Shown here piece by piece: positions 1-64,000 of a DNA stretch of 64,000 nt (its first letter is position 1; each line of letters starts with the position of its first letter). This stretch comes from an uncultured Candidatus Saccharibacteria bacterium. Lineage in GTDB: Bacteria; Patescibacteriota; Minisyncoccia; Phycocordibacterales; PALSA-1337. The notes beneath the pieces were generated by a model. The model worked only from the letters and a program-made list of their open reading frames with translations. It did not search any database and was not told where the DNA came from. The translations under genes were made by a program, and so were the position numbers. The stretch lies in contig CAZBVQ010000002.1 in the NCBI GenBank assembly GCA_964495685.1, positions 38,790 to 102,789 of the forward strand, written 5' to 3'.

Positions 1-55
1 ATTACGGAGGAATACAAGCGGACCTTCTTTGATGATTATTTTACGCATCGTAGTT

Positions 56-874
56 CTATAGTAGCACAGGAATGTGGTGAGGCGGAATTATTTTCGTCCT
101 CTTGATCGACAATGCGCACGCACCAGTACCGAGCTCTATGCCAATGCGATGTGCAAGCGAGCGCATATAGGTACCACTTGAACACCTGACTCGAACCTTA
201 GCGACAGTATATATACGTTCCTGGGCAAGAATGTGGCGCCAACGATCCACTATTTCTTGCTGTCTGAAATCACCACGAACGTTAGCTAGAGCCGCATCAA
301 TACGTTCTCGCAGCACCTTTGAAGAAATAGGTTCAATTCCGAGCATCTCAATATCATATATCTCCACCTCTTTGACAGGCATCTCCTCTGGCAATTCACC
401 GGCGCGTGCCAATTCGTGCAACTGTTTTCCGCCCACAGTTTTCGATGAATAAGGCGGGTATTCTTGACCGAAGCGGCCTCTGTATTTAGTCAGTGTGTTA
501 TCAATCGACTCAGAATCAAGAACTCCGCCCTTCCCTTCCACAGCAAGTCCCAACGTATCATATGTATCAGTTTCGATACCAAACAATATCTCAACCTCAT
601 ATTCTTTGTCCAGTCCAAGATACTTTTCTTTGTTTTTACATTCATCGCCGATAAGAATCAAAAGCTCCCCTTCAGCCATCGGGTCAAGGCGGCCGGCGTA
701 GGTCATGGGAACTGACTTCCAAAAAGTGACTAAATTTTGGTCATCTTTTTTATCTGCATGAATGAGTTGCTCTGCCCGATAACGTTCGAGGGCTTCGAGG
801 GGAGTTTCGCCCAATTTCTTGTAAATAATAGTGTGTTTAAGCATATCATCAGTAATCATAGTGTAACCCACCAT
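56..874 (-). CDS. truB: tRNA pseudouridine(55) synthase TruB-like
   Basis: The 272 aa ORF has the motifs YAGRLDPMAEGELLILIG and GIETDTYDTLG and a C-terminal GTYMRSLAHRIG, typical of the TruB family. The exact start is uncertain. Confidence 0.75.
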   Translation of the reverse strand: MVGYTMITDDMLKHTIIYKKLGETPLEALERYRAEQLIHADKKDDQNLVTFWKSVPMTYAGRLDPMAEGELLILIGDECKNKEKYLGLDKEYEVEILFGIETDTYDTLGLAVEGKGGVLDSESIDNTLTKYRGRFGQEYPPYSSKTVGGKQLHELARAGELPEEMPVKEVEIYDIEMLGIEPISSKVLRERIDAALANVRGDFRQQEIVDRWRHILAQERIYTVAKVRVRCSSGTYMRSLAHRIGIELGTGACALSIKRTKIIPPHHIPVLL

Positions 875-949
875 ATCATATAACCGACCATCAAGAAAAC
901 CGCCCTTTCGAGCGGTTTTCTTGTTAACTCAGAGGGGTCCTTCGATGAT

Positions 950-3900
950 TTATTCCTCTGGAGCAACCTCCTTCGGAGCAAGTGTCCCTACCATCTCATT
1001 CTTCTCTGATCCCTTGAACCCTGTACCAGCCGGTACAAGACGTCCGATGATAACGTTTTCCATAAGACCGGTCAGATTGTCCTCCGCACCACGAACAGCG
1101 TTGCCGATGAGCACGCGAGTCGTGTGCTGGAATGAAGCTGCTGACAAGAAGCTCTTGCGTGAGAGAGATGTCTCGGTAATACCCATAACCATCTTCTCTA
1201 CTTTGGCGGCAGAACCACCAGCATCCTTGGCGAGAGTATTCTCTTCGGAAAGCTGAATATCATCGACGATCATGCCTTCAGTGAGGTTGGTATCGCCCGC
1301 ATCCTTGACGCGACGACGTGAGAACATCTGCTTCACGATGAGCTCAATGTGCTTGCGTGAGACTGTTTCACCCTGAAGTTCGTAGATCTTACCAACTTCG
1401 GTAATGACGTAATCCTTGGCACGCTCTTCACCACCAAACTCGAAGACTTCATCAATATCAGCTGAACCATCAGTGAGGAGATCACCCTTCTTGACCTTGT
1501 CGCCTACTTTGACCAGAACGGTACGGCGATACGGGAAGGTGTACTCGACCTGAGCGGCCTTCTTTTTCTTGACGTCTTCAAGCTCAGGAAGGACGGCAAT
1601 GACTTTCTCCTTGCCGAGATCCTTGACCTCAGTCACTACGCCATCGACACTGGCGACCACAGCCGGATTCTTGGGACGGCGCTTCTCGAAGATCTCCTCG
1701 ACACGAGGAAGACCCTGAGTAATATCTCCACCCTGTGAGGCAGCACCACCAGCGTGGAAGACACGCATGGTGAGCTGTGTACCTGGTTCACCGATGGCCT
1801 GAGCAGCTACGGTACCGACAGCTTCACCGATATCAATCAGGCGATTCTTACCGAGGTCGAGACCGTAACACTGGGCACAGACACCACGAACCGTCTTGCA
1901 TGAAAGTGGTGAGCGAACACGTACATCTATCGTTCCTGCCTCTTCGATGACTAGTGCATCAGCCTTGGACACGAGGTGACCCTTCTCGAACAATACCTTG
2001 CCATCCATTCCTTTGACATCTTCAGCGAGGATACGGCCACGAATGTTCTTTGAGAGTGGGATGGTCAGACCTGAAGCTGTCTGACGACGAATGGTGACTG
2101 CCTCTTTGGTGCCACAATCATCTTCAGAGACGATGACGTCTTGAGCGACCACGAAGAGCTTACGTGTGAGGTAACCGGCCTTGGCGGTATTGAGTGCCGT
2201 GTCAGTGAGACCTTTGCGTGAACCGTGTGTCGTAATGAAGTATTCAATCGGTGTGAGACCTTCCTTGGCACACGAAAGAATCGGAAACTCAATCGTACCA
2301 CCAGAGACTGAAGCGATGAGACCCTTCATACCTGCCATGATAGTGATCTGTGAGAGTGAGCCACGAGCGCCTGAGTTGACCATGTCATAGACTGGTCCAT
2401 TCTTGTCGAGCGATCCTGGGATAGTCTTCTCGACTTCACCCTTGGCATGCTGCCAGATCTCAATATGCTTACGAACACGCTCTTCTTCGGTCAAGAGACC
2501 TTCGTTGAACTGACCAGTGACAGTATCTGCCTTATCTTTGGCTCTCTTGATGATCTCATACTTGGCTTCTGGGATGACGATATCATCAATACCCCATGTC
2601 GTACCTGAATAGGTAGCATAGAAGAATCCGAATGACTTGATACGGTCAAGAATCGGGGCTACATTCTCGGCACTATGCAAGGTGATCATGTCGTCGATGA
2701 TAGCAGCGACACGCTTGCGACCAGATTCTTCGTTGATGAACGGATAGTCGATCGGCAATACGTTGTTGAAGAGAATACGACCAACGGTAGTTTCGAAGAT
2801 CGTCTCTTTGAACTTGGCATATTTGGCTTCCTTGGGAGCCAACACTTTGACCTTGGCACGAAGATCGATATCTCCGAAACTGTGTGCAAGCATGGCGGCC
2901 TCCGGCGACTCGAAGATCTTGCCAGTACCCTTGGCACCATCGACAACCTTGGTCACCCAGAAACAACCGAGCACGATATCGAGCAATTTGGCGACAACTG
3001 TTGGATCATTGTTACCTGGCTTGAGGATGTTCTTGTCTGAAGCCATGATTTCACGAGCTTCCATCTGTGCTTCATCTGAGAGTGGGACGTGGACAGCCAT
3101 CTGGTCACCGTCGAAGTCGGCATTGAATGCTGAACATACGAGTGGGTGGACTTGGATAGCGTTACCTTCGATGAGGATTGGCTGGAACGCCTGAATACCG
3201 AGACGGTGCAAGGTCGGTGCACGGTTGAGCAATACGTATTTGCCCTTGATCACCTCTTCGAGAATTTCCCAGACTTCCTTGGAACCATCATCGATAAGGC
3301 GATTGGCGCCGCGAATGTTGTAGGCCAACTCCCTCTTGAGGAGACCCGAGATGACGAACGGGCGGAACAATTCGAGTGCCATGTGCTTGGGCAAACCACA
3401 CTGGTTGAGTCTGAGTTCTGGTCCGACGACGATAACTGAACGACCTGAGTAGTCGACACGCTTACCGAGCAAGTTCTGGCGGAAAAGACCACGCTTGGAC
3501 TTGAGTGAGTCAGAGAGTGACTTGAGAGCACGCTTCTGAGCGGCGGCTGCAGCGGCACCAGCTGACGAACTGTGACGGATAGAGTTGTCGATGAGTGCGT
3601 CGACGGCTTCTTGGAGAATACGCTTCTCGTTACGGAGAATGACTTCTGGTGCATTGATCTCTTTGAGTTTCAAGAGACGATTGTTGCGGTTGATCACACG
3701 ACGATAGAGGTCGTTGACATCCGAAGTGGCATAGCGACCACCATCGAGGGCCACCATCGGACGGATACCCGGCGGAATGACTGGAATACGGATAAGGAAC
3801 ATCCATTCAGGGCGAAGCTTGGCCTTGATCATCTGTTTGACCAATGAGAGACGCTTGGAGAGCTTCTCACGATCAGCAGAACCAGCATCTTCGAGATGCT

Positions 3901-4621
3901 TCTCGAGCTCGGTCTGGAGCTTGGCAAGGTCGATTTTCTTGAGCAAATCATAGATGACTTCAGCGCCAATTCCTGCCTCGAAAATAGAGCCATACTTCAT
4001 GGCGTACTTGTGATAGGTAGTTTCATCCATAACGAAGCCAAGTGAGATCATTTCGATTTCACGACGAGCGTTGACGACGAGCTCCTTGAGAGCTTCCTTG
4101 GTCTTGTCGTCCTGAGCAGTCTTGAGCTTGCTCTTGTATTCACCGTCGAGTTCCTTCAAGAATGACTCCTTCTCTGATTCGTTGACCTTGGTGACGATGT
4201 AGCCAGCGAAGTAGACGACCTTCTCAAGATCAGCCGTAGTCATACCGAGAATGAGACCGATGCGTGACGGGACTGAACGGAGGAACCAAATATGCGACAC
4301 AGGAGAAGCGAGTTCGATGTGGCCCATGCGTTCACGGCGGACGATCGAACGAGTGATTTCGACGCCACACTTCTCACAGACGATACCCTTGTAGCGGATA
4401 CCGCGGTATTTGCCACAGTAACACTCATAGTCTCGGTCTGGACCGAAGATACGCTCATCGAAGAGACCACTCTTCTCACTGCGCTGAGTGCGATAGTTGA
4501 TGGTTTCCGGCTTGGTGACTTCACCGAATGACCATTCCAAGATCTTGTCGGGCGATGCCAGTGACAGCTTGACGATGTCGAACTGTGCGAGATCCATTGA
4601 TTTTTTGATTGGGGTTGTCAT
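950..4621 (-). CDS. rpoC: DNA-directed RNA polymerase subunit beta'
   Basis: 1223 aa. It has the N-terminal zinc-binding CYCGKY...CEKCGV segment and the NADFDGDQMAVHVPLS catalytic motif. Confidence 0.95.
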   Translation of the reverse strand: MTTPIKKSMDLAQFDIVKLSLASPDKILEWSFGEVTKPETINYRTQRSEKSGLFDERIFGPDRDYECYCGKYRGIRYKGIVCEKCGVEITRSIVRRERMGHIELASPVSHIWFLRSVPSRIGLILGMTTADLEKVVYFAGYIVTKVNESEKESFLKELDGEYKSKLKTAQDDKTKEALKELVVNARREIEMISLGFVMDETTYHKYAMKYGSIFEAGIGAEVIYDLLKKIDLAKLQTELEKHLEDAGSADREKLSKRLSLVKQMIKAKLRPEWMFLIRIPVIPPGIRPMVALDGGRYATSDVNDLYRRVINRNNRLLKLKEINAPEVILRNEKRILQEAVDALIDNSIRHSSSAGAAAAAAQKRALKSLSDSLKSKRGLFRQNLLGKRVDYSGRSVIVVGPELRLNQCGLPKHMALELFRPFVISGLLKRELAYNIRGANRLIDDGSKEVWEILEEVIKGKYVLLNRAPTLHRLGIQAFQPILIEGNAIQVHPLVCSAFNADFDGDQMAVHVPLSDEAQMEAREIMASDKNILKPGNNDPTVVAKLLDIVLGCFWVTKVVDGAKGTGKIFESPEAAMLAHSFGDIDLRAKVKVLAPKEAKYAKFKETIFETTVGRILFNNVLPIDYPFINEESGRKRVAAIIDDMITLHSAENVAPILDRIKSFGFFYATYSGTTWGIDDIVIPEAKYEIIKRAKDKADTVTGQFNEGLLTEEERVRKHIEIWQHAKGEVEKTIPGSLDKNGPVYDMVNSGARGSLSQITIMAGMKGLIASVSGGTIEFPILSCAKEGLTPIEYFITTHGSRKGLTDTALNTAKAGYLTRKLFVVAQDVIVSEDDCGTKEAVTIRRQTASGLTIPLSKNIRGRILAEDVKGMDGKVLFEKGHLVSKADALVIEEAGTIDVRVRSPLSCKTVRGVCAQCYGLDLGKNRLIDIGEAVGTVAAQAIGEPGTQLTMRVFHAGGAASQGGDITQGLPRVEEIFEKRRPKNPAVVASVDGVVTEVKDLGKEKVIAVLPELEDVKKKKAAQVEYTFPYRRTVLVKVGDKVKKGDLLTDGSADIDEVFEFGGEERAKDYVITEVGKIYELQGETVSRKHIELIVKQMFSRRRVKDAGDTNLTEGMIVDDIQLSEENTLAKDAGGSAAKVEKMVMGITETSLSRKSFLSAASFQHTTRVLIGNAVRGAEDNLTGLMENVIIGRLVPAGTGFKGSEKNEMVGTLAPKEVAPEE

Positions 4622-4661
4622 GATAATTAATTGAAATTAGTGATGATGCTGATTCAATGGA

Positions 4662-7600
4662 TTATTCCTCCTCGACTGAAGGTTTGTTGGTAAGCTCGAC
4701 ATTGAGTGCTAGACCACGAAGTGTCTTCAAGAGCACGTTGAATGACGCCGGCAGATTCGGATTACGAGGACGTTCACCCTTGACGATGGCGTCGAATGTC
4801 TGTGAACGACCGATGATATCGTCTGACTTGACGGTCAAGATTTCGCGGAGCGTATGAGCGGCACCGTGACCCAAGAGTGCCCAGACCTCCATTTCACCGA
4901 AGCGTTGACCACCTCCCTGCGCCTTACCACCGAGTGGCTGCTGGGTGATGAGTGAGTATGGACCGATCGAACGCATGTGGATCTTGTCCTCTACCATGTG
5001 GTGCAGCTTGAGGATATACATGTATCCGACAGCGATGGGCTGATTGAAGTATTCACCTGTACGACCGTCACGAAGCTTCATTTTGCCTGAAGCATCATAC
5101 CCGGCCTTGACGAGTTCGGCTTTGATCTCTTCTTCGGTAGCACCAGCGAACGGCGGGACGATGGCCTGGTAGCCGAGTGTGTGAGCAGCCAAACCGAGGT
5201 GCAATTCGAGGATCTGACCGAGGTTCATACGTGACGGCACACCAAGAGGAGTCAATATAACATCGATCGGTGTACCATCTTCCATGTACGGCATATCCTC
5301 TTCTGGCAAGATACGTGAGATAACACCCTTGTTACCGTGACGACCGGCCATCTTGTCACCGACAGAAATATTACGGACCTGAGCGACCTCGATATAGATA
5401 CGCTTGATAATACCTGATTCGAGCTTGTCACCCTTCTCACGTGAGAAGATTTTGACTGAAATGACACGACCACGCTTGCCGTTTTCCATGCGCTTGGACG
5501 TATCCTTCACGTCGCGAGCTTTCTCGCCGAAGATTGAGCGGAGGAGGCGCTCTTCTGGCGTCAGCTGAGTCTCACCTTTCGGGGAGATCTTACCGACCAG
5601 AATGTCACCGGGACGGACCTCGGCACCGATGCGGACAATACCTTCTTCAGTGAGGTTCTTGAGCTTGGCTTCACCGACGTTCGGAATATCACAGGTCGTG
5701 ACTTCTGGACCGAGCTTGGTATCACGGACGTTGACCACGAACTCTTCGATGTGGACTGAGCTCCACTTGCTATTCTTGACGACACGCTCTGAGAGAATGA
5801 TGGCGTCTTCGTAGTTGTTACCCGACCATGACATGAAGGCAACCAAGGCATTGTGACCGAGAGCTGCTTCACCACGATCTGACGTAGAAGTATCGGCAAG
5901 CACATCACCTTTCTTGACCTTGTCTCCCGGAGAAATGATGGGACGATGATGGAGAGCAGTGAAACCATTGGTACGAGAGAAGAGCACGAGATCGTATTCA
6001 TGCTTCTTGCCCTTCTTGGAGACGAAGATGATCTTGCGAGCGTCGACGTGAGTGACCTCACCGTCTTCCGGAGCAACGATCAGACGGCCTGTGTCGAGGA
6101 CTGCACGCTTCTCGATACCCGTTGCCACGAATGGCGCTTCGGGGACGAGACATGGGGTGGCCTGCTTCAACATGTTCGATCCCATGAGTGCGCGGTTGGC
6201 ATCATCGTGGTTGACGAATGGAATAAGTGAAGTCGCGATCGAGAATGCCTGGTTGGTAGCAACGTCGATATAGTCGACTTCTTTCTTGGCGGCCAGTGCT
6301 GGCTTACCGTTGATACGAACCTCGACTTCATTGACAGTAATAGAACCATCCTTATCGAATGGTGTAGCGGCGTGAGCAATGCGGTAGTTCTCTTCTTCGA
6401 GCGCATTCAAGTACACAATCTCCTTGGTGATCTTGCCATCCTTGACCTTGGCATACGGAGTCTCGATCATGCCGAAATCATTGATGCGGGCATACATGGC
6501 CAAGCGGAGCACCAGACCGATGTTCGGACCTTCTGGTGTGTGGATCGGACAGAGGCGACCGTAGTGAGACGGGTGCACGTCGCGGACTTCGAAGCCGGCA
6601 CGTTCACGTGAAAGACCGCCAGGACCGAGGGCAGTAAGCTGGCGCAAGTTCTCGATTTCGCCCAGGGTGTTGGTCTGCTCCATGAACTGGGAGAGCTGGT
6701 TGGTGGTGAAGAATTCCTTGATACGAGCCTGGAGCGGGCGCGGATAGATGAATGAGACCGGCAGAGTCACGTCTGGCTCAACCGTCGACATCTTGTCTTG
6801 AATGTTGCGCTTCATTTGAGTGAGACCGAGGCGAATACGCTGCTCGAGGAGCTCACCGACATAGCGGACACGGCGTGAACCGAGGTGATCGATATCGTCA
6901 GGCTGCATATCAGGAGTGACCGTCAAGGTGACAATGTGACCAATCGTGGTCGCGATATCGTCGAGAGAGAGGGTGCGGCGTTCGAGCTCCTTGTCTTCCA
7001 TAGACTTACCGAAACGCTTGTTGAAACGGAAACGACCAACGCGAGAGAGGTCATATCGATCTTCTTTGAGGAGAGCTTGCACGAATGAGCGAGCGTTGTC
7101 AGCGGTAGCGAGATCACCATCGCGGAGGCGCTTGTGAATCTCCATATAGGCCTCATCTTTGGTCTTGGCGTGGTCCTTGGCCAAGGTCATCTCGATCACT
7201 TTGCGAGCGTCTGGATTGCCCTTGAAAATATCGAGAATCTTCTCATTGGTCTCTGCGCCGAGGATGCGCAGGAGTGAGGTGACGGGGAATTTGCGCTTGC
7301 GATCGACACGGCAATAGATAGTGCCGTCGGTATCAGTCTCGATCTCCATCCAGACACCACGGGCAGGAATGACCTTGGCGCCAAAATAGTTCTTACCCTT
7401 CACCTCATTGCCAGTGAAGAAAATACCGAATGAACGAGCGAGCTGTGGCACGATGACACGCTCGACACCGTTGATGATGAAGGTACCATGGTCAGTCATG
7501 AGCGGGATCTCGGAGAGCATCATTTCTTGCTCTTTGGTGATGTTCAGGGACTTGTTCTTGAGGGTCACTTTGACCTTGATCTGACCTTCGAAGTTGAGCT

Positions 7601-7841
7601 TGTTCTCTTTGGTGTAGTGCTCGTTCCACTTCGGCAGTACGACCTCTGGAGAACCGATCGAGAGCTCGAACTTCTTCTCGGCGTAGTCCTTGATCGGCGA
7701 GAATTCCTTGAGCAGTGTAGCGATGCCATTTTCGAGAAGTTGGGTGAATGATACCAACTGTGACTCGACGAGGTGCGGCATCTCAGTGAGCGGATCCTTG
7801 TAGCGGGAAAAGTATTTCTTCGGACGGTTTGCGATAGTCAT
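4662..7841 (-). CDS. rpoB: DNA-directed RNA polymerase subunit beta
   Basis: Long ORF with RpoB-type sequence throughout, lying immediately upstream of rpoC. The track ORF begins 25 codons upstream. I place the start at the internal ATG (MTIANRPKK, minus-strand ATG at 7841..7839). Confidence 0.93.
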   Translation of the reverse strand: MTIANRPKKYFSRYKDPLTEMPHLVESQLVSFTQLLENGIATLLKEFSPIKDYAEKKFELSIGSPEVVLPKWNEHYTKENKLNFEGQIKVKVTLKNKSLNITKEQEMMLSEIPLMTDHGTFIINGVERVIVPQLARSFGIFFTGNEVKGKNYFGAKVIPARGVWMEIETDTDGTIYCRVDRKRKFPVTSLLRILGAETNEKILDIFKGNPDARKVIEMTLAKDHAKTKDEAYMEIHKRLRDGDLATADNARSFVQALLKEDRYDLSRVGRFRFNKRFGKSMEDKELERRTLSLDDIATTIGHIVTLTVTPDMQPDDIDHLGSRRVRYVGELLEQRIRLGLTQMKRNIQDKMSTVEPDVTLPVSFIYPRPLQARIKEFFTTNQLSQFMEQTNTLGEIENLRQLTALGPGGLSRERAGFEVRDVHPSHYGRLCPIHTPEGPNIGLVLRLAMYARINDFGMIETPYAKVKDGKITKEIVYLNALEEENYRIAHAATPFDKDGSITVNEVEVRINGKPALAAKKEVDYIDVATNQAFSIATSLIPFVNHDDANRALMGSNMLKQATPCLVPEAPFVATGIEKRAVLDTGRLIVAPEDGEVTHVDARKIIFVSKKGKKHEYDLVLFSRTNGFTALHHRPIISPGDKVKKGDVLADTSTSDRGEAALGHNALVAFMSWSGNNYEDAIILSERVVKNSKWSSVHIEEFVVNVRDTKLGPEVTTCDIPNVGEAKLKNLTEEGIVRIGAEVRPGDILVGKISPKGETQLTPEERLLRSIFGEKARDVKDTSKRMENGKRGRVISVKIFSREKGDKLESGIIKRIYIEVAQVRNISVGDKMAGRHGNKGVISRILPEEDMPYMEDGTPIDVILTPLGVPSRMNLGQILELHLGLAAHTLGYQAIVPPFAGATEEEIKAELVKAGYDASGKMKLRDGRTGEYFNQPIAVGYMYILKLHHMVEDKIHMRSIGPYSLITQQPLGGKAQGGGQRFGEMEVWALLGHGAAHTLREILTVKSDDIIGRSQTFDAIVKGERPRNPNLPASFNVLLKTLRGLALNVELTNKPSVEEE

Positions 7842-8125
7842 GATGTTTATAAAAATATTAAAACTGACCAGACACCGGACGACACTTCCATACAACACGC
7901 AAAAATCCCGTTTCAATGAAAACGGTTATTAAGATCACTTCGTACTAGTAAGTGATATTCACGAGGTAGGACTAATGATGGACCTATCTAATCCTCCGCT
8001 ATCGGCCCTCCGAAGCCTTGGCGTAGGAGGACGTTGCAGAACACAATCTGCGAAGTTGCCATGAGCTTATCACAAGCTCTTATCTCGGTCAAGTACAACG
8101 TACTGATTATCCACAATGGTCAATG

Positions 8126-8154
8126 TTGACAACTTGTATTTAACATGTAATAAT
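8126..8154 (+). promoter_or_regulatory. sigma70-like promoter candidate (TTGACA, 17 nt spacer, TGTAATAAT) upstream of the ndk-like gene
   Basis: TTGACA at 8126-8131 and an extended -10 TGTAATAAT at 8146-8154, about 70 nt upstream of the ATG at 8224. Confidence 0.4.
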
Positions 8155-8223
8155 CGCACAAACAGCCTTCTTGTGAATCTACATTATCGGATTCGCGGGA
8201 ATACAACAAAATAGGGAGTCCGT

Positions 8224-8739
8224 ATGGGTACCGAAAGAACGCTAATCTTTATTAAGCCAATGCCGAATGGCACACTTCTAACAGCCAGTGAAACGAATAA
8301 GTGGGCACAAATACTCGCTATGCTTTTGGGATTAGGTCGCGGGTTGTATGTCTTGGAATCATTCCTGAGCAAATTGGATGCCGCTACACTGAGATGCATC
8401 TATCCTGATCCGCCGAACACGGTGTGGCAAGCAACCCTTGTTCACTTATGCGATACAGAAGTACCCGTGTTCATTCTCGCCGGCGAAGACGCAATCGCCA
8501 AGATGAGCGCGCATATCGGAACCGATCCCGACCCGAATAAGTGCTCCGCTATTTCGGTCCGCCGGCTTATGACTGAGCTCGTCTCAAATCACAGCCCGAA
8601 CATCGAGGTTCTCAAAAATGGTCTCCCGCTTGGTGACGGACGAAAGTATTATTTTAACTGCGTCCACGTCAGCAGATCTAAGGAGGAATTTGCTAGGCAG
8701 TTTGCCGCACTGCAGAAGGCACGTGTCCTGAGAACATGA
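8224..8739 (+). CDS. nucleoside diphosphate kinase family protein (divergent)
   Basis: Aligns by eye to NDK: ERTLIFIKP matches ERTFIIIKP, GTDPDPNKCSAISVRRL matches GATNPADSxPGTIRGDF, and NCVHVSRSKEE matches NIIHGSDSVESAxRE with the catalytic His retained. It is very divergent. Confidence 0.55.
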   Translation: MGTERTLIFIKPMPNGTLLTASETNKWAQILAMLLGLGRGLYVLESFLSKLDAATLRCIYPDPPNTVWQATLVHLCDTEVPVFILAGEDAIAKMSAHIGTDPDPNKCSAISVRRLMTELVSNHSPNIEVLKNGLPLGDGRKYYFNCVHVSRSKEEFARQFAALQKARVLRT

Positions 8740-8762
8740 CCCCCTTACAGCACCTTTCGCAC

Positions 8763-8797
8763 GACCGCGACCTTCCGAGGCCGCGGTCATTTTTTAT
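8763..8797 (+). terminator. Rho-independent terminator (stem GACCGCG / CGCGGTC followed by a T-run)
   Basis: GC stem-loop followed by TTTTTTATTTC directly after the ndk-like stop. It sits between convergent genes and may act on both. Confidence 0.55.
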
Positions 8798-9507
8798 TTC
8801 TTCTTTTTCATTCGCCACTCATTCTGCTTAGCATGATGTCCGCTCAAGAGAATCTTCGGCACTCTATATTTCTTGCCTTTATATTCGATCACTTCAGGAC
8901 GGGTATAGACATCCGGGCTCGCGATACGTTCTTCTTCTATTGAAAGACTATCTCCTAGAACTCCGGGAATGCGACGCGTAATAGTGTCTATCATAATCAT
9001 CGCTGGTAATTCCCCGCCAGTAACAACGTATGGTCCAACCGAAATATCTATCATAGGAAAAGCTTTCTTTACGCGAGCATCAATGCCCTCATAACGTCCA
9101 CAGACAAAGATGATGTCTGTATATTTCTTGAACGTATCGGCCATTTCATTTGAAAATTGTTTACCAGCAGGGCTAAAGAAGACGATTTTAATCTTTTTTG
9201 TAGCCTCGGCTTTTTTAGGAAATAGAATACGTCGCTTACCTTTGGCGACCTTCATCGCGGCCTCGATTGCTCTGATTACTGGCAATGCCTCGATGACCAT
9301 TCCTGGTCCACCACCATATGGACGATCATCAACACGACGATCAGCATATGTCTGGGGTGTGCCCTTCTTCTTGGATACGGTAAAGTCACGCGGATTGTAG
9401 TATTTGAGTGCAATCAATCCCTTTTCTTGGGCACGCTTCAAAATTGAGGCATTGAGATATGACTCGGTGCTTTCTGGGAAGAGAGTTATGAGGTGATAGG
9501 TGGTCAT
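8794..9507 (-). CDS. trmD: tRNA (guanine37-N1)-methyltransferase TrmD
   Basis: TrmD-like sequence throughout (YHLITLFPE..., RPYGGGPGMV, ...SGHHAKQNEWR). The start is set at the internal ATG MTTYHL (9507..9505). The 38 upstream codons do not resemble TrmD. Confidence 0.9.
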   Translation of the reverse strand: MTTYHLITLFPESTESYLNASILKRAQEKGLIALKYYNPRDFTVSKKKGTPQTYADRRVDDRPYGGGPGMVIEALPVIRAIEAAMKVAKGKRRILFPKKAEATKKIKIVFFSPAGKQFSNEMADTFKKYTDIIFVCGRYEGIDARVKKAFPMIDISVGPYVVTGGELPAMIMIDTITRRIPGVLGDSLSIEEERIASPDVYTRPEVIEYKGKKYRVPKILLSGHHAKQNEWRMKKKK

Positions 9508-9572
9508 GGTAACAAAAAATCGGGTACAGAGACTGTACCACGATTTCGAAAGTCTGTCACTATTACCAAAAA

Positions 9573-9761
9573 TCATTTCTCTAGACAACAGACCCAACCG
9601 AGTTTGCGGGTATTTTTCCAACCATCGGCTCGCAACTCTTTCACCACGCCAGCCAATGATCTACATCGAGCACCGGGCAAGATCTGTGTGTAAGAGCCAC
9701 ACTTACCACATGTCACTGTTGCCGTAATAACTATTTTACTTTTTGTCTTTTCCATAATCAA
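9573..9761 (-). CDS. small hypothetical protein with a CxxC motif (CGKCGSY) in the slot where rimM usually lies
   Basis: 62 codon ORF between the KH-protein gene and trmD. It uses a TTG/ATT start in the track, with an ATG two codons in. No recognisable family. Confidence 0.3.
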   Translation of the reverse strand: MIMEKTKSKIVITATVTCGKCGSYTQILPGARCRSLAGVVKELRADGWKNTRKLGWVCCLEK

Positions 9762-9802
9762 TCCTCATCACCATCTATTTGAAAGATAACACGCCATATT
9801 CA

Positions 9803-9833
9803 AAAAATCGAGCTTCCGCCCGATTTTTTGTTT
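9803..9833 (-). terminator. hairpin flanked by A and T runs between the KH-protein gene and the small ORF/trmD
   Basis: Sequence AAAAAATCGAGCTTCCGCCCGATTTTTTG with a short stem ATCG/CGAT flanked by A and T tracts. It could work in either direction. Confidence 0.4.
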
Positions 9834-9850
9834 TTGACTAGACTGAGGTT

Positions 9851-10192
9851 TTAATCCAACTTGAGATCTGCCATAGCTTCATCGACGGTCTTCGAATTCG
9901 GCGTAGAAAGCGGAACTGAACCCATGCGCTCAGGTGACTTGAGACCACCGACCGGCTCGTTGATCTTGAGGTTGACGCGACTATTGTTCTTCATACCGAC
10001 GACACGGAGGAGTGTACGGACCGCCTTGGCAGTATTGCCCTGACGACCGATAATCTTGCCCATATCTGCGGCGCCCACCTCAAGAGTGAGAAGTACACCC
10101 ATCTCATCGACAGTGCGAGTCGTCTTGACCTCGTTCGGATTGTCTACTAATGCTTTGATAACGTAATCGAGGAACTCTTGGTCTTTCTGCAT
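9851..10192 (-). CDS. KH-domain RNA-binding protein (YlqC/UPF0109-like)
   Basis: 113 aa. The MGKIIGRQGNTAKAVRTLL motif is typical of KH-domain proteins encoded next to rpsP. Confidence 0.8.
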   Translation of the reverse strand: MQKDQEFLDYVIKALVDNPNEVKTTRTVDEMGVLLTLEVGAADMGKIIGRQGNTAKAVRTLLRVVGMKNNSRVNLKINEPVGGLKSPERMGSVPLSTPNSKTVDEAMADLKLD

Positions 10193-10293
10193 AATCGTTA
10201 GATTTACTTCGTAATCGTACAGTTCGCTGTACTGTCCATTAGTGTACCAAATTAAGATGGGTTGAGCAAAAGTTGTTCACAGTTTTGGCGATA

Positions 10294-10317
10294 CAAAAAA
10301 TCCCCTCATCGGGGATC
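10294..10317 (-). terminator. minus-strand hairpin plus U-run immediately after the rpsP stop (attenuator or terminator)
   Basis: Stem ATCCCC / GGGGAT with loop TCATC, followed on the minus strand by TTTTTT. Confidence 0.45.
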
Positions 10318-10318
10318 T

Positions 10319-10669
10319 TTATGCAGCTGGTGCTGGAGCTGGTTGTGCTGCAGGAGCGGCCTCTGCTTTTGCCTCTTCAACCTTCTTGATAGGAGTATGT
10401 TTGGGCAACGCGTTGAGTTTCTTGCCAGTAATGACTTTGTTTGAGACGAGGAAATTGTGGAGGGTAACAGAAAGCTGAGCACCTTTGGACATCCAGTGTT
10501 TGATAGCATCAACATCGAGCTGATCTACCTTGTTCTTGATGCGTGTATCATACCAACCGAGATTCTTGAGGAACTTACCACTCTTCGGGCCATTCTTGGA
10601 ATCAGTCAAAACCACACGAAACGTAGGTTCGTGTATGCGTCCGACGCGCTGTAGACGTATCATTAACAT
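10319..10669 (-). CDS. rpsP: 30S ribosomal protein S16
   Basis: MLMIRLQRVGRIHEPTFRVVLTDSKNGPKSGKFLKNLGWYD is an S16 signature. It has an Ala/Pro-rich C-terminal tail. The start is set at the internal ATG at 10669. Confidence 0.9.
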   Translation of the reverse strand: MLMIRLQRVGRIHEPTFRVVLTDSKNGPKSGKFLKNLGWYDTRIKNKVDQLDVDAIKHWMSKGAQLSVTLHNFLVSNKVITGKKLNALPKHTPIKKVEEAKAEAAPAAQPAPAPAA

Positions 10670-10713
10670 GTCGCCGTATACTAACAGAATGCCTGAAAAT
10701 GCGCAACTCAAAT

Positions 10714-10753
10714 CCTAGGCCGGGCCTAGAAATGATTCTAGGCCCGGCCTAGA
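10714..10753. repeat. two inverted copies of the palindromic element CTAGGCCGGGCCTAG / CTAGGCCCGGCCTAG separated by AAATGATT
   Basis: Read directly. Copy 1 is at about 10717-10731 and copy 2 at 10739-10753. The second copy supplies the TAG stop codon of the cysteine desulfurase gene (10751..10749, minus strand). Confidence 0.9.
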
Positions 10754-11909
10754 AAAAAACGCTTCGAATGGCCTTGGTTGCAGCGCGTATATCCCCTTTG
10801 GTGGTCCATCTACCGAAGGAGAAACGGAGTGAAGTGCCGCTATCCACCTTCATGGCCCTCAATACATATGACTCTTCGGCGTCTCGAAGACACGAACTTT
10901 TGGTCGAACAAGCAATGCCACGAGCATCGAGCTGGAAGAGGAAAAATTCGTTATCAATTCCAGGAATAGATACGTTCGCAATATGAGGAGACTGCATATC
11001 CTCATCACCACCATTGACCTGAATGTCAGGCCGGATCTCTTTGAGCTCATTGATGAACATGTCGCGCAACGTTTTGATACGATCCGTTTCTTCAATCCGC
11101 TCTTCGACTGCCAACGTGACCGCTTTGGCGAATCCAGCAATCCCCGGAACATTCTCAGTACCTGACCTGAGCCCCTTCTCTTGTCCCCCACCGTACGTGG
11201 TAGCTCGAATGGGTATACCCCGCTTCACATAGAGACAACCCATACCGCGAGGACCGTATACTTTGCCCGCATCGAGCGTCAGGAGATCTACCCCGAGCTT
11301 CTCGACCAATACGTCTTGGAATAGAAATGCCTGTGCCGCATCAGTATGAAGCATTGGGTACTTGGATTCTAGGCCGGGCCTAGCATTTCGTTCCTTGCGT
11401 ACGAGATGTGCGACCTCGGCGATCGGTTGGATTGAACCGACTTCATTGTTGACCATCATGATGGATACCAGCACCGTATGTGGCTTGAATGATTTCTTGA
11501 GTTCATTCAAGTCGACGATCCCGTGAATGTCCACAGGAATCTGGGTAACCTCACACCCCCACCCCTCTAGAGCGGCGGTCATCTCTAGAATAGAGGAATG
11601 TTCGATAGCGGAAATGATGACATGTGGTCGCTCGATACCAGCTACCCGAGCGGCCTGAATGACACCGCTCAGTGCTAGATTGTTGGCTTCAGTACCACCA
11701 GAAGTGAAAATAATCTCATCTGGCTGGGCATGTATAGCAGAAGCAACGGATGCACGCGAAGCCGCCACTACTTTCTTGGCGGCAACACCCTCCTTGTATA
11801 AGGAAGATGGGTTTGCGTATGCAGATGCAGCATATACACCAATCTCCTTGGTAACTCGTGGATCGATGGGTGTCAGTGATGCGTAATCGAGATATATGCG
11901 TCGGGCCAT
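10749..11909 (-). CDS. cysteine desulfurase (NifS/IscS family, PLP-dependent)
   Basis: NifS/IscS-type sequence: TSGGTEANN, HTDAAQAF, and a SxHK-like region. The start is set at the internal ATG MARRIYLDYASL. It carries an in-frame palindromic-repeat insertion encoding NARPGLES just before HTDAAQ. Confidence 0.85.
   Translation of the reverse strand: MARRIYLDYASLTPIDPRVTKEIGVYAASAYANPSSLYKEGVAAKKVVAASRASVASAIHAQPDEIIFTSGGTEANNLALSGVIQAARVAGIERPHVIISAIEHSSILEMTAALEGWGCEVTQIPVDIHGIVDLNELKKSFKPHTVLVSIMMVNNEVGSIQPIAEVAHLVRKERNARPGLESKYPMLHTDAAQAFLFQDVLVEKLGVDLLTLDAGKVYGPRGMGCLYVKRGIPIRATTYGGGQEKGLRSGTENVPGIAGFAKAVTLAVEERIEETDRIKTLRDMFINELKEIRPDIQVNGGDEDMQSPHIANVSIPGIDNEFFLFQLDARGIACSTKSSCLRDAEESYVLRAMKVDSGTSLRFSFGRWTTKGDIRAATKAIRSVFF
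11369..11383. repeat. copy of the CTAGGCCGGGCCTAG palindrome inside the cysteine desulfurase CDS, in frame
   Basis: Identical 15-mer with the same flank GATT...CTAGC. On the minus strand it is translated as A-R-P-G-L-E. Confidence 0.9.
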
Positions 11910-11939
11910 ACCTAGAATGTAACACATATTTTCAGGGAG

Positions 11940-11976
11940 ACAAAAAGGCGCGCCTCCCAAGAACATGGAGGCGCGA
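11940..11976 (-). terminator. minus-strand GC hairpin (CGCGCCTCC / GGAGGCGCG) plus U-run, about 30 nt upstream of the nifS-like start
   Basis: Read on the minus strand: stem, loop ATGTTCTTG, stem, then CTTTTTG. It may be an attenuator of a long leader or the terminator of an unannotated RNA. Confidence 0.45.
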
Positions 11977-12320
11977 GTGGACGGAAGAGATAACTCACAC
12001 TGTGGGAATGTGTCTGCCGCAACGAGAACGGGCTACCCTGCATCCAGCGAGTCGCCAACGCAGTCCCCTGGAATCGCACTGGACACCACGTATGGTTGCA
12101 GATGTACGTCCATTGGTAAGAGTTGCTGTCCTCCATGAAGGAGTATTGTCGGGACGGCGGATCCAGTACATAGAGGATGCACCCAATATGATGAGGCACG
12201 AGACAACGCCTTCGAACTGATAGAATGAACTTTTCATAGCTGACCATACAATACGTCATATGCACACTGAATACAAGCATTAGTCATACAGGTGTCTATC
12301 CGCGCCACCGACTCTACACA

Positions 12321-12836
12321 ATGTTCATTTGTTATATTTTGAGATACACTATGTGCATGTTGAATCTATCCACGAATCCACTACTGATCGGCTTCGTCAT
12401 CTTGGCGGTCGCCACCCTCATCCTCCTTGGTCTCGTCATCTGGATGTACATCCGCATGCGTCGATTCCTGATCGTCGTCGATGCACATAGTATCAGTGAT
12501 TCACTGACACATGTGTCTCATAGTCTCAAGGAGCTCCAGCATTTTCGTGATGACATGGAAGGATATCTCACCGACGTCGAACGTCGTCTACGCAAAAGCA
12601 TACAGTCGGTCCACACGATCCGTTTCAATCCATTCAAAGGTACCGGCGGCGGGGGCAATCAGAGTTTCGCTACGACATTAGTCAATGAAAATGGCGACGG
12701 GGTCATCATTTCGAGTCTCTATTCACGTGACCACGTAAGCGTATTCTCCAAACCTGTCATCAAACATGGTTCTGATTATGAACTCTCCGTAGAGGAACGT
12801 GAATCCTTGGAACATGCCAAAAAAGGCCTAGAATAA
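12321..12836 (+). CDS. DUF4446-like membrane-anchored protein
   Basis: N-terminal transmembrane segment, then RFNPFKGTGGGGNQSFATTLVNENGDGVIISSLYSRDH, which resembles the DUF4446 consensus. Its last codons GGC-CTA-GAA-TAA lie in a half-copy of the palindromic repeat. Confidence 0.55.
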   Translation: MFICYILRYTMCMLNLSTNPLLIGFVILAVATLILLGLVIWMYIRMRRFLIVVDAHSISDSLTHVSHSLKELQHFRDDMEGYLTDVERRLRKSIQSVHTIRFNPFKGTGGGGNQSFATTLVNENGDGVIISSLYSRDHVSVFSKPVIKHGSDYELSVEERESLEHAKKGLE

Positions 12837-13063
12837 GGCCTCCCTGATTCGTATGACTTATTCACAAGGGGCAAGCTTGACAAGCTATTTACTTTCCTTG
12901 TCATATGTGCTATGATGTTGTCAGGTCGTATGAGGTGTAGATCTCATACATGCTCGTTGACATCGAGTATGAAGCAGTCTGTGGCCATGAGGCAGTGCGG
13001 ACTATAACGACTCTCAACAAACCCTTTCCTTCCCTGGAAAGACAACACAGAAAGGAGCAAACG

Positions 13064-13975
13064 ATGAAAACTCGTTTCCTCGCGATCTTCGTGATCGCTC
13101 TCTGCTTTCGTGCTGTCAACACGGAAGCTGCGGTAGGGTCACCCCTACCCAACAGGCTGTCAATTGGCAGTGACGCCGCCCTCAAAGAAGGGGCGGTAAC
13201 AAACGGGTCGCGGTCGGCAACTACGTTGCTCTATTACACCAATAATGCTGGGCAGCTAAAAGTTGCACAACTTCCTCAAGGACAACTACAATTTGTGTCA
13301 TACGAAGCATTTCGGATGTATGCAATAAGCAATGCAAGTAAGGTCTTTAACGCATGGAAAACAAACATGGACGGTGGAACAACACTACGCTGGATAGCCC
13401 TTATCGGCTATATCGAACCTGTCGAAGGGAACGCCTTCTACAGTTTGATATCTGATGTAAAAATTGGTCCAATATCGACAATCACCTCGAATTTGTTTGC
13501 GACATCCCTGAATCTGACGAATAACAGCGTGATTGTGCCGGTCTCTGGTCTGCAAGGGTTTAGTGTCGAAGTGCGTGGAGTGTACACAAATCATTGGCCA
13601 ACCACGTCTGGACGTACAGGGATCAACATCGTCCAACCGCCGCCGCCAGAACTCACCACAAACAATGTCGTGGTGATGAATCCTTGGTATTGTCGTGGAA
13701 CGAACGCCACCGAAGTCCGAATTTCTATTTCAGCTGGAGGCACCACGGCATGGTACACACAATCGGGTGATCGGTTGGGCCCTAGCACCTTGAGCATGAC
13801 GAACAACCTCAGTTGTTCGTTTGCGCGCGGAGCAATCGTCCAAATCGAATCCTCGACGAACCTGACCTCATGGTCAACGGTCACCAACTTTTCTGATCTC
13901 GGAAAAGTCGGCTTCATCTCGATACCAATCAACCGCAACCGACCCAGAGAATTTTTCCGGGTCGGTACACGATAA
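13064..13975 (+). CDS. secreted hypothetical protein (signal peptide MKTRFLAIFVIALCFRAVNTEAA)
   Basis: The start is set at the ATG preceded by AAAGGAG. It is Thr/Asn-rich with no recognisable domain. Confidence 0.5.
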   Translation: MKTRFLAIFVIALCFRAVNTEAAVGSPLPNRLSIGSDAALKEGAVTNGSRSATTLLYYTNNAGQLKVAQLPQGQLQFVSYEAFRMYAISNASKVFNAWKTNMDGGTTLRWIALIGYIEPVEGNAFYSLISDVKIGPISTITSNLFATSLNLTNNSVIVPVSGLQGFSVEVRGVYTNHWPTTSGRTGINIVQPPPPELTTNNVVVMNPWYCRGTNATEVRISISAGGTTAWYTQSGDRLGPSTLSMTNNLSCSFARGAIVQIESSTNLTSWSTVTNFSDLGKVGFISIPINRNRPREFFRVGTR

Positions 13976-14012
13976 GCTCCCACGCGACACACTGCGAGGG
14001 AGCTTATTTATA
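13975..14012 (+). terminator. Rho-independent terminator (AGCTCCC ... GGGAGCT followed by TATTTATAT)
   Basis: Stem-loop beginning at the stop codon, positioned between convergent genes. Confidence 0.5.
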
Positions 14013-14014
14013 TA

Positions 14015-15913
14015 TTAGATTTCCTCAAGAGAAGAATTCACTATTTGGAGTTTAACTGAGCTTGTTTTTGCACCAGCAGCACCCTTTGAACATGTCAGAT
14101 TAAAAATGTACCTATCGGCAGGAACTCCTGTTGTATTAAACAACCCCGAACCACTTTCGTTACCTGCATCAGGCACAATCTGTGAAGGTGCTGTGGTGAT
14201 AAAATAACACGTATCAAACTCTGACGCCGGATCAATATTCCACTGCAACCTAAATGGCTGTCCTGAAACAACCCTCAGTGATTTGTACAGTGCCGAATAA
14301 TCACTGGTATCCGAATAATCAACCGTCGTCGGCGCTTCATCATTGCGTGTAATCATGAGCTTGAGACCAGATGAAATTCCAGCGACTCCTTCGACATCAA
14401 CACTCGGACACATGACATTCGTAGAGGTATGACTCGCACTATCAGTGACTGTCACACTGGGACCGAATCCATCATCCGTAAATGGTATATTAATCGAATT
14501 TGATCCCGACGCCCCATTCCAATAATACGTATAGGGTGCAGTACCTCCACTAGCAACAGCAGTGAAAGTCACTTTATTTCCAGACACTATCGGACCAGTC
14601 GGACTCTTGGAACAACTCACCGAGACGCCACCAGGATTGACTGGCGGACAATTGGAGGTGCCCGTAACACAGAGTGACACACCGGGCGCGGTTGATGATG
14701 CCGCGAAATTGAGCCATCCTAGCGCACTCGACTCCCATGCATATCCAGAAAAATCGCCCGACGATGGATTGTAGGCCACGCCACCCGAACCGCTCACATG
14801 ATTGCTTCCAGAGAGATGAAGCCATCCTGAAGCAGCATCTTCGGTAACCATCGACAGTATACGAGCCCAACCAGTCACTTTGCCATTGAAGAGGTCCACG
14901 CGTGGTGTGCAAATACTCGAGACACCCGTCGGCAGATCCGCACCAACACCTCCCTGCGCAACTGGTTTGTCATAGGTAGACTCAGATGATGGACATCCCG
15001 TCACATCAGAAGCATTGAAACTCACCCACCCAACATTGGGTGACCAACCGTATCCACTGAAGAGTCCCACGGTCGGCGATGTAGTCGTAGCCACACGGAC
15101 ACTATAATAACTTCCTGCTTTTTGTTGATATAACTGCTGAATTTCTGGTACTGTCAATGCCCGATTGTATACAACAACATCGTCTACCTGGGCTCCACCG
15201 AGTGACGATCCAGCATATGATGAGCCAATGGCCATTTGAGTTGTATTAAGAGCCGCGGTCGATACGGTGTTTGATGTACTTACTGATGCACCATCACCGT
15301 ATATATAATGCGTGGCGCCACTACGAACAGAACACAGCTGATGCCATGTATTGTCACTCAAAGTAATGAAAATGCCATAAGGTGCAGCTGACTCTCGCAC
15401 ACCACCGCCCCACGAATTAGGTATGTTCGCGTTTCTCCCCAGCCACATGCCAGAACTATAGTTTTTGTCGAGAAGACGTTCGTTGTGTCCGTTGACAACA
15501 CCGTCATCCTTGAACCAAACACACACTGTAAAATCGGTGAGCGTCGCAGTAAACGTTGTCAGTACATAATCATTGACACCATCCAATATGAGTGCCTGAG
15601 GACCGGCAACGCCAGTCGTGAAGACTGGACTACCATTCAATGTACCGTTGTAGCCATTACCGCTCGAATCATTACCCGTCGCATTATCGAACGTATATTT
15701 TGCAACCAAACCATAAATAGGTGCCCCTGCATCAGTGTTCGACGCATTGAAACTCACCCAGCCAATATTGGACGACCATGCCCATCCAGTCAGATCATAC
15801 GCCGCGTGAGCACGTGGAATGCTGAAACTACCCAAACACACACATACGACAACCGAGGCAATGAGAGCTACAACCTTGTTAATTGGCATAAAAATAGGGG
15901 TTATGAAAAACAC
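14015..15913 (-). CDS. large secreted protein with a LamG/concanavalin-like domain and three GW..S.N(I/V)GW(V/L)SF repeats
   Basis: 632 aa with an N-terminal signal/TM segment. Repeats: GWAWSSNIGWVSFNAS, GYGWSPNVGWVSFNAS and GYAWESSALGWLNFAAS. The LamG-like stretch is LDGVNDYV...WHQLCSV. Start codon uncertain (GTG at 15913 or ATG at 15889). Confidence 0.55.
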   Translation of the reverse strand: MFFITPIFMPINKVVALIASVVVCVCLGSFSIPRAHAAYDLTGWAWSSNIGWVSFNASNTDAGAPIYGLVAKYTFDNATGNDSSGNGYNGTLNGSPVFTTGVAGPQALILDGVNDYVLTTFTATLTDFTVCVWFKDDGVVNGHNERLLDKNYSSGMWLGRNANIPNSWGGGVRESAAPYGIFITLSDNTWHQLCSVRSGATHYIYGDGASVSTSNTVSTAALNTTQMAIGSSYAGSSLGGAQVDDVVVYNRALTVPEIQQLYQQKAGSYYSVRVATTTSPTVGLFSGYGWSPNVGWVSFNASDVTGCPSSESTYDKPVAQGGVGADLPTGVSSICTPRVDLFNGKVTGWARILSMVTEDAASGWLHLSGSNHVSGSGGVAYNPSSGDFSGYAWESSALGWLNFAASSTAPGVSLCVTGTSNCPPVNPGGVSVSCSKSPTGPIVSGNKVTFTAVASGGTAPYTYYWNGASGSNSINIPFTDDGFGPSVTVTDSASHTSTNVMCPSVDVEGVAGISSGLKLMITRNDEAPTTVDYSDTSDYSALYKSLRVVSGQPFRLQWNIDPASEFDTCYFITTAPSQIVPDAGNESGSGLFNTTGVPADRYIFNLTCSKGAAGAKTSSVKLQIVNSSLEEI

Positions 15914-15993
15914 TTATATACCCCATCATTTTAACGCACAATCCATATAGAAACGAATATATGTGGGGATAAATTGGGGCGCGTCCCGATACA

Positions 15994-18237
15994 TTATGCC
16001 TGAGGCCACGATTCGACAATAAGTAGATTGCCGCCTTCTGATCCGGTGCCAGCGAAACCGCAATCAGCCCATATTTCTTCGGTCACATAGGGCATGAATG
16101 GGTGCATCAACTTGAGTGATGTGTTGAGCGCGTGGAGCAAGAATTGGACGCGTGACACCGCTGCCGCATCATTGGTAGCAATGATTGGCTTGCTCTCCTC
16201 GAGAATCTTGTCTGCTAATTCATGCCAGATGTAGTGATAGAGCTTCTCACCGACGAGGTAGAACTTGAATTCATCCATTTCTTTGGTGACTTCTGCAATA
16301 AGTGAATTCAAGCGCTTGAGATGTTCAAGGTCAGCAGGAGCCCAGGATGTGAAAGAAGAGTCGTAACTCACCGGAGTAGCCGCTGGCGCATTGTAACGTT
16401 CCCCTTCTGCAGTAGAAATAATGAAGCGCGCAATATTCCACATCTTGTTCGAAAAATTTTTGTAACCTTTGACCTTATCCTCCGATAATTTCATGTCATT
16501 GCCAGGACCCGTACCAATGATCAGCGACAGGCGTGTAGCGTCAGCGCCGTACTTCTTGATCATGTCGAGCGGATCGATGATATTATCGAGCGACTTCGAC
16601 ATTTTCCTGCCCTTACCGTCACGGACAAGGCCATGGAGATAGACAGTCTTGAATGGTACATCACCAAGAAGGCAGCCCGTCATGAGTATCATGCGCGCTA
16701 CCCAGAAAAAGAGGATATCATAGCCTGTTTCCAACACGCTGGTAGGATGAAATGCGGCGAGATCCCCTGTCTTTTCAGGCCAGCCGAGCGTTGAAAACGT
16801 CCACAAACCAGATGAGAACCACGTGTCGAGCGTATCTTCGTCCTGTATCCACCCTTCACCTTCTGGCGCTTCAATTCCAACGTAAATTTCCTGCTCAGAC
16901 TTTTGATTTCCCTTATACCACACCGGTATGCGATGCCCATACCAGATCTGCCTCGAAATGCACCAGTCGCGCAAATTGTCGATCCAGTGATAATAGGTCT
17001 TTTCGAAACGTTCAGGAATGATCTTGATGGCACCTGACTCTACTGCTTGATGCATAATCTGCTTGAGGGTGACCTCCTGCCCTTGCTTGATGCCCGGAAT
17101 CGCTGAATGTGGAATCTTGAATGGCTTATTTACTGCAATAAACCACTGCAATTTCGGCAACGGTTCAATAACTCCACCAGTACGCTCTGCGGTCGCAATA
17201 TTCTGCGTTATATCTTCAGTCTTTTCGATCAAAGAATGCTCCTCAAGCCACTTGATGACGGCCTCACGGGCAGGTGCGACCTTGAGTCCAGCAACAATGC
17301 CAGTGTTTGGCATCATTTTTGCAAATTCATCAATGACTTGGATCGATGGTAGGTCGTGACGCTTGGCAATCTCAGCGTCGACGAAACTATGAGCTGGTGT
17401 GACACCGACGGCACCGGTGCCGAACTCCTTGTCGACTTCAGCGTCACCGACGATCTTGATAGTCAGCTGTGCACCCGCAAAATCAACCTTGTATTCAGAG
17501 CCAATATATTTCTTGTACCGAACATCATCAGGATGGACAGCTACAGCAACATCACCAACCTTGGTCTCAGGACGAGTGGTGGCGATAGAAATAGGAAAAT
17601 CCTTGGTGTATTTGAATGTATATAATTTCGCTTTGCGCTCTTCGTAAACAATTTCATCATCAGAAATAGTTGTCTGCCCTTTTGGATCCCAATTGATGAT
17701 GCGATGACCACGATAAATGAGTCCAAGATCGTGCATGGCCTTGAATGCGGTACGTACGGCAAAATTCCTCTTGTCATCCAAGGTAAAAGCTTCACGTGAC
17801 CAATCGATAGACGCACCCATTTTACGAACCTGATTAACGATAGTATCATGACTCTCCTGGGCAAATGCATTGACGCGTTTAAGAAGCTCCTCACGACCAA
17901 GATCGTGACGGCGTTTGCCCTCTTTTTTTTCAATTTCCTTTTCAACTTTAGACTGAGTAGCAATAGCGGCATGGTCGGTCCCTGGAAGCCACAATGTCTT
18001 GTAGCCCTGCATGCGCTTGTAACGAATCATAATGTCCTCAATTGCCAACATGGCGGCATGACCCATGTGAAGAGTGCCGGTCACGTTGGGCGGAGGTAAT
18101 ACGATACTGAACGGCTGGCCTTGCTGGTTGCGTGGAGGAAGGGTGTCTGGATTAAAAAAGCCACTCTCTTGCCAGAGCTTATAAATGCGATCTTCAGTTG
18201 ATGCCGGATCATACGGCTTGAGGAATTTCTGGTGCAT
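15994..18237 (-). CDS. valS: valine--tRNA ligase (short form)
   Basis: PPPNVTGTLHMGHA (HIGH motif) and GRKMSKSLDN (KMSKS motif). At 747 aa it is shorter than typical ValS, lacking the C-terminal coiled coil. Confidence 0.88.
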   Translation of the reverse strand: MHQKFLKPYDPASTEDRIYKLWQESGFFNPDTLPPRNQQGQPFSIVLPPPNVTGTLHMGHAAMLAIEDIMIRYKRMQGYKTLWLPGTDHAAIATQSKVEKEIEKKEGKRRHDLGREELLKRVNAFAQESHDTIVNQVRKMGASIDWSREAFTLDDKRNFAVRTAFKAMHDLGLIYRGHRIINWDPKGQTTISDDEIVYEERKAKLYTFKYTKDFPISIATTRPETKVGDVAVAVHPDDVRYKKYIGSEYKVDFAGAQLTIKIVGDAEVDKEFGTGAVGVTPAHSFVDAEIAKRHDLPSIQVIDEFAKMMPNTGIVAGLKVAPAREAVIKWLEEHSLIEKTEDITQNIATAERTGGVIEPLPKLQWFIAVNKPFKIPHSAIPGIKQGQEVTLKQIMHQAVESGAIKIIPERFEKTYYHWIDNLRDWCISRQIWYGHRIPVWYKGNQKSEQEIYVGIEAPEGEGWIQDEDTLDTWFSSGLWTFSTLGWPEKTGDLAAFHPTSVLETGYDILFFWVARMILMTGCLLGDVPFKTVYLHGLVRDGKGRKMSKSLDNIIDPLDMIKKYGADATRLSLIIGTGPGNDMKLSEDKVKGYKNFSNKMWNIARFIISTAEGERYNAPAATPVSYDSSFTSWAPADLEHLKRLNSLIAEVTKEMDEFKFYLVGEKLYHYIWHELADKILEESKPIIATNDAAAVSRVQFLLHALNTSLKLMHPFMPYVTEEIWADCGFAGTGSEGGNLLIVESWPQA

Positions 18238-18298
18238 AGCAGGACGGCCTGACAGCTATACTCTAGCAAAATTGGGCCAAAAAATCACCTGCAGGCAA

Positions 18299-18321
18299 CA
18301 AAAAAAGGGGTGAGAGCCCCC
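18299..18321 (-). terminator. minus-strand hairpin GGGG-CTCTCA-CCCC followed by a U-run
   Basis: Read on the minus strand downstream of the 18387..18782 ORF. Confidence 0.4.
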
Positions 18322-18386
18322 TCGGAGTGAACTATGGGTTACGCAGCCTGCCCAGCATGCGTTGACCTCAAATTCCTCGAGAGCTC

Positions 18387-18782
18387 TCAACCCAAATGTG
18401 GGTGAAGGAGATGATGGTGACCATCTCCTTCATTGTCATGATGACCGATATACCGCGGCTTAGTGAGCCATCTAACGACTACCATTCGGCGACGTACCAA
18501 GAGCCAGCCGACGATAATCGTGGGTATCACCCAAAGCCACGTTTCCGGAATAATTGCGACCGAAGCCGCATATTCCGTCCATCCCTCCTGCAACTGCGGT
18601 GCTGGATGGTACCGGACGAACGCAACAACCGCCGCGTTCCCATTTGTTCCTCCTGGTGCCTGTGCCGGGTCGAGCACGAATGCTTGGACCGGCATGACCA
18701 GTAGGGCCAATAGGACAACCCAGACCGTGTGCACGATCTTCATGGTGAGCCTTTCGCTTTGTAGGAGTTCGGACGATCCCAT
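18387..18782 (-). CDS. hypothetical membrane protein with a His-rich C-terminus
   Basis: Hydrophobic segments and an HHDNEGDGHHHLLHPHLG tail. No family recognised. Likely start MKIVHTVW. Confidence 0.35.
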   Translation of the reverse strand: MGSSELLQSERLTMKIVHTVWVVLLALLVMPVQAFVLDPAQAPGGTNGNAAVVAFVRYHPAPQLQEGWTEYAASVAIIPETWLWVIPTIIVGWLLVRRRMVVVRWLTKPRYIGHHDNEGDGHHHLLHPHLG

Positions 18783-18814
18783 GACCGTACTCGCTCCGAC
18801 TATTTAACGTGATG

Positions 18815-19231
18815 CTAAACTATTTGCGCATCTTTGTCAAGCAGCTTATCCACAGTCCAGATACCCCCTCCGGCGAATACGATACTTAGCGTGGCCAATG
18901 CCAGACCGAAATCACGTACACCGATGGCACTGAGGCCGAGTGTGAGCGTAATGCTAAAAAGATGCAATCCGAGGAGGAGTGCAGATGTACGTGAGAAAAA
19001 ACCTATCAAGAGTGCTAGACCGAAGACGATCTCGAACGCACCATTGAAGTGAACGAGAGCAGCTGCCGAAAGATGCGACATGCTGATCGCGAAATCAGGG
19101 ACGAAACTCAACCACGCGCCAGTGTTGATGAGCTGCTGAGAGCCGAACCAGAGGAAGACCAAGGCCAGAGCGATGCGTACAATCGTCGGGCCAATTCCAG
19201 CCATAGTGATACGTGAAAATGTAGGATTCAT
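18815..19231 (-). CDS. DoxX-family membrane protein
   Basis: Four predicted TM helices. The pattern VRIALALVFLWFGSQQL is DoxX-like. Confidence 0.65.
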   Translation of the reverse strand: MNPTFSRITMAGIGPTIVRIALALVFLWFGSQQLINTGAWLSFVPDFAISMSHLSAAALVHFNGAFEIVFGLALLIGFFSRTSALLLGLHLFSITLTLGLSAIGVRDFGLALATLSIVFAGGGIWTVDKLLDKDAQIV

Positions 19232-19236
19232 GTGAT

Positions 19237-19692
19237 TTATTTGCTGAGTGTACCGATCTTGAATGAGGCGAGCTCATTGGTAGGGCGACGTTCACCGCCA
19301 TGTTGACCGTCGAACGCTTCTGAACCATCACGGCCACAGAGACCGATGATGGCCTGCTGACCACCGGGATGCCTGCTGATCCACGCAGTCACATCGTAGA
19401 CACTACCGTCGACAGTCGTCCAGCAGTTCGAGGCAACGGCGTGCTTGGCGATATCAGCCATGGTGTACGTACCGGCTGTGGTGGTAGGAGTAAGTGGCTT
19501 ACCATCTGGGCCAGTGGTCGGCTGAACCGATGTGTCAGGACCAGTGGTCGGTGCCTGCCAGCCAGATGAAGATCCTCCGCTGACCGCGGCGATAATAATA
19601 GCGATCACGATACATACGACGGCGAATATGATGGCTGAAAGGTATTTCTTGGGCATAGATATAATGTACGTAAATAAATTATAGAAGTTCAC
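19237..19692 (-). CDS. membrane-anchored cytochrome b5-like haem-binding domain protein
   Basis: YTMADIAKHAVASNCWTTVDGSVYDVTAWISRHPGG...GRDGSEAF matches the cyt-b5 HPGG motif. GTG start with GGAGGT 9 nt upstream. N-terminal TM helix. Confidence 0.7.
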   Translation of the reverse strand: MNFYNLFTYIISMPKKYLSAIIFAVVCIVIAIIIAAVSGGSSSGWQAPTTGPDTSVQPTTGPDGKPLTPTTTAGTYTMADIAKHAVASNCWTTVDGSVYDVTAWISRHPGGQQAIIGLCGRDGSEAFDGQHGGERRPTNELASFKIGTLSK

Positions 19693-19740
19693 TGGAAAGG
19701 ACCTCCGACGTTGCTGAGCTAGAATTAATTATAAAATCTA

Positions 19741-20004
19741 TCAGCGAATAGAAACTGCAATTAGATTTACTACGTTGATCACGATTGAGATAATACCAAG
19801 TGTCATACTCGCCATACCTAAAATTCGGGAGCCACCCTTTCTTGCTTGAAATCCAAGCCATGTACCAATAGCAGTAGCCACCAAGCCGATCAAGATAGCT
19901 AGCAATGCGGTCAGATGGAGACTGAGCATTCCCATCCAAACCCATGGAAAGAAAAATAATACTATAATTATTAAACCGATAACACCTTTGAATGATGGGC
20001 TCAT
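19741..20004 (-). CDS. small two-TM membrane protein (DUF4190-like)
   Basis: 87 aa, strongly hydrophobic, with a repeated G..A.ILG pattern. Confidence 0.4.
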   Translation of the reverse strand: MSPSFKGVIGLIIIVLFFFPWVWMGMLSLHLTALLAILIGLVATAIGTWLGFQARKGGSRILGMASMTLGIISIVINVVNLIAVSIR

Positions 20005-20041
20005 GTTTTTAGCTTATTTATTAGTAAGAACATATTATCAC

Positions 20042-20114
20042 AGAAAACTTAGTAGCCCTACGGGGAATCGAACCCCGCTTCCTGCCTTGAGAAGGCAGTG
20101 TCCTAGCCGATAGA
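20042..20114 (-). tRNA. tRNA-Glu (anticodon CUC)
   Basis: Cloverleaf folded by hand. Acceptor GGCCCUA / UAGGGCU. D stem GUCU / GGAC. Anticodon stem CUGCC / GGCAG with loop UUCUCAA. T arm CGGGG-UUCGAUU-CCCCG. Confidence 0.75.
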
Positions 20115-20148
20115 CGATAGGGCCGTGAAAAACAAAGTAACACGATTT

Positions 20149-21489
20149 TTACTTTTTCTCAAGCCACTCACGTTCTTGGCGTGCCACGAGACGAGAGGCG
20201 TCCGCAGGGTTGTCCATGAGTGACGTCACGATGCGCTCCATACGGATAGATTGCGATCCTTTGACCAGAATGACATCACCAGATGAGATCAGTAGCTTGA
20301 TATAGTCAGCAGCTTCGACTGAAGTATCGAATGATGTGACCTTCTCAGCAGCCAAACCTGCTTTGATCGCCTCATCAGCAGTCGCACGAGAACGTTGACC
20401 AACCGTAATGAGGAGGTCTGCCACACCGATGACTTCCCTACCAATCTTGCGATGTTCCTCAGCGGCATACTGACCGAGCTCGAGCATATCACCGAGTGCG
20501 GCGATCTTCCTGCCCGAAGTTTGGATAGATGCGAGTGTACGGAGCGCCGAAATGACCGCATCAGGCGATGAATTATATGTGTCATCAATGATAGTTGCTC
20601 CATTCAGACCAGCAATGATCCTCATACGACTCTTGGGTGCTTCGTAGTGATGCAAGCCTTGAATGATATCGGCTGTCGACACATTCTTGGCCAGACCGAC
20701 TGCTGCAGCAGCGAGAAGTGGGTACAGGTAGGAGTGACCGATGATGCCAGGAATGGAAACGGTGGAACTAGTGCCATTCATATTCAAGGTGAAAGAGAGG
20801 CCTGAGGGCGTATTATCTGTATAAGTAACAACTCCTGCCGAACCACGGACCATCGACTGCTCAGATGTACCAAACGAGATTACCTTCACATTCTTGCCCG
20901 CGACTCGCTCTGCGAGTGTCATGACTTTGGGATTATCAGCAAACAAGACCAGTGTACCCCCTGGTTTGACCGCAGTCGCCAGTGCAGCTTTCTCTTCGAA
21001 CACATGTTCTGGTGATTCGAAAAATTCCACGTGGACTGGCGTGCTACTGACTTGCGTTATCACTGAAATGTCAGGATGCAGCCACTGCGCTACACGACGA
21101 ATATCACCCGGATGATCAGCGCCCATTTCGAGCACCAGACAATCAGGATATTCTTTCTTGACTAGAATGAGTTTGAGGCCTTCGAACATGTTGCGCATCC
21201 ATGCTCGAGCATCGCGCCAGGCATTGGGTACGCCGATGACGGTCAGAGGCAGGCCGATCTCACTATTGAAACTCTTGTCACTCTTGCGAACGTAGCACAA
21301 CTCGCCACCATCGATCCCGCAGAGGTTGCCGTGACTCAGTACGTCATAGATAGCATCCTTGGTAGATGTCTTGCCGACACTGCCAGTTACCGCCACGATG
21401 AAGGGCTTGTATTTGGCCAGAATGAGGCGTGATTCGAGAATCAGCACGGCGACTACGGCTTTCTTAAGGAAATTCATAGGTGGAGACAT
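20149..21489 (-). CDS. murF: Mur ligase family protein, MurF-like, lacking the usual N-terminal domain
   Basis: VTGSVGKTSTKD P-loop about 30 aa from the start. Central and C-terminal Mur-ligase domains are present. Position is downstream of ftsI in the dcw cluster. Start ambiguous (21489, 21477, or TTG 21576). Confidence 0.65.
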   Translation of the reverse strand: MSPPMNFLKKAVVAVLILESRLILAKYKPFIVAVTGSVGKTSTKDAIYDVLSHGNLCGIDGGELCYVRKSDKSFNSEIGLPLTVIGVPNAWRDARAWMRNMFEGLKLILVKKEYPDCLVLEMGADHPGDIRRVAQWLHPDISVITQVSSTPVHVEFFESPEHVFEEKAALATAVKPGGTLVLFADNPKVMTLAERVAGKNVKVISFGTSEQSMVRGSAGVVTYTDNTPSGLSFTLNMNGTSSTVSIPGIIGHSYLYPLLAAAAVGLAKNVSTADIIQGLHHYEAPKSRMRIIAGLNGATIIDDTYNSSPDAVISALRTLASIQTSGRKIAALGDMLELGQYAAEEHRKIGREVIGVADLLITVGQRSRATADEAIKAGLAAEKVTSFDTSVEAADYIKLLISSGDVILVKGSQSIRMERIVTSLMDNPADASRLVARQEREWLEKK

Positions 21490-21572
21490 TATAGGCCAAA
21501 TTCGTAGATATATAAAGTAAAAACAGCGGAACCGATTGATTCCGCTGTTGCGAGACTGTTGTGTGTAGTGAC

Positions 21573-22415
21573 TCAATCCCGTGTCAGATCATAGAGCACG
21601 TGAAAGTCCTGGATGAGAGGCTGATCGAAGCCAAGTTCCACTGGCGCGCTCCTGATCGTGAATCCGGATGATCCGAAGCGCTTCACCCAATTTTCCTTCG
21701 TCTCAAATGTACCAGGGACCGACACATCCGCATCGTACGGAACACGGTTGTAGAACCAATCATTGAGCAGCGTGAGTGCGAAATCAACTTCGGTATCATG
21801 AGCGGGTACCGTTTCGATGACCACCAGATGACCACCTGGCTTGATGATACGGTGGAGTTGGGCCAGGATGATTTCGTTATTGACCTCATGGTGCAAGACA
21901 TTGGTCATCAAGCCACCACTGAAGAAGTGATCCTGATAACAGACGCCTTGATCGTCCGAGATGGCGAACGGGAACCGTGCACCTTCGAACAGATACTGCC
22001 GCGCGTCACAGCCGTACATATCGAGACCGAGTCGGGTACAGAGCATCTGGGTCACTTCACCTCGACCACACCCAAAATCAATTCCCCGCCCCTTCATATT
22101 CGATAGATAGGAAGAGACTTGATTGAAGATAATTTGCGCGCGACTGGCCAACCCCTCGGTAAAGGCTTCCGGGAATTTCATATTGCCCATCTTTTGCCAG
22201 GACAGATAATTCCTTGCCGTCGTCTCAGTCATCTCCACGTTCTTCATCTGCTGAACGCGACGGACCATCTCCGCAGCAAGCGCGAGAGCTTTGCGATGAC
22301 TCATCCCCAGTGATGTGAATGCGATGACGAGGTCACCCTTGAACCGATTAGCGACTCCAGGCACCTTGATGGCCGCCTTCAACTTCCTCTGCATTTGTTC
22401 GATGTGTGGGCGCAT
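21573..22415 (-). CDS. class I SAM-dependent methyltransferase
   Basis: IDFGCGRGEVTQ (motif I) and LVVIETV. It lies between ftsI and murF. Start set at MRPHIEQ. Confidence 0.65.
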   Translation of the reverse strand: MRPHIEQMQRKLKAAIKVPGVANRFKGDLVIAFTSLGMSHRKALALAAEMVRRVQQMKNVEMTETTARNYLSWQKMGNMKFPEAFTEGLASRAQIIFNQVSSYLSNMKGRGIDFGCGRGEVTQMLCTRLGLDMYGCDARQYLFEGARFPFAISDDQGVCYQDHFFSGGLMTNVLHHEVNNEIILAQLHRIIKPGGHLVVIETVPAHDTEVDFALTLLNDWFYNRVPYDADVSVPGTFETKENWVKRFGSSGFTIRSAPVELGFDQPLIQDFHVLYDLTRD

Positions 22416-22521
22416 AGCCCCTCCATTTCTTTGTTGGTTAAAACCTTTTGTCTCAAGCACACAAACATGCCAAAGAACTCACTACATATGAGTAACACAA
22501 AATACTATATTCGTCAATATA

Positions 22522-24240
22522 CTATCTATCCGGCGGCACGTTGTAGTAGTCGATCAGGAACTTGCTGAGCTCACCGAACGGCTCTGCCAACGTCTCAGAC
22601 GCATACTGAGCTCCTTTGGGATACTTCTGATAGAGGAAGACGATGAAGCGCGGATTATAAGCCGGGAAATAGCCGAAGAATGAGTGCAAATAGCGATCTG
22701 GATAGTATGTCTTGGTCGCCGGATCCGCCACCTGAGCAGTACCCGTCTTGGCAGCGATACTATAGTGTTCCATTTTGAGTGCACCTTTACGGAGTGCTTC
22801 ATCCACAACTTTGACCAACATACGCGTCACCGTGTCAGCTGTCTCCACCTTCATGACTTGAGGACCATCAGTCGGAGTGATGAGCTTCTTGGTACCGTCG
22901 ACGTAGTCAATTTCTTTGACCAGATGCGGCTGTACCAGTCGACCACTATTGGCAAGAACCGCCAGACCACGTGTCATGGCCACCGGTGAGAGTGCAATAC
23001 CTTGACCATATGCCATGGTCGCAATTTCGATATCACGCCCTGTCTTCAAGTTGGGCGTCAGACCCGCAGTCTCATTGGGCTGATCGACGCCCGTCTTCGA
23101 GCCGAAACCGAAGGCTGTGAAGTATCGTACGAAATCGCTCTTCCCTACTTCTAGGGCCACCGTGGCTGCTCCCACATTCAAGGACTGACTAAGAATTTCC
23201 TGCACCGGTGTCACTGGCCCGCGTGCCTTACCATCGAAGTTCGCAATCGTCTTGCCAGAAAGTGTCATCGTGCCCGTGTCGTCATATGTCGATGTCGGCT
23301 TGATGGCACCCGTATCGAGACCTGTCGCCACCGTGAGCGGCTTCATGATCGATCCCATTTCATATGCATGCTCGACAAGTGGATTCGACAGGACACTGAC
23401 ATCTTTGAGTTTGGAAATGTCATTGGGGTCGAAGGCGGGTACCGAAGCCATAGCGAAGATTTCACCCGTCTTGGGGTCCATGATGATTCCACCAATCTCA
23501 TCCGATTTCCACTGTGTATGTATTTTGACTAGAATTTTCTCGAGATATCCCTGCACCGTCGGCTCGATGGTCGTGACAATATCGCCAGCCGTATCTTCTT
23601 CATCTCCACCGACGACTGAGTCATGAATGTTGGTGAACAATTGCGCGAACACATTGGCGGAGACACCGACATGAGTACGATTGAGTATGTTCTCATACGA
23701 ACGTTCGAGTCCGTAACGACCTTGGACAGCACCATCACTTTCACCGACAATACCGAGTGTGTGTGCGGCCAATCCAGCGCCCGGATACGAACGGACCATG
23801 TCCTTGCTCACGGACACCCCTTTGAGTGACAACCCCTGGATCGATTGCGCAACGGTCGCATCAATTTTCTTGGCCAATTCCTCATACGGATCAGTTGCAT
23901 CCGCCGTCTTTTTCAAGAACTGATCATGATCGATAGGTAGATACTGCGTGATTGCTTGATACGTCCCTTCTGGGTCAGTAATACTTTTGGGACTTATAGA
24001 CAGCGAATAGGTAGCCGTCAATGTTGCCGCTGAAGGATGCGTACCATCCTTGGCCGTGAAGGCAATTGAGCCACGATCGAATGTACTGGCAGATGGCTTC
24101 ACATACTGTTTCTGGGCTTTGCTGGCATATTCCTGACCGTGAATGATCTGGATGTTATAGAGCACCGCGACAATACCAAGGGCGGCACACACGATGCCGC
24201 CGAGAATGATCCGTGCACGTAGTCGTTGATTAGAGTTCAT
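22522..24240 (-). CDS. ftsI: penicillin-binding protein / FtsI-type transpeptidase
   Basis: N-terminal TM segment. SIMKP (SxxK), SQSLN (SxN) and KTGTA (KTG) motifs are present. Confidence 0.85.
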   Translation of the reverse strand: MNSNQRLRARIILGGIVCAALGIVAVLYNIQIIHGQEYASKAQKQYVKPSASTFDRGSIAFTAKDGTHPSAATLTATYSLSISPKSITDPEGTYQAITQYLPIDHDQFLKKTADATDPYEELAKKIDATVAQSIQGLSLKGVSVSKDMVRSYPGAGLAAHTLGIVGESDGAVQGRYGLERSYENILNRTHVGVSANVFAQLFTNIHDSVVGGDEEDTAGDIVTTIEPTVQGYLEKILVKIHTQWKSDEIGGIIMDPKTGEIFAMASVPAFDPNDISKLKDVSVLSNPLVEHAYEMGSIMKPLTVATGLDTGAIKPTSTYDDTGTMTLSGKTIANFDGKARGPVTPVQEILSQSLNVGAATVALEVGKSDFVRYFTAFGFGSKTGVDQPNETAGLTPNLKTGRDIEIATMAYGQGIALSPVAMTRGLAVLANSGRLVQPHLVKEIDYVDGTKKLITPTDGPQVMKVETADTVTRMLVKVVDEALRKGALKMEHYSIAAKTGTAQVADPATKTYYPDRYLHSFFGYFPAYNPRFIVFLYQKYPKGAQYASETLAEPFGELSKFLIDYYNVPPDR

Positions 24241-24565
24241 GACCCGAAAGAGCAATACGTCCAAGTGATGTGGTGCGGGAGATGAACGTGCTCACCGGTG
24301 CCTGATCGAGACCATGGGTTTTGATGGAATCAGGAGTGATACTGTGTGACAAAGCGATGTATTGAGTATCCAATGTATTGATGGCGGCATCGATAGTGGC
24401 AGTTTGCGTACCGACCTGTTGCAGTGCAATAGTGTGTGAAATAACACGATAGAGATTGAATGCGTAGACCAGTACCATCATGGCACAGACGGCCAGAAGA
24501 GCCAGATTAATCTGGCGACGATATCCGTGTATGGTTGTGTATGTGTGTACTATTACTTTGGTCAT
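24230..24565 (-). CDS. FtsL-like small single-TM cell-division protein (putative)
   Basis: Position between rsmH and ftsI, with one TM helix (INLALLAVCAMMVLVYAF). Confidence 0.4.
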   Translation of the reverse strand: MTKVIVHTYTTIHGYRRQINLALLAVCAMMVLVYAFNLYRVISHTIALQQVGTQTATIDAAINTLDTQYIALSHSITPDSIKTHGLDQAPVSTFISRTTSLGRIALSGHEL

Positions 24566-24573
24566 ATGCGTTG

Positions 24574-25485
24574 TTATAAAAAAGGTTTCTCTATAATGCG
24601 AAGCTTGGCACTCCGTGAACGAGGATTCTCAGCAATTTCTTGATCGCAGGCCGTAATGGGCTTCTTGGTGATAATCTGTGCCCCATTCACCGCTAATTCT
24701 TTGTAAAAATCTTTGACGATACGGTCTTCGAGACTATGGAATGAGATGATGGCCATGCGTCCACCGCGATTGAGGGCTGCGTATCCTTTTGCCAGACCTT
24801 CCTTGAGTGCATTCAGTTCATCGTTGACTGCAATACGTAGTGCCTGGAATGTCTTGGTAGCTGGATGAAGTTTGGCTCGACGATAGAACGGCGGAACTGA
24901 TGATTTGATGATTTCAGCCAGCTCAAGTGTCGTTTCAATATGCTTCTTGGTTCGATAATTCACGATGGCTCGTGCGATCTTGCGCGCAAATCGTTCTTCA
25001 CCATAGCCGAAAATGATATTGGCAATGACTTCTTCGTCCCATTCATTGACGATGGTAGTCGCCGTGAATGGATAACTTGCCGGATCACCCATAGTCATGA
25101 GCAAGGGCTCATCTTTCTGGAACGTGAAGCCACGTCCTGAGGTGTCGAGTTCGTCAGATGAGATACCGAGATCCATGAGTACCATATCGACGCCGGGGAT
25201 GGCGTGATTGGTGAGGACTGCATCGAGTTTACGGTAGTCGACATTCTCGAGAATGAGCTTGGTGGCGAGACCAGCTAGCATCTTGCCCGCTCGATCGATA
25301 GCATGTAGATCGCGATCGAGACCGATGATGGTCAGATTGCCGCCACATGCCTTGGCGATAGCCAGTGCATGACCGGCGCCACCGAGTGTGCAGTCGAGAT
25401 ATATCGACGACTCATTTGTGACTCTTCCCGGGACAAGGTCCCGGACTATTTCATGTAAAAGTACTGGTACGTGTACAGTTTCCAT
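24574..25485 (-). CDS. rsmH: 16S rRNA (cytosine1402-N4)-methyltransferase RsmH (MraW)
   Basis: VPVLLHEIV, LDCTLGGAGHA and GVDMVLMDLGISS motifs. Confidence 0.9.
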   Translation of the reverse strand: METVHVPVLLHEIVRDLVPGRVTNESSIYLDCTLGGAGHALAIAKACGGNLTIIGLDRDLHAIDRAGKMLAGLATKLILENVDYRKLDAVLTNHAIPGVDMVLMDLGISSDELDTSGRGFTFQKDEPLLMTMGDPASYPFTATTIVNEWDEEVIANIIFGYGEERFARKIARAIVNYRTKKHIETTLELAEIIKSSVPPFYRRAKLHPATKTFQALRIAVNDELNALKEGLAKGYAALNRGGRMAIISFHSLEDRIVKDFYKELAVNGAQIITKKPITACDQEIAENPRSRSAKLRIIEKPFL

Positions 25486-25488
25486 ATG

Positions 25489-25929
25489 CTAGACCGCGCT
25501 TTCGCGACCAAGTTTGTCAGCCAAAGCATCAGCTTTGAGCTCGACTTCATGGACATACCTGTCCCACGCTTCTTCGTTCCACAGCTCGACTCGATCTTTG
25601 ACGCCGACGAAGGCAACCTTCGATACAAGCTGTGCTCGTTCGCGCAAATACTCGGGGATGAGCATGCGACCGACAGCGTCTACCTCGACCTCAACCGCTC
25701 GACCCAGAAGATAGCGGTTGAAGCCGCGGTTATCCGATGAGAGCATCGAAGATTCAGACACCGACAAACGTCCAGAAACTTTTTCCCATTCGCTCACCGT
25801 GAAGATGAACAAACAAGAATCGAGACCAGGCGTAACTACCACCGTCTTCCCCATTTCCTTGCGGAACTTGGACGGAAGAGACAAGCGGTTTTTGTCGTCG
25901 ATAGTGTGTCTATATTCCCCGATTAACAT
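25489..25929 (-). CDS. mraZ: transcriptional regulator MraZ
   Basis: Duplicated DDKNRLSLP / DRVELW MraZ halves at the head of the dcw cluster. Confidence 0.88.
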   Translation of the reverse strand: MLIGEYRHTIDDKNRLSLPSKFRKEMGKTVVVTPGLDSCLFIFTVSEWEKVSGRLSVSESSMLSSDNRGFNRYLLGRAVEVEVDAVGRMLIPEYLRERAQLVSKVAFVGVKDRVELWNEEAWDRYVHEVELKADALADKLGRESAV

Positions 25930-26038
25930 TGGATTGTGGAGATGTCGTAGATAGGAGCTGTTACCTATTTACCACTTCTTCCCACTTGATGGATATTATA
26001 TCCCACTTTACCCAAAAAAGCATGCAAAATAAGGTGTG

Positions 26039-26165
26039 GATAAGTAGAGGCATATCCCCACACGACATAATTCCTTCCTGACAAGCCGAAAATGTAGCCA
26101 GCGATCAGCGCTTTGAGGCTTGGAAGGAAGGAATTATGTCGTGTGGGGATATGCCTCGATAAGTA
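26039..26165. mobile_element. MITE-like element: 32-bp perfect terminal inverted repeats (GAGGCATATCCCCACACGACATAATTCCTTCC) around a 47-bp core, flanked by 8-bp direct repeats GATAAGTA
   Basis: Arm 1 at 26047-26078, arm 2 at 26126-26157. GATAAGTA at 26039-26046 and 26158-26165 is a TSD-like pair. Confidence 0.45.
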
Positions 26166-26166
26166 T

Positions 26167-26204
26167 CCAGGCCCGGCCTAGAAATATTTCTAGGCCGGGC
26201 CTGG
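26167..26204. repeat. 38-bp perfect palindrome CCAGGCCCGGCCTAGAAATATTTCTAGGCCGGGCCTGG (two inverted repeat units) plus a degenerate tail CTAGGGCCTGG at 26221-26231
   Basis: Read directly. Same family as 10714-10753. Confidence 0.9.
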
Positions 26205-26234
26205 AATCAGAACTTGGAATCTAGGGCCTGGAAC

Positions 26235-27704
26235 CTACCCCACATACCCCGCTCCACGTTCATACAACGTAAGCTGTGTCTGTTTCAAATTGTTGAGAAT
26301 AGACATGATGTACTTCCATGAAGCCATGATTTCATCAGTCGAAGCGAACAATGTCTGATCACCAACGAAGGCGTCATGAATGAGTCGCTCGTAGTCATTG
26401 GGAATCATGTCGAACGAGGCCGCATCACTGTACTTGAATTTGAGCGTCTTGGACTCCGTGGTGAAATCGTAACCTGGTTTCTTGACGAAGAAGCGAACGC
26501 GGATACCCTCATCCGGCTGTATACGGAAGGTCAGAATATTCTGCTGATTGCCGTTGACGCCATCCTTCTGACTTTCTCGTCCGCCATGACCTCGGCGAAG
26601 GTGGATACTTTTTGATTTGGGACTTTCTTTGAAATAAATGTCTACTTCGGCCTTCGTGTCGGCGAGCCCCTTGCCACTTTCGAGATAAAAAGGCACCCCC
26701 TTCCATCGCGGTGAGGCAATATGTGCCTGAATACGGAAATAGGTCTCTGTTTGTGAACTCGGCGAGATGCCTATCTCTTGCATATAACCCATGTACTGAC
26801 CTCGAACGACATGCGTGCCGATAGACCGTGCCGTCATCAGCTTCAATTTCGCCAATACCTTGGCACGTTCCTGACGAATATCACTAGCCTTGAATGAACG
26901 GGGTGGCTCCATCGCGATGATAGCGAGCATCATCAGCATATGATTCTGACCCACGTCCTTGAGTGCACCGATCGGATCGTAGAATGCACCACGTCCTTCC
27001 ATACCATTCTTCTCGAACAGCTTGATGTGGACCTTGTCGATGAATTCCCTGTTCCACAATGGCTCGAACATGGAATTGGCGAAACGAAATGCCGTGATGT
27101 TCTGTAATACCTCCTTCGCCAAATAATGATCGATGCGGAAGATCTGCTCTTCCTTGAAAAGCGCACCGAGTAATTTGTCCAAATGACGGGCCGTCTCACT
27201 ATCACTGCCGAAAGGCTTCTCGATCAGAATACGAGTCCACCCCGTACCATCGTCGCATGATTGGGCCAATCCTGAATGCGCAATATTACTCAAAATTTTC
27301 TCGTACAGGGTCGGCGGAACTGAGAGATGGTACAGCTTGTTGGAGCATTGACCCCATCGATCATCGATGCCTTTCATCTTGGTCGCCAGACGCGCATAGG
27401 CACCCGTGTCATCGAACATGCCTTGTTCGTAGACCATATGATCCAAGAAATGTTTGATGTCCTCCTCTTTGTATTGACCCGGTTTCACATTCATGCGACC
27501 ACGAATGTACTCACGAAATTCTTCACGACTGAAAACGCGCCGCGAAAAACCGATAATAGCAAATCGTTGTGGTAACAGCTGCTTTGCGTAGAGATTGAGC
27601 AGTGCAGGAATGAGTTTGCGCGCAGCCAAATCACCGGTGATACCGAATATCACGAAAATAGTCGGATGAAGTGCCGTTATTGATGAAGTACGAGTCTGTA
27701 TCAT
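26235..27704 (-). CDS. zwf: glucose-6-phosphate 1-dehydrogenase
   Basis: GITGDLAARKLIPAL NADP-binding motif, RIDHYLAKE, and a G6PD-like C-terminal domain. Confidence 0.9.
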   Translation of the reverse strand: MIQTRTSSITALHPTIFVIFGITGDLAARKLIPALLNLYAKQLLPQRFAIIGFSRRVFSREEFREYIRGRMNVKPGQYKEEDIKHFLDHMVYEQGMFDDTGAYARLATKMKGIDDRWGQCSNKLYHLSVPPTLYEKILSNIAHSGLAQSCDDGTGWTRILIEKPFGSDSETARHLDKLLGALFKEEQIFRIDHYLAKEVLQNITAFRFANSMFEPLWNREFIDKVHIKLFEKNGMEGRGAFYDPIGALKDVGQNHMLMMLAIIAMEPPRSFKASDIRQERAKVLAKLKLMTARSIGTHVVRGQYMGYMQEIGISPSSQTETYFRIQAHIASPRWKGVPFYLESGKGLADTKAEVDIYFKESPKSKSIHLRRGHGGRESQKDGVNGNQQNILTFRIQPDEGIRVRFFVKKPGYDFTTESKTLKFKYSDAASFDMIPNDYERLIHDAFVGDQTLFASTDEIMASWKYIMSILNNLKQTQLTLYERGAGYVG

Positions 27705-27728
27705 GGCAGCAATGTACCATGAATTGAA

Positions 27729-27932
27729 CTAAAAATCTTCTCCCCACTTCTGCCATTTGGGGTATAGCTCACCGGCAATGAATACACACGGCAAAATAAT
27801 GATACCTGAGATAGCCCACAGGAAAAAATGAAGAGCGACCGGTATGATTGCCCACGCGGCTGAGGCCATTTCTTTCCAGACCTCCCAGAGTGTTGAAAAC
27901 ACCATTTTGATAGCTTCTCCGAATGATTCCAT
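27729..27932 (-). CDS. small hydrophobic hypothetical protein upstream of zwf
   Basis: 67 aa with one clear TM segment. No family recognised. Confidence 0.3.
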   Translation of the reverse strand: MESFGEAIKMVFSTLWEVWKEMASAAWAIIPVALHFFLWAISGIIILPCVFIAGELYPKWQKWGEDF

Positions 27933-28016
27933 ATGAGCGTCGCCCGTGCCTCTCGACTACGGCGTATGGAAACATATCCTAGCGCGGAGTTATCGCTTCT
28001 GCAATAGTCACATTTG

Positions 28017-28087
28017 TCGGGGCGCCGAGAATCGAACTCGGACCTCACGCACCCGAAGCGTGTATACTACCACTATACTACGCCCCG
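28017..28087 (-). tRNA. tRNA-Pro (anticodon CGG)
   Basis: Acceptor CGGGGCG / CGCCCCG. Anticodon arm CACGC-UUCGGGU-GCGUG. T arm CCGAG-UUCGAUU-CUCGG. Unusual D arm GUAUA-GUGGUAG-UAUAC. Confidence 0.7.
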
Positions 28088-28090
28088 ATG

Positions 28091-28163
28091 TGGACCATAG
28101 CGGACTCGAACCGCTCACCTCACCCATGCCATGGGTGCGCTCTACCAGATGAGCTAATGGCCC
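28091..28163 (-). tRNA. tRNA-Ala (anticodon GGC)
   Basis: G3:U70 pair present. Anticodon arm CACCC-AUGGCAU-GGGUG. D arm GCUC / GAGC. T arm AGCGG-UUCGAGU-CCGCU. Confidence 0.75.
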
Positions 28164-28316
28164 TTCGTTGTAACAAGGCCAATCTAACACATATTTGAGT
28201 AATTTTCAAAAATAACGTAAACTTCGAAACGTACTCCTTGTAGATTCATGAGATGTGATACTCGGCACCACGTGGGCTTCGCCCGCCGAAGCTCCGAGCT
28301 TTGTGAGGAGCGAAGG

Positions 28317-28387
28317 CGGGCTGTAGTATAGTGGTAGTATACATCCATGGGGTGGATGCGGTCCGGGTTCGATTCCCGGCAGCCCGA
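28317..28387 (+). tRNA. tRNA-Pro (anticodon GGG)
   Basis: Acceptor CGGGCUG / CAGCCCG. Same unusual D arm as tRNA-Pro(CGG). Anticodon arm CAUCC-AUGGGGU-GGAUG. T arm CCGGG-UUCGAUU-CCCGG. Confidence 0.7.
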
Positions 28388-28403
28388 CAATAATACGCCC
28401 GAG

Positions 28404-28477
28404 GCACCCTTAGCTCAGTTGGCTAGAGCGCACCCTTCACACGGGTGAGGTCATAGGTTCGAGCCCTATAGGGTGCA
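28404..28477 (+). tRNA. tRNA-Val (anticodon CAC)
   Basis: Acceptor GCACCCU / AGGGUGC. D arm GCUC-AGUUGGCUA-GAGC. Anticodon arm CACCC-UUCACAC-GGGUG. T arm AUAGG-UUCGAGC-CCUAU. Confidence 0.8.
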
Positions 28478-28561
28478 CAGATATTAGACAACCACAAACC
28501 AATTCAAGACAGTATTATGGTATACTATCTTCACGGTTCGTTTATCAACTAATCAACTCCC

Positions 28562-28786
28562 ATGAAGACAACACACGTTATCGCCTTCATTCTGACGATC
28601 ATCGGTGGCCTCAATTGGCTCCTCGTTGCATTCAACTGGAACCTTGTCGATGCCATCTTCGGCGTCGGAAGTACTGGTTCGATGATCGTCTACATTCTTG
28701 TTGGTCTGTCAGCCATCTGGCTCATCATCGATCACAAGAAGAGCTGTAGCTGCTGCGTCAAAGACAGCACTCCGTCTCAGATGTAG
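28562..28786 (+). CDS. DUF378-family small membrane protein
   Basis: IIGGLNWLLVAFNWNLVDAIFG...IVYILVGLSAIW fits the DUF378 pattern. Confidence 0.6.
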   Translation: MKTTHVIAFILTIIGGLNWLLVAFNWNLVDAIFGVGSTGSMIVYILVGLSAIWLIIDHKKSCSCCVKDSTPSQM

Positions 28787-28804
28787 TCACTGCTACATAT
28801 GTAC

Positions 28805-28831
28805 AAAAAACCACCTTGCGGTGGTTTTTTG
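28805..28831 (+). terminator. Rho-independent terminator (AAAAAACCACC-TTGC-GGTGGTTTTTT)
   Basis: Perfect stem with flanking A and T runs after the DUF378 gene. Confidence 0.65.
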
Positions 28832-29006
28832 TTTGCTATTTCTGGTCACATCCGCAATCGCAGGTCTTGCCTGAGTGAGGATGATTGCATGACGAGCATA
28901 CAGGTGCATCTGCCATATGTGTAATAAAACATGAGGGCTGATAAAGCGACCTTTGGCATATTATTATACCGCGCTACACATAGAAGTGGAAGTGGGCCTA
29001 ACATCA

Positions 29007-29036
29007 AATAAAATAAGCCCTGATGGGCTTATTTTC
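29007..29036 (-). terminator. hairpin AAATAAGCCC-TGAT-GGGCTTATTT just downstream of tRNA-Ala(UGC)
   Basis: Perfect 10-bp stem flanked by A and T runs. It could act in either direction. Confidence 0.55.
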
Positions 29037-29041
29037 ATGTG

Positions 29042-29114
29042 TGGACCCGAGAGGAATCGAACCTCCGACCTTTGCTTTGCAAAAGCACTGCTCTACCAAC
29101 TGAGCTACGGGCCC
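29042..29114 (-). tRNA. tRNA-Ala (anticodon UGC)
   Basis: Acceptor GGGCCCG / CGGGUCC with G3:U70. Anticodon loop UUUGCAA. T arm GGAGG-UUCGAUU-CCUCU. Confidence 0.8.
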
Positions 29115-29156
29115 ATTACAGGGACCGAAAGACTATACCGTATTTCATGCCATTTT

Positions 29157-29351
29157 TCAATCACCTATATCCTTGGGTGTCTTATCGGCAAACGTCTGTT
29201 TCAGTCCGCACCACGGACAGAACCATTCATCACGAGCAGGTGCATCACCAATACTCCACCATTTCGAACACGAAGCACAGCGGAAATGTGAGAGTTTCTC
29301 TAGCGAGAATGTGCCTGATTCATTTGTAGCGCTCATGCGACGGATAGGCAT
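29157..29351 (-). CDS. small zinc-ribbon protein (CASC...CPWC)
   Basis: 64 aa ORF five nt downstream of ddl with a Cx2C-x16-Cx2C arrangement. No family assignment. Confidence 0.4.
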   Translation of the reverse strand: MPIRRMSATNESGTFSLEKLSHFRCASCSKWWSIGDAPARDEWFCPWCGLKQTFADKTPKDIGD

Positions 29352-29355
29352 AGCA

Positions 29356-30339
29356 TCAACGATAGTTACGAGCCCGGGAAATCAGATGATCGACCAATTC
29401 ATGCAAATCACTTCCGACCGCACGGAGCGCTTTGGGCACCAACGACTCCCCCGTCAAACCAGGAAGTGTATTGACTTCGAGCACATAAATCCCGCGTCGT
29501 GGGTGAATAATGAAATCAGAGCGTGAATACTGCTTGAGGCCGAGTGCACGATGGATGCGTGCCGACACATCCTCGAGTGCTGTTTTGATCGACTGAGGAA
29601 AAGTAGCAGGAACAATCTCCTCCGACTTGCCCTGATACTTCGCTTGGTAGTCAAAGAAACCACTATGAGGACGAATCTCGATCGGCGGTAACGCGTATAT
29701 TTCATGACCTCGAAATCCTTCGATTACCCCACACGTAGCCTCAATGCCAGGAATGAATTCTTCTACAAGAATGGTGTCTCCGTGTTCTGCGGCATTTGAT
29801 AAACCGGCAATCAGTTCGGGCAACGTACGTACGACAGAAACACCCACCGACGAGCCGCTCGAGGCTGGTTTGACTACGGCTGGGAAAACAAATGTTGTGA
29901 ATAATTCTTGCGCAACCGCATCTCCTTCATTCCTGATACGGTGAGAAGGAACCTCAGTCCAGTATGGACTCTTGATACCATGGCTCGCCAATGCCTTTTT
30001 GGTCAGAATTTTGTTCATACCCACCGCTGATGCCAATGAACCCGAACCAGTGAACGGCATACGATGCGCCTCGAGGAATGCCTGTATCTTGCCATCCTCT
30101 CCATATGCTCCATGGAGAGCGTTGAAAGCGACATCAATCTTCGATGCAATATCATGTGCTGGAAATGCCACACCGTCCAGATGCCAAACACCGTTCTTGT
30201 CTATGAGAATATCACGAGCTTCGTAGAGATGGTCGAGTCGTTTGCGGAGTGCATCGAGCACTGCTGCACCAGAATTGAGCGATACATCATATTCGTTACT
30301 TGGACCGCCACGAAGTACACCAATGCGAGGTTTGTGCAT
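29356..30339 (-). CDS. ddl: D-alanine--D-alanine ligase
   Basis: ATP-grasp ligase with the Ddl-typical N-terminus RIGVLRGGPSNEYDVSLNSG and a C-terminal EVNTLPGLT. Confidence 0.9.
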   Translation of the reverse strand: MHKPRIGVLRGGPSNEYDVSLNSGAAVLDALRKRLDHLYEARDILIDKNGVWHLDGVAFPAHDIASKIDVAFNALHGAYGEDGKIQAFLEAHRMPFTGSGSLASAVGMNKILTKKALASHGIKSPYWTEVPSHRIRNEGDAVAQELFTTFVFPAVVKPASSGSSVGVSVVRTLPELIAGLSNAAEHGDTILVEEFIPGIEATCGVIEGFRGHEIYALPPIEIRPHSGFFDYQAKYQGKSEEIVPATFPQSIKTALEDVSARIHRALGLKQYSRSDFIIHPRRGIYVLEVNTLPGLTGESLVPKALRAVGSDLHELVDHLISRARNYR

Positions 30340-30372
30340 GATGTATATTATAGTCTAAATCATATATACTCA

Positions 30373-30422
30373 CAAAAAAGGTGCTGGGAAGGAAATCCGG
30401 TAGGACTTCCCACTCCCAGCAC
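30373..30422 (-). terminator. minus-strand terminator: long hairpin GTGCTGGGA...TCCCAGCAC followed by a U-run
   Basis: Read on the minus strand between the uvrC stop and the ddl start. Confidence 0.5.
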
Positions 30423-30574
30423 TTGGAAAGGTCTTGGCGTGATGCAAGCGACCTAGGAGTACTCCTTGGTGTACTCCTTCAACGTTGTGATTTTTCCATC
30501 GCCCGACACAATCGCCTCCAAGAAAACACTCCCGAAGGATGGTCTGGCAATCCATTTTTCATTACTATACTACC

Positions 30575-31822
30575 TCACGTGAACTTCCTCCGCAAACGGT
30601 GGAACTTAATGGTAAACCGGTGCGCTTCTGCATTGAGTGCGACAATCTCCTTTTCGTATCGTGAAATAAGTTCTGGGTTTCCTATCAATCGGGCCGCTTT
30701 GTGCCGTTCATCTTTGGTGACAGCGATGACAGGTATCGAAACACGGCGGGCTTTGAGCACAGCCTCCGCATGTGCACGATGTGTCTCATTACCGTCGACA
30801 AGAATGAGATCTGGGTACGTCCATTCCGAGTGATTGAGGCGACGCGAAAGTATTTCTACCAGACCACCAATATCATCGTTACTCTGACGAGACATCTTGA
30901 ACGTACGGTACTGATTCGGTGCCAATTCCCCATTTTCAGAGACGACGAATGCTCCGACCACATTTGTACCCGAGAGATGCGCGACGTCATATGCCTCGAT
31001 GCGGAATGGTTCTTTTCGGATTTCGGATTTCGTATTTGTCTCGGATTTCGAATTTCGGATTTCGTTTTTAATTAAAGCAATATCATTGATATGATCCAGT
31101 GCGTAGATCAGCTTCTTCACTTGATCCGCCTCCTCGAATCTCATAGCCTTGGCAGCCGCATGCATCTCTTTCTCCAAACGTGCTTTGACCGTATCTTTCT
31201 TGCCTTCGAAGAAAAGAATCAAGTTATCAATCGTGTATTTGTATCGACGGCGTGCATTGGTATCATCCTCGCGAGGCGAACGACCAAGAGCGCGGTAGAA
31301 CGCATCATGTCGAGCGTCAAATGATTTCTTGTCCTTGAATGGGAACAATTTACGGAGAATTTTGAGAGCTTCTTTGATCAAACCTCCGTGTGGGTAGGGA
31401 CCAAAATAGCGTTTGATACGATAATCAATCGTCCCATCAGTCAGTGCACTATCAAAATCACGTGCACGTGCAAGGAATACACGCGGCCACACTTCGTCGG
31501 TAATAACAACATACTGTGAACTTTTATCATCACGCTCATCAACATTGTAATAGGGTTGATAGCGTTTGATTAGGGTGCTTTCAAGAATGATAGCTTCGAG
31601 TACCGAGTCAGTTTCCTGCCACCTGACCCCTGTAGCTTTGGTGATCATGTCGACAATACGTGGTCCACGCGTTTCGATAAGATCAGCCGCAAAGTAACTC
31701 CGTGTACGATCACGAAGTGACGTGGCGCGCCCAATATACAGTGGTCGACCTTTGGCATTGACGAAGGTGTATACACCCGGCTCGTCGGGCAACTTGACTT
31801 TGGCCAATTCTTGACTAGTCAT
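30575..31822 (-). CDS. uvrC: excinuclease ABC subunit C (short form without the C-terminal HhH region)
   Basis: GIY-YIG N-terminus (PGVYTFVNAKGRPLYIGRATSLRDR), a UVR-like motif (FEEADQVKKLIYAL), and an RNase H-like endonuclease region (EAYDVAHLSG). It contains an in-frame heptamer-repeat insertion. Start set at MTSQELAK (31822). Confidence 0.8.
   Translation of the reverse strand: MTSQELAKVKLPDEPGVYTFVNAKGRPLYIGRATSLRDRTRSYFAADLIETRGPRIVDMITKATGVRWQETDSVLEAIILESTLIKRYQPYYNVDERDDKSSQYVVITDEVWPRVFLARARDFDSALTDGTIDYRIKRYFGPYPHGGLIKEALKILRKLFPFKDKKSFDARHDAFYRALGRSPREDDTNARRRYKYTIDNLILFFEGKKDTVKARLEKEMHAAAKAMRFEEADQVKKLIYALDHINDIALIKNEIRNSKSETNTKSEIRKEPFRIEAYDVAHLSGTNVVGAFVVSENGELAPNQYRTFKMSRQSNDDIGGLVEILSRRLNHSEWTYPDLILVDGNETHRAHAEAVLKARRVSIPVIAVTKDERHKAARLIGNPELISRYEKEIVALNAEAHRFTIKFHRLRRKFT
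31014..31069. repeat. tandem heptamer array (CGGATTT and variants, about 7 units) inside the uvrC CDS
   Basis: Read directly. It contains the 16-mer TTCGAATTTCGGATTT, also found at 44901-44916 inside tktC. Translated in frame as a K/S/E/I/R/N-rich linker. Confidence 0.85.
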
Positions 31823-31851
31823 GAAATACAGAGTACAGTATTCCTTGAACT

Positions 31852-32340
31852 GTGGCAATCACGCCACAAAGAAGCCCCTTGTTACTTATGCCTCATACTA
31901 TTTCTGACCTCAGAGAAAGTGCGCGCTTTGACCCCGAAGGAGACACCTCCTTCTTTATCTTCTGCACCATCGTCAGGTTGGTGACCCTGGGATTTCTGTC
32001 CTGTATCACCGTGGGCGCCTGCTGGAACATTGTTACCCACTTCACGACGACGATGATAGTCATCGTGTCGAGTGTCGCTCTCATCCTACTCATTTATTTT
32101 TTGGGACCCGATGATGATGATTGGTCAAATCGGAGTATTGCAAGCGCACTACTCGTCGTACTGACACTCGCGAGCTTACTCGTCGTCTTGACGGTGTCGA
32201 GCATCTCGATCATCCTCCATTCCTGGAGTGCATTCGGTACATGGGTAGCGCTCACCGTAGCGTATCCGGCGTATTGCCGAATCATACGTCCAGTGATGCG
32301 GTTGTGCATAGATCTCCCCGAGGCACTAGCAGGACGATAA
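31852..32340 (+). CDS. hypothetical multi-TM membrane protein
   Basis: Hydrophobic stretches with a DDDD segment. Start uncertain (MPHTIS at 31888 possible). No family recognised. Confidence 0.35.
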   Translation: MAITPQRSPLLLMPHTISDLRESARFDPEGDTSFFIFCTIVRLVTLGFLSCITVGACWNIVTHFTTTMIVIVSSVALILLIYFLGPDDDDWSNRSIASALLVVLTLASLLVVLTVSSISIILHSWSAFGTWVALTVAYPAYCRIIRPVMRLCIDLPEALAGR

Positions 32341-32380
32341 TGAGATGTATGAAACTAAGTACCCTTGGATGATTCACTTG

Positions 32381-32408
32381 AGCCCAGCGGCAGCGCTGGG
32401 TTTTTTTA
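32381..32408 (+). terminator. Rho-independent terminator (CCCAGCG-GCAG-CGCTGGG followed by TTTTTTT)
   Basis: Sits between the convergent membrane-protein gene and uvrA. Confidence 0.6.
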
Positions 32409-32409
32409 T

Positions 32410-35187
32410 TTATTTCTTGAGAACCTTCTTCAAATATTTACCCGTATAACTCTTGTCGCTTTGCGCCACATCTTCCGGAGTTCCCTTTGCCACAATCTTG
32501 CCACCACGTTCTCCACCTTCAGGACCAATATCTATGACATAGTCAGCATTTTTGACCAAATCGAGGTTGTGCTCGATGACCACCACCGTATTTCCTTTGT
32601 CTACCAATTTTTGCAAAATATCGATCAATTTCTTCACGTCTTCGTAATGCAATCCGACTGTCGGCTCATCTAGCAAGTAAATAGTCTTCTGGAGATGGGC
32701 ACGATACAGCTCAGATGAAATTTTGACGCGCTGCGCTTCACCACCTGACAATGTAGTAGCTGATTGTCCCAACTTCACATAGCCGAGTCCCACATCCATC
32801 AAGCTTTGCAAACGATCTTCAACCGCAGGAATATCTTTGAAAAATTCGAGAGCCTCTTCGATGGTCAATTCGAGTACTTCATGAATATTTTTCTTGCGAT
32901 ACTTAATCTCAAGTGTCTCTTTGGTGAATCGCTTACCGTTACAGACATCACAGGTCACATAGACTGTCGGCAAGAAGTGCATTTCTACAGCGATCTCACC
33001 GTTACCTTCACAGGCTTCACAGCGACCACCAGGACGATTGAATGAGAAACGCCCCGCTCCCCAACCACGCGCACGCGCTTCAGCTTCTGATGCAAACAAA
33101 TCACGAATATGTGTCCATGATCCGGTGTAGGTTGCTGGATTTGAACGTGGTGTGCGGCCGATCGGACTTTGGTCTATAAGAATGACGCGACCAGCATATT
33201 CGGTGCCTTTAAATTCTTTGCAGTTGATCGGCTCATCTGTACGTTTACGCATCTCATAACGTGAAGAAAGATTGCGGTGGAGGATCTCGTACATAAAAGA
33301 AGACTTGCCAGAACCAGAAACTCCGGTGATGACATTCAAGCAACCCAGTGGCACGTCCACATTCATGTCCTTGATATTGAATGCATGACCGTTGCGGATC
33401 ATAATCTTTCCTTTTGGCTCACGGCGTGTAGCAGGCACTTCTATCTTCTCTTCGCCACGCAAGTACGCCAGAGTCAGTGAGCCAGATGCGTTCTTCTTGG
33501 CAGTCAGGAGATCATCGAGATAACCAGAAACAACAACTTTGCCACCATGCACACCAGCACCAGGACCGATGTCTACTATATAGTCAGAGGCGAACATGGT
33601 ATCTTCATCGTGCTCAACGACCAAGATGGTATTACCGAGGTCACGCAAATGAAGGAGTGTCTTGATGAGACGATCGTTGTCACGCTGATGAAGACCGATA
33701 GTCGGTTCATCCAATACGTACAGCGCTCCGACAAGACCTGAGCCAAGCTGTGAGGCCAGACGAATACGCTGAGCCTCTCCTCCAGAAAGTGTGTTGGCGC
33801 GACGATCGAGCGTCAGATATTCGATACCGACATTGACCATGAATGAAAGGCGGGCCTGAATTTCCTTGAGGACCACCTTGGAGATTTCTTTTTCCGCATC
33901 TGTGAGTTTGATGTGCTTGAAATATTCAATAGCATGCTCAATAGACATCGAAGTGGTATCAACGATGTTTTTGTCACCAATTTTGACATGAAGAGCTTCT
34001 TCACGCAGTCGAACTCCATTACATGCCTTACAAATCTCTTCTGCAAACAATCCTTCTGTACCCAATCCGTTACATACTGAACATGCGCCATACGGTGAAT
34101 TGAAGGAGAACAGACGAGGTTCGATTTCTGGATATGAAAAACCATCGTAGGGACACATGAATTTGACTGACATCAAAGTTTCATCTGGTCCAGCAGCCGA
34201 GAGATCCTCGTCGGGAACCGGCGTCGGACTCTGCTGAGTCCGCGCCTGCTTCTCGGCCGTCTTCACGGCCTCCGAAGGCTTCCCGCCGACGACTCTCGGC
34301 TGCTGTCCCCACGGATACTCTATTCGAATCAGTCCTTCAGCTTCATGGACAGCTCGCTCTATAGCTTCGGAGAGACGTTCACGAGCATTACCAGACTGTT
34401 TGGCATCTTTGAACTCACTGACGAATATCTCATCGACCAGCACATCGATGTCATGCTTTTTGTTCTTCTCGAGAATAATCTGGTCACGAAGACGCTGGAT
34501 CTTGCCGTCAATACGTACGCGATCATATCCTTTGCCGAGCATGTCGTAGAGCATCTGGTAGTACTCACCTTTACGACCAACGACGACTGGAGCATAGATA
34601 CGAATTTTGGCATCACTAATGCTGACACCATAGACTTTCTTGGCCTGCGTAGCACGAGTGGTGACAGTCTCCATTATGGTATTGAGAATCTCTTCTTGCG
34701 AAATGCGATGAATGATACGGCCACAGGTCAAACAATGAGGTTTACCGACACGCGCAAAGAGGATACGAAGGTAATCATAAATCTCCGTGATTGTGGCGAC
34801 TGTTGAACGTGGATTGTTCGAACGAGACTTTTGATCAATGGAAATAGCCGGAGAAAGTCCTGAAATCTCATCGACGTCAGGCTTCTGCATTTTATGAAGA
34901 AACTGTCGCGCATATGCTGAAAGTGACTCGACGTAGCGACGCTGTCCTTCGGCAAAAATAGTATCAAACGCGAGCGATGATTTGCCCGAACCAGAGAGAC
35001 CTGTCACGGCAATCATGGTGTTGCGTGGCATCTCGACCGTAATATTTTTGAGGTTATGCGTGCGCGCACCTTTAACGACGATTTTTTCTTCGCCAATGAC
35101 TGGCCTGCCTTCCGAAGCCTTGCGTCGCTCGTCCGAAACGTGTCGCGAAGGAGAGACGGAGGAGGCATGTTTGCGTGCTGCGGTCAT
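32410..35187 (-). CDS. uvrA: excinuclease ABC subunit A
   Basis: 925 aa with two ABC ATPase modules ([10 protein letters not shown] and [10 protein letters not shown]), zinc-finger cysteine clusters and two LSGGEAQR signatures. Confidence 0.95.
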
Positions 35188-35247
35188 AATGGGCGGAGAA
35201 TATCACGAAAACCGCAAAAAATCAACCGGAGTATCCCTACCCTCGTT

Positions 35248-35262
35248 CTAGGCCGGGCCTAG
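35248..35262. repeat. copy of CTAGGCCGGGCCTAG between the uvrA start and the response-regulator stop
   Basis: Identical 15-mer with the TTCTAGG...CTAGAATCC flank. Confidence 0.9.
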
Positions 35263-35269
35263 AATCCTC

Positions 35270-36052
35270 CTATCGAGTCAATCCCCTGACCTCTTCGACG
35301 ATCTGATCGAGTGAAGCGGCCGCTTTGACCAAGAATTTCTGTGCTCCAAGCACCTTGGCACGCTCGATATCGCTCTGTTTGTTGAGGTTGGAAAGTATCA
35401 TGGCTGGAACAGTCTTGAGACGAGGGTCCATCTTGGCCTTCTGGAGAATATCGAAACCACTCATTCCTGGCATCAAAAGATCCAAGATTATAGCATCGGG
35501 TACATGATCGGTGAGATACTGCAGTGCTTCTTGACCATTCTTGGCATGAAAGAGATCGAAGCCGGAAGCGATGAGCTTCTTGGAGAGAATACTACCGATG
35601 AGTTTGTCGTCTTCAACCCAGAGGATCTTCTTCTTTGATCCAGCATCATCGACACTATCAGACGAAGTATATCCGAAAAGTGTATTGACTCGTTTGATGA
35701 TTTCACGGCTATCAGCGTGCATATCCAGAATGAATTCTCGGACTGCACCTTGTGGTACACGAGCCATATTGATAGGTACACCTTGAGTCGAGAGCAGGAA
35801 TACAGGGATTTTAGCGAGGAGAGCTTCGGATTGTTTCTTGGCGAGAATCTGGTATCCATCCATGCCCGGCAACACAATGTCCACCAGGATGAGGTGCGGC
35901 AATGTATCGTAAATACTTTTCATGCCAGCAGTACCGTCAGTGGCAAGTGACGCACTGTAACCTTCTTTCTTGAGAGCTTCGACGACACGACCTCCGAAGA
36001 CGGCTTCGCCTTCGATAACAAGAATCTTCTCTTTCTTGGGAGTAGTTGCCAT
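35270..36052 (-). CDS. response regulator with two tandem receiver (REC) domains and no output domain
   Basis: Two CheY-like units (KILVIEGEAV...LILVDIVLPGMDG and KILWVEDDKL...AIILDLLMPGMSG). Confidence 0.75.
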   Translation of the reverse strand: MATTPKKEKILVIEGEAVFGGRVVEALKKEGYSASLATDGTAGMKSIYDTLPHLILVDIVLPGMDGYQILAKKQSEALLAKIPVFLLSTQGVPINMARVPQGAVREFILDMHADSREIIKRVNTLFGYTSSDSVDDAGSKKKILWVEDDKLIGSILSKKLIASGFDLFHAKNGQEALQYLTDHVPDAIILDLLMPGMSGFDILQKAKMDPRLKTVPAMILSNLNKQSDIERAKVLGAQKFLVKAAASLDQIVEEVRGLTR

Positions 36053-36095
36053 GTATATAGTCTATCACATATGCTAGACTCACCTATACACATCC

Positions 36096-36177
36096 GCCGG
36101 GGTGGTGAAATTGGTAGACACGCATGCCTTAGGAGCATGTAGAGCAATCTGTGGAGGTTCGAGTCCTCTCCCCGGCA
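36096..36177 (+). tRNA. tRNA-Leu (anticodon UAG), type II with a long variable arm
   Basis: Acceptor GCCGGGG / CCCCGGC. 3-bp D stem. Anticodon arm CAUGC-CUUAGGA-GCAUG. T arm GGAGG-UUCGAGU-CCUCU. Confidence 0.8.
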
Positions 36178-36308
36178 CATGAGCGAAGCGAATGGCAAGA
36201 GCAAGACACCTGCGTGTCTTGCGGGAGAAGGACTCGAAAAGGCTGAGTATATTTCTGAGGAGCTTTGCTCCGAAGAAATACGAAGCCTGTACTGCGCCTG
36301 TAAGGCGA

Positions 36309-36327
36309 GAGTCCTCTCCCCGGCACA
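36309..36327 (+). repeat. 19-bp perfect direct repeat of the tRNA-Leu 3' end (GAGTCCTCTCCCCGGCACA), 129 bp downstream of the tRNA
   Basis: Identical to 36161-36179. The region between contains no tRNA 5' half. Confidence 0.85.
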
Positions 36328-36331
36328 AACA

Positions 36332-37087
36332 CTACTTCCTCGAATCCCCCTTTATGGTGGCAATCGCCTCCTGCACCGTCGTCATGAATTGTGCAGGGAA
36401 AATAATAGTTGAGTTCTTCTCAGTAGCAATCTCCGCCATGGTCTGAAGTGTGCGTAGCTGGAGAGCGACTGGATGTTGAGCGATAAGATCAGCTGCTTCA
36501 CCGAGCTTCCGTGCAGCCTGGAATTCACCTTCTGCCGCCACGATCTTGGCACGACGTTCACGTTCTGCTTCTGCTTCCTTGGCCATAGCGCGCTGCATGT
36601 TGTCAGGAAGAACAATGTCTTTGATTTCGACAGCAGTCACTTGTGCGCCCCACGGTTCGGTATGAGCATCGATGACATCTTTGATCTGTACATTGATATC
36701 TGCAGTCTGTGACAAAAGCTGATCAAGTGAAAATCGTCCAACAATGTTACGCACCGTTGTCTGACTGATCTGATTGACCGCATCATAAACATTCTCGATG
36801 GCCACCACTGACTTTTGCGGATCTACGATATGGTAATACGCGACGGCAGCAATATCGATAGAGACGTTGTCCTTCGTAATGATTTTCTGCGAAGGAATAT
36901 TCATAGTGATCGTACGCAAAGTGACCTTGGTCATACGCTCGAATATCGGCACCAGAATAATGAGTCCTGGACCACGCACGCCCGTACACTTGCCGAGGAA
37001 GAAGATAACGCCGCGATCATACTCCTTTACTACTTTGAGTGATAATGCAAGGAGAATGATGACGACTACAATGATGGTATATAGCAT
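36332..37087 (-). CDS. SPFH/band-7 (stomatin/HflC-like) membrane protein
   Basis: N-terminal TM segment, SPFH core, and a coiled-coil tail ([22 protein letters not shown]). Confidence 0.85.
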
Positions 37088-37108
37088 AAATAGAGTATAG
37101 CGCGTTTT

Positions 37109-37639
37109 TTATTTTCCGCCAGACTCGAAATCTTGTGTCATTTTGAAAGTCACTTTCCCTCTCAATTTGCCACCCAAGCCTTTGGACTCTATGGATGACA
37201 TAGCTGCATAAAGATCCAGTAATGCCTCGGGCGACTTGTCGAGTTTGTATCTATTAAGTGTATAGCCATTTTTGAGATACTCTCGCAATACACCAGTAGC
37301 CCAGATGCGGAACTGGGTAGCCTTCTTTGAATTGACGCGGTAGCCGACGGCGATGATAGCATCGAGGTTGTAGCATTCAATTTGGCGTTTTACGGTTCTA
37401 CCACCCTCTTTTTGAACTTGTTCCAAAATGGAACAAGTTGAATTTTTTATTAATTCACCTTCTCCATATATATTCTGAAGATGCTTAGTTATAGCTTGTG
37501 AGTTTACATCAAATAATTCTGCTATCTGTCCCTGCGTCGCCCAAATCGTATCCTTCTCCACATCAGCTCGTAATTCTATATTCCCATCCTTACCTTCATA
37601 GATAATAATGTTATTCTTTGTGATCGTCTTTGTATTCAT
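37109..37639 (-). CDS. RhuM-family protein, N-terminal portion only (possibly a truncated remnant)
   Basis: ATQFRIWATGVLREYLKNGY is the RhuM-family signature. The ORF is about half the length of typical family members. Confidence 0.55.
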   Translation of the reverse strand: MNTKTITKNNIIIYEGKDGNIELRADVEKDTIWATQGQIAELFDVNSQAITKHLQNIYGEGELIKNSTCSILEQVQKEGGRTVKRQIECYNLDAIIAVGYRVNSKKATQFRIWATGVLREYLKNGYTLNRYKLDKSPEALLDLYAAMSSIESKGLGGKLRGKVTFKMTQDFESGGK

Positions 37640-37873
37640 AGTACTTTAAATTAACTAATAAAAAAACCTGATGACGTATGTATCATCAAGTATTTGTGTG
37701 TATTGAGGAGGAATTTCAGGTGGGAGAGCCGTTAAAAAGTTAGTTGATTAATGCATGAATTATATCACGGCTTTCGAAAAATTCCGGCTAGTTCAAATTT
37801 ACTGTTATTTCTAGTCACTCCCCAAAGCGACATACACCGGCGGAATCACTGATGGGCTTTGGGTGGTCTAAAC

Positions 37874-37898
37874 AAAAATCGGCCCGAGGCCGATTTTT
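37874..37898. terminator. perfect bidirectional terminator hairpin AAAAATCGGCC-CGA-GGCCGATTTTT
   Basis: 11-bp perfect stem with symmetric A and T runs between two minus-strand genes. Confidence 0.65.
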
Positions 37899-38090
37899 GT
37901 AATTTACCTTCTACTCTTCTTTGAAGTTTTTTTCTTTTTAGAAGATCCTTTCTTTTTCGTAGCCTTTTTCTTTTTTGCCATATATGTGGAGAAAATGTTA
38001 TTAAGGTCGACAGCCTTTAATTGATATGTAAATTATTGTATCACACATCCATTGAAAACAATCTTACTTTTTAAAATAAAATTTAATTTA

Positions 38091-38729
38091 TTATTTTTTT
38101 AACGCACTAAATTTATACTCCCACCCCGGCTGCCACTTGAACTTCGTGATCACCAACGTCTCTAGCGGCACCCCATTCACCACATGCTCAATACCATACT
38201 GCGTCGCACGATGACCGATCACCATGACACGCTTGCCTTGATAGTTCTTGATCAAATCCTCCAAGAATGACCTCATGCGCGCCGTCGTCTGCGTGTAGCT
38301 CTCACCGTTTGGAAATGGTGTCTCGATGCGCTTCGGCTTCTCCACATCCACCTGCTCGCTTGGCGCCTGCGTCAGATCGCCATAGTTACATTCACGAAGC
38401 CGGGCGTCCTGAATAATCGGCCATTTGGAACCAAAACCAATCTCGGCACTCTTGTATGCCCGCTGTAGATCCGAGCAGAAAATAGCGTCGAAGTGGTCTT
38501 CCTTGTAACGTTCTCCCATTTCCTTGGATTGCTGAATACCGAGAGGCGACAAGGCTACGTCATTGTGGCCAGATGACAAATGGGCTTCGTTATCAAATGT
38601 GGTGCCGTGAGCTTCGAAGATGAGGGTGAGTATGGGTGTAGGATAGTGTGATTTGAGGCTTATTTCTAGGCCTGTTTTTTGATATTGACAATATACTATA
38701 TTATATGTTAACATGTTATTGGCGGTCAA
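38091..38729 (-). CDS. histidine phosphatase (phosphoglycerate-mutase-like) family protein
   Basis: HGTT...SPLG...GHRATQ pattern, with the catalytic RHG replaced by AHG. It has an unusual 30-aa N-terminal extension that contains a half-copy (TCTAGGCCTG, 38655-38664) of the palindromic repeat. Confidence 0.6.
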   Translation of the reverse strand: MTANNMLTYNIVYCQYQKTGLEISLKSHYPTPILTLIFEAHGTTFDNEAHLSSGHNDVALSPLGIQQSKEMGERYKEDHFDAIFCSDLQRAYKSAEIGFGSKWPIIQDARLRECNYGDLTQAPSEQVDVEKPKRIETPFPNGESYTQTTARMRSFLEDLIKNYQGKRVMVIGHRATQYGIEHVVNGVPLETLVITKFKWQPGWEYKFSALKK

Positions 38730-38752
38730 ACATTCAAAACTGGAACGAAACT

Positions 38753-39250
38753 ATGAAAAGATTGAAAATCCTTGTGTTCGATGACAACGAAAATCATCGT
38801 AAAGCTGCCGGTGCGCAGCTCGGAAAGAAGCACGACTTGGAGGTTGTCGGGACCTACCGTGAAGCGGAGAAAGCCCTCGAGAATTTCGACGGCAAAACCA
38901 AGCTCTTCGACGCCGTTCTCACTGACTTACTCGTCCCCCCATCGGACCGGTCACAAACCACTCCAACACATGCTGGACAGGAAATGCCGATCGGGGTCTT
39001 CATCGGCCTCGCCGCGGCGGTCAACGCTGGTGCGAAACATGTCGTTGTTTTTACTGACATGAATCACCATAATCACCCGGCCTCGGCGTGCCTCGACCCG
39101 TTCGGGCGCACCCCATTCATGGTGAACGGCTGCAAGGTGGTCTTCAGCAATTCGCCAAATTGGATGTGCGAGCACAAAGGCCAGACAGTCAAAAACTGGG
39201 CCCACGCGCTTGAGTACATCCTCAAGACCCCGGCAAAAACTGGATCGTGA
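38753..39250 (+). CDS. receiver (CheY-like) domain protein, atypical
   Basis: KILVFDDNENHRKAAGAQL...FDAVLTDLLVPP resembles an REC fold. No output domain. Confidence 0.4.
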   Translation: MKRLKILVFDDNENHRKAAGAQLGKKHDLEVVGTYREAEKALENFDGKTKLFDAVLTDLLVPPSDRSQTTPTHAGQEMPIGVFIGLAAAVNAGAKHVVVFTDMNHHNHPASACLDPFGRTPFMVNGCKVVFSNSPNWMCEHKGQTVKNWAHALEYILKTPAKTGS

Positions 39251-39332
39251 CACAACGTCACACGAGCCGAAAGTGCTCATCACAAAACTTTTCACCCCGC
39301 CTGGCGCACTGCCGAGCGGGGTTTTTACTTAC

Positions 39333-39821
39333 TTATTTTTTCAGTAAAGCATCCCTTAGATTAGCAATTAACGTCATCTTTCCTCTGTTATCAGACAAGA
39401 GATAACCAGCATATTTCAACTCATTAAAACGACCATGCGCAACATGATTTCTAAGATCTTGGACCTGTCGCATAAGCTTAATAAATGGATCATTTTTCTC
39501 GGTATGCAATTCCTCAATAATTTTAATTTTTTCACCGAAATGAAGTTTTGAAATTATTATTTCCATAGCTTCTTTACGTGCACCCACATAAACTTCTGGT
39601 TCAATAATCAGTGATTCCGCTTCCCGCTCAACGAAATATGCAATCCAGAATACAAAATCAACCGCATCAAATTGATCATTTGATAATGAGAACCGCTCGC
39701 GCACCATTTTTTTAGCAATGTCTTTTTCGAGGCCACTAAAATCAATTCCATACTTGGCAGCGAACTTAATCAAGTCTGCAGGATTTCCATCTACAATTTT
39801 CTTTAATTCCTCTTCTGTCAT
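39333..39821 (-). CDS. hypothetical protein with a C-terminal HEPN-like R-x4-H motif (LRNHVAHGRF, HepT/DUF86-like)
   Basis: Motif read directly. The ORF start overlaps the uvrB 3' end by about 56 nt. An internal ATG at 39707 (MVRERF) would avoid the overlap. Confidence 0.35.
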   Translation of the reverse strand: MTEEELKKIVDGNPADLIKFAAKYGIDFSGLEKDIAKKMVRERFSLSNDQFDAVDFVFWIAYFVEREAESLIIEPEVYVGARKEAMEIIISKLHFGEKIKIIEELHTEKNDPFIKLMRQVQDLRNHVAHGRFNELKYAGYLLSDNRGKMTLIANLRDALLKK

Positions 39822-41913
39822 TTTTTAAGCTATTATTTCTCTTCCCCACCCCCTTCTCCTTCTTAGCCTTTTTTACTTCAGCAGCACTCCTCCTCTCCAA
39901 CTCAATCAACTCATCCCGTATAAGTGCCGCCGTCTCGAAATCCAACATCTTCACCGCCTCCTCCATAGCCTCCTGCTTCTGCTTCATCAGCAACTTGGGA
40001 TTGGTGCGCGCCAGTTCTTCATCGAGCTTCACGAGCTCATTCACGGCCTTATCATGCTCGGTGCGCAACTGATCGGTAATATCATGAATGGCCTTCTTGA
40101 TGGTCTGGGGGGTGATGCCATGCTCAGTATTGTAGGCAATTTGGAGAGCTCGTCGACGGTTGGTCTCCTTGATGGCATTGTCCATGGAGCCGGTGAGGTT
40201 GTCGGCATAAAGGATGACACGACCAGCAGCGTTACGAGCGGCACGACCGATGGTCTGGATGAGTGAAGTTTCGGAGCGCAGGAATCCTTCCTTGTCAGCA
40301 TCGAGGATACCGATGAGCGACACCTCGGGCAGGTCGAGTCCTTCACGCAGGAGATTGACGCCGACGAGGATGTCGTACTTCCCTTTGCGGAAATCGGTGA
40401 GAATAGTGATGCGCTCGATGGTCTTGACGTCACTGTGGAGATAGGCGGCCTTGATGTTTTTCTCCTTGAGAAACTCAGAAAGATCCTCGGCCATTTTCTT
40501 GGTCAAGGTCGTCGCCAAGACACGATCACCTTTGGCGATGGTCTTCTCCGCTTCATCGATGAAGTCGAAGATTTGACCTTTGTAATTGCCAGACTCCCGT
40601 ATCGGTCGTATCTCGACGATAGGATCAGTGAGCCCCGTCGGACGAATGACTTGCTCTGCCACCTGCTTACTCATTTCCTTCTCATACTTCCCTGGTGTCG
40701 CTGAGGTAAAAATCATCGGACCCACACGCTCCAAGAATTCATCGAACTTGAGTGGTCGGTTATCTTTTGCACTCGGCAGACGGAATCCATGTTCCACCAA
40801 CGTATTCTTGCGCGATGCATCACCGGCATACATACCATTGAGTTGCGGAATGGTCACATGCGATTCATCGACAATGGTGAGGAAGTCCGCCACCATCTTG
40901 CCTGTCTTGGGATCTTTCTTTTTAGGGAAATAGGACAGAAGCGTATCTGGTGGTTCGCCCGGCATCATTCCCGAGAAATGACGTGAGTAGTTCTCGATAC
41001 CGTTGGTGTAGCCAATTTCTTTGATCATCGAGAGATCGTACTTCACGCGGCGCTTGAGGCGCTCGGCTTCGAGCATCTTGCCAGCTTTCTCAAGCTCTTT
41101 GAGTCGCGCGACCAATTCTGCCTGAATAGTTTTGTACGCACGCTCACTCTGCTCATCAGTCGAGATGAAGTGCTTGGCCGGAAATATGAAAACGGTTTCG
41201 TGAGTGGCGCGTACCGATCGTGAGACTGGATCAAGTTCAGTGATAGTAGAAATGGCACTGCCTTCATATTCCAGACGATAAATAGTCTTCTCATTCACCG
41301 GCATAATCTCGATAGTATTACCGATGGCACGGAAATTGCCCGAATTGACATCGGCCGTGGTGCGCTCGAAATGAATGTCGATGAGTTTACGGATAAGTTC
41401 GGCACGCGAGAGTTCCATGCCAACTTTGAGTTTGAGATTCACTTTCTCGTATTCTTCAGGACTACCCAAACCATATATGCAAGAAACCGATGCCACGATG
41501 ATGACATCTTTCCTGGTGAGAAGTGCCTGCGTCGATGCGTGGCGCAATCGCTCGATCTCCTCGTTGATCATGGCCTCCTTTTCTATGTACGTATCGCTGG
41601 AAGGAATGTAAGCCTCAGGCTGATAGTAGTCATAGTACGAAACGAAGTAATGCACGGCATTGTTGGGGAAAAATTCGCGGTACTCCTGGGCGAGCTGAGC
41701 TGCCAGCGTCTTGTTGTGAGCAATGACGAGTGTTGGTTTGCCATACTGCGCGATGACATTGGCGGCGGTGAATGTTTTGCCGGAGCCGGTCACGCCGAGG
41801 AGGGTCTGCGGATCAAGACCCTTTTTGAGCCCCTCCACCAACGCAGAAATAGCCCGAGGCTGATCGCCGGCGGGTGTGAGGGTGGTTGCGAGTTTGAAGG
41901 GTGAAGAGCTCAT
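39766..41913 (-). CDS. uvrB: excinuclease ABC subunit B
   Basis: TPAGDQPRAI, GVTGSGKTFT Walker A, helicase motifs, and a C-terminal UVR motif (FETAALIRDELIELE) followed by a basic tail of about 45 aa. Start set at MSSSPFKL. Confidence 0.95.
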   Translation of the reverse strand: MSSSPFKLATTLTPAGDQPRAISALVEGLKKGLDPQTLLGVTGSGKTFTAANVIAQYGKPTLVIAHNKTLAAQLAQEYREFFPNNAVHYFVSYYDYYQPEAYIPSSDTYIEKEAMINEEIERLRHASTQALLTRKDVIIVASVSCIYGLGSPEEYEKVNLKLKVGMELSRAELIRKLIDIHFERTTADVNSGNFRAIGNTIEIMPVNEKTIYRLEYEGSAISTITELDPVSRSVRATHETVFIFPAKHFISTDEQSERAYKTIQAELVARLKELEKAGKMLEAERLKRRVKYDLSMIKEIGYTNGIENYSRHFSGMMPGEPPDTLLSYFPKKKDPKTGKMVADFLTIVDESHVTIPQLNGMYAGDASRKNTLVEHGFRLPSAKDNRPLKFDEFLERVGPMIFTSATPGKYEKEMSKQVAEQVIRPTGLTDPIVEIRPIRESGNYKGQIFDFIDEAEKTIAKGDRVLATTLTKKMAEDLSEFLKEKNIKAAYLHSDVKTIERITILTDFRKGKYDILVGVNLLREGLDLPEVSLIGILDADKEGFLRSETSLIQTIGRAARNAAGRVILYADNLTGSMDNAIKETNRRRALQIAYNTEHGITPQTIKKAIHDITDQLRTEHDKAVNELVKLDEELARTNPKLLMKQKQEAMEEAVKMLDFETAALIRDELIELERRSAAEVKKAKKEKGVGKRNNSLKNDRRGIKENCRWKSCRLD

Positions 41914-42085
41914 GAACATCAATAAGAATGTCACATTTTGGGAAGTAAGAATACTTGACTTATAACTATATAATATGTTATAATCGTGAAGTAAGCTCAT
42001 TGAGATCACCGAGTCAAGTTCACTTCAGGAATTGGTCCCTCCATGGTGAAGGGGTCAAAACTGTAGTGAACAAGTTGAAAACAAT

Positions 42086-42484
42086 ATGAACACGATAAAA
42101 AGTTCCTTCGTATGGATAGCTGGGCTGATCCTCGTCAGCATCACACTCGTCGGTTTTATCAAATTGGTCAACTGGTCCGGTAAAGAGAGCCGGAGACACT
42201 TCGATGAAACCCACCTGACCATTAATGATGGTATCGGGTACCACGTTGAACGCAAGGACGGAGGTATCGCCGATCTGAAAGGTTGGCGCGTACATAGTAA
42301 TTGCCCGAGCGTCCTGGGCGATCTGAATCTGCTCGTGATCACGAACAGTGGTCGAGTAGCTCAGGTATTCACAGGAAAACCTATCGAACCCGGGACGAAA
42401 GTGTTAATTAAGGGCATCACGCACAAGGTCGTCTCGACGGCGGTAGGTGAGATCAGCTTCCTAACCGCTGAAGTGGCGAAGTAA
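42086..42484 (+). CDS. hypothetical N-terminally membrane-anchored protein
   Basis: 132 aa with a signal/TM segment. No family recognised. Confidence 0.4.
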   Translation: MNTIKSSFVWIAGLILVSITLVGFIKLVNWSGKESRRHFDETHLTINDGIGYHVERKDGGIADLKGWRVHSNCPSVLGDLNLLVITNSGRVAQVFTGKPIEPGTKVLIKGITHKVVSTAVGEISFLTAEVAK

Positions 42485-42490
42485 CCCAAT

Positions 42491-42533
42491 AGCGCATCGT
42501 CCCCTCCCGGGCGGTGCGCTGGTTTTTTATATC
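42491..42533 (+). terminator. terminator module AGCGCATCGTCCCCTCCCGGGCGGTGCGCTGGTTTTTTATATC (copy 1)
   Basis: Stem GCGCAUCG / CGGUGCGC with a T-run. An almost identical copy is at 43066-43108. Confidence 0.6.
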
Positions 42534-42625
42534 AAAGTGTTTTACCACATGTTGACAAGAAATAAACCGTATGATTATATTCAACTAAACAACAGCAACA
42601 CAAACCGAAAACCTATCTCTGCCCT

Positions 42626-43054
42626 ATGAAAAGATCACAGCTCATCCTCACTATGGGTGGCCCTATGCCAGTCGAAAGTCTCAGCAACTTGTGCAGTGCC
42701 CTGATGACCATCATGAGTGCAACTGAGGAATGGCTTGAGGGGTGCGCGTCCACCGATTCATCAATGACCATAATCTGGCAGGTGGTCGCCAAAAGACCCG
42801 GCGCCGCAAGTTGCCAAGTATTTATCACTGAGCTATCTGGCTCGTGCATCTTGGGCAATTTGAGTCAGTATGGACAACACGCGCTATCCACTTCTGAACG
42901 TGTCGTCCTGGCCACTCATGGATTCGAGATCACCAACATGAAAGCGGCACCAGGTAAAACTTCGGCAAGCACTGGAATCGGCGAAAAGCTTACCGCCCAA
43001 AAACTTGCTGATATTCTCAATGCACAAGTCCTTAAGAAAAAATATGCTTCCTAG
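42626..43054 (+). CDS. hypothetical protein
   Basis: 142 aa ORF followed by the duplicated terminator module. No SD and no family. Weak. Confidence 0.3.
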   Translation: MKRSQLILTMGGPMPVESLSNLCSALMTIMSATEEWLEGCASTDSSMTIIWQVVAKRPGAASCQVFITELSGSCILGNLSQYGQHALSTSERVVLATHGFEITNMKAAPGKTSASTGIGEKLTAQKLADILNAQVLKKKYAS

Positions 43055-43065
43055 ACGCGTCCATC

Positions 43066-43108
43066 AAGCGCATCGTTCCCTCCCGGGCGGTGCGCTGGTT
43101 TTTTATAT
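43066..43108 (+). terminator. terminator module (copy 2, one mismatch relative to copy 1)
   Basis: AGCGCATCGTTCCCTCCCGGGCGGTGCGCTGGTTTTTTATATC. Confidence 0.6.
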
Positions 43109-43263
43109 CCCGCTTCGCTTCCTCCTCCGCTAAAGCTACAGAGGACAAGCAAGTTTCGCAGGACAAACAAAAAACCGCGCGCCATTCCAGAAATTCTGGA
43201 GTTGCGGCGCGCGGAATCAAGTCGCCATCGGCGGATCACGGTCCGCCATTAATAGCGACAAAA

Positions 43264-43860
43264 CTACAACCCAGGGTCACCATCAGTGAAGACCTCGACC
43301 CATTCCGAACCATTGAATCGGCATTGGAACCGTCCAGTGGCATGAGCGCATGGGCGCCAGCCACTAGAGCCGACGACTCGCTCTGCCAATTCGAAGCCAT
43401 GTTCGCTCGAATAGGCCTCACCCGGCGGCAATGTTTGGAGTTGGAGTGGTAGCGGCAATTCTTGTGCCGCACGCAATGAGTGTAATGCGTTGACTGCTTG
43501 TAATCCTTGAATACGTGATGCCATATATTTTCTTTCAACTTTTGGTTTGACCGGAATATCGTAGACGGGAAGACGCCGATGTACCGTAGGGATCAAGTTG
43601 AGGTTCCCTGACACGTACACACGACGCCTCCCGCCAAAAGTGTTATTGAGTGCCACGACCAACAAGGTGTTGGTCTTCCTGCTGAGCGCCGACTGTCGTA
43701 GGCGAGATTTCTCCAGGAGATAAAGGATGGAGTTCCCACTGACCGCGCCGACGAATAAATCGACGGCCGTCCAGCGTCCACCCGTGCCTGCCTCGGTTTG
43801 AGTTCCTGAGTAGCAGATAGCCACCTTCAGTTGGTTTTTTGGTGGCATACAACTGCGCAC
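43264..43860 (-). CDS. hypothetical ORF in a GC-richer, poorly coding region
   Basis: 198 codons with a GTG start. No recognisable family. Overlapping ORFs on both strands. Low confidence that it is a real gene. Confidence 0.2.
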   Translation of the reverse strand: MRSCMPPKNQLKVAICYSGTQTEAGTGGRWTAVDLFVGAVSGNSILYLLEKSRLRQSALSRKTNTLLVVALNNTFGGRRRVYVSGNLNLIPTVHRRLPVYDIPVKPKVERKYMASRIQGLQAVNALHSLRAAQELPLPLQLQTLPPGEAYSSEHGFELAERVVGSSGWRPCAHATGRFQCRFNGSEWVEVFTDGDPGL

Positions 43861-44161
43861 CGTCAGGAGTCATCGTACGATGATTGATCATGATGATAGG
43901 AGGGGGTTGTAGTTGTGGAAGAACTGTATTTCATCTTCATTCCTCGAGCACACGCTCGAGGATAGACGAAACCGGGCTCCTTTCGTTTGGAGCCCGTCGC
44001 TGTAACTAATTGAGAGAATTCGTTACAAAGACTGACTCCAAACACGTGCCCAGGTAATAAGCACGCGTGAAGTTGATGTCATCTTTGTAAAGTGGCAATT
44101 CATATGTTGTATACAAAATGGTAGCACTGCCACCAAAAAATGCAAGGAGTTATACACAGTA

Positions 44162-44192
44162 TAAAAAGGGGGGATCTGCTGCCAGACCCCCC
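44162..44192 (-). terminator. minus-strand terminator GGGGGGTCTG-GCAG-CAGATCCCCCC followed by a U-run
   Basis: Read on the minus strand, about 270 nt downstream of the tktC stop. Confidence 0.5.
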
Positions 44193-44455
44193 GTGTTCGC
44201 ACCTGACCGATCAATGATGTAGATGGTGCCGATCTTCAACTATCGCATCCCCAACACGTTCTGTAGTACGACGGAAAGGGTGTACCACGGATTGTCGTAA
44301 CTCCAGTTCGAGTTGTTCCTGACCAGTAACGTTCCCAAAGAAACTCAGGAATGATCCTCTTTGGCCGTAGAACTGACCGTCCATACACTCGCGATTGCGA
44401 GGTCTGACTTCATCAATCGTACAGAAGCTATTATATGACTCTTATTATTGATTGT

Positions 44456-45523
44456 CTACTTCCTCAACATCACCCTCTGAGCCGCCGCATATATATCCTT
44501 TTCGCCCATACCATAGTGTTCGATAAGCTCATCCGGCTTCCCTGTCTGACCAAACTGATTTTTAACACCAACAAATTCTATCGGCACAGGAAAATGTGCA
44601 GCCAAACATTCTGCTACCGCTGATCCCAGCCCTCCAGCAATCTGATGCTCTTCAACGGTAACAATTCCGCGAGTCTCATGAGCGAGTTTGATAACCGCAT
44701 GTTCGTCGAGCGGTTTGATCGTATGCACATTGAGCACTATTACTTCCTTCCCTTCTTCTTCCAGCTTCTGTGCGACCTTGAGTGCCTTGAACAAGAGTGC
44801 GCCTGTAGCGATGATGCCGACAGATTGTTTACTATTTTGTATGTTGAATTTGGAATTTGTTTCGGATTTTCCTCCGTCGGTACGCCCCGCTGGGCGCGTA
44901 CTTCGAATTTCGGATTTAAATACTATCTGCACCTTCCCTATCTCAAATGGCGTATCTTCGGTGGTAATTATCGGTGTCTTCTCGCGAGCTAGACGAATAT
45001 AGGTCGGGTCTGGAGTTTTCGCAGCAGCCAGAGTCGCCTTCTTGGCTTGAATGGCATCACAGGGTGAAATGACTACCATGCGCGGCAAGACACGGGTGAT
45101 GGCGATATCTTCGAGTGCTTGGTGACTTCCCCCATCGGGACCCACGGAAACACCTGCGTGTGAACCAGCAATCTTGACCGGCTGATTGTTGTAACAAATA
45201 GTCGTGCGAATCTGTTCCCAATTCCTGCCTGGACTGAAAACGGCGTATGAACTGACGAATGGGATTTTACCCATAGCGGCCATTCCAGATGCGACACTGA
45301 CCAGATTTTGTTCAGCCACACCGATCTCCACGAATCGTTCTGGGAATTTCTCTTTGAACTTCAACATCTGCGTCGACTCTGTAAGGTCTGCGCATAGACC
45401 GACAATATTCTTGTCCATTTCAGCCGCCTTCAAAAGCCCTTCACCAAATCCTTTACGAATAGGAACTTGCTCGACTGCTGGGTCGAAGAGTTTTTGATTG
45501 AGTTTGAGGGAGGGGTTGAGCAT
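44456..45523 (-). CDS. transketolase, C-terminal (pyrimidine-binding) subunit, with an in-frame insertion
   Basis: Transketolase C-terminal half (VAEQNLVSVASGMA...HTIKPLD). It carries a roughly 27-aa insertion (RSTRPAGRTDGGKSETNSKFNIQNSKQ) encoded by repeat DNA at 44846-44920. Confidence 0.85.
   Translation of the reverse strand: MLNPSLKLNQKLFDPAVEQVPIRKGFGEGLLKAAEMDKNIVGLCADLTESTQMLKFKEKFPERFVEIGVAEQNLVSVASGMAAMGKIPFVSSYAVFSPGRNWEQIRTTICYNNQPVKIAGSHAGVSVGPDGGSHQALEDIAITRVLPRMVVISPCDAIQAKKATLAAAKTPDPTYIRLAREKTPIITTEDTPFEIGKVQIVFKSEIRSTRPAGRTDGGKSETNSKFNIQNSKQSVGIIATGALLFKALKVAQKLEEEGKEVIVLNVHTIKPLDEHAVIKLAHETRGIVTVEEHQIAGGLGSAVAECLAAHFPVPIEFVGVKNQFGQTGKPDELIEHYGMGEKDIYAAAQRVMLRK
44846..44920. 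repeat. repeat element inside tktC: GAATTTG/CGGATTT heptamers flanking a GC hairpin (GTACGCC...GGCGCGTAC); shares TTCGAATTTCGGATTT with the uvrC array
   Basis: Read directly. Confidence 0.8.
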
Positions 45524-45918
45524 TAATTTTTCAAATCAATATTCATAGGAGTTACCTGGTAGGAAGGATTCTGTGGATACTGATATGGTGGCGGAGCACA
45601 ACAAGTTTGGAACGTTCTGGTCATTTGATACACAAAAAATCCTCCATAGATAATCATAAGCACGAGTATGAACCAGAATAATCCACTTTTATGTTCTGGT
45701 TTAAATTGATAACGCCTCTTCAAGATCATATACACAACAAGCAAAATGATATCTACACAAACAACAATCCAGAATAGCCAGAGGAAGCCATCAGGATAGA
45801 ACGAACTATACGTTATAAGTTTTTCAAGCGAATTGTTTTGTATTATGAGAATGATTATCCATGGCAAAATTACTAGAACAGTATTTATTGTTAAAAGGGT
45901 TTTGCGTAATTTATTCAT
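45523..45918 (-). CDS. hypothetical multi-TM membrane protein encoded between the two transketolase halves
   Basis: 131 aa, very hydrophobic, with a Pro/Tyr/Gln-rich C-terminus. Confidence 0.45.
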   Translation of the reverse strand: MNKLRKTLLTINTVLVILPWIIILIIQNNSLEKLITYSSFYPDGFLWLFWIVVCVDIILLVVYMILKRRYQFKPEHKSGLFWFILVLMIIYGGFFVYQMTRTFQTCCAPPPYQYPQNPSYQVTPMNIDLKN

Positions 45919-45924
45919 AGTAAT

Positions 45925-46806
45925 TTAATTATGATGTGGGCTCTTAATCCTACCCCCAAGCGTCCTCACACCCTCGAGCGCCTTCCTCGCCGTCTCTATC
46001 TCCTCCGGAGTCGTCGGTGGCTTACCATGCCATTCGAACTTACGTTCAAATGCTGGCACACCCTTCGAGGCAATGGTATTGGCAATAATAACTGACGGCT
46101 TATCAAACACCGCCTGCGCCTGACCTATAGCCGCATCTATAGCGCGGAAATTGTGACCATCAATCTCCTGCACATGCCAATTCCAGGCACGCCATTTGTC
46201 GGCCAATGGATTGAGCGGCATGATATCTTCGGTGAATCCATCTATCTGAATATTGTTGCGATCGATGATAGCAGTGAGATTTTGTAGTTTCTCTTTGCCC
46301 GCAAGCATGGCACCTTCCCAGCTGTTGCCTGCATTGAGTTCCCCGTCACTCATCAGACAGTAGAATTGTTTGCCTGAGGTCTTGCCATTGTCGATCCTAT
46401 CCGCCAGTGCCATACCAACTGTTTGTGACAAACCTGAACCGAGCGGACCCGATGATGTCTCTAGTCCCGGCAACCATTCACGATGAGGGTGTCCCTGTAA
46501 TTTTGAACCGAACTTCCTTAGTGTCTTCAATTCTGATACAGGAAAATAGCCGGCGTGCGCCATAGTGGCATACAAGACGGGTGCGATGTGGCCATTGGAA
46601 AGCACGACACGATCGCGATACGACCAGTCAGGCTTCTTGGGATCATGCTTGAGCGCATGGAAATAGAGATAGGTGAAAATATCAGCCATGTCGAGCGGAC
46701 CGGCGGTGTGGCCAGAACCAGCTTCGATGAGTGACTCGAGAATAGAGCGACGGATGTCCAGCGCCTTCTTTTCGAGGAGTTTTACCTTGTCATCGGTGAG
46801 GGACAT
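45925..46806 (-). CDS. transketolase, N-terminal (TPP-binding) subunit
   Basis: GSGHTAGPLDMADI...GHPH...GPLGSGLSQTVGMA motifs of the transketolase N-terminal half. Start set at MSLTDDK. Confidence 0.85.
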   Translation of the reverse strand: MSLTDDKVKLLEKKALDIRRSILESLIEAGSGHTAGPLDMADIFTYLYFHALKHDPKKPDWSYRDRVVLSNGHIAPVLYATMAHAGYFPVSELKTLRKFGSKLQGHPHREWLPGLETSSGPLGSGLSQTVGMALADRIDNGKTSGKQFYCLMSDGELNAGNSWEGAMLAGKEKLQNLTAIIDRNNIQIDGFTEDIMPLNPLADKWRAWNWHVQEIDGHNFRAIDAAIGQAQAVFDKPSVIIANTIASKGVPAFERKFEWHGKPPTTPEEIETARKALEGVRTLGGRIKSPHHN

Positions 46807-46851
46807 TACTACATAAGTATACCACAAGCAGCATCACCACTATCTCGATTT

Positions 46852-47511
46852 TTACCTAACCGCCTTGAACCTCTGTATCGCTTCCAAATAGTTATCTGCA
46901 TTGAAAATAGCTGAGCCGACCACAAGACGAGTAGCTCCAGCGTCGACCAACTGCTTTGCATTATCGAGTGACACACCACCATCCACCGATATAATCATAC
47001 CTGGATAAGCTGCGCGCACTTCTCGGATCTTATCAATCACTTTGGTATCAAACGGCTGATGTTGAAATCCCACAGTATCAATACCCATAAGCTGAATGAA
47101 TGTCACCGCACCTTCTGGAATATCCTTGACTGGTGTTTCGATATTGAACGCCAGCCCGACTTCGACACGCCCCTTGAGTATCTCGATTGCTTTTCTGACA
47201 TCTCCTTTTGCCTCAGCATGAATGATGATCCGTGTCGCACCTGCCTGTACCCAATTTTCGACGACTTCTTCTGGCCGATTTGCCATCAGATCTATCTCGA
47301 AATTGAGCTTCTGCCAACCAGGTAGACCATCTTCCTCAGTGATGATTCTTTCGAATGAGTCGTCATGCTTACGATACGGCCAACTCGGTTGTGGCGTGAA
47401 CTGCCCGTCACAGACATCTATCTGCACCGTTTTGACAAAATCCTTAATAAGCTCCACTTTTTCTTGGAGCTCTGCGAAATCTTTGGGAAGTATGGCGGGA
47501 ATTAGTTCCAT
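46852..47511 (-). CDS. rpe: ribulose-phosphate 3-epimerase
   Basis: IPAILPKDFAELQEKV...IDVCDGQF and a TIM-barrel Rpe pattern. Confidence 0.88.
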   Translation of the reverse strand: MELIPAILPKDFAELQEKVELIKDFVKTVQIDVCDGQFTPQPSWPYRKHDDSFERIITEEDGLPGWQKLNFEIDLMANRPEEVVENWVQAGATRIIIHAEAKGDVRKAIEILKGRVEVGLAFNIETPVKDIPEGAVTFIQLMGIDTVGFQHQPFDTKVIDKIREVRAAYPGMIISVDGGVSLDNAKQLVDAGATRLVVGSAIFNADNYLEAIQRFKAVR

Positions 47512-47518
47512 GACATTT

Positions 47519-47533
47519 CTAGGCCGGGCCTAG
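47519..47533. repeat. copy of CTAGGCCGGGCCTAG in the 25-nt spacer between rpiB and rpe
   Basis: Identical 15-mer, 5 nt from the rpiB stop and about 7 nt from the rpe start. Confidence 0.9.
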
Positions 47534-47536
47534 GAA

Positions 47537-48004
47537 TTATTCAATCGCATCTATCTGTTCAATCCGTCTCTGGTGTCTCTCATCTCCACTGAAAGGTGTA
47601 CTCAACCAAACTCCCACAGCATCACATGCTCCATCTGCATCGACATATCGCGCACCTATGGAAAGTACATTGGCATCATTGTGCTCGCGTGACTTCTTCA
47701 GGATATCCTGATCCCCACCATACCAGACCGCAGCACGGACTCCGGGGAAGCGATTGGCGACCATGGCTTCACCCTGCCCTGATGCACCGAAAATGATGGC
47801 TTTGGTATTCCCGGTAATATCTTCGGCGACTTTGAGCGCAGCGGCCGACATGAAAACGGGATAATCATCGCCGTCTACCAGCTCATGCGCCCCCACGTCG
47901 AGAACGGTGTACATATCTGCATGTTCACGTGCCAGAAATGCTTTGACGGCTTCTTTGGCGGCGAAACCAGCGTGATCGGAGGCGAGGATGATAGTGGTGT
48001 TCAT
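47537..48004 (-). CDS. rpiB: ribose-5-phosphate isomerase B
   Basis: MNTTIILASDHAGF and an RpiB/LacAB fold of 155 aa. Confidence 0.88.
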   Translation of the reverse strand: MNTTIILASDHAGFAAKEAVKAFLAREHADMYTVLDVGAHELVDGDDYPVFMSAAALKVAEDITGNTKAIIFGASGQGEAMVANRFPGVRAAVWYGGDQDILKKSREHNDANVLSIGARYVDADGACDAVGVWLSTPFSGDERHQRRIEQIDAIE

Positions 48005-48103
48005 GCCCCTATCTTAGCACACTAGTTTTCTTTTTGTTCACCAACTAATAGAGCCCCCGAGACGATCGTCACAGCAAGCATTCCAGGCGTAGCTACCTAT
48101 AAC

Positions 48104-48478
48104 CTATTGATTTGGATACCTAACATTTGAAGTAGACGTATCATTCACATAAACTGTCGCTGGTTTTTCTAGTCGATTACAACGTCTGCCGAGAGATAAT
48201 TGCAGATCGCAATTAGTACCGAAAACATATACGGCTCCAACTGATACCAGAATAATTACTACAAATGTCACGCTTCTAATCGTGAGACTCTGAATAGCGA
48301 AAATCAAATGACCGATAAGCCAGGCCAAAAATAAAGCCAGAAACGGTGACAACAAGAATACTGGTATCAAAAACTCTCCACCATCTGTTACTTGGTCCGA
48401 GATAAGAATCAAAACAACCGCACTGAGAGCAAAAGCTGGTAACAAACCAATAACTACTCGCTTAAAGATATTTGTCAT
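48104..48478 (-). CDS. hypothetical multi-TM membrane protein
   Basis: 124 aa, hydrophobic. Preceded by conserved leader element copy 1. Confidence 0.45.
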   Translation of the reverse strand: MTNIFKRVVIGLLPAFALSAVVLILISDQVTDGGEFLIPVFLLSPFLALFLAWLIGHLIFAIQSLTIRSVTFVVIILVSVGAVYVFGTNCDLQLSLGRRCNRLEKPATVYVNDTSTSNVRYPNQ

Positions 48479-48483
48479 GTTTT

Positions 48484-48562
48484 TTAATTATTACACTAAC
48501 CTCCCCGCTCTGATCACCTGCCCCACCACTGTATACATGTACCCATCTCATTATCACGTTAG
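48484..48562 (-). promoter_or_regulatory. conserved leader element, copy 1 (in gene orientation: ...GTATAC..GTGG.GCA.GTGATCA.AGCGGGGAG.TTA...TAATAATTAA then ATG)
   Basis: About 80% identical to 49469-49547 over roughly 50 nt. Contains TGATCA and GTATAC palindromes. Confidence 0.5.
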
Positions 48563-48566
48563 AACT

Positions 48567-49466
48567 TTATCTCGTAATGGTGAAATACTTATCACTCGTA
48601 TCGACAATGCCTCTTCCTCCTCCATAATTTGTCACCCCAATTTCTATTTTATAGTTACCTGGAGAAAGGCTGAATCTGTCCTCGGGCAAACTCGATGTCT
48701 TACCTATACACATAGTAGTCGCAGGAGTAAAAATAAAGACTCCTTGTTTCGCTGAAACTTCTCCATCAACAGGATCACAGAAATCAGAGAAGTCTGTCCC
48801 CGATCTAAGTCTGATAGCAACTTTGGCGTCATTAGATAAACCCGATGATGTCCACTTGATCGATTTTGATTCAGACATTTTCCAGATCTCTCCGCCATTA
48901 GGAGAAATAATGGTTATGGAAGGGACTGAAACAGGCTGTGTCACGGGACTATTAGTCGTCTCACTTACTTTAGGTTGAGCTGAGATTGTAAACAGCTCGC
49001 TCTTATTCCCTACCCCCACAATTTCTCCAGTTGAATAAAGACCTATGCGATATTTACCAGGCTGTACAACTCCTTGAACTTCGTCGCCTTGAATAATCCA
49101 GCTAAACGAGCCTGAGTTTGGCGATCCTTGAGAAATTTTTCGAACCGTATTGCCATTCTGGTCAATAAGATTAATGCCAATCCCTGCCGTATTAATGTCC
49201 ATTCCCAATCCACTGGAATTCCAATTAATCTTCAAATTGTCTCCAATTTTATATGTCTCTCCGTTTTTCGGCGAAGTAATCATAATTGAAGGCGAAGCAG
49301 CTGGTTGTGATGTTACTGAGGCATCATCAGTTTGATTAACTTGGGGTTGCTGTTGGTCAATACTTACTGATTTTTTAATAAATGCAAAATAACCGACAGC
49401 AACTAAAAGAACAATTATAAGTACAATCAACCAAATATTTACTGATCCCTTTTGTGTATTCTTCAT
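48567..49466 (-). CDS. secreted/anchored protein with two tandem beta-sandwich-like repeats
   Basis: N-terminal TM segment. Repeat units ITSPKNGETYKIGDNLKINWNSSG...GKYRIGLYS...ELFTI and IISPNGGEIWKMSESKSIKWTSSG...GNYKIEIGV...KYFTI. Confidence 0.5.
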   Translation of the reverse strand: MKNTQKGSVNIWLIVLIIVLLVAVGYFAFIKKSVSIDQQQPQVNQTDDASVTSQPAASPSIMITSPKNGETYKIGDNLKINWNSSGLGMDINTAGIGINLIDQNGNTVRKISQGSPNSGSFSWIIQGDEVQGVVQPGKYRIGLYSTGEIVGVGNKSELFTISAQPKVSETTNSPVTQPVSVPSITIISPNGGEIWKMSESKSIKWTSSGLSNDAKVAIRLRSGTDFSDFCDPVDGEVSAKQGVFIFTPATTMCIGKTSSLPEDRFSLSPGNYKIEIGVTNYGGGRGIVDTSDKYFTITR

Positions 49467-49468
49467 AA

Positions 49469-49547
49469 ATTTAAATTATTAAATTAATCTCCCCGCCTTG
49501 ATCACATGCTCCACAAGCGTATACGTATACCCCATTTCGTTGTTATA
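49469..49547 (-). promoter_or_regulatory. conserved leader element, copy 2
   Basis: See copy 1. It lies immediately upstream of the ATG at 49466. Confidence 0.5.
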
Positions 49548-49768
49548 CCATGCGGGTAATTTTTCCCTGTTTTTTGTCATATTGCAGAAATTATATCATG
49601 AGTTCAATCTTTAAATCTCCGTTCGCCCGTCTTTTGAAACAGCAAAAATTTGTAGTCTCAAAAGGCGAGCGAGAGATAAAATATGCTGTCAATGTTCTTG
49701 CTTTACATGATAAACAAACACTTGTTTAATAGCAAGCGCTGAAATATGGCCTGAACACTGCTTAATTC

Positions 49769-50740
49769 CTAGCAATGAACAGCTCTTGTTCTTGGAATCT
49801 TGTATTTCTTGTGTCTCTGGTTTCTTGGTACATTTCTGAAGGAATCGTAACGACGCTGGAGATCGGGACCGGTCATCATCGTATAAATCATCGAACTCTC
49901 AAGACTTGAGTGACCGAGAATATTTGAAACGTCTGAATTTGATCCGCCCTTGTTCACAATATCTCGACCCATATAATGTCGCATTGAGTGCGCATTCATT
50001 GTTGGTATACCAGCACGGTTAGAATTAGTGCGGAGCATTTCAGCCACGTTGAAGGTGGTCATTCTTTTTCCTCTCACATCATTCTGACCACACTTTGAAA
50101 CTGTAACAAATAGCGCATCGAGGTCTTCAAAGCTAAATAGTTTATATAAATGTTTTCTCTTGCTTACCCACTTTTTGAGGAGAGCATTTGTGGTTGGTGT
50201 CCAAAAAATTTCACGAATCGGTCTACGACCGCGTGATTTTTCTGTGCGTATGAGCGCTTTGCGATTATCCAAATCAAGATCGCCAACATTTAAAGAAACG
50301 ATCTCGCCGTTTCGAGCGCCCGTATCCCAGAGTAATGATATGACTGCCCTGTTTCTAATGTGATGAGGATTATTACCCTTTGGAATAGAGTTAAGTAATT
50401 TTTTGAAACCTTGTTCAGTTGCAATTCGAGGTATGTTGTACTCTTTCTTGGGGGTTGGAATAAGAAATTCATTAATAACTTTAAAGCCTTGAAGGTTATA
50501 AAATTCAAAGAATTTCTTGAGGGCCAAGGTGACAATACGAATGCCGTTTCTTTTCCAGCCGAGCTCTGTCATCAAATTCAAATAATCCATCACGTGCTGA
50601 ATAGTGATGTTTTCTATATGCGGATTTTTGAGATAGAGACAAAAGATGCGAAGCACTTTGTCGTATCGTTTGACCGTATGACCGGTCACTTTGATCTGTC
50701 TCCAACCGCTGAATTGGTCGATAGCGTCTTTGAATAGCAT
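49769..50740 (-). CDS. tyrosine-type site-specific recombinase/integrase
   Basis: C-terminal catalytic region AHSMRHYMG...LGHSSLESSMIYT (R..H..R..Y residues) and an N-terminal SAM-like domain. Confidence 0.85.
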   Translation of the reverse strand: MLFKDAIDQFSGWRQIKVTGHTVKRYDKVLRIFCLYLKNPHIENITIQHVMDYLNLMTELGWKRNGIRIVTLALKKFFEFYNLQGFKVINEFLIPTPKKEYNIPRIATEQGFKKLLNSIPKGNNPHHIRNRAVISLLWDTGARNGEIVSLNVGDLDLDNRKALIRTEKSRGRRPIREIFWTPTTNALLKKWVSKRKHLYKLFSFEDLDALFVTVSKCGQNDVRGKRMTTFNVAEMLRTNSNRAGIPTMNAHSMRHYMGRDIVNKGGSNSDVSNILGHSSLESSMIYTMMTGPDLQRRYDSFRNVPRNQRHKKYKIPRTRAVHC

Positions 50741-51154
50741 ACATGGCCAACCAAAAAGCCCACTCGATGCTACTCAAAGTGGACTTCTGGTGGCCGTCTG
50801 CTCATAGAGCTTATTGCCATTCCCTAGCTAGGGAGACATAACCTCGCGGTCACATCATCAACATTTTCCCCTATCCTTTAGGAAATAGCAAGGTCATGTT
50901 TTGATCAAAAGTCCATCGGTAGCATCAGGTCATTCTGACCCTGATCCCTTACGGGGCGATGGAGCATATTCGGTTGTCACTACATCCTAGTGTAGTGCCT
51001 TTCCATTGTCAAGAAGGATATTTCATTGGATAGTAATATGGAGAGCAGAACATCAAAATAGTCAATTAAAATAAGGCTTTTTTGAGATATATAAAGAAAA
51101 GTCACATCACCTTTTAAGCAATGCGACTGTGTTTTTCGGAAAATGATCTATTTG

Positions 51155-52153
51155 TCAGAGCTTTTCCCGAATCTGCTCCAAAAAGGCAGCGATGCTCATA
51201 TCCAAGGCCGGTAAATGCCCTTGAGCGTCAATTTCGATAGGTAATGATACCCTCGGATTCTTGCTCAAAAGCTCACTTATCGTCATTTTGGACCCCATAA
51301 GGCTGAAGATTTCGATGCTGATATCAAGGCAAAGCCTCGACAAGTCTCGTGCTCCTTCAGTCGGCAGACTTGCCCACTCCTCGATCCTGCCGAATGGAAG
51401 GATGTATGGATAAGCACAACTGAAACCGTCTGGGGTTCGGACCGGCATCAAACTTTGCGATGTCTGCTCACCGATGACACGTCCACAGTTCGGACTGAAT
51501 GGGATGAGGTCGTGATCGGGAATCCAATCAATGAGATCTTTGATCGGATGCACCATCACAATCTCGCCGGTAAATACTTCCTGAATAGTTGATCGTGAGC
51601 CATTACAACAGAATCCGAGAATGATCGCCGTAACCTTGATACTTCTGCTTTCAAGCTCATGGAGGACAAACTTGAGTGTGCCTCCAGTGAATGCACCGTC
51701 TTCAATTAGCACGATTGAACGACCGGCGATCTTCTCGGTTAGCTCATCAAGCTGTGTCCCCAGCGGATCGAATCCTGGACGCGGACCATACCCTATCATC
51801 ACTCCGTCTGAATTAAACAACCGATTGATGTTGAGGAGTAAACCTTCGCTTTTTGGATTTGAGTCTGCGATCTCGAAGCAGGTGCTGAGAACTGCTTGCT
51901 GACTGAGGTCGGTGATACGACCATCGACTTGTTCCCAGATTTTTCGCCGAAGCTCATTCATCTCGATTGTGTCGATCGTGATGCTTGGCAGAGCTCGTTG
52001 TATCTTTTTAAACAAACCGATGTGGAAGCGCTCAAACAATAAATCATCCGGCTGTGGGACAGCAAAGCCTTTTGCACGGAATGACTGAAGCCGACTGGCA
52101 ACATCGTAGGTAACCACATAGGTTCCACGACGATCCGAATGGATTTCTGACAT
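51155..52153 (-). CDS. phosphoribosyltransferase (PRTase)-domain protein of unknown specificity
   Basis: PRPP-binding motif SIVLIEDGAFTGGTL in the middle of a 332 aa protein. The flanking regions match no family I recognise. Confidence 0.5.
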   Translation of the reverse strand: MSEIHSDRRGTYVVTYDVASRLQSFRAKGFAVPQPDDLLFERFHIGLFKKIQRALPSITIDTIEMNELRRKIWEQVDGRITDLSQQAVLSTCFEIADSNPKSEGLLLNINRLFNSDGVMIGYGPRPGFDPLGTQLDELTEKIAGRSIVLIEDGAFTGGTLKFVLHELESRSIKVTAIILGFCCNGSRSTIQEVFTGEIVMVHPIKDLIDWIPDHDLIPFSPNCGRVIGEQTSQSLMPVRTPDGFSCAYPYILPFGRIEEWASLPTEGARDLSRLCLDISIEIFSLMGSKMTISELLSKNPRVSLPIEIDAQGHLPALDMSIAAFLEQIREKL

Positions 52154-52235
52154 GGAAACCTCCTATGGTTGAATTGTTTATGGAAAAGAACTGATTGAAA
52201 TCAGTTCTCAGTGTATCTCTATATCAATGAATTAG

Positions 52236-52559
52236 CTAATTATTCCCCTCATCCTTCATTCGATCGATGAGCATTTTGTATCCGCCACAGCCTTCTTTGA
52301 GCCAACGATTAATTTTGGTGATTGTCACGGGAGACTCGCCTGACTCCTCTTGAATCTGAGAAAAAGGAACGCCTGCATCAAGCTTCTTGGCAACCTCCCA
52401 GCGCATGGCAAATTCTCGGAGATCACGCTCACTCATCAGGTCACGGAAGAATGCTTTGAGTTCATCCTCGTTTTTGAGCGACAAAAAAGCCTTGATCAAA
52501 TCGGGAGATTTTTGTTGTATCTCAGCCCATATTCCGTTTTTTTCTTCATCAGGAATCAT
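52236..52559 (-). CDS. TrpR-like YerC/YecD family DNA-binding protein
   Basis: FFRDLMSERDLREFAMRWEVAKKL...GESPVTITKINRWLKEGCGGY is close to the YerC/YecD consensus. Confidence 0.75.
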   Translation of the reverse strand: MIPDEEKNGIWAEIQQKSPDLIKAFLSLKNEDELKAFFRDLMSERDLREFAMRWEVAKKLDAGVPFSQIQEESGESPVTITKINRWLKEGCGGYKMLIDRMKDEGNN

Positions 52560-52577
52560 ATTTAATAAATTATAACA

Positions 52578-53330
52578 TTACTTCCCTTTCCAGTGAACCA
52601 CTCGATTTTCGATAAACATCATTATTTTGTTCAATACAAATCCGATGACACCAGTCATGAGTATAGCTGCGTACATATCAGCTGTTTGGTACACAAGTTG
52701 AGCATCAATAATACGTTTTCCAAGACCTGCTTCAGTACCGATAAACATTTCAGTAACGATGACGATTATGAGGGAGAGTGAGATCGCGACACGGAAGCCC
52801 GAAAAGATTTGTGGCAATGCTTCAGGAAAAATGACCTTCCGGAAAAGTTCAAATCCTTTCACTTTCATTGTTTTGGCAACACGCACACGTAACTCTTTGC
52901 CGAGGTGTACTCCGTACATTGAGTTAATAAGGATCACCAGACCAGCTCCCCATGCAGTGACGGCAAATTTAGCCTGATCGCCAATTCCAAATACAAGAAG
53001 AAATAGAGGAAACAATGCTGTTGTCGGAATGCCTCGAAAAAACTCAACAGTGAATTCAAGAGCATTGTAAATCTTACTTGAATAGCCCATGAGAAGTCCG
53101 AGTGGTACTCCAATAATTGCCGCAACAGCAAAGCCAACCAGAACACGATATAGTGTGTGCCCTATGTCATTCAACATTGTTCCATTTTGGATTGAATCAA
53201 TAAGGTGGATAAATACATCATATGGAGATGCTAGGAATAGAGGACTGACAAGTTGTAAATATGAAATTACCCACCAGAGGCAGAGTAGAATTATCGGTAT
53301 CAGAACGTAATATAATTTCTTATTTTTCAT
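52578..53330 (-). CDS. ABC transporter permease (nitrate/sulfonate/taurine/ThiX type)
   Basis: Six TM segments and a binding-protein-dependent transport motif (ALNSMYG...). Confidence 0.85.
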   Translation of the reverse strand: MKNKKLYYVLIPIILLCLWWVISYLQLVSPLFLASPYDVFIHLIDSIQNGTMLNDIGHTLYRVLVGFAVAAIIGVPLGLLMGYSSKIYNALEFTVEFFRGIPTTALFPLFLLVFGIGDQAKFAVTAWGAGLVILINSMYGVHLGKELRVRVAKTMKVKGFELFRKVIFPEALPQIFSGFRVAISLSLIIVIVTEMFIGTEAGLGKRIIDAQLVYQTADMYAAILMTGVIGFVLNKIMMFIENRVVHWKGK

Positions 53331-54072
53331 ATTCGAAAGTATTTAGAATTGCATTACGAAGCTCGGTAAATTCAGGACTTGAAAGCATATCGAGGGTTCT
53401 TGGGCGTGGAAGTTTTACCTCAAAAATCTTTTTTATACTCGCGGGGCGAGGAGAAAGTACTACTACTTTATCGGCCAGAAAAATTGCCTCGTCTATATCA
53501 TGACTTACAAATAAAGTAGTTATCTTTTTCTCTTGCCAAATATCGAGAAGCTCCAATTCCATCTTTCGCGTGGTTGAATAATCAAGAGCAGAAAATGGCT
53601 CATCCATAATCAGAATATCTGGGTCATAGGCAATAGAGCGACATATAGAAACAAGCTGACGTTGACCGCCAGAGAGTTCGTAGACAAACCTATCTTTTGA
53701 GTGAAGTAGACCCACCTTGTTCAATAAGTGCTCAGCGATTTTTTGCTGCTTATCCTTATTGACTCTCGCAATCTCGAGTGGAAAAACAATATTTTCCAAA
53801 ACTGTCCGCCAAGGGAATAGGCTCTCGTTATAATTCTGAAATACAAAACCCACTTGAGCATCTTTAGGATTTTTGCCGCTTACCTTTACTTCACCTGATT
53901 CAGGGATTTCAATTCCAGCAACAATATTGAGTAGAGTTGTTTTACCTGATCCATTCGGGCCGAAAACAGTTACGAATTCACCTTTATTCACCTCAAGGTC
54001 AATGCCGTCAATAACTCTGGTATCACCAGAATCTTTTTTAAAGGTTTTTGCTATTCCGGCAAGTGAAATCAT
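53320..54072 (-). CDS. ABC transporter ATP-binding protein
   Basis: GPNGSGKTTL Walker A, LSGGQRQLVSICRS signature, ILIMDEPFSALD Walker B. Confidence 0.9.
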   Translation of the reverse strand: MISLAGIAKTFKKDSGDTRVIDGIDLEVNKGEFVTVFGPNGSGKTTLLNIVAGIEIPESGEVKVSGKNPKDAQVGFVFQNYNESLFPWRTVLENIVFPLEIARVNKDKQQKIAEHLLNKVGLLHSKDRFVYELSGGQRQLVSICRSIAYDPDILIMDEPFSALDYSTTRKMELELLDIWQEKKITTLFVSHDIDEAIFLADKVVVLSPRPASIKKIFEVKLPRPRTLDMLSSPEFTELRNAILNTFEYEK

Positions 54073-54078
54073 TACAGT

Positions 54079-55035
54079 CTATTTGTAATACGCATTGGTC
54101 AAATCTGGTTTTGATGTGAACTCTCCAGAGGCGACTAAAATGTCAAGTAATTTAGCAACAAGAGTTTTATCTATCTGCTGCGAATTTCTAAAGTAAGTCA
54201 TCCCGAGAACATCAACTACTTTCTGATCTAGCTTGAAAAGTGTCCTCGTCATATCCCTTACGTCTTTATCATTTGTATGGAGATAATCGAAAGCCCGATC
54301 AAAAGCATTTACAACTTTCTTAGCCTCACGAGGATGATTATTCACAAATTGAGTGCTTACGAGCGCTACCCCTAATGGACTGTGCTCTAATTGTTCAGAA
54401 TAGACTGAACCATAAATCTTCCTTATTCCACCACTTGTAAGTGCGATAGATATTGTAGGTTCATATGTGAATAAGGCGTCAATTGAACCTGCTGTAAGCG
54501 CAGTGAGGTGTTGTGGTGGTGGTAATTGTACAAATTGGATTGTGGAAGAATCTATGCCCTTTTCCTTAAGAAAAAGTTTGAACATATTTGAAGCACTCGT
54601 GCCTGGAAATACCCCAATCTTTTTGCCCTTCAAATCCTCGAGAGTCTTAATGGTAGAGTTTTCTTTTACCAAAAGGGAGTCAAACGGCACATCGCTCGTA
54701 ATATCAGTTAGAGCGATAATTTTCATTTTGCCAGGATCAACCATTTCAGCATTCAGATATGGAAGTATAGATATTTCAGGAGTGAGATCTATGTCTCCCC
54801 GAGCAAGCGCATCAACAATTTGATTTGAGGTCTGAAGTTGTGTGGCTTGAACAGTGATACCCTGATCTTCAAAAAACTTTTTCTGTTGAGCTATTTCTAA
54901 AGGAAGTTGGCTGGCTGTTATAGGTAGATATCCAATTTTTACCACATAGTCTGAGGGTTTATTTGAGCTTCCGATCCGAACAGCTACTAAAGCCAACACT
55001 ACTACGATTCCTATTATCCAAAATGATTTTTTCAT
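54079..55035 (-). CDS. ABC substrate-binding protein, NMT1/THI5/SsuA-like (paralogue 1)
   Basis: Signal peptide, then IGYLPITASQLPL. The C-terminal SKPDLTNAYYK is shared with the paralogue at 56931. Confidence 0.8.
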   Translation of the reverse strand: MKKSFWIIGIVVVLALVAVRIGSSNKPSDYVVKIGYLPITASQLPLEIAQQKKFFEDQGITVQATQLQTSNQIVDALARGDIDLTPEISILPYLNAEMVDPGKMKIIALTDITSDVPFDSLLVKENSTIKTLEDLKGKKIGVFPGTSASNMFKLFLKEKGIDSSTIQFVQLPPPQHLTALTAGSIDALFTYEPTISIALTSGGIRKIYGSVYSEQLEHSPLGVALVSTQFVNNHPREAKKVVNAFDRAFDYLHTNDKDVRDMTRTLFKLDQKVVDVLGMTYFRNSQQIDKTLVAKLLDILVASGEFTSKPDLTNAYYK

Positions 55036-55165
55036 GCTAATAAAATTAATGTTTTTTGATAAAATCTGAATTCTAAAGGCTTGCAACATTCTACCACAAA
55101 TGATGCCCCGTGTGTAGTTTTTTTAGGATTTTTGGACTCTAATCAAAAGAAGGACAATTAGAATA

Positions 55166-55864
55166 CTATTGCATAGCACTGTCCTTACCTAGAATCGCCT
55201 TATTTAAATACATGAAAGGAATGTTCACCAACCCGACCAACCACTTGATTGCTGTTTGTCCGATTATAAGAGGCATGATTGGTAATGTACCCAGAAATGC
55301 TATTGGAATAAATATCAAACTATCCAGAAGTAATGCAGGTATAGAACTGAATACATTTCTAGACCACAAATGCTTACCATTGGTAAATTTCTTGAACCAT
55401 GAATACACATAGGCATCGAAGTTTTCGGTAATAAGAAATGCTATCCAGCTTGCAATTGTAATTCTTGGAACTAAATTGAAGATCTGCTCCCATGATCCCT
55501 GAAGTGTCCAAAATGGTGCCGCAGGAAATTTGACTCCAAGCCAGAAAAAGAACATCATCGCTATCTGAGATACAAAAGCGATCATAATCATCTTAGAGAC
55601 TTCCCTTCTCCCAAATTTTTCATTCACTATGTCAGTGAAGAGATATGTAATAGAAAAAACAAGAACCCCACTTGGCCCGTAGAATGCACCAAACCCGAGA
55701 TCGAAAGCGGAAATCTTTGCAGCCAAAACTTGTGCAACCAACACAAATGTCACATACAATCCAATAAGTAAATCAGATCTATTGTATTTTCGGGCATACC
55801 AGCTTCCGAGAAGTGTAAAACTGGTAATACCCACAATCCAGATTATTAGTAGATATATGCTCAT
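55166..55864 (-). CDS. queuosine-precursor transporter YhhQ (DUF165) family
   Basis: VFSITYLFTDIVNEKFGRREVSKMIMIAFVSQIAMMFFFW matches the YhhQ core. Multi-TM. Confidence 0.7.
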   Translation of the reverse strand: MSIYLLIIWIVGITSFTLLGSWYARKYNRSDLLIGLYVTFVLVAQVLAAKISAFDLGFGAFYGPSGVLVFSITYLFTDIVNEKFGRREVSKMIMIAFVSQIAMMFFFWLGVKFPAAPFWTLQGSWEQIFNLVPRITIASWIAFLITENFDAYVYSWFKKFTNGKHLWSRNVFSSIPALLLDSLIFIPIAFLGTLPIMPLIIGQTAIKWLVGLVNIPFMYLNKAILGKDSAMQ

Positions 55865-55871
55865 ATGCTGT

Positions 55872-56591
55872 TTATTTTAACTTAATCCTATAATTTATCC
55901 AAACAAAACCATCTTCGCTTCTTTCATGTCTCTCTACCACCTGATATCCATAGTCGTTTATCATTTTTTCTATTATCTCAAAATCGTGACGAGGCTCTAA
56001 GGTATGTGCACTTTGAAGATTGGCGTGCGGTAAATGAATGATCCCTTCTCTACTCAAGAAAATTTTTGCCTCAGTAAAAAATCGCTTGTGTAATGTAAAA
56101 TCATTATCGTATAGAGCCTGGTCAATAAAATCATTGCCCGCAGGAAAATTTACAAAAGGTAAATTTGCAATAATGAGATCATATTTTTTACTTGGATAAT
56201 TTGAGAAAAGGTTAGATGAAAAAACTGTTATCTTGTCCTGTAAACCATTAAGCAATACATTGTGTTCGGCGCACTCAACCGCTTGAGGATTAATGTCAGA
56301 GCAATCTACGTGCACCGCACCAGCAAGTGACGCAACGATTGATTGGACTCCAGTGCCACATCCAATGTCTGCGACATTGAAGCCTCTTAAATCGCCGAAT
56401 GTTTCAAAAACAGACTTTGAGCTTGGTGCATGATCTGGAGGAAATACAGTTGGAAATACATCTATAAGAACTGACTTATCTTCAAAATTTATTTTGGTAC
56501 GATAAATACCTTCTATGGATTTATTTTTTAGGAATGAGGAAAATTTCTTAGTGTGCTCTGGATTAATTTTTGTTATAGGGTCTAAGGTCAT
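55872..56591 (-). CDS. class I SAM-dependent methyltransferase (HemK/RsmC-like, NLPF variant of the NPPY motif)
   Basis: ADIGCGTGVQS (motif I) and DLIIANLPF (motif IV). Confidence 0.65.
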   Translation of the reverse strand: MTLDPITKINPEHTKKFSSFLKNKSIEGIYRTKINFEDKSVLIDVFPTVFPPDHAPSSKSVFETFGDLRGFNVADIGCGTGVQSIVASLAGAVHVDCSDINPQAVECAEHNVLLNGLQDKITVFSSNLFSNYPSKKYDLIIANLPFVNFPAGNDFIDQALYDNDFTLHKRFFTEAKIFLSREGIIHLPHANLQSAHTLEPRHDFEIIEKMINDYGYQVVERHERSEDGFVWINYRIKLK

Positions 56592-56597
56592 GATCGT

Positions 56598-56918
56598 TTA
56601 GTCTTCTATCCAAACCTGTGCTGGGCGATGAGCATCAGAATGCTTTATATCTATGAATATTTTTAGATATTTCGGTTTAATCGATTCTTTCACTTGAGAA
56701 AATACTTCATGCGCCAGTTCTTCAGCTGTAATTTTATTTCTTGCAATCTCATTAACCGCTCGCTCAGCATCAACATACTCAAGTGCTCTTTTTTTGGGAT
56801 GATATTCAATGACAACATCTCCTGAAAATTCCTTGTCAGTGACAGAGCAAATAGCCTTAAAGGGTATGAATATCTTTGTGCCGCTAATCTTATAGCCCAA
56901 TGGTATTGTCCCGATCAT
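56598..56918 (-). CDS. QueF-like T-fold protein (possible preQ0 reductase homologue, divergent)
   Basis: Parallels unimodular QueF: CSVTDKE vs CPKTGQPD, VVIEYHP vs IEYIP, KPKYLKIF vs DPRYIEVW. It lacks the ESKSLKLY motif. Context is next to a YhhQ-family gene. Confidence 0.35.
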   Translation of the reverse strand: MIGTIPLGYKISGTKIFIPFKAICSVTDKEFSGDVVIEYHPKKRALEYVDAERAVNEIARNKITAEELAHEVFSQVKESIKPKYLKIFIDIKHSDAHRPAQVWIED

Positions 56919-56930
56919 TGTTTTTCCAAT

Positions 56931-57890
56931 CTAAGGCTTATAGAAAAAATTTGAGAGATCCGGTTTTGATTTAAGTTCGCCTATCGAGATCAGCCAATTA
57001 AGCCACTCGTCATTTTTCTGAATATCGATTGTTCTACCAAATCTAGTAGGTAGAATTGACATCAGGCTTGTGGCATCCTCACTGATGTTTGACTTTTCAG
57101 CTATGAGTTTCTTTGTTGCGACCTCATTGTTCAAAGCGTAGTCGTTAGCCTTCTGAAAAACCTCGACAACATCTTTCGCAAGAGACGCATGTCCTTCTAT
57201 GAATTTCTCTGAGATGATACCGACAGCAAAAGGTGAATCAGGTACATTTTCAGTATAGAGAGATCCTGAAACCTTTCGTGCAATTCCTTTTGAAATCGCT
57301 ACTGAAGTATTTGGTTCATATGAATACAACGCATCAACAGACCCAACTTCGAGGGCTTGAAGATAATTTTGTGGAGAAAGAGGAATGATTTCTACCTTTG
57401 ACACGTCAACTGAGTTTTTTACGAGTGAAGCTTTCAAGATGTTTGTTGCGGTACTGCCCGGAAACACTGCAACTTTTTTGCCATCGAGATCCTTAAGTGT
57501 TTTTATTGATGAATCAATCTTAGTTATGACAGCATCACCTGGATCTTTAGTAAAATTCATTATCGAAAATCCCTTTACCCCCTTTGGATCAATAAGCTGG
57601 GCAACATATACGGGGATACTTGAAATGTTAGGCACTAGATCAACATCGTTTCGGACAACTGCTTCAAGGGCTTGATTGGAACTCTGGAAAGGGATGATCT
57701 CAACTTTTATTCCAGCTTTTTGAAAAAGATTTTGCTGCTCAACAATCCATATAGGTAAGGCTGCGATCGTTGCGGTTGGTAAGTACCCGATCTTGACTGT
57801 TGTGTCATCTTTCGGCTGCTTAAAAAATGCAAAACCAACTACGATAACGATAACAATCACTATTAATGCCCACAAATATTTTTTAGTCAT
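56931..57890 (-). CDS. ABC substrate-binding protein, NMT1/THI5/SsuA-like (paralogue 2)
   Basis: Same architecture as paralogue 1 (IGYLPTATIAALPI, SKPDLSNFFYKP). Confidence 0.8.
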   Translation of the reverse strand: MTKKYLWALIVIVIVIVVGFAFFKQPKDDTTVKIGYLPTATIAALPIWIVEQQNLFQKAGIKVEIIPFQSSNQALEAVVRNDVDLVPNISSIPVYVAQLIDPKGVKGFSIMNFTKDPGDAVITKIDSSIKTLKDLDGKKVAVFPGSTATNILKASLVKNSVDVSKVEIIPLSPQNYLQALEVGSVDALYSYEPNTSVAISKGIARKVSGSLYTENVPDSPFAVGIISEKFIEGHASLAKDVVEVFQKANDYALNNEVATKKLIAEKSNISEDATSLMSILPTRFGRTIDIQKNDEWLNWLISIGELKSKPDLSNFFYKP

Positions 57891-57943
57891 AAAAGTTAGT
57901 AATAAATCTATGGCTCTAGGGCCAATCTATATAATTTGTTATA

Positions 57944-58564
57944 ATGCGACCATATTACCATAAAAATATGGAAACGGGAAGCAATTTCTTAGCTGAACAT
58001 AAAGGGAAAATAGTTACCGTTTTCGGCGGTTTTTCAGAGGTATCAAGTGATCAATCCGCAGACATATCGAGGCTTGGGCTATTCCTCAGTAGCCAAAACA
58101 GTTCGGCTTCTTTTTTGATTGGAGGAGTGGTTGGATATCTCAAATCATTTATAAAAGATATACCGGAAAGAAGTTCGAGAATCTGTCTTATAGGATCAAC
58201 TCAGGGAAAGGAAAAGGGATTTCATTCTGAATATGAAAATGAGCTACCCTCTTTATTTTTTGATGGATATTTTGGAAAAAAGAAAATGTTATTTGATGCA
58301 AGGGTTGCGAGTTTTTTAATCTTGCCTGATGGAGGCACGAGCCTCGGTGCGTTAACAGAGCTAATCGAAGCTATTGATCAGGTAAAATCTTTTGACCTAC
58401 TTGTTGATCAGACACCTCGACCTATAGTTTTTTATGGAAAACATTGGAAAGCTTTTTTGGAAAGTATAATCTATCCACGAATAAACGGTGTCACCAAAAG
58501 CTGCATTCATTTTGTCGACGAGGGTGATTACAAAAGTGCAGCAAAAATGCTAAAATTGATGTGA
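57944..58564 (+). CDS. LOG-family (TIGR00730-like) Rossmann-fold protein
   Basis: VFGG near the N-terminus and ILPDGGTSLGALTELIEAI (PGGxGTxxE motif). Confidence 0.55.
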   Translation: MRPYYHKNMETGSNFLAEHKGKIVTVFGGFSEVSSDQSADISRLGLFLSSQNSSASFLIGGVVGYLKSFIKDIPERSSRICLIGSTQGKEKGFHSEYENELPSLFFDGYFGKKKMLFDARVASFLILPDGGTSLGALTELIEAIDQVKSFDLLVDQTPRPIVFYGKHWKAFLESIIYPRINGVTKSCIHFVDEGDYKSAAKMLKLM

Positions 58565-59364
58565 TTTATATGGACTACGATTTCAAAAAACTAGACTACG
58601 GGAAAATAGAGACGAAAATTGTATCTTTTATTAAAGATATAGTTGGAGAAAAAAGTGTGGTCATGGGATTAAGTGGTGGCATTGATTCTTCTGTATCCTG
58701 TGCCCTTGCTGTGAAAGCTTTAGGAAAAGAGCGGGTGAAAGTAATTATTGTTAAAAATACCCAATTTACCAAGGAAGGCATCGATACCGCTCGAGCTTAC
58801 GCGAAGAGCCTGGATGTCCATGTCCAGGAGGTGGACTGCGAAGGTATACGCGATACGTTATTAAAAAATCTTGAAATAAGGAACCCTGATCTAATTCTTC
58901 AGGCGTCCATCGATGTTCGCATATGCGATTTGATTATACGCACAGTCGCTCAAACAGAGAATCGTCTTTATATGGGCACAATAAACAGCACCGAACGCAT
59001 TGTTGGCTGGTATCCGAAAGGAACATTAGTTGGAGATTTTTGCCCCATTAGCGGCCTCTTAAAACAACAACTCAAGGGAATCGCCGAATATATGGGTCTT
59101 GAACAATTAGCGGAGGGTGTTTCAAATGACGCAAGCATTGTATGTGGAGGTTGTGGTGAATTGCCCGAATTTAGGGGTATTCCCTACACAACTTTGGACA
59201 CAGCACTTTATATTTACGAGACAACGACACAGGAAAATCTTTTACAAAAACTTGCTGAATGTGGAATTACTGGTGACCAATGGAGTAAGATTTTGAAAAG
59301 AATTGAGTCAGTTTCTCACAAAAACGATGTATTTCCAAAATTTTGCAGAGTTAATATAAAGTAA
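58561..59364 (+). CDS. nadE: NH3-dependent NAD+ synthetase
   Basis: PP-loop VMGLSGGIDSSV, then RICDLIIRTVAQTENRLYMGTINSTERIVGWYPKGTLVGDFCPISGLLKQQL, matching the NadE pattern (GTgNksE..GY.TkyGDg). Confidence 0.8.
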   Translation: MIYMDYDFKKLDYGKIETKIVSFIKDIVGEKSVVMGLSGGIDSSVSCALAVKALGKERVKVIIVKNTQFTKEGIDTARAYAKSLDVHVQEVDCEGIRDTLLKNLEIRNPDLILQASIDVRICDLIIRTVAQTENRLYMGTINSTERIVGWYPKGTLVGDFCPISGLLKQQLKGIAEYMGLEQLAEGVSNDASIVCGGCGELPEFRGIPYTTLDTALYIYETTTQENLLQKLAECGITGDQWSKILKRIESVSHKNDVFPKFCRVNIK

Positions 59365-59365
59365 G

Positions 59366-60247
59366 CTATCTTTTTATCCATCGCAGAAAATGGTCCGGTG
59401 CATATCCAATCACATAGTCAACCTCACAGCGTTTAAAGCCCGAGTGCACTTCATCAAATATCTCAGCTTCATCAAGTATGCCTGTTTTAGCACCTTCCTT
59501 AAGCATTGAATACTCTCCGCTGACATGATACACAGCTAGGGGTAGTTTTGTCATCTGTCGTGCTTGAAAAACTATATCAAGATAGAACATGGCTGGTTTA
59601 ACCATAACAATATTTGCCCCTTGTTCTTCATCCGCAACAATTTGAGCAAGTGCTTCTTTTGGATTTGAGTAATCAGTTTGATAATATTTTTTATCCTTGC
59701 CCTTGAGAGGTGATTGAATTGTGGCGCGATAAGGACCATACAAGGTGGAGGAAAACTTAGAACTATAGGCCATGATTTTAGTTTTCTGGCATTCATTTTT
59801 ATCGAGAGCCTCTCTCAGGATTTTTACTTGTTTATGAAGAGATAGGCAAGGTGCAATGTAATCGGCACCTGCTTGGGCAAAGGCAATTGCAAGTCTAGAT
59901 GCAAGTTCGTAGCTTTTTTCGTAATCTATTTCTCCATCATTCATGACAGTGCTGTGGCCATCTTCTGAATATGGGGAAAGACCTACATCGGCATATATAA
60001 CCACATCATCACCAAACCTATCCTTAGCACTCTTTATAAAGTTTTTTATCAACCCGGTGGTACAAGCATGATCCACTGATTTATTCTGAGTTGATCCAAA
60101 TACTAAAAAGTCATTAATCCCCTTCTGTAAATACTCATTTATATATTCCAAACCTGAAAATAAAGTATGATAATCCACTCCATTCATTGGAGATCTTTCT
60201 CTCATCTTAGCTTCTTCCTTTAGAAAAATACAAGCAATGTACTTCAT
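59366..60247 (-). CDS. hemB: porphobilinogen synthase (delta-aminolevulinate dehydratase)
   Basis: AQAGADYIAPC, KIMAYSSKFSSTLYGPYR, ANIVMVKPAMFYLDIV and YHVSGEYSM all match HemB blocks. The metal site reads DVGLSPYSEDGHS, a non-cysteine variant. Confidence 0.8.
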   Translation of the reverse strand: MKYIACIFLKEEAKMRERSPMNGVDYHTLFSGLEYINEYLQKGINDFLVFGSTQNKSVDHACTTGLIKNFIKSAKDRFGDDVVIYADVGLSPYSEDGHSTVMNDGEIDYEKSYELASRLAIAFAQAGADYIAPCLSLHKQVKILREALDKNECQKTKIMAYSSKFSSTLYGPYRATIQSPLKGKDKKYYQTDYSNPKEALAQIVADEEQGANIVMVKPAMFYLDIVFQARQMTKLPLAVYHVSGEYSMLKEGAKTGILDEAEIFDEVHSGFKRCEVDYVIGYAPDHFLRWIKR

Positions 60248-60257
60248 ATATTACTTA

Positions 60258-61541
60258 TTATTTAGACCTATTTTCAATTAACCACTCCCAGAGGGGAATG
60301 AACTGTACAGTGGCTCCGTCTTTTTTGACTTCACGCTTTTCATTCCAAGTAATTACAGTAAGCCTCGTAACGCCCAACTCTTGTCCGGCTTCTATGAGTG
60401 CTTTCACTTCTCTTTCTTCCACATCAGGAGTTGTAGATTCATAGGAGACTTGAATCAGCTCTGTGACCTGATAGCCTTTTCTGAGAATGAAATCTATTTC
60501 TCTGTCGTTTCGGGTTTTATAATAGAACAATTCGCGATTTGGTTCGTTTCCCTTTTTAACAAGTTCGACAAATACAAGATTCTCCATGAGCTTGCCGTTA
60601 TTTGGAGAATGCTGAACAGCTTTTGCGGTGACAAGTCCGTTATCGACCACATATGTCTTTCTTGGCGCAAGCATTCTTCCACTTGCTTTTGTGGAATGAC
60701 GCTCGAGAGAAAATATGAGATACGCTTCATTAAGATAGCCGAGATATTTTTCAAGCGTCACGCCGCTTTTAAAGCCGAGAATGTTTACCAGTTTTCGAAC
60801 GCTATATTGACTCGATACGTTGTTTATGAGGAATGATCCCAGGCTGTCTATCTGCTTTGAAAAACGAACTTTGTGTCTTTTTATAACATCCTTGAAGAGA
60901 ACGGCATCAAAAAGCACGTCTAGGTAACCGCGCGGGTCCACGCCTTTCGTCACCACTTCAGGATATCCACCATTAGTCATGTATTGGGTAACATATCCCT
61001 GGAGCTTTGCTTTTTCATCCGGCAATGAAAGTCGCTCCGGCTTTATCTCATACTGTTTTGCTTTGAGAATTTCAGTGAAGCTAAACGGTAATATCTCTAT
61101 GGGTATATGACGACCGGTAAGATGGGTAGCAAGTTCTTTTGAAAGAAGACTCGCATTTGATCCCGTAAGTACGAGGTTATACCCCGCACGATGGAGCCGA
61201 TTGGCAAAAAGTTCCCAGTTTGGAAGATTTTGTATTTCATCAAAAAGAATATATTTAGTGTCGCCGTATGCCTGCTTAAGTTCCGAAAGAAGTTCGTCGA
61301 GGTTTATTTTTTCCTCACCAGGAAGTGCCTCGTCATCAAAATTAAAGTATGCAAAATTCTTGCTTTTAAGAAGCATCAAAGCGAAGACAGATTTTCCTGC
61401 TCGTCGGGGACCGAGAATGACTTTTATGAGATCGGAGGCTATCCATTTTTCTGCATCCATCTCTTTTATTCGGGAAACGTAAGGAAGCGAGAGAAGCCTC
61501 TCCTTATCCTCTTTTTGCTTTGAAACTAAATCTTTTAGCAT
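60258..61541 (-). CDS. AAA+ ATPase with a DUF4143-type C-terminal domain
   Basis: ILGPRRAGKS Walker A, ILFDEIQ Walker B, 427 aa. Confidence 0.7.
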   Translation of the reverse strand: MLKDLVSKQKEDKERLLSLPYVSRIKEMDAEKWIASDLIKVILGPRRAGKSVFALMLLKSKNFAYFNFDDEALPGEEKINLDELLSELKQAYGDTKYILFDEIQNLPNWELFANRLHRAGYNLVLTGSNASLLSKELATHLTGRHIPIEILPFSFTEILKAKQYEIKPERLSLPDEKAKLQGYVTQYMTNGGYPEVVTKGVDPRGYLDVLFDAVLFKDVIKRHKVRFSKQIDSLGSFLINNVSSQYSVRKLVNILGFKSGVTLEKYLGYLNEAYLIFSLERHSTKASGRMLAPRKTYVVDNGLVTAKAVQHSPNNGKLMENLVFVELVKKGNEPNRELFYYKTRNDREIDFILRKGYQVTELIQVSYESTTPDVEEREVKALIEAGQELGVTRLTVITWNEKREVKKDGATVQFIPLWEWLIENRSK

Positions 61542-61639
61542 AGTATTTATATTGTACTGTGCATTTTAGCTCTTTTTTGCACAGTACACCTATTTTACTG
61601 GACAAAATGGTGGCAAGTCAAGGGGATAATAACCAAACT

Positions 61640-61665
61640 AAAACGCCAGAATTAGCTGGCGTTTT
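61640..61665. terminator. perfect hairpin AAAACGCCAG-AATTAG-CTGGCGTTTT
   Basis: 10-bp stem with A and T flanks in a 430-nt intergenic region. Confidence 0.55.
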
Positions 61666-62039
61666 CCAACGGTTTGTTAGTACACGGCTTCCGCCCACTA
61701 TCCCTGTGGTTGAAACTGCTTGGCCGTGCGAGCCTTCGGATTAAAATAGAGTGATCATTCTCTACCCTCCTCCTTATTTAAGCCAGGTAACAGCTCGATG
61801 AAATTGTCTGGCCGAGTACACGGACTTGGGATAAGATCCATGTGCCAAGGCTTTAATAGTAGCACGGGTAGAGTAAATGGCAATCATTAACTGGAATAAG
61901 AAGTAGCCTTATTCCAAACATTAGAATAAGCTGTTGGAATTCAAAATTTCGTATATAATATAGGCAACATATTGTGGGTGCAGGTTTCTTGTCTATGATC
62001 CACAGCCAATTAGTGCCGCGTTCGACACGCATTAATAAA

Positions 62040-62579
62040 ATGAATCCACAAAAAATATTTATTTATGGAGTTCCTGGTTCTGGAAAAACTACATTTTCTA
62101 TAAATTTAAAGGAGAAGATGGGTTACCCACTTGTTGAGGGGGATAATCTTCGGGTCTTAGCTCAAAAAGATAAAACCAAAAAAGAAGCTCCATTTGCTTA
62201 TATGGGGATTAGTGGTGCATTTCGAAAGTTCGGTGGTTTAACAGAAGAAAATGTAATAAAAGGTTTAAGAGCTGTACGGGAGAATATGATTACGTATATA
62301 GAGGAAGAAATAAAAAAATATCCTCATGAATTAATATTGGAATGTGCTTTTTTAGACCCAGAACAAGTAATAAACAAAGGTAGAGTTCTTTTATTGACTA
62401 AAATGGACGAAGACGGTCACAGAAAACAATTCTTTACTCACAGAGAAGAGAACGAAAAAAGTTTGGAACATTTTAAAGCCTCAAGAATTATTCAAGATTT
62501 TTTAATAAAAGAAGCAAAAAATTACCCAATTGAGATTATCGAAAATAATTTTGATTTTAAAGAGGTTGGAAAAGTATAA
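62040..62579 (+). CDS. P-loop NTPase/kinase-like protein (hypothetical)
   Basis: IFIYGVPGSGKTTFS Walker A. Start set at MNPQKIF. Confidence 0.5.
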   Translation: MNPQKIFIYGVPGSGKTTFSINLKEKMGYPLVEGDNLRVLAQKDKTKKEAPFAYMGISGAFRKFGGLTEENVIKGLRAVRENMITYIEEEIKKYPHELILECAFLDPEQVINKGRVLLLTKMDEDGHRKQFFTHREENEKSLEHFKASRIIQDFLIKEAKNYPIEIIENNFDFKEVGKV

Positions 62580-62684
62580 ATTACCATGTCTGCACTATCC
62601 TGAACCAATTCAGGTCTGATATACTGATTAACGAGGTTCTAACGTCGTCTAAGACTCGCAAGGATCAGGGTGTCACTGGTCGGC

Positions 62685-62709
62685 AAAAGGTCCCGAAAGG
62701 GACTTTTTG
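62685..62709 (+). terminator. terminator AAAAGGTCCC-GAAA-GGGACTTTTT
   Basis: GNRA-looped stem followed by a T-run after the kinase-like gene. Confidence 0.55.
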
Positions 62710-62761
62710 CTATCCGCCATATCTCCTATAGCCGATTGTAGCGGATTATAGCGGATTCGAA

Positions 62762-62941
62762 TTATTTCCCTGCAAAAGGCTGATCTCCTTCTCCTTTATT
62801 CGCAAAGTAGAAAGAGAAAGCCATGGAAGCGAGAACCATGAAGTCCTTAGCATCTATCTTTCCATAGAACATTCCTACAATCGTTGCCACTGCCATGAGG
62901 ATAAATACGATCTTTGATGCTGATGAGTATATGCTTTTCAT
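62762..62941 (-). CDS. small two-TM membrane protein (59 aa) immediately downstream of the amidase gene
   Basis: Hand-translated as MKSIYSSASKIVFILMAVATIVGMFYGKIDAKDFMVLASMAFSFYFANKGEGDQPFAGK. It is below the 60-aa cutoff of the ORF track. Confidence 0.3.
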   Translation of the reverse strand: MKSIYSSASKIVFILMAVATIVGMFYGKIDAKDFMVLASMAFSFYFANKGEGDQPFAGK

Positions 62942-62945
62942 AAAA

Positions 62946-63542
62946 TTATAATTGATTTAGTAAACTGATAATCTGATTTTTAATTGCTTCCTTACCGGTC
63001 GGAAACAGTCTTTTAAGAAGTTCCGTTCGGACGATCTCGGGCTTTTCCTTATAGTCCGTAATATCGCCGTGAATTAAAATATTTTTCTCATCGAGGACAA
63101 ACGCTGTGTCAGGGTTATTGGCAAATGACTGCACGAGCTTGGTTAGCTGTTCATACTGCCATTCAGTAATATTATTTTCACTTAGCTCCACTACACCATC
63201 GTGGTCAACGTCATACCCTGCCGCGAGTTCTATACCGATTGTGTATTGATTGGGATTGACCCAGAGATCCGGGAAGTTTTTCTCCATGATTCGCTGTGCT
63301 CGATCATTGGGATTACTTACAACGCCCGCGTGCCAAGCGATATCCGTGAGCTTTACAAGCTGTATGATTTCCCCAGTATTTCTTCCGATAACATAATGAG
63401 CTGATGATCGATTGGGTCTGTTTGCGTTGCACAACCATTCCACGGCACCTTTATAGGCTCCTAGGGTAAAATGAAGCACGACGGCTTTCTTCTTTGTGGG
63501 ACCAGCTGTGAAATTTGGGGATTGTTGAAATGGGACATTCAT
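62946..63542 (-). CDS. N-acetylmuramoyl-L-alanine amidase (Amidase_2/PGRP fold, endolysin-like)
   Basis: SAHYVIGRNTGEIIQLV...DIAWHAG matches the Amidase_2 core. Confidence 0.75.
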   Translation of the reverse strand: MNVPFQQSPNFTAGPTKKKAVVLHFTLGAYKGAVEWLCNANRPNRSSAHYVIGRNTGEIIQLVKLTDIAWHAGVVSNPNDRAQRIMEKNFPDLWVNPNQYTIGIELAAGYDVDHDGVVELSENNITEWQYEQLTKLVQSFANNPDTAFVLDEKNILIHGDITDYKEKPEIVRTELLKRLFPTGKEAIKNQIISLLNQL

Positions 63543-63546
63543 AAAA

Positions 63547-63750
63547 TTATTTGATTAAAAGGTTGATAATTCCGGTAATAAGCCCGGCAATCGAAGCAGA
63601 CATGACGATCCAGAAGAACTTCATAATCCACTCTTGATTCGTCTTCACCACGGCCAAATCTTCCTGAATATGGCTCAGGTGATTTTCCTTGATGTCTTTG
63701 ATTGAAGACTCGATTGTTTCTATTCGTTTTTCCATGTGTGGGAAGGACAT
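63547..63750 (-). CDS. holin-like small membrane protein
   Basis: 67 aa with a charged N-terminus, one TM helix (FFWIVMSASIAGLITGIINLLI) and a position immediately upstream of the amidase gene. Confidence 0.4.
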   Translation of the reverse strand: MSFPHMEKRIETIESSIKDIKENHLSHIQEDLAVVKTNQEWIMKFFWIVMSASIAGLITGIINLLIK

Positions 63751-64000
63751 TTGATTTAGTTTCTTTAGTATGCGTTCATAGGTGTATGTTTTATATTGTT
63801 TTGCTTTGCGTCTTGCTTTTCATATTCGTCTTTGTTGGCGGAGCCTTGCTTGGCTGGATTGGAATAATCATAGGCGGTGTTTTGGCTTTCATGGCGACGG
63901 CTGGTCTAGCTGTTCTTTTGGCGTACTTAGGAATTGGTTGATCGCCTTTGTACCTTGGGAGTTTAAAATTTGAATCCAATATTTTGCTCCGTTCAATGTT

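What the first reader, a model, noticed from the sequence alone, without database searches (positions are those of the whole stretch)
36096..36327. Duplicated tRNA-Leu 3' end (19-bp perfect direct repeat), an att-site-like scar next to an accessory island
The last 19 nt of tRNA-Leu(UAG) (GAGTCCTCTCCCCGGCACA, 36161-36179) recur perfectly at 36309-36327. No 5' tRNA half lies between them. Integrative elements that target tRNA 3' ends leave exactly this signature (attL/attR). The adjacent region up to uvrB carries accessory-type genes (SPFH protein, truncated RhuM, atypical histidine phosphatase, REC-like protein, HEPN-like ORF). A tyrosine integrase is present elsewhere in the window at 49769-50740.
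Basis: partly seen in the sequence, partly recalled or inferred. Interest (0 to 1): 0.55.

Follow-up and report, generated by a model that had tools for sequence, protein, structure and literature searches.

The report
Structured module that copies tRNA ends
The repeated 19 bases are real, but they do not mark the edge of the neighbouring gene island: they close a tightly folded, non-coding module of about 150 bases that sits behind tRNA genes in many Patescibacteria, always ends in a copy of a tRNA 3' tail (nearly always that of the tRNA it follows), and appears to be undescribed.

Summary
GAGTCCTCTCCCCGGCACA occurs exactly twice, at 36161-36179 (the tRNA-Leu 3' end) and at 36309-36327.

The stretch from tRNA-Leu to uvrB is a variable, probably exchanged island, but the two copies bracket 129 nt, not the island, and no third copy exists.

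The spacer plus copy 2 is a conserved structured module. It comprises a GCGAAGC mini-hairpin, a palindromic hairpin, an antisense copy of the tRNA T-arm strand, and a three-way junction closed by copy 2.

One metagenome scan found the same architecture behind tRNA-Leu in many contigs, singly or in tandem. A covariance model then found it behind tRNA-Ala and tRNA-Lys, where the terminal copy and its antisense partner match that tRNA instead. In 12 distinct copies 95.6% of positions pair, and 22 of 29 pairs show compensatory changes.

There is no Rfam, phage, plasmid or literature match, and no recombinase gene lies nearby.

My best reading (about 0.45) is a miniature, protein-less module that inserts or duplicates at tRNA 3' ends. 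The main rival (about 0.3) is a co-transcribed tRNA-like or switch RNA.

The parts
36046..36075 (+). Promoter-like site for tRNA-Leu (TTGCCA-18-TATGCT); the TATGCT region is conserved in relatives
   Evidence: Consensus scan; the alignment with L006, L007 and L009 shows CATATGCTACACTCAA conserved. It is a consensus match only.
36096..36177 (+). tRNA-Leu(UAG) gene; CCA is not encoded
   Evidence: ARAGORN; Rfam tRNA, 57.2 bits.
36161..36179 (+). Copy 1 of the 19-mer: T-loop GAGU, T-stem 3' strand, acceptor 3' strand, discriminator, plus CA
36180..36200 (+). Spacer L0 with the conserved motif GAGCGAAGCGA. It contains the mini-hairpin GCGAAGC at 36183-36189. It is followed by a decayed complement of the acceptor 3' strand (ATGGCAAGAGC), which is P0-3' in other members.
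   Evidence: The motif recurs after the tRNA or copy in L090, L103, L111, L115, L129, L159, L162, L208 and L006, with a GCGAAGC to ACGAAGT compensation.
36201..36222 (+). HP1: a 9-bp hairpin, GCAAGACAC-CTGC-GTGTCTTGC. Its sequence varies between members but the pairing is always kept.
   Evidence: in alignment A3, 7 of 9 pairs show changes on both sides.
36223..36235 (+). P1 5' strand, GGGAGAAGGACTC: the inverted (antisense) copy of GAGTCCTCTCCC. It can pair with copy 2 to close the three-way junction, or with copy 1 in the tRNA.
   Evidence: Folds; complementarity table; it covaries with tRNA type.
36236..36240 (+). Junction GAAAA, invariant across type-A members
   Evidence: Alignments A4 and A6.
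36241..36287 (+). P2: a long hairpin with a tandem GA/GA internal loop and an AU bulge
   Evidence: 10 of 13 pairs show double changes.
36288..36293 (+). Junction TGTACT (consensus TRTAC)
   Evidence: Alignments A4 and A6.
36294..36308 (+). P3: a short hairpin with a GTA triloop (consensus Y-GTA-R)
   Evidence: 5 of 6 pairs show double changes.
36309..36327 (+). Copy 2 of the 19-mer. Positions 36309-36320 form the 3' strand of closing helix P1.
   Evidence: covariance-model hit at 36224-36326, 117 bits.
36332..39821 (-). Context, not part of the module: the accessory stretch between the module and uvrB. It holds SPFH 36332-37087, a short RhuM-N protein 37109-37639, His_Phos_1 38091-38729, a REC-like ORF 38705-39250 (+ strand) and a 162-aa ORF 39333-39821.
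   Evidence: Pfam; synteny; GC dips to 0.38-0.41 at 37000-38500; mosaic identity.

Best explanation
What is shown. Copy 2 is the last segment of a module of about 150 nt (36180-327) inserted directly behind tRNA-Leu. In order, the module holds a spacer with a GCGAAGC mini-hairpin, a palindromic hairpin (HP1), and an antisense copy of the tRNA's T-loop/T-stem 3' strand (P1-5'). In better-preserved members it also has an antisense copy of the acceptor 3' strand (P0-3') just before HP1. Two conserved hairpins (P2, P3) follow, and then a direct copy of the last 19-25 nt of the tRNA. P1-5' pairs with that terminal copy to close a three-way junction. It is equally complementary to the tRNA's own end. 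The module belongs to a family found behind tRNA-Leu, -Lys, -Ala and -Val genes in Patescibacteria-type contigs, singly or in tandem. There are at least four interior designs. In almost every case the terminal copy and its antisense partner match the tRNA in front.

What is inferred (my commitment). It is a miniature, protein-less, tRNA-3'-end-specific insertion and duplication module. It enters at the T-loop-to-3'-end segment of a tRNA gene by a reaction that regenerates or duplicates that segment: either site-specific recombination with a core identical to the tRNA end, or staggered-cut insertion. Each event therefore leaves the tRNA intact and adds one unit ending in a tRNA-end copy. New units push older ones outward, giving arrays, and old units decay. 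Folded as a single strand, the module rebuilds a double-stranded image of its target (P3, P1 and P0 stacked, with HP1 and P2 as branches). This is how integron attC sites and the CTX-phage attP present their recombination sites, so a host recombinase acting in trans is the likeliest engine. Because it lies inside the tRNA transcription unit, it is probably also transcribed.
For: Family and structure. One metagenome scan gave 120 loci, of which 11 carry 2-3 copies of the tRNA end 99-168 nt apart. The type-A units share architecture and motifs. RNAalifold found compensatory changes in 21 of 41 pairs from only 6 sequences. In 12 distinct covariance-model-aligned copies, 95.6% of cells pair and 22 of 29 pairs show double changes, against 35-47% paired when partners are slid.

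Matching to the tRNA. Behind tRNA-Ala (L161) the end copy is GAATCCTCTCGGGTCCAC and the antisense is AGAGGATTC. Behind tRNA-Lys (L111) the end copy is GATCCCTACTGGGCGGAC and the antisense is GTAGGGATC. Scanning 280 tRNAs found further interior types behind Lys, Leu(UAA) and Val(UAC), each with the host tRNA's own end.

Behaviour typical of mobile or selfish DNA. Distribution among relatives is patchy: the window has the module at tRNA-Leu but not at tRNA-Ala, and L161/L009 show the reverse. Tandem arrays of identical units occur in L159 and L208, and a mixed type-B plus type-A array in L184. Truncated or decayed units occur in L006, L129, L096 and L162, and L161 holds a Leu-type relic. Leu-type units sit behind tRNA-Val in L208, joined at the microhomology GCACAAAA.

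Hints of DNA-level constraint. Of the paired positions in A6, 318 are Watson-Crick, against 5 G.U and 1 A.C. GNA-triloop mini-hairpins and perfectly palindromic HP1s are present. A terminator lies between the tRNA and the module body in L161, L131 and L178. The fold is as significant with DNA parameters, z = -6.4.
Against: No recombinase, transposase, reverse transcriptase or Cas1 gene was detected near any module. This rests on Pfam scans of 56 ORFs within about 4.5 kb, for which only the 25 most frequent of 74 matched families were listed, and full result tables for 20 of the ORFs adjacent to modules; several of those have no Pfam match. No homologue of the window's integrase occurs in those loci.

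No clean filled-versus-empty pair with alignable flanks was found, and no excised or circular form was seen. The motif was not found in IMG/VR, INPHARED phages or PLSDB plasmids.

Copy number per genome looks low: one in this 64-kb window.

The three-way-junction core is better preserved than the acceptor-antisense part. Its unpaired nucleotides (GAAAA, TRTAC, tandem GA) are strongly conserved. Both fit selection on a resident RNA as well as, or better than, selection for mobility.

In most loci no terminator separates the tRNA from the module, and in L103 and L159 a terminator follows the module, so it is probably co-transcribed.
Confidence: 0.45

Rival explanations
1. The module is a structured non-coding RNA made as part of the tRNA transcript. 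One version is a tRNA-like molecule. It would have an acceptor-like stem (P0-3' paired with the copy's acceptor strand), HP1 in place of the D and anticodon arms, and an extended T-stem (P1) whose loop carries P2 and P3. RNase P, RNase Z and the CCA-adding enzyme would cut it out like a tandem tRNA. The other version is a competing-helix switch. The antisense strand P1-5' can trap the tRNA's 3' half, or be captured by the module's own decoy copy when the three-way junction is stabilised, for example by a ligand or protein. That would gate tRNA maturation.
For: The module always has the same orientation and lies immediately 3' of a tRNA. A promoter-like site lies upstream, and no terminator lies between tRNA and module in the window or in most loci; in L103 and L159 the terminator follows the module. 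In L111 the module sits between tRNA-Lys and tRNA-Leu. Junction nucleotides are conserved and tandem G.A pairs are present, both typical of folded RNAs. The core three-way junction is kept at 95.6% pairing while flanking parts decay. The need for two strands to pair with one antisense segment neatly explains why the decoy must equal the tRNA end and why it switches with tRNA type. Acceptor-like closure is perfect in L115, L111, L202 and L098-Lys.
Against: Leu-type units behind tRNA-Val (L208) cannot pair with that tRNA. A terminator precedes the module body in L161, L131 and L178. Presence is patchy, and arrays of identical units and many truncated relics occur, which is unlike a needed RNA gene. 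At least four unrelated interiors share only the end-copy logic. Almost no G.U pairs are seen: 5 among the roughly 340 paired positions. The acceptor-like stem is poor in the window itself, about 3 of 7 pairs. There is no T-loop. Nothing matches in Rfam.
Confidence: 0.3
2. This is the first reader's reading: a passive attL/attR scar. A large integrase-bearing element once sat between the two copies, or the copies mark the edge of the present island. Deletion then left 129 nt of arm sequence.
For: The identity block runs from the T-loop to just past the tRNA end, as at T-loop-class att sites (established knowledge). The adjacent region is a variable island with a separate history. Contigs of three assemblies break inside this tRNA. 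Partial-tRNA repeats inside tRNA-linked islands are known (preprint 10.1101/2020.12.28.424599).
Against: The same cargo-less unit, with the same parts in the same order, recurs in many unrelated contigs and behind other tRNAs. Independent deletions would not reproduce that. Its helices covary, so the structure is under selection. No copy lies at the island's far end. There is no integrase remnant between or beside the copies.
Confidence: 0.08
3. The match is chance, or the spacer is just a pair of ordinary terminator hairpins for the convergent tRNA-Leu and SPFH genes.
For: The genes converge, the SPFH stop lies 4 nt from copy 2, and strong hairpins are present.
Against: A 19-nt exact repeat is expected 0.01 times. 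No hairpin is followed by a T-run, and the scan finds no terminator here. The sequence family is conserved far beyond this gene pair.
Confidence: 0.02

Closest known systems
tRNA-targeted integrative elements and their att repeats (phage, ICE and genomic-island attL/attR; tycheposon islands with several partial-tRNA repeats)
   Same: There is a direct repeat of the tRNA 3' segment starting in the T-loop. The tRNA stays intact. Successive units stack outward from the tRNA, and decayed older units are present. The location is an island hotspot (preprint 10.1101/2020.12.28.424599).
   Different: The unit between repeats is 100-180 nt, has no gene and no integrase, and is itself conserved and structured. 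It also carries an inverted copy of the core.
Folded single-strand recombination sites: integron attC and CTX-phage attP(+)
   Same: An imperfect intramolecular helix rebuilds the recombination site from inverted repeats. It has extrahelical branches and a variable terminal structure. Structure is more conserved than sequence. Arrays grow at one fixed site, and the recombinase acts in trans (established knowledge; anatomy).
   Different: There are no R/L boxes (no GTTRRRY) and no intI. The target is a tRNA gene end rather than attI or dif, and the 'cassette' has no cargo. No recombination has been shown.
tRNA-like processing modules in RNA: plant mitochondrial t-elements, MALAT1 mascRNA, the tmRNA tRNA-like domain, bacterial YrlA
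   Same: The topology is acceptor strand, then body, then T-stem, then acceptor 3' strand plus discriminator. It lies in a tRNA transcription unit. It ends exactly where a tRNA ends, including CCA where the tRNA gene encodes it (L131, L178).
   Different: There is no T-loop and no D-arm, and the T-stem is extended to about 10 bp and capped by a three-way junction. The acceptor-like stem is often decayed. ARAGORN and the Rfam tRNA/tmRNA models do not see it.
Riboswitch-type three-way-junction aptamers with a P1 switching helix
   Same: A three-way junction has conserved junction nucleotides and covarying stems. One strand of its P1 has an alternative partner.
   Different: No ligand, no downstream gene and no Rfam match. 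The alternative partner is a tRNA, which has not been described for a riboswitch.
MITEs and REP/BIME-type structured repeats
   Same: Small, non-coding, highly self-complementary, and dependent on a trans-acting enzyme.
   Different: There are no terminal inverted repeats with a short target duplication, copy number is not high, and the module is strictly tied to tRNA 3' ends in one orientation.

Membership tests
attL/attR of a tRNA-integrating element | Direct repeat identical to the 3' part of the tRNA gene | tested here: met
   A 19-nt exact repeat, expected 0.01 times.
attL/attR of a tRNA-integrating element | The repeats bracket the mobile element, with an integrase gene or its remnant beside one repeat | tested here: not met
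   129 nt lie between the copies, with no credible ORF. The nearest tyrosine recombinase is 13.4 kb away and Xer-like. No copy lies at the island's far end.
attL/attR of a tRNA-integrating element | Relatives show the empty site, with the tRNA followed directly by the distal flank | tested here: inconclusive
   L007 and L009 have tRNA-Leu without a second copy, and L006 has only a decayed left part. Their downstream flanks are unrelated, so no precise empty site is available.
attL/attR scar (passive remnant) | The intervening sequence is lineage-specific debris that is not conserved elsewhere | tested here: not met
   The same architecture, with covariation, occurs in many contigs and behind other tRNAs.
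Integron attC | R''/R' core sites (RYYYAAC ... GTTRRRY) at the base of the hairpin | tested here: not met
   Read directly from the sequence at 36156-36335: no GTTRRRY. The helix is made of tRNA T-arm sequence.
Integron attC | Linked intI gene and attI site | tested here: not met
   No recombinase was detected within about 4.5 kb of modules (the listing is partial and several adjacent ORFs have no Pfam match). The window's recombinase scores 45.8 bits against a cut-off of 265 for integron integrase.
Integron attC / CTX attP (works-like) | A single strand folds so that inverted repeats rebuild a duplex recombination site with extrahelical features | tested here: met
   P0-3' and P1-5' are complementary to the whole 22-nt tRNA end and are split by HP1 (L202 13+9 nt, L111, L103). 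In the window only the P1 part survives, 13 nt with one bulge. Recombination itself is not testable here.
Any Rfam family (tRNA, tmRNA, ribozymes, riboswitches, Y RNA) | Covariance-model score at or near the gathering threshold | tested here: not met
   At the gathering threshold the window gives only tRNAs. With E up to 10 on 36050-36400, only the tRNA and a chance sX4 hit appear, the latter at 11.9 bits against a threshold of 70.
tRNA-like structure / t-element | Acceptor stem plus discriminator at the 3' end | tested here: inconclusive
   Perfect in L115, L111, L202 and L098-Lys; partial in L103, L159 and L208; about 3 of 7 pairs in the window; absent in L149 and L184u2.
tRNA-like structure / t-element | T-arm with a T-loop | tested here: not met
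   The T-loop is replaced by the P2/P3 junction, and ARAGORN calls nothing there.
tRNA-like structure / t-element | Cleavage by RNase P or RNase Z, and CCA addition | not testable with these tools
   This needs RNA end-mapping or enzyme assays.
MITE | Terminal inverted repeats flanked by a short target-site duplication, with many dispersed copies | tested here: not met
   One copy in 64 kb, found only behind tRNAs, with a 19-25-nt repeat and no terminal inverted repeats.
Intrinsic terminator | GC-rich hairpin followed by a T-run | tested here: not met
   The scan finds none between the tRNA and SPFH, and none of the hairpins has a T-tail.

The most novel reading that the evidence does not exclude
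A previously unrecognised class of protein-less, self-folding genetic modules that copy the 3' end of whichever tRNA gene they follow. One possibility is cargo-less 'cassettes' that fold as single-stranded DNA into a mimic of the tRNA gene end and are inserted by a host Xer-type recombinase, which would be an integron-like system whose attI is a tRNA gene. The other is an RNA switch in which an antisense strand toggles between the tRNA's 3' half and a decoy copy, gating tRNA maturation.
Probability: 0.3. Interest if true: 0.85.

Novelty: new variant of a known kind. Interest (0 to 1): 0.68.

Why it matters
Duplicated tRNA ends are routinely read as scars of integrases and used to delimit genomic islands. 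Here that reading would draw the wrong boundary. It would also miss a conserved element family with at least four interior designs that is tied to tRNA genes in Patescibacteria, a phylum with tiny genomes where conserved non-coding structure is unexpected.

If the modules are mobile, they are a minimal, cargo-less, tRNA-specific insertion system that works without its own enzyme, and a natural example of target mimicry by folding. If they are RNAs, they are a new tRNA-linked structured RNA class, possibly acting on tRNA maturation.

Either way they are directly testable, and they should be masked or modelled in tRNA-fragment, island and att-site annotation.

Tried and rejected
1. Third copy of the 19-mer near uvrB or the integrase: none with up to 3 mismatches, or up to 6 of 24.

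2. Known RNA family: nothing in Rfam. Hammerhead-type junction motifs were compared by eye and do not fit.

3. Phage or plasmid origin: the 19-mer, the closing-helix pattern and a conserved internal motif are absent from IMG/VR. A first, looser motif scan gave only chance hits, none with the downstream motif. There was no BLAST hit in INPHARED phages or PLSDB plasmids.

4. Linked enzyme: no homologue of the window's integrase lies in module loci. No recombinase, transposase, reverse transcriptase or Cas1 was detected among nearby ORFs, which are housekeeping genes, T4SS pilins and ComEA-like proteins where they have any match.

5. Filled-versus-empty site pairs: flanks of module-bearing loci were BLASTed against all held tRNA-Leu loci, and the tRNA-Ala regions of the window and L161 were aligned. 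No alignable empty site was found.

6. Small ORF 36179-36412: it overlaps SPFH antisense and is not conserved, so it was rejected by inspection.

7. tRNA intron, split tRNA or permuted tRNA readings: rejected because the tRNA is complete without the module.

8. Retron, group II intron, TnpB guide RNA or bridge RNA analogies: considered and rejected for lack of any partner gene, and because the putative 'guide' equals the upstream flank rather than the downstream flank.

9. Literature: five full-text searches found no description of such modules.
Full report
OBSERVATION. The 19-mer GAGTCCTCTCCCCGGCACA occurs exactly twice in the window, at 36161-36179 and 36309-36327 on the + strand. No further copy appears even with 3 mismatches, and shuffles expect 0.01 matches. 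Copy 1 is the 3' end of tRNA-Leu(UAG) at 36096-36177. Nothing tRNA-like lies between the copies. A looser search (24-mer, up to 6 substitutions) finds only the T-arm of tRNA-Ala elsewhere.

THE ISLAND. The genome is a Taylorbacteria-like member of the Patescibacteria, judging by the names of the closest MAGs. I mapped the window's proteins onto 20 related loci. The more distant relatives have uvrB directly beside the double-REC response regulator (RR), with no tRNA between them. Relatives with RR at 74% identity or more carry tRNA-Leu(UAG) beside RR, followed by different cargo before uvrB. That cargo is an IS3-type transposase in L007; a PG-binding protein, a short RhuM and a methyltransferase in L006; and a methyltransferase plus unknowns in L009.

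GC content dips to 0.38-0.41 at 37000-38500. Contigs from other samples are mosaics:
- L087 is 5-10% diverged in RR but identical from 35900 to 37442.
- L085 is identical over 36149-38400 and nearly so over 38900-40000, but about 7% diverged in uvrB.
- L088 is about 25% diverged in RR, where it is 100% identical to L004, a different species-level MAG. From the tRNA through SPFH and RhuM it is identical to the window.

Three assemblies break inside this tRNA. One caveat applies: joins at an 83-nt conserved tRNA could be assembly chimeras. The 19-mer pair does not bracket this island.

THE SPACER IS A STRUCTURE. The stretch 36178-36335 folds at -67 kcal/mol, against -43 +/- 4 for shuffles (z = -6.0). 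The other strand gives z = -7.0, and DNA parameters give z = -6.4. The fold has three parts:
- a hairpin, HP1, at 36201-36222;
- a long closing helix, P1, in which GGGAGAAGGACTC (36223-36235) pairs with GAGTCCTCTCCC, the first 12 nt of copy 2;
- two enclosed hairpins, P2 (36241-36287) and P3 (36294-36308).

Copy 2 is therefore one strand of a helix. The module also contains an inverted copy of the tRNA's T-arm strand.

THE SAME MODULE ELSEWHERE. Eleven of them have 2-3 copies spaced 99-168 nt apart. Their spacers share the window's layout, in this order:
- a motif near GARCGAAGYGA;
- a hairpin of variable sequence;
- GAGAGGACTC-GAAAAGG;
- a long hairpin flanked by GA/GA;
- TRTAC;
- a short hairpin with a GTA loop;
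- the tRNA-end copy.

Six sequences already give 21 compensated pairs out of 41. A covariance model built from them found more members. In 12 distinct aligned copies, 95.6% of cells pair and 22 of 29 pairs have changes on both sides. Sliding the partners by 1-3 columns drops pairing to 35-47%.

THE KEY RESULT. The model also found members behind other tRNAs:
- Behind tRNA-Ala(UGC) in L161 the module ends in GAATCCTCTCGGGTCCAC, that tRNA's own end, and its antisense strand is AGAGGATTC.
- Behind tRNA-Lys(CUU) in L111 it ends in GATCCCTACTGGGCGGAC, with antisense GTAGGGATC.

A scan of all 280 tRNAs in the held loci found further modules with different interiors behind Lys, Leu(UAA), Val(UAC) and Leu(UAG), each ending in its host tRNA's end. 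Type B shares the GGACTCGAAAG start and the three-way-junction plan but has a long P3. At least two more interior types exist. The end copy is therefore a designed feature of a family, not an accident at this locus.

FULL ANATOMY. In well-preserved members, the segment just before HP1 is the complement of the tRNA's acceptor 3' strand plus trailer. An example is L202, where ATTTGTCCGCCCG faces CGGGCGGACAAAT. The module thus holds an inverted copy of the whole 22-nt tRNA end, split by HP1. That antisense can pair with the upstream tRNA, or with the module's own terminal copy. In the second case the unit has tRNA-like topology: an acceptor-like stem, HP1 where the D and anticodon arms would be, and an extended T-stem capped by P2 and P3. 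In the window this acceptor part has decayed to about 3 of 7 pairs, and only P1 survives.

The spacer loop carries GCGAAGC-type mini-hairpins that covary (GCGAAGC to ACGAAGT). P3 has a GNA triloop. HP1 is often a perfect palindrome. Of the paired positions in the aligned set, 318 are Watson-Crick, 5 are G.U and 1 is A.C.

DYNAMICS.
- Presence is patchy. The window has a module at tRNA-Leu but none at tRNA-Ala. The related L161/L009 genome has one at tRNA-Ala and none at tRNA-Leu.
- Arrays occur: identical units in L159 and L208, and type B followed by type A in L184.
- Relics occur. L006 keeps only the left part before a T-run. L129 and L162 have truncated units. L096 has a decayed end plus fragments of a second unit. 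L161 has a Leu-type antisense relic in front of its Ala-type unit.
- In L208, Leu-type units sit behind tRNA-Val, joined at the microhomology GCACAAAA.

CONTEXT. The genes near modules are housekeeping genes: topoisomerase I, IF-2, RbfA, ParB, MiaA, ribosomal proteins and Asp/Lys/Asn-type tRNA synthetase. T4SS pilins and ComEA-like proteins also occur, and several adjacent ORFs have no Pfam match. No recombinase, transposase, reverse transcriptase or Cas1 was detected, although the 56-ORF summary listed only the 25 most frequent of 74 families. No homologue of the window's recombinase occurs there, and that recombinase is Xer-like.

The module is absent from IMG/VR, INPHARED and PLSDB, from Rfam and from the searchable literature.

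In the window a promoter-like site precedes the tRNA, and no terminator separates it from the module or from the convergent SPFH gene. Elsewhere terminators follow the module (L103, L159) or lie between the tRNA and the module body (L161, L131, L178).

INTERPRETATION. Shown: copy 2 belongs to a conserved, covarying, tRNA-matched structured module. Inferred: how it works.

I favour a miniature, protein-less insertion and duplication module specific for tRNA 3' ends (about 0.45). The patchy distribution, the homo- and heterotypic arrays, the relics, the off-target units at tRNA-Val and the several interiors sharing only the end-copy logic all behave like selfish DNA. The near-absence of wobble pairs, the DNA-type mini-hairpins and the palindromes fit a DNA-level fold that rebuilds a duplex image of the target, as in integron attC and CTX-phage attP. 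Each insertion would regenerate or duplicate the T-loop-to-3'-end segment, which explains the repeat.

The main rival (about 0.3) is a co-transcribed RNA, either a tRNA-like processed species or a competing-helix switch in which the antisense strand toggles between the tRNA and a decoy copy. It is favoured by the conserved junction nucleotides, by the better preservation of the junction than of the flanks, and by the module's position inside the tRNA transcription unit. It is weakened by L208, by the interposed terminators and by the relics.

A passive scar of a large element (about 0.08) and chance or terminator hairpins (about 0.02) are essentially excluded.

COMPARISON AND NOVELTY. The module works most like a tRNA-targeted integrative element shrunk to its att region, and like folded single-strand recombination sites. 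It fails the defining tests for membership in each:
- no integrase or bracketed cargo, so it is not a standard attL/attR pair;
- no R/L boxes or intI, so it is not an attC;
- no T-loop, so it is not a tRNA-like structure by the usual criteria;
- no terminal inverted repeats with a target-site duplication and no high copy number, so it is not a MITE.

I rate it a new variant of a known kind, with a real chance (about 0.3) that it is a new class. Interest: 0.68.

Noticed in passing
window 42491-42533 and 43067-43109: Two 43-nt terminator-like hairpins (AGCGCATCGTCCCCTCCCGGGCGGTGCGCTGGTTTTTTATATC) are 98% identical and lie in direct orientation 576 nt apart. They flank the 142-aa ORF at 42626-43054, just beyond uvrB. 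Both also match L085 and L086.
   Followed up: no
window 48000-50800: A low-GC patch (0.38-0.41) holds a Xer-like tyrosine recombinase at 49769-50740. Its best NCBIfam match is XerA/XerC/XerD-type, below all cut-offs. Two ORFs without family matches lie beside it. It may be a separate small mobile region or simply the housekeeping Xer gene.
   Followed up: partly
window 37905-37982 (- strand): A tiny lysine-rich ORF (about 25 aa, MAKKKKATKKKGSSKKKK...) lies in the AT-rich gap of the island. It overlaps an 18-nt-period repeat of TCTTTTT-type units (repeat family D1; sequence).
   Followed up: no
window 37109-37639 and L006 2745-3269: The 'truncated RhuM' is probably not a pseudogene. A 174-aa homologue in L006 (61% identity) covers the same first 69 positions of the 252-position Pfam model, so a short RhuM-N-domain protein is conserved.
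   Followed up: partly
L088 (JGI 3300045396), L004: The RR side of L088 is 100% identical to MAG L004, a different species with RR at 84% amino-acid identity to the window. From the tRNA through SPFH and RhuM, L088 is 100% identical to the window. Either the island with its module moved very recently between species, or the assembly is chimeric at the conserved tRNA.
   Followed up: partly
L098 3334-3520: A different kind of duplication occurs behind tRNA-Leu. The last 41 nt (variable arm, T-arm and acceptor strand) recur 102 nt downstream, and a type-B module then follows the second copy.
   Followed up: no
L144 (tRNA-Leu UAA), L204 (tRNA-Val UAC), L106 (tRNA-Leu UAG), L173 (tRNA-Leu UAA): Further module types have unrelated interiors. 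One example is GGGGTCGGGAA..TTCCC..ATTGAAA..TTTCAAGG..GCGRRGCGACG, shared by L144 and L204. Each ends in a 15-18-nt or longer copy of its own tRNA's 3' end. In L144 and L204 the GCGRA-GCGRA motif lies just before the copy rather than after it.
   Followed up: partly
L007 39-1297: An IS3-family transposase pair (HTH_Tnp_2 plus rve) sits directly downstream of the orthologous tRNA-Leu in a relative. This shows the same spot also takes ordinary insertion sequences.
   Followed up: no
L131 4729-5259 and L178 1406-1930: In two type-B loci the gene immediately upstream of tRNA-Leu is a ComEA-like helix-hairpin-helix DNA-binding protein, which is part of the competence DNA-uptake machinery. This may be coincidence.
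   Followed up: no
window 28016-29114: A cluster of six tRNA genes (Pro, Ala, Pro, Val, Ala) is arranged as an inverted pair of blocks; arms 28014-28087 and 28317-28390 are 82% complementary. None carries a module.
   Followed up: no

Follow-up and report, generated by a model that had tools for sequence, protein, structure and literature searches.

To our knowledge, descriptions of defense or toxin systems from candidate-phyla-radiation (CPR) bacteria are few. The AMPylation site of HepT is R-x4-H-x-Y, including the tyrosine located two residues after the histidine. HEPN domains are defined by an R-x4-6-H motif with a polar residue (N, D, or H) after the arginine, the motif being placed at the end of the third core helix, and in inactive HEPN families the catalytic residues are lost (PMC3710099). 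MtlR, which also has the HEPN fold, is a gammaproteobacterial family (PMC3710099). As regards the RhuM family, a preprint describes protection of E. coli against T7, T5, and T4 by one PDC-S05 (RhuM-domain) gene.

Here, we analyzed a 64,000-nucleotide stretch of DNA (the window), in which a first-pass annotation had proposed an accessory island with remnants of toxin and defense genes. All sequence features listed in that annotation are present at the positions it gives (Table 1), and the block is indeed variable and contains a real RhuM profile match; the reading of its genes as remnants and the defense roles assigned to two of them were not borne out. We think it probable that the interval between uvrB and the gene for a double-receiver response regulator serves, in a Taylorbacteria-like genome (Paceibacterota, CPR), as a hotspot of insertion and recombination and that its four cargo genes are intact and do not form one system.

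Table 1. Positions and characteristics of the features in and around the uvrB-to-double-receiver interval
Feature	Position	Strand	Remarks
Double-receiver response regulator	35270..36052	-	Right border of the hotspot; directly after uvrB in most relatives
tRNA-Leu(TAG)	36096..36178	+	Between the SPFH and double-receiver genes
SPFH/Band-7 protein	36332..37087	-	Conserved downstream neighbor of RhuM-short; 21-nt gap here
RhuM N-terminal-module protein, short form (RhuM-short), 176 aa	37109..37639	-	Clade-specific tail GKLRGKVTFKMTQDFE; without the RhuM C-terminal or Doc-like part
Hairpin and U-run	37666..37691	-	~25 nt upstream of the RhuM-short start codon
Bidirectional terminator-like hairpin	37872..37900	.	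Perfect 13-bp stem, 3-nt loop, flanking A and T runs
Lysine-rich 25-codon ORF (MAKKKKATKKKGSSKKKKTSKKSRR)	37904..37981	-	Candidate gene; ends 3 nt before the terminator; 18-nt periodic repeat
Histidine phosphatase (His_Phos_1), invariant "FEAHG" subfamily	38091..38633	-	Pfam E = 5.6e-31
Overlapping divergent promoter-like sites	38685..38729	.	Surround palindrome TGTTAACA; consensus matches only
Orphan receiver (REC) domain protein, 165 aa	38753..39250	+	Phospho-acceptor pocket residues D10, D11, D58, T101, K147
Hairpin (CCCCGC...GCGGGG) and five T	39295..39326	+	Separates the convergent REC-like and HEPN genes; taken straight from the sequence
Solo HEPN-domain protein, 162 aa	39333..39821	-	Predicted active-site residues E65, R124, N125, H129
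uvrB	39766..41913	-	Left border of the hotspot; start plausibly at 41913

Among 80 related Paceibacterota/Taylorbacteria uvrB loci, the double-receiver gene lies no more than 300 bp past the uvrB match in 51, and in most of these 51 it is followed by uvrA. Homologues of the HEPN-like, REC-like, or phosphatase gene were found near uvrB in none of the 80 loci. Thus, the block differs among uvrB loci and is not syntenic, and the three middle genes show the presence or absence at one and the same locus that characterizes genomic islands. In other species, the same spot carries DUF4258, DUF3800, PIN_12, hydrolase, methyltransferase, pilin-like, and HD_4 proteins; in one locus (L102), RhuM-short directly follows uvrB, and in another (L103), a different insert occupies that position. 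Compared with a strain whose uvrB differs by ~6%, positions 36300 to 38400 and 38900 to 40000 are almost identical, and such near-identical tracts beside a ~6%-diverged uvrB count for recombination at the hotspot. Only the part at ~37640 to 39821 is specific to the strain group. No integrase or transposase gene is present within 35-42 kb, no flanking repeat bounds the block, and no paralogues of the island genes occur elsewhere in the 64-kb window. The last 18 nt of the tRNA-Leu gene are repeated at 36309 to 36326; this copy lies outside the block, at a distance of 130 nt from the tRNA, and is the only notable repeat. An Rfam scan of positions 35000 to 42500 gave nothing but tRNA-Leu.

The R-x4-H motif highlighted by the first-pass annotation (LRNHVAHGRF, R124-x4-H129) is present in the 162-aa protein. 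Taken singly, R-x4-H motifs often arise by chance. In alignments of 33 close homologues (A1) and 45 distant homologues (A2; down to 16% identity), R124, H129, and E65 were invariant and N125 was at least 90% conserved. The motif reads R124-N-H-V-A-H129, with the polar N125 after the arginine, and is located at the end of the third core helix, past a helical-hairpin insert. A second, acidic residue is provided by E65 in the long helix 48-78; the typical form is E-x3-[KR], of which the x3-[KR] part is unmatched, residue 69 being Glu. No Pfam or NCBIfam family reached its threshold for this protein. The subthreshold matches of the protein and its relatives were to PADLOC CARF_HEPN (5.7e-5), Cas13c (2.7e-5), and the Pfam families HEPN_Apea (4.4e-4) and RiboL-PSP (1e-3), and the weak profile matches of family members were almost only to HEPN proteins (CARF_HEPN, Csx1, Cas13c, Apea, RiboL-PSP, Swt1, Abi_2, and HepS). 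When the family profiles were compared with the PDB, A1 gave nothing and A2 gave only HepS, which was not significant (E = 0.045), and a Foldseek search of the HEPN model against the PDB gave no significant match (best E = 0.8). The family is small, absent from Pfam, and seen almost only in Patescibacteria, and no relatives were found among the IMG/VR viral contigs scanned.

From its sequence, the 162-aa protein is predicted to be an RNA-cutting HEPN protein of a small family not yet catalogued, a kind of protein of which other members are known. It keeps the full E...R-N-x3-H active site and would most likely be a metal-independent endoribonuclease acting as a putative dimer, most likely in the role of a stand-alone effector (stress, abortive infection, or toxin). 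It is unlikely that the protein is instead a noncatalytic HEPN-fold regulator, similar to the mannitol-operon repressors MtlR/YggD, that binds protein or RNA without cutting RNA. R-N-x3-H and the upstream Glu are strictly invariant family-wide, whereas the catalytic motif is lost in much of the MtlR family and inactive HEPN families are without these residues (PMC3710099). In addition, the Pfam scan gave no MtlR match at E values up to 1, there are no mannitol genes nearby, and the weak profile matches point to catalytic HEPN RNases.

The suggested assignment of the HEPN protein to the HepT/MNT type is not supported: there is no DUF86 match and no adjacent nucleotidyltransferase gene, and the sequence from the histidine is H-G-R, so that the residue two positions past it is Arg and not the Tyr of HepT. 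A crude regular-expression search for the MNT motif GS...D-x-D gave no hit among the window ORFs of at least 70 aa, and an MNT gene is absent from seven other contexts of HEPN homologues and from this one, where the neighbors are uvrB and the REC-like gene. The lack of an MNT gene and the AT-rich intergenic DNA would fit a decaying accessory island in which a truncated RhuM, a HepT-like toxin minus its MNT antitoxin, and a crippled phosphatase are all inactive remnants. However, we regard such decay as very unlikely, and the HEPN ORF, which has the length typical of its family and every invariant residue, argues against it.

The overlap of the HEPN ORF start with the uvrB 3' end, also noted previously, is 56 nt in this strain, owing to a single-base difference from close strains (~96 to 97% identical over the region), in which the uvrB stop is in an ATGA overlap with the HEPN start codon. 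In other genomes, the HEPN homologue lies 1 to 4 nt past the upstream gene. The HEPN gene would probably be cotranscribed and translationally coupled with the gene preceding it, which here is uvrB. The neighborhoods of the homologues include Dcm/MutH/GHKL-ATPase/Vsr and Ymh-HEPN/MazG/Schlafen-type helicase/PLD, the surroundings being defense-like in only ~3 of the 7 contexts examined. A conserved partner or antitoxin was considered and rejected, as no neighbor recurs in the seven contexts.

The four genes lie side by side, the phosphatase and REC-like genes have in common a compact region of divergent promoters that contains a palindrome, and in one genome (L007) RhuM-short lies 1.7 kb from a HEPN homologue, all of which could speak for a single module, e.g., a phosphatase and a receiver controlling a HEPN toxin or RhuM-short acting as an antitoxin. 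Such a module is nevertheless highly improbable, since no pairing recurs: HEPN homologues have no REC-like or phosphatase neighbor in the seven other contexts, REC-like homologues are found near TrmB-type regulators or housekeeping genes (four contexts), the phosphatase gene is flanked by rpsI and grpE in a different Taylorbacteria genome, and RhuM-short is paired with the SPFH gene and not with the HEPN gene. There are also sharp differences in composition between the four genes, the HEPN gene (35% G+C) and RhuM-short (40%) being AT-rich and the phosphatase gene (51%) and the REC-like gene (55%) being similar to uvrB (51%). At third codon positions, the HEPN gene has 29% G+C, compared with 47 to 66% in five of the seven other genes measured and 41% in RhuM-short. 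The AT-rich intergenic DNA (positions 37640 to 38090; 33% G+C compared with 46.5% for the window) and the perfect bidirectional terminator-like hairpin within it were correctly described in the first-pass annotation. A 14-nt perfect inverted repeat (37840 to 37853 and 39607 to 39620) was considered as a relic of a second HEPN gene and rejected, as only four translated residues match.

The RhuM signature ATQFRIWATGVLREYLKNGY is present in the ORF assigned to this family, and the protein matches Pfam Virulence_RhuM (PF13310) with an E value of 8e-25 (87.9 bits; cutoff, 33.7). The match spans only positions 1 to 69 of the 252-position profile and not the full domain, which could be taken as a sign of decay, and the ORF is about half as long as its full-length relatives (325 to 351 aa). 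It is, however, not truncated, as had been thought, but a conserved short form with its own tail: the clade has proteins of 171 to 173 aa with a C-terminal tail of their own, encoded just upstream of an SPFH gene in six loci, and at least seven other loci have the short form at 60 to 77% identity, with length and tail unchanged. Full-length RhuM proteins can be aligned with its N-terminal 135 residues (38 to 56% identity), the alignment ending at about residue 140. The C-terminal 180 to 200 residues are missing; in relatives, this part is a Doc/Fic-like HPFxDGNKR domain or else the RhuM C-part. Unlike the RhuM family, RhuM-short has a 35-residue clade-specific tail and is a fixed neighbor of the SPFH gene. 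The PADLOC models of the candidate system PDC-S05 match RhuM-short (E values down to 5e-58). A profile of the RhuM relatives gave no meaningful match in the PDB, and Pfam Bro-N matched the N-module with an E value of only 0.14. RhuM-short and the SPFH protein are encoded by a conserved neighboring pair of genes, and as RhuM-short is a stable variant without any effector domain, a regulatory or adaptor role appears likelier than a toxic one. Upstream of RhuM-short in another locus (L013), there is a hairpin with a T-run in the same place as here, with a different stem sequence.

Profile searches placed the phosphatase, similarly to RhuM-short, above its Pfam threshold (His_Phos_1; 108.2 bits, cutoff 21.7), whereas Response_reg stayed below threshold and no Pfam HEPN family was reached. 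The phosphatase resembles branch 1 of the histidine phosphatase superfamily (PhoE/CobC/SixA-like) in its strong Pfam match, catalytic His pair, and pocket Arg: the nucleophile His9, Arg58 (SDLQRA), and the second His141 (GHRAT) are invariant in the aligned family. Unlike in branch 1, the Arg of RHG is Ala in every aligned member. The FEAHG sequence had been regarded as atypical, and it is present; the Ala is, however, invariant in all 27 aligned homologues (76 to 99% identical, drawn from 3,219 matching clusters), and since AHG is thus invariant across a highly conserved family, it is not a sign of decay. None of the NCBIfam equivalog cutoffs was reached by this family. The 30-aa N-terminal extension exists as an ORF running ~30 codons upstream of the family start. 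It arises because ATA (38631 to 38633) replaces, in this strain, the ATG at which the relatives start according to the start-codon alignment; the mechanical ORF reaches 38714 (ATG) or 38729 (TTG), and the extension would be a by-product of ORF calling that runs through the promoter. The positions of the promoter-like sites, which are consensus matches, speak against its translation. The "repeat half-site" reported in it can be related only to the palindrome around TGTTAACA (38700 to 38719) between the promoter-like sites. The loss of the canonical ATG counts for decay and suggests that expression is probably reduced in this strain. Nevertheless, the phosphatase shows 14 synonymous and 2 nonsynonymous codon changes between strains, and the REC-like ORF, itself intact, shares 97% identity with the protein from a related strain. 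Together with the conserved RhuM short form and the invariant AHG, these observations mean that the decaying-island reading is already largely refuted.

The divergent promoter-like sites, which are consensus matches only, are TTGACC-18-TATAAT on the minus strand, towards the phosphatase gene, and TTGACA-18-TAACAT with TG on the plus strand, towards the REC-like gene. A functional link between the two proteins was rejected, as the pairing was seen neither in four REC-like contexts nor in one phosphatase context. The REC-like protein has a true receiver fold and belongs to a widespread patescibacterial family: it shows the CheY-like arrangement, with a pair of Asp residues following strand 1, the acceptor Asp following strand 3, Thr/Ser following strand 4, and a conserved Lys. 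Unlike CheY-like single-domain response regulators, it contains an additional invariant family-specific motif after strand 4 (D102-x2-H105-H106-x-H108-P109), scores below the Pfam Response_reg threshold (19.2 bits; cutoff, 30.2), and has no adjoining histidine kinase gene, and most family members carry a variable insert of ~50 residues. A precomputed PF00072 match exists for 3 of the 120 REC-like homologues listed. The hairpin after the gene is terminator-like; it was not listed in the hairpin scan, probably because its loop or bulge is too long. No homology was found between the REC-like protein and a 151-aa ORF beside RhuM in L013; the latter ORF had no Pfam match. The suggested defense role of the phosphatase and REC-like proteins is not supported: both are members of conserved patescibacterial families with host-like composition, and their neighborhoods in the few other genomes examined are different and mostly housekeeping.

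Apart from the HEPN protein, there is nothing unusual about this insertion hotspot, whose cargo is mixed. Three false leads are removed: the RhuM described as truncated is a short form that is stable and linked to an SPFH gene, AHG in the phosphatase is a highly conserved family trait, and the phosphatase extension follows from a lost start codon. The AHG phosphatase may interest enzymologists, as the arginine of RHG is normally regarded as essential. The near-lineage-restricted HEPN family, whose active site is intact and which lacks a partner gene, is an inexpensive subject for tests of expression, toxicity, and phage challenge. Tentatively, and with less confidence than we place in the hotspot itself, this family of stand-alone HEPN RNases, seen almost only in Patescibacteria, could be a single-gene abortive-infection or stress effector of tiny-genome epibionts that spreads between strains by recombination and attaches 3' of any operon behind which it lands, and the RhuM N-module, which has no effector part, could with the SPFH membrane protein be a two-gene variant of the RhuM (PDC-S05) defense candidate.

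The HEPN protein is best compared with the stand-alone HEPN RNases, i.e., Abi2/AbiD-F, Swt1-like, RiboL-PSP, and Apea proteins and HepS of the Salmonella Gifsy-1 prophage. Unlike these, it has no match at a family threshold, is shorter, and has an N-terminal extension of three helices as well as a beta-hairpin that follows the motif; its named homologues are all from Patescibacteria, and no phage defense phenotype is known for them. It is likewise a single-domain protein, in which R-N-x3-H ends core helix 3 with an invariant Glu upstream, it has no adjoining antitoxin, and in some genomes its gene is located beside restriction-modification-type and other defense genes. The weak profile matches are also to this group, and the family profile matches HepS over F-x2-K-I...R-N-x2-A-H.

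The first-pass annotation had described the genes at 37109-39821 as an accessory island with toxin- and defence-type remnants. Going by the organism names given for homologues and related contigs, the window falls within the Patescibacteria (CPR), among Paceibacterota/'Candidatus Taylorbacteria'. The block is indeed variable, and both its HEPN protein and its RhuM relative are genuine. Its four genes are not remnants, however, and two of them are unremarkable and conserved in the lineage. The region is matched at 100% identity by contigs of three other samples, and three further contigs are ~96-97% identical over it, with the same gene order.

Features of the region between uvrA and uvrB (window positions)
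Feature	Position	Strand	Remark
uvrB	39766-41913	minus	
162-aa ORF (HEPN-like)	39333-39821	minus	
165-aa ORF (REC-like)	38753-39250	plus	
Histidine phosphatase	38091-38633	minus	mechanical ORF extends to 38729
AT-rich gap	37640-38090		33% G+C
Perfect hairpin	37872-37900		13 bp, A and T runs on flanks
RhuM-like ORF, 176 aa	37109-37639	minus	
SPFH/Band-7 gene	36332-37087	minus	
tRNA-Leu(TAG)	36096-36178	plus	
Double-receiver response regulator	35270-36052	minus	
uvrA	32410-35187	minus	

A uvrB survey, in which one genome per species was scanned, yielded 80 loci with 69-93% protein identity. The double-receiver gene starts no more than 300 bp from the uvrB match in 51 of the 80, and uvrA comes next in most of those. 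Within the fetched flanks, homologues of the three middle genes (162-aa, REC-like and phosphatase) were present at none of the 80 loci, in line with the proposed variability of the block. An SPFH gene lies between uvrB and the receiver gene in a subset of the surveyed loci, and the order RhuM-short (the RhuM N-terminal module only) followed by SPFH was seen in metagenome loci L098, L100, L102, L103, and L124, with the flanking uvrB and double-receiver genes also visible in L100, L102, and L103. RhuM-short immediately follows uvrB in L102, and L103 carries another insert there, consisting of a 196-aa ORF and a pilin-like ORF. In other species, the same position is occupied by DUF4258, DUF3800, PIN_12, alpha/beta hydrolase, methyltransferase, or family-less ORFs, and this unrelated cargo argues that the space downstream of uvrB is an insertion hotspot. 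The strain-group-specific stretch covers positions ~37640 to 39821, and neither an integrase or transposase gene nor repeats bounding the block were found.

The order of uvrB, the double-receiver response regulator gene, and uvrA is kept by the majority of the 80 Paceibacterota relatives (window positions 32410 to 42009; L015 to L092), and a two-component-type protein thus sits between two excision-repair genes. The uvrB ORF encodes 1,033 aa in L103 (95 to 3196) and 834 aa in L100 (2247 to 4751), compared with ~700 aa elsewhere; the L100 match is interrupted by an insert of ~380 nt, and the inserts of both loci may be inteins. The last 18 nt of the tRNA-Leu gene (GAGTCCTCTCCCCGGCAC) recur at 36309 to 36326, 130 nt downstream of the tRNA, immediately preceding the SPFH stop codon. 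In L102 and L103, the SPFH-to-receiver spacing is only 21 to 50 nt, in which no tRNA fits. The tRNA with its repeated 3' end resembles an att-type scar or else a small inserted piece of DNA.

Also borne out were the AT richness of the intergenic DNA (the gap, against 46.5% G+C for the window) and the perfect bidirectional terminator within it. A lysine-rich 25-codon ORF (MAKKKKATKKKGSSKKKKTSKKSRR; 37904 to 37981, minus strand), built of an 18-nt periodic repeat, stops 3 nt short of this terminator, and a single position separates the 451-nt gap around it from that of strain L002. The arms of a perfect 14-nt inverted repeat (GCGGAATCACTGAT) lie in the gap (37840 to 37853) and within the HEPN ORF (39607 to 39620); by chance, ~0.02 pairs of this kind would be expected in 3.1 kb.

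Comparison with the L002 contig revealed a mosaic. While uvrB differs at ~6% of positions (116 synonymous and 3 nonsynonymous codon changes), there is one difference in 36300 to 38400, from SPFH through RhuM-short and the gap into the 3' part of the phosphatase gene, and there are two in 38900 to 40000, a stretch with the HEPN gene between the 3' part of the REC-like gene and the uvrB end. Between these near-identical stretches, a 500-nt patch (38400 to 38900) contains 34 differences and takes in the promoter region common to the phosphatase and REC-like genes, together with the 5' end of each. This pattern fits recent recombination tracts that would have carried the island between strains.

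The lost ATG of the phosphatase gene sits inside this patch. The aligned homologues all begin M-[ILVT]-x-[IL]-[IV]-FEAHG; at the start codon position, ATA is found in the window and likewise in its three identical contigs. Owing to a one-base difference upstream, the frame stays open as far as an ATG at 38714, and the ORF extends ~30 codons upstream of the conserved core, as had been noted. Because this ATG falls in the -35/-10 spacer of an 11-of-12 promoter match (TTGACC-18-TATAAT; 38729 to 38700; a consensus match only), the N-terminal extension is probably not translated; on the same match, expression of the window's allele is probably reduced. FEAHG does replace RHG; FEAHGTTFDNEA is invariant in the 27 homologues that were aligned, and AHG is therefore characteristic of the family. 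The protein keeps the nucleophile His as well as the pocket Arg (SDLQRA) and the second His (GHRAT). The protein has 3,219 homologue clusters, of which the 120 listed are 175 to 196 aa long and 76 to 99% identical to it. The gene is host-like in composition and in another Taylorbacteria genome is located between rpsI and grpE.

The REC-like protein, an orphan receiver-domain protein, belongs to a family of at least 123 clusters, the named ones from Patescibacteria, and most members are 200 to 260 aa long with an insert absent from the window protein. Just after strand 4 (residues 101 to 113), the family has an invariant T-D-x2-H-H-x-H-P-A-S-A motif that canonical receivers lack. The motif, with its D-x2-HH-x-HP part, adjoins the phospho-acceptor pocket and might be a metal site. 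A divergently transcribed TrmB-type regulator gene was near the REC-like gene in three of four contexts, and in none of the four was the phosphatase gene beside it.

The RhuM signature peptide is present, and Pfam Virulence_RhuM matches the ORF with 87.9 bits, at profile positions 1 to 69 of 252 only. Full-length relatives (325 to 351 aa) share only the first 135 to 140 residues of the window protein. Their C-terminal halves come in two kinds, one being the RhuM C-part and the other a Doc/Fic-like domain with HPFxDGNKR, in agreement with the RhuM-Doc fusions noted previously (PMC3710099). The ORF had been taken as truncated. However, it belongs to a clade of 171- to 173-aa proteins (L013 and L098 to L103; 56 to 77% identity) that all end at the same place and share the tail GKL[KR]G[KR]..[FIL]K[LM]T, and this clade-specific tail and common end point mark it as a stable short form, not a recent truncation. 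RhuM-short is directly upstream of the SPFH gene in six loci. In PADLOC, genes with a RhuM domain make up the candidate system PDC-S05, for which there are both short and long models, and according to one preprint, a PDC-S05 gene gave phage protection. Since the effector half is missing, we infer an adaptor or regulatory role for RhuM-short.

A hairpin followed by seven U residues (37666 to 37691, minus strand) precedes the start codon of RhuM-short by ~25 nt, and at the equivalent place in L013 (~14960 to 14990) there is again a hairpin with a T-run, its stem differing in sequence. The window hairpin has no Rfam match and a fold z-score of only -1.7; it may be a leader terminator or attenuator for RhuM-short and SPFH. 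In L100 (4926 to 5964), tandem RhuM N-module genes, a 192-aa short form and a 136-aa copy, precede SPFH.

The HEPN gene is strongly AT-rich, and its third codon positions have 29% G+C (versus 47 to 66% in five of the seven other genes measured and 41% in RhuM). Its start overlaps uvrB, as annotated; the overlap is 56 nt long because of one base difference from related strains, in which the uvrB stop and HEPN start overlap as ATGA. Seven homologue contexts had no shared partner gene, and in four the gap to the preceding gene is 1 to 4 nt. The preceding genes are a methyltransferase gene, a 255-aa ORF within a Dcm/MutH/GHKL-ATPase/Vsr cluster, and a Schlafen-type helicase gene whose neighbours encode Ymh-HEPN, a MazG-like protein, and a PLD nuclease. 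No members of the family turned up on IMG/VR viral contigs. The most distant member examined (208 aa, in L011) lies among about a dozen small family-less ORFs, in a region (6800 to 14600) that has a gene for a TraG-like coupling protein at one end and NERD and Fic genes at the opposite end and that may be a mobile element.

The analogy to HepT/MNT toxins did not hold: the 162-aa protein has no DUF86 match and no Tyr after the His, no nucleotidyltransferase gene adjoins its ORF, and the search for a cognate MNT-type antitoxin found no MNT-like motif in any window ORF. No curated Pfam or NCBIfam profile reached threshold. Weak matches of the protein and its relatives were almost only to HEPN proteins, namely, CARF_HEPN, Csx1, Csm6, and Cas13c in PADLOC, HEPN_Apea, RiboL-PSP, Swt1, and Abi_2 in Pfam, and HepS in the PDB. 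There are 55 homologue clusters (identity of at least 41%; nearly all 160 to 170 aa), those with a named organism all from Patescibacteria, and when 1.84 billion representative proteins were searched exhaustively with a profile, only 128 relatives came up at E ≤ 1e-3. LRNHVAHGRF is present as claimed, at residues 123 to 132; E65, R124, and H129 do not vary, either among 33 close sequences or among 45 that reach down to 16% identity, and N125 is nearly invariant. The protein is thus likely a HEPN-superfamily member of an uncatalogued family; the family is new here, and the kind of protein is already known. Given its conserved active site and what HEPN families are known to do, its most likely function would be that of a metal-independent RNase acting as a stand-alone toxin or abortive-infection effector. 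In its AlphaFold model, which is confident (pLDDT, 92.7), a long helix with E65 is followed by a helical hairpin, a helix ending in R124...H129, a beta-hairpin, and a final helix. This is the arrangement given for HEPN domains, in which the R-x4-6-H motif closes helix 3, a polar residue follows the Arg, helix 2 carries an acidic residue, and helices 2 and 3 often have inserts between them (Anantharaman et al., PMC3710099).

What the first reader, a model, noticed from the sequence alone, without database searches (positions are those of the whole stretch)
43100..44455. About 1.3 kb GC-richer region without credible genes between a duplicated terminator and the tkt operon
Only overlapping, family-less ORFs on both strands lie in this region (the best is 43264-43860, which has a GTG start). 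Base composition is visibly more GC-rich than the flanks. There are several strong hairpins (CTCGAGC-ACAC-GCTCGAG at about 43951-43968, GGGCTCC-TTTCGTTTG-GAGCCC at about 43976-43998, the G6/C6 stem at about 44168-44192). The region could be a decayed foreign gene, a structured non-coding RNA locus, or the long 3' UTR of the tkt operon.
Basis: seen in the sequence. Interest (0 to 1): 0.5.

Follow-up and report, generated by a model that had tools for sequence, protein, structure and literature searches.

The report
Leader-peptide attenuator plus orphan small genes
The "gene-less" 1.3 kb stretch after the transketolase genes of this Parcubacteria genome holds several small lineage-specific genes on the minus strand, preceded by a previously undescribed RNA switch that looks like a classic leader-peptide transcription attenuator; this is a new example of a known kind of regulation.

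Summary
The ORFs and the three hairpins are real, with coordinates off by up to 8 nt. The GC excess is not significant: 0.501 against 0.466 +/- 0.045, and 21% of equal-sized windows are as GC-rich.

The region is neither empty nor a tkt 3' UTR. Everything runs on the minus strand:
- A hypervariable 57-aa ORF (44384-44211) precedes the G6/C6 terminator (44192-44161), which ends the tkt transcript.
- A promoter conserved in relatives follows (extended -10 TGCTACCAT, 44126-44118).
- Next is a conserved 26-codon ORF (44103-44023) embedded in three mutually exclusive helices. These are an anti-antiterminator (-30.2 kcal/mol), a 27-nt antiterminator (44043-43985, -26.4) and a terminator (43996-43964, -17.5).
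- Then come an 82-aa ORF (43891-43643), an 82-nt hairpin, an 86-aa ORF (43524-43264) that is a diverged member of a tiny 135-aa family, and a strong terminator (43214-43168).

Nine sequences from about six lineages keep both alternative helices (94% and 92% of cells paired, against 29-49% when slid) and keep the short ORF in frame. Rfam, Pfam, NCBIfam, PHROGs, PADLOC and fold searches found nothing.

Best reading: a ribosome-mediated attenuator that controls orphan genes. The signal it senses is unknown.

The parts
44430..44458 (-). Promoter-like site TAGACA-17-TATAAT overlapping the tktC stop codon, upstream of the 57-aa ORF
   Evidence: Consensus scan, 11 of 12 matches. Relatives have TGnTAnnnT-type boxes at the same place. 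Function is inferred only.
44211..44384 (-). Small ORF 'geneX' (57 aa), hypervariable
   Evidence: In relatives L091/L092, whose flanks are about 99% identical, this roughly 300-nt stretch cannot be aligned. An ORF with the same C-terminal motif is nevertheless present there: window HPFRRTTERVGDAIV, L091 DPFARSVDDRVGDAFI. Codon-usage score is ambiguous.
44161..44192 (-). Intrinsic terminator (GGGGGG...CCCCCC followed by TTTTTAT on the minus strand) that ends the tkt/geneX transcript
   Evidence: Terminator scan: 10 pairs followed by a T-run, on the minus strand. On the plus strand no T-run follows.
44118..44145 (-). Promoter of the leader: -35 TTGCAT (44145-44140), 13-nt gap to the TG, extended -10 TGCTACCAT (44126-44118)
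   Evidence: TTGCAT/TTGACA/TTGCTT plus TGnTAnnnT sit at the same spacing in eight of the nine leader copies; L011 has TG directly abutting TATACT. The window copy is too weak to pass the consensus scan. The same TGn-TAnnAT architecture 6-14 nt before ATG is seen at several of the genes inspected in this genome.
44023..44103 (-). Leader ORF, 26 codons plus TAA: MNCHFTKMTSTSRVLITWARVWSQSL
   Evidence: It is the only frame open in all 9 sequences. L011 differs by exactly one 3-nt indel. Closely related pairs differ by 6 synonymous changes and 1 non-synonymous change, and only in this frame. None of the peptides is in a collection of 15 billion predicted proteins.
44023..44091 (-). Helix H1 (anti-antiterminator). 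UUUACAAAGA (codons 5-8) pairs with UCUUUGUAA (codons 25 to stop), with inner stems
   Evidence: Folding energy -30.2 kcal/mol, z -5.1. 92.3% of cells are paired across 9 sequences, against 35-45% when the partner is slid. One compensatory pair and many G-U wobble changes, which fit only the minus strand.
43985..44043 (-). Helix AT (antiterminator). GUUUGGAGUCAGUCUUUGUAACGAAUU pairs at 24 of 27 positions with AAUUAGUUACAGCGACGGGCUCCAAAC
   Evidence: Folding energy -26.4 kcal/mol, z -6.8, no shuffle of 200 as good. 93.8% of cells paired against 29-49% when slid; 3 pairs show changes on both sides. It becomes the minimum-free-energy fold when the first 33-45 nt are masked.
43964..43996 (-). Attenuator terminator T: CGGGCUCC-AAACGAAA-GGAGCCCG followed by GUUUCGUCU
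   Evidence: Terminator scan. Folding energy -17.5 kcal/mol, z -4.2. G-C to A-U and U-A to C-G compensatory changes occur in relatives. Its left arm plus loop, GGCUCCAAAC, is unchanged in eight of the nine sequences (L011 has one compensated change), as expected if it also pairs in AT.
43929..43961 (-). Hairpin CCUCGAGC-GUGU-GCUCGAGG followed by the purine-rich motif GGAAUGAAGAUGAAA
   Evidence: A hairpin with a different sequence is followed by GAAUGARGA at the same place in relatives. Role unknown.
43643..43891 (-). ORF 'geneA' (82 aa)
   Evidence: Called as an 82-aa gene in relatives L092/L093, 248 of 249 nt identical. In 1.8 billion representatives it finds only itself, plus weak matches of residues 6-34 to blades of lactonase-type beta-propellers. 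It is not homologous to the ORF at this position in L004/L009/L089. Coding status is not settled.
43558..43639 (-). 82-nt hairpin between geneA and geneB; base GGCGGGAGG pairs with CUUCCCGUC, then UACGAU
   Evidence: Folding energy -39.5 kcal/mol, z -4.5. The base pairing is kept with different sequences in L006, L087, L086 and L009. Role unknown.
43264..43524 (-). ORF 'geneB' (86 aa, ATG start), the credible part of the 198-aa ORF
   Evidence: Called as an 86-aa gene in relatives. An HMM built only from relatives' 128-136-aa proteins hits this frame best among 1177 six-frame fragments of the window, E 2.3e-4, over the C-terminal 53 aa. The relatives' genes show a third-codon-position excess of changes, 43/39/87. 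Window against L091: 11 synonymous and 12 non-synonymous codon changes.
43168..43214 (-). Strong intrinsic terminator CCGCGCGCC...GGCGCGCGG followed by UUUUUUG, ending the unit
   Evidence: Folding energy -27.2 kcal/mol, z -5.5. The sequence is followed directly by a T6 run.
43067..43109 (+). Second copy of the plus-strand terminator, which belongs to the convergent 142-aa ORFan (42626-43054)

Best explanation
The region is a compact minus-strand set of small genes specific to one narrow Parcubacteria (Paceibacteria) clade.

The tkt operon, together with a hypervariable 57-aa ORF, ends at the G6/C6 terminator. A separate transcription unit follows. It has an extended -10 promoter, a leader of about 150 nt, an 82-aa ORF, a long hairpin, an 86-aa ORF and a strong terminator.

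The leader works as a ribosome-mediated transcription attenuator:
- A 26-codon ORF starts 5-7 nt (inferred) after the transcription start. It runs through region 1 (codons 5-8) and region 2 (codons 21 to stop, plus 6 nt).
- With no ribosome, regions 1 and 2 pair (H1). Regions 3 and 4 then form the terminator, and transcription stops.
- A ribosome that runs to the stop codon covers region 2, with the same outcome.
- A ribosome held within roughly the first 12 codons masks region 1 and leaves region 2 free. Region 2 then forms the 27-nt antiterminator with region 3, which takes away the terminator's left arm. RNA polymerase reads on into the two ORFs.

Shown here: the three mutually exclusive helices, their conservation, the conserved ORF, and the promoter and terminator motifs.
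Inferred: that the ORF is translated, that stalling selects the fold, and the on/off logic.
Unknown: what causes stalling, and what the downstream proteins do.
For: 1. A block of about 190 nt (43966-44159) is the only part of 42000-44460 that is conserved at DNA level in relatives whose TktC is 77-80% identical. A 20-mer from it finds 6 more metagenome loci. A covariance model finds a diverged copy in L011 (49 bits, E 9e-8).
2. Strand: the consensus fold is -35.0 kcal/mol on the minus strand against -26.7 on the plus strand. Many G-U pairs exist only on the minus strand.
3. H1, AT and T all fold far better than shuffles (z -5.1, -6.8, -4.2) and share nucleotides, so they exclude one another.
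4. Across 9 sequences AT is 93.8% paired (29-49% when slid) with 3 compensatory pairs. H1 is 92.3% paired (35-45% when slid).
5. Masking the first 33-45 nt flips the minimum-free-energy fold from H1+T to AT in 5 of 9 sequences.
6. The terminator's loop bases AAAC never vary and its left arm GGCUCC changes only in L011, where the change is compensated. This is unusual for a loop and expected if it pairs with GUUU of region 2.
7. The short ORF has its ATG, frame and stop kept in all 9 sequences. The other two frames carry stops. There is one indel, of exactly 3 nt. Close pairs give 6 synonymous to 1 non-synonymous change.
8. Every invariant nucleotide is accounted for by one of the pairings, and the apical part of H1 varies freely. 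No conserved unpaired core of the riboswitch type is left over.
9. The scan finds no promoter between T and the 82-aa ORF.
10. This genome generally lacks Shine-Dalgarno sequences and places TGnTAnnAT boxes 6-14 nt before ATG, so the leader ORF's start context is normal here.
11. The published bmrB leader of B. subtilis has the same layout: a small ORF that harbours three alternative stem-loops (PMC4191407).
Against: - There are only about six independent lineages, all from one narrow clade, so covariation is thin: 3 pairs in AT, 1 in H1, 2 in T. Most support is plain conservation.
- The peptide's conserved ends (HFTK, VWSQSL) are encoded by nucleotides that pair. Ser12's two fixed bases are paired and its free third base is not. 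Peptide-level conservation can therefore be a by-product of RNA structure.
- Over all sequences, second codon positions vary as much as third positions (10/16/18).
- There is no run of codons for one amino acid and no cluster of rare codons, so no sensed signal can be named.
- The U-tract after T is interrupted (GUUUCGUCU).
- The window's promoter hexamers are weak (3/6 and 4/6) and fail the consensus scan.
- In 3 of the 9 sequences (L004, L006, L011) the terminator stays the minimum-free-energy fold even when region 1 is masked, and in L091 the switch is only partial.
- Coding status of the 82-aa ORF is unproven, and all codon-usage scores are intermediate.
- No expression data are available.
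Confidence: 0.6

Rival explanations
1. The switch is a real terminator/antiterminator attenuator, but it is set by something other than a translating ribosome: a protein (perhaps a product of the downstream ORFs), a small molecule or temperature. The open reading frame would be a by-product of the structure.
For: The three alternative helices are well supported. Much of the peptide conservation can be explained by base pairing. Substitutions are not concentrated at third positions overall (10/16/18). No regulatory codons are present.
Against: No conserved unpaired nucleotides are left to form a binding pocket, and the apical part of H1 is the most variable part. Rfam finds no riboswitch or protein-binding leader. 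ATG, frame and stop are kept in all 9 sequences, the single indel is 3 nt, and close pairs give 6 synonymous to 1 non-synonymous change in this frame only.
Confidence: 0.15
2. The conserved element is a stand-alone small gene: a 26-aa micropeptide mRNA, or a dual-function small RNA, with its own promoter and terminator. The downstream ORFs would be transcribed separately.
For: The element has its own conserved promoter and a terminator right after the ORF. The promoter and short ORF are a divergence island of about 30% between strains that are otherwise about 99% identical, and L091 carries the L009-type allele. This suggests selection on the product itself.
Against: A plain small gene does not need a conserved 27-nt helix that sequesters the left arm of its own terminator. 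The scan finds no promoter between T and the next ORF. In every locus one or more ORFs follow in the same orientation.
Confidence: 0.15
3. The region is decaying foreign or junk DNA. The ORFs are remnants and the hairpins are incidental.
For: There are no family matches for any ORF. Codon-usage scores lie between coding and non-coding. The 82-aa ORF resembles a lone beta-propeller blade. The 86-aa ORF lacks the N-terminal half of its family.
Against: The order of parts is kept across lineages whose TktC is only 73-80% identical. The geneB family shows a third-position excess of changes. The ORFs are intact in several assemblies. Structures are conserved with compensatory changes. Composition is not foreign-looking.
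Confidence: 0.05
4. The region is a long structured 3' UTR of the tkt operon.
For: It lies directly downstream of tktC on the same strand. In L006 no terminator separates tkt from the element.
Against: In the window a strong terminator (44192-44161) precedes the element. The element has a conserved promoter. In L089 it follows infB, which is on the opposite strand, not tkt.
Confidence: 0.03

Closest known systems
bmrB leader of the Bacillus subtilis bmrBCD operon (ribosome-mediated transcription attenuation; PMC4191407)
   Same: A small ORF upstream of the regulated genes harbours three alternative stem-loops, including an intrinsic terminator. Read-through requires translation of the small ORF and is thought to follow ribosome stalling. 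There is no run of codons for one amino acid.
   Different: bmrB is 54 codons long and controls a multidrug ABC transporter, induced by antibiotics that target the ribosome. Here the ORF is 26-27 codons and nearly leaderless. The regulated genes are orphans of unknown function, and the inducing signal is unknown. No sequence similarity was noted; this was not formally tested.
Amino-acid operon attenuators of the trpL/hisL/thrL/pheL type (established knowledge; PMC3082878 for pheL)
   Same: Four-region logic: 1:2 anti-antiterminator, 2:3 antiterminator, 3:4 terminator, with a leader peptide ORF running over region 1.
   Different: Those leaders carry runs of codons for the cognate amino acid and precede biosynthetic genes, and the stop codon lies between regions 1 and 2. 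Here there is no codon run, the stop codon lies inside region 2, and the downstream genes are not biosynthetic.
Leader peptides that also act in trans (peTrpL of Sinorhizobium meliloti; PMC7298713)
   Same: A leader peptide encoded in an attenuator could have a function of its own. The allele replacement of the short ORF between near-identical strains hints at selection on the product.
   Different: There is no evidence here for any trans activity, and the sequences are unrelated.
Arrest-peptide leaders (tnaC, ermCL, ermBL; ermBL in PMC8274638)
   Same: A short conserved leader peptide, with two conserved Trp residues near the C-terminus, whose stalling could set an RNA switch.
   Different: Those systems use Rho-dependent termination (tnaC) or translational attenuation (erm). 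Stalling at the stop codon in this leader would favour the terminator, not relieve it. No arrest motif was recognised.

Membership tests
Ribosome-mediated (leader-peptide) transcription attenuator | Short ORF with a usable start, located upstream of the regulated genes on the same transcript | tested here: met
   A 26-27-codon ORF is conserved in all 9 sequences. Its ATG lies 6-14 nt after a conserved extended -10 box, a start context seen at several of the genes inspected in this genome.
Ribosome-mediated (leader-peptide) transcription attenuator | Intrinsic terminator between the leader ORF and the structural genes | tested here: met
   43996-43964: 8-bp G+C-rich stem followed by a U-rich tail. 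Flagged by the scan; -17.5 kcal/mol, z -4.2. The U-tract is interrupted.
Ribosome-mediated (leader-peptide) transcription attenuator | Antiterminator helix that uses the terminator's 5' arm and excludes the terminator | tested here: met
   44043-43985: 24 of 27 positions paired, -26.4 kcal/mol, z -6.8. 93.8% paired across 9 sequences, with 3 compensatory pairs.
Ribosome-mediated (leader-peptide) transcription attenuator | Anti-antiterminator helix that overlaps the leader ORF, so that a ribosome can melt it | tested here: met
   H1 pairs codons 5-8 with codons 25 to stop. -30.2 kcal/mol; 92.3% paired across 9 sequences.
Ribosome-mediated (leader-peptide) transcription attenuator | The leader ORF is translated, and ribosome position changes read-through | not testable with these tools
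   Only indirect support: frame-specific synonymous bias (6 to 1) and a 3-nt indel. Needs toeprinting, reporters or Term-seq.
Amino-acid-sensing attenuators (trpL/hisL/thrL type) | Run of codons for the sensed amino acid in the leader, with biosynthetic genes downstream | tested here: not met
   No repeated codon run and no rare-codon cluster. The downstream ORFs match no enzyme family.
Riboswitch or other known cis-regulatory RNA family | Match to a curated covariance model, or a conserved unpaired ligand-binding core | tested here: not met
   No Rfam match reaches its family's gathering score in the window (E up to 10 listed) or in two relatives (E up to 1 listed); the few weak listings look like chance. 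The invariant bases are all explained by the H1, AT and T pairings.
Stand-alone structured ncRNA (tmRNA, 6S, SRP RNA, RNase P RNA) | Match to a family model | tested here: not met
   No Rfam or ARAGORN match lies in 42300-44700.
Lactonase-type 7-bladed beta-propeller (PF10282), considered for the 82-aa ORF | Pfam gathering-score match and several blades | tested here: not met
   No Pfam match at E up to 1. Only residues 6-34 resemble one blade (38% identity over 29 aa), and the E-value is inflated by the repeats in the targets.
Orphan 128-136-aa family of relatives (P0002-P0007), considered for the 86-aa ORF | Significant profile match at the syntenic position | tested here: met
   An HMM built without the window sequence gives E 2.3e-4, the best of 1177 fragments. 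Only the C-terminal 53 aa match, and the N-terminal half is absent.

The most novel reading that the evidence does not exclude
The leader peptide is more than a sensor. The 26-aa peptide and the small proteins around it (57-aa and 86-aa ORFs) could form a fast-diversifying partner set, for example peptide and binding protein, or toxin and immunity or signalling, in an episymbiotic ultrasmall bacterium.

The basis is the pattern between strains that are about 99% identical elsewhere. Exactly these three pieces are replaced by old, divergent alleles: about 30% divergence, 12% divergence, and unalignable. The 82-aa ORF lying between them is unchanged. The peptide would then act in trans, as peTrpL does, while its mRNA doubles as an attenuator.
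Probability: 0.1. Interest if true: 0.7.

Novelty: new member of a known kind. Interest (0 to 1): 0.4.

Why it matters
Very little is known about gene regulation in Patescibacteria (the Candidate Phyla Radiation). A 2024 perspective mentions riboswitches only as a prospective engineering tool (PMC11665869).

A natural, compact transcription switch of about 150 nt, with its own promoter and working on nearly leaderless mRNA, would be a concrete regulatory element for this group. It could also serve as a starting point for inducible expression tools.

The case also shows that stretches which look gene-less in these reduced genomes can hold unannotated micro-ORFs and orphan genes. None of the seven leader peptides is in a collection of 15 billion predicted proteins. 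The signal and the function of the regulated genes remain unknown, which limits what can be claimed today.

Tried and rejected
- Rfam, at gathering thresholds and at E up to 10, on the window, and at E up to 1 on two relatives: nothing. ARAGORN: no tRNA or tmRNA in the region.
- Pfam, PHROGs, NCBIfam and PADLOC on all ORFs of the window and of relatives: nothing above noise.
- Word-indexed search of 5.8 billion proteins. The 198-aa ORF finds one hit, from the same organism. A profile of the geneB family finds only 8 proteins. The 142-aa ORF finds only itself.
- Full HMMER search of 1.8 billion representatives with the 82-aa ORF: itself, plus weak matches to repeat proteins.
- The 198-aa ORF as one gene: rejected. 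Relatives-aa and 86-aa genes there. Its N-terminal part overlaps the 82-aa ORF in another frame, and its middle is the conserved 82-nt hairpin.
- Homology between the window's 82-aa ORF and the roughly 67-aa ORF at the same position in L004/L009/L089: none.
- Paralogy of the two plus-strand ORFs that carry the duplicated terminator: none.
- Codon-usage log-odds: uninformative, with all small ORFs scoring between coding and non-coding.
- Phage origin: matches of a degenerate pattern in viral contigs are chance and score nothing with the covariance model.
- Small ORFs downstream of the terminator hairpin and in other frames: not conserved.
- LexA-box reading of the CTGTGnATAAC motif upstream of the -35: no palindrome, and the motif is absent in L089 and L011. 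Not pursued.
- Regulatory or rare codons in the leader: none.
Full report
**Source and setting.** The window comes from an uncultured Parcubacteria/Paceibacteria genome. The same sequence is on public contig WANG18-1_SAMN08389277 scaffold_40. The closest TktC in 185,579 species genomes is 80% identical and belongs to a Candidatus Parcubacteria MAG. On the minus strand the gene order is rpiB, rpe, tktN, a 131-aa ORF, tktC (44456-45523), the region in question, two plus-strand ORFs, then uvrB (39766-42009).

**Checking the observation.**
- The ORFs are as described. None matches Pfam or PHROGs. The 198-aa ORF finds only a 99%-identical fragment of itself among 5.8 billion proteins.
- The three hairpins exist, at 43943-43960, 43974-43995 and 44168-44192. 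The first two are 2-8 nt away from the stated coordinates.
- The GC claim fails. The region has GC 0.501 against a mean of 0.466 (sd 0.045) for windows of the same length, and 20.6% of those are as high or higher. The flanks are 0.491 and 0.461.
- Rfam and ARAGORN find nothing here.

**What comparison with relatives shows.** BLASTN of 42000-44460 against 80 tkt loci of related genomes finds one conserved block, 43966-44159. It is 72-81% identical in the three closest relatives, with indels that are not multiples of three outside a central 81 nt.
- A 20-mer from this block finds six more metagenome loci.
- A covariance model finds a diverged copy in L011 (49 bits, E 9e-8).
- Assemblies that are about 99% identical to the window add one more allele, in L091/L092.
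- In total there are nine distinct sequences from about six lineages.
- In L089 the element follows infB rather than tkt. In L089 and L011 it is followed by one small ORF and then uvrB, which has its own promoter. The element therefore belongs with the ORFs downstream of it, not with tkt.

**Anatomy on the minus strand** (coordinates).
1. A promoter-like site, TAGACA-17-TATAAT (44458-44430), and a 57-aa ORF (44384-44211).
2. The G6/C6 hairpin followed by TTTTTAT (44192-44161). On the minus strand this is an intrinsic terminator, and it ends the tkt transcript.
3. A conserved promoter: TTGCAT (44145-44140) and the extended -10 TGCTACCAT (44126-44118). The TGnTAnnnT box and its spacing are kept in eight of the nine sequences, L011 has TG directly abutting TATACT, and L009 has a perfect TTGACA. 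The window copy is too weak to pass the consensus scan.
4. A 26-codon ORF (44103-44023).
5. Three helices that share nucleotides:
   - H1 (44091-44023) pairs codons 5-8 with codons 25 to stop, with inner stems (-30.2 kcal/mol, z -5.1).
   - AT (44043-43985) pairs 24 of 27 positions between the 3' end of the ORF and the stretch that ends in the terminator's left arm and loop (-26.4, z -6.8).
   - T (43996-43964) is the GGGCUCC/GGAGCCC hairpin with a U-rich tail (-17.5, z -4.2).
6. The CTCGAG hairpin and a purine-rich motif (43961-43929).
7. An 82-aa ORF (43891-43643).
8. An 82-nt hairpin (43639-43558; -39.5 kcal/mol).
9. An 86-aa ORF (43524-43264).
10. A strong terminator (43214-43168; -27.2 kcal/mol).

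**Support for the RNA switch.**
- The consensus fold is better on the minus strand (-35.0 against -26.7 kcal/mol). G-U pairs fit only that strand.
- On a nine-sequence alignment AT is 93.8% paired, against 29-49% when the partner is slid by 1-3 columns. Three pairs change on both sides: A-U to G-C in L011, U-A to C-G in the window and L091, and U-A to A-U.
- H1 is 92.3% paired against 35-45% when slid, with one compensatory pair and many wobble changes.
- T shows G-C to A-U and U-A to C-G changes.
- The terminator's left arm and loop, GGCUCCAAAC, is unchanged in eight of the nine sequences; the loop bases AAAC never vary, and the single arm change in L011 is compensated. This is expected only if the stretch also pairs with GUUUGGAGUC in AT.
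- Without masking, the minimum-free-energy fold is H1 plus T in 8 of the 9 sequences (L091 keeps T but not the basal H1 stem). With the first 33 or 45 nt masked, AT replaces T in five of nine sequences.

**Is the short ORF translated?**
- It is the only frame open in all nine sequences. ATG and TAA are invariant. L011 differs by exactly one 3-nt indel.
- Closely related pairs (L006/L087/L086 and L009/L091) differ by six synonymous changes and one non-synonymous change in this frame. In the other two frames the same changes are mostly non-synonymous. Six of seven changes at third positions has a probability of about 0.007 if positions were hit at random (my calculation).
- This genome mostly lacks Shine-Dalgarno sequences and places TGnTAnnAT boxes 6-14 nt before ATG, so the start context is ordinary here. 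In L011 the ATG lies 6 nt after the -10 box, which would make the mRNA leaderless.
- Against: over all sequences, second codon positions vary as much as third positions (10/16/18). The conserved peptide ends are encoded by paired nucleotides.

**Mechanism proposed.** This is a four-region attenuator.
- With no ribosome, or with a ribosome that runs to the stop codon inside region 2, the terminator forms.
- With a ribosome held in roughly the first 12 codons, region 1 is masked, AT forms, and transcription continues into the 82-aa and 86-aa ORFs.
- No codon run or rare-codon cluster points to a signal.
- All invariant bases are explained by pairing, and the apex of H1 is variable. A ligand-binding riboswitch core is therefore unlikely.
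- The nearest published parallel is bmrB of B. subtilis, a small ORF with three alternative stem-loops whose translation is needed for read-through (PMC4191407).

**The ORFs.**
- Relatives carry a 128-136-aa gene after the leader. Its substitutions concentrate at third positions (43/39/87 for L004 against L009). A profile search finds only eight family members.
- An HMM built without the window sequence hits the window's frame 43267-43869 as the best of 1177 six-frame fragments, with E 2.3e-4. Only the C-terminal 53 aa match.
- The 99%-identical relatives have gene calls of 82 aa and 86 aa, not 198 aa. The 198-aa ORF is therefore probably a fusion artefact: its N-terminus overlaps the 82-aa ORF in another frame, and its middle is the conserved hairpin.
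- The 82-aa ORF finds only itself, plus weak matches of residues 6-34 to blades of lactonase-type beta-propellers. Pfam does not support this.
- Codon-usage scores are intermediate for all the small ORFs.

**Mosaic divergence.** Against L091 the baseline divergence is about 1%. Three islands stand out:
- the 57-aa ORF region (44160-44456), which cannot be aligned;
- the promoter plus short ORF (44165-44021), about 30% divergent;
- the 86-aa ORF (43565-43264), about 12% divergent, with 11 synonymous and 12 non-synonymous codon changes.

Meanwhile 44020-43566 has 3 differences in 455 nt. L091's short ORF encodes almost the same peptide as distant L009. This points to old alleles exchanged by recombination, and it is the basis of the speculative 'partner set' reading.

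**Verdict.** The region is not gene-less, not GC-distinct, and not a tkt 3' UTR. It holds orphan small genes behind a well-supported, previously undescribed terminator/antiterminator switch, which is most likely ribosome-mediated. The kind is known and the family is new. The evidence is computational and rests on few lineages.

Noticed in passing
window 42491-42533 and 43067-43109 (+), bracketing 42534-43066: The duplicated 43-nt terminator (42/43 identical, only two copies in the window) brackets a 576-bp cassette. The cassette has its own promoter-like site, TTGACA-18-TATATT (42552-42581), and a 142-aa ORF that finds only itself among 5.8 billion proteins. The ORF before the first copy (132 aa, 42086-42484) is unrelated to it. 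Two independent assemblies (L002, L003) break exactly inside this repeat.
   Followed up: partly
window 44160-44456 (-), against L091 660-958: The stretch between the tktC stop and the leader promoter cannot be aligned between strains whose flanks are about 99% identical. Both versions nevertheless encode a small ORF ending in a similar motif (RVGDA) followed by a terminator. L009 and L087 have further versions, and L006 has none.
   Followed up: partly
window 43558-43639 (-): An 82-nt hairpin (-39.5 kcal/mol, z -4.5) lies between the 82-aa and 86-aa ORFs. Its base, GRCGGGAGG pairing with CCUCCCGUC and followed by UACGAU, is kept with different sequences in L006, L087, L086 and L009. In those relatives it encloses from 17 to more than 100 nt. 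Its role is unknown; it could be a processing site or a translational control element.
   Followed up: partly
window-wide, e.g. starts at 48004, 46806 and 44103 (-): Most gene starts inspected have no Shine-Dalgarno sequence, and several have a TGnTAnnAT box only 6-14 nt upstream of the ATG. This suggests that leaderless or very short-leader mRNAs are common in this organism.
   Followed up: no
L089 4117-7959: The uvrB gene of this relative is a 1280-aa ORF with a large insertion that looks like an intein with a homing-endonuclease-like middle part. It was not analysed.
   Followed up: no
window 45523-45918 (-): A 131-aa hydrophobic ORF sits between the two halves of the split transketolase (tktN 45925-46827, tktC 44456-45523), and its stop overlaps the tktC start. 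A 44%-identical ORF is at the same place in L008.
   Followed up: no
window 43788-43876 (-), residues 6-34 of the 82-aa ORF: TMTPDGAQLYATKKPTEGGYLLLRNSNRG resembles the repeated blade motif TVSPDGSHLYA...VFSRN..G of lactonase-type 7-bladed beta-propellers (38% identity over 29 aa). A second, fainter copy may lie at residues 56-82. This could be a remnant of a larger gene or a chance match.
   Followed up: partly
window 44151-44161 (-), and the same place in L004, L006, L009, L087: The motif CTGTGnATAAC lies just upstream of the -35 box of the leader promoter in most copies. It is absent in L089 and L011. It could be a regulator site or an UP-like element.
   Followed up: no
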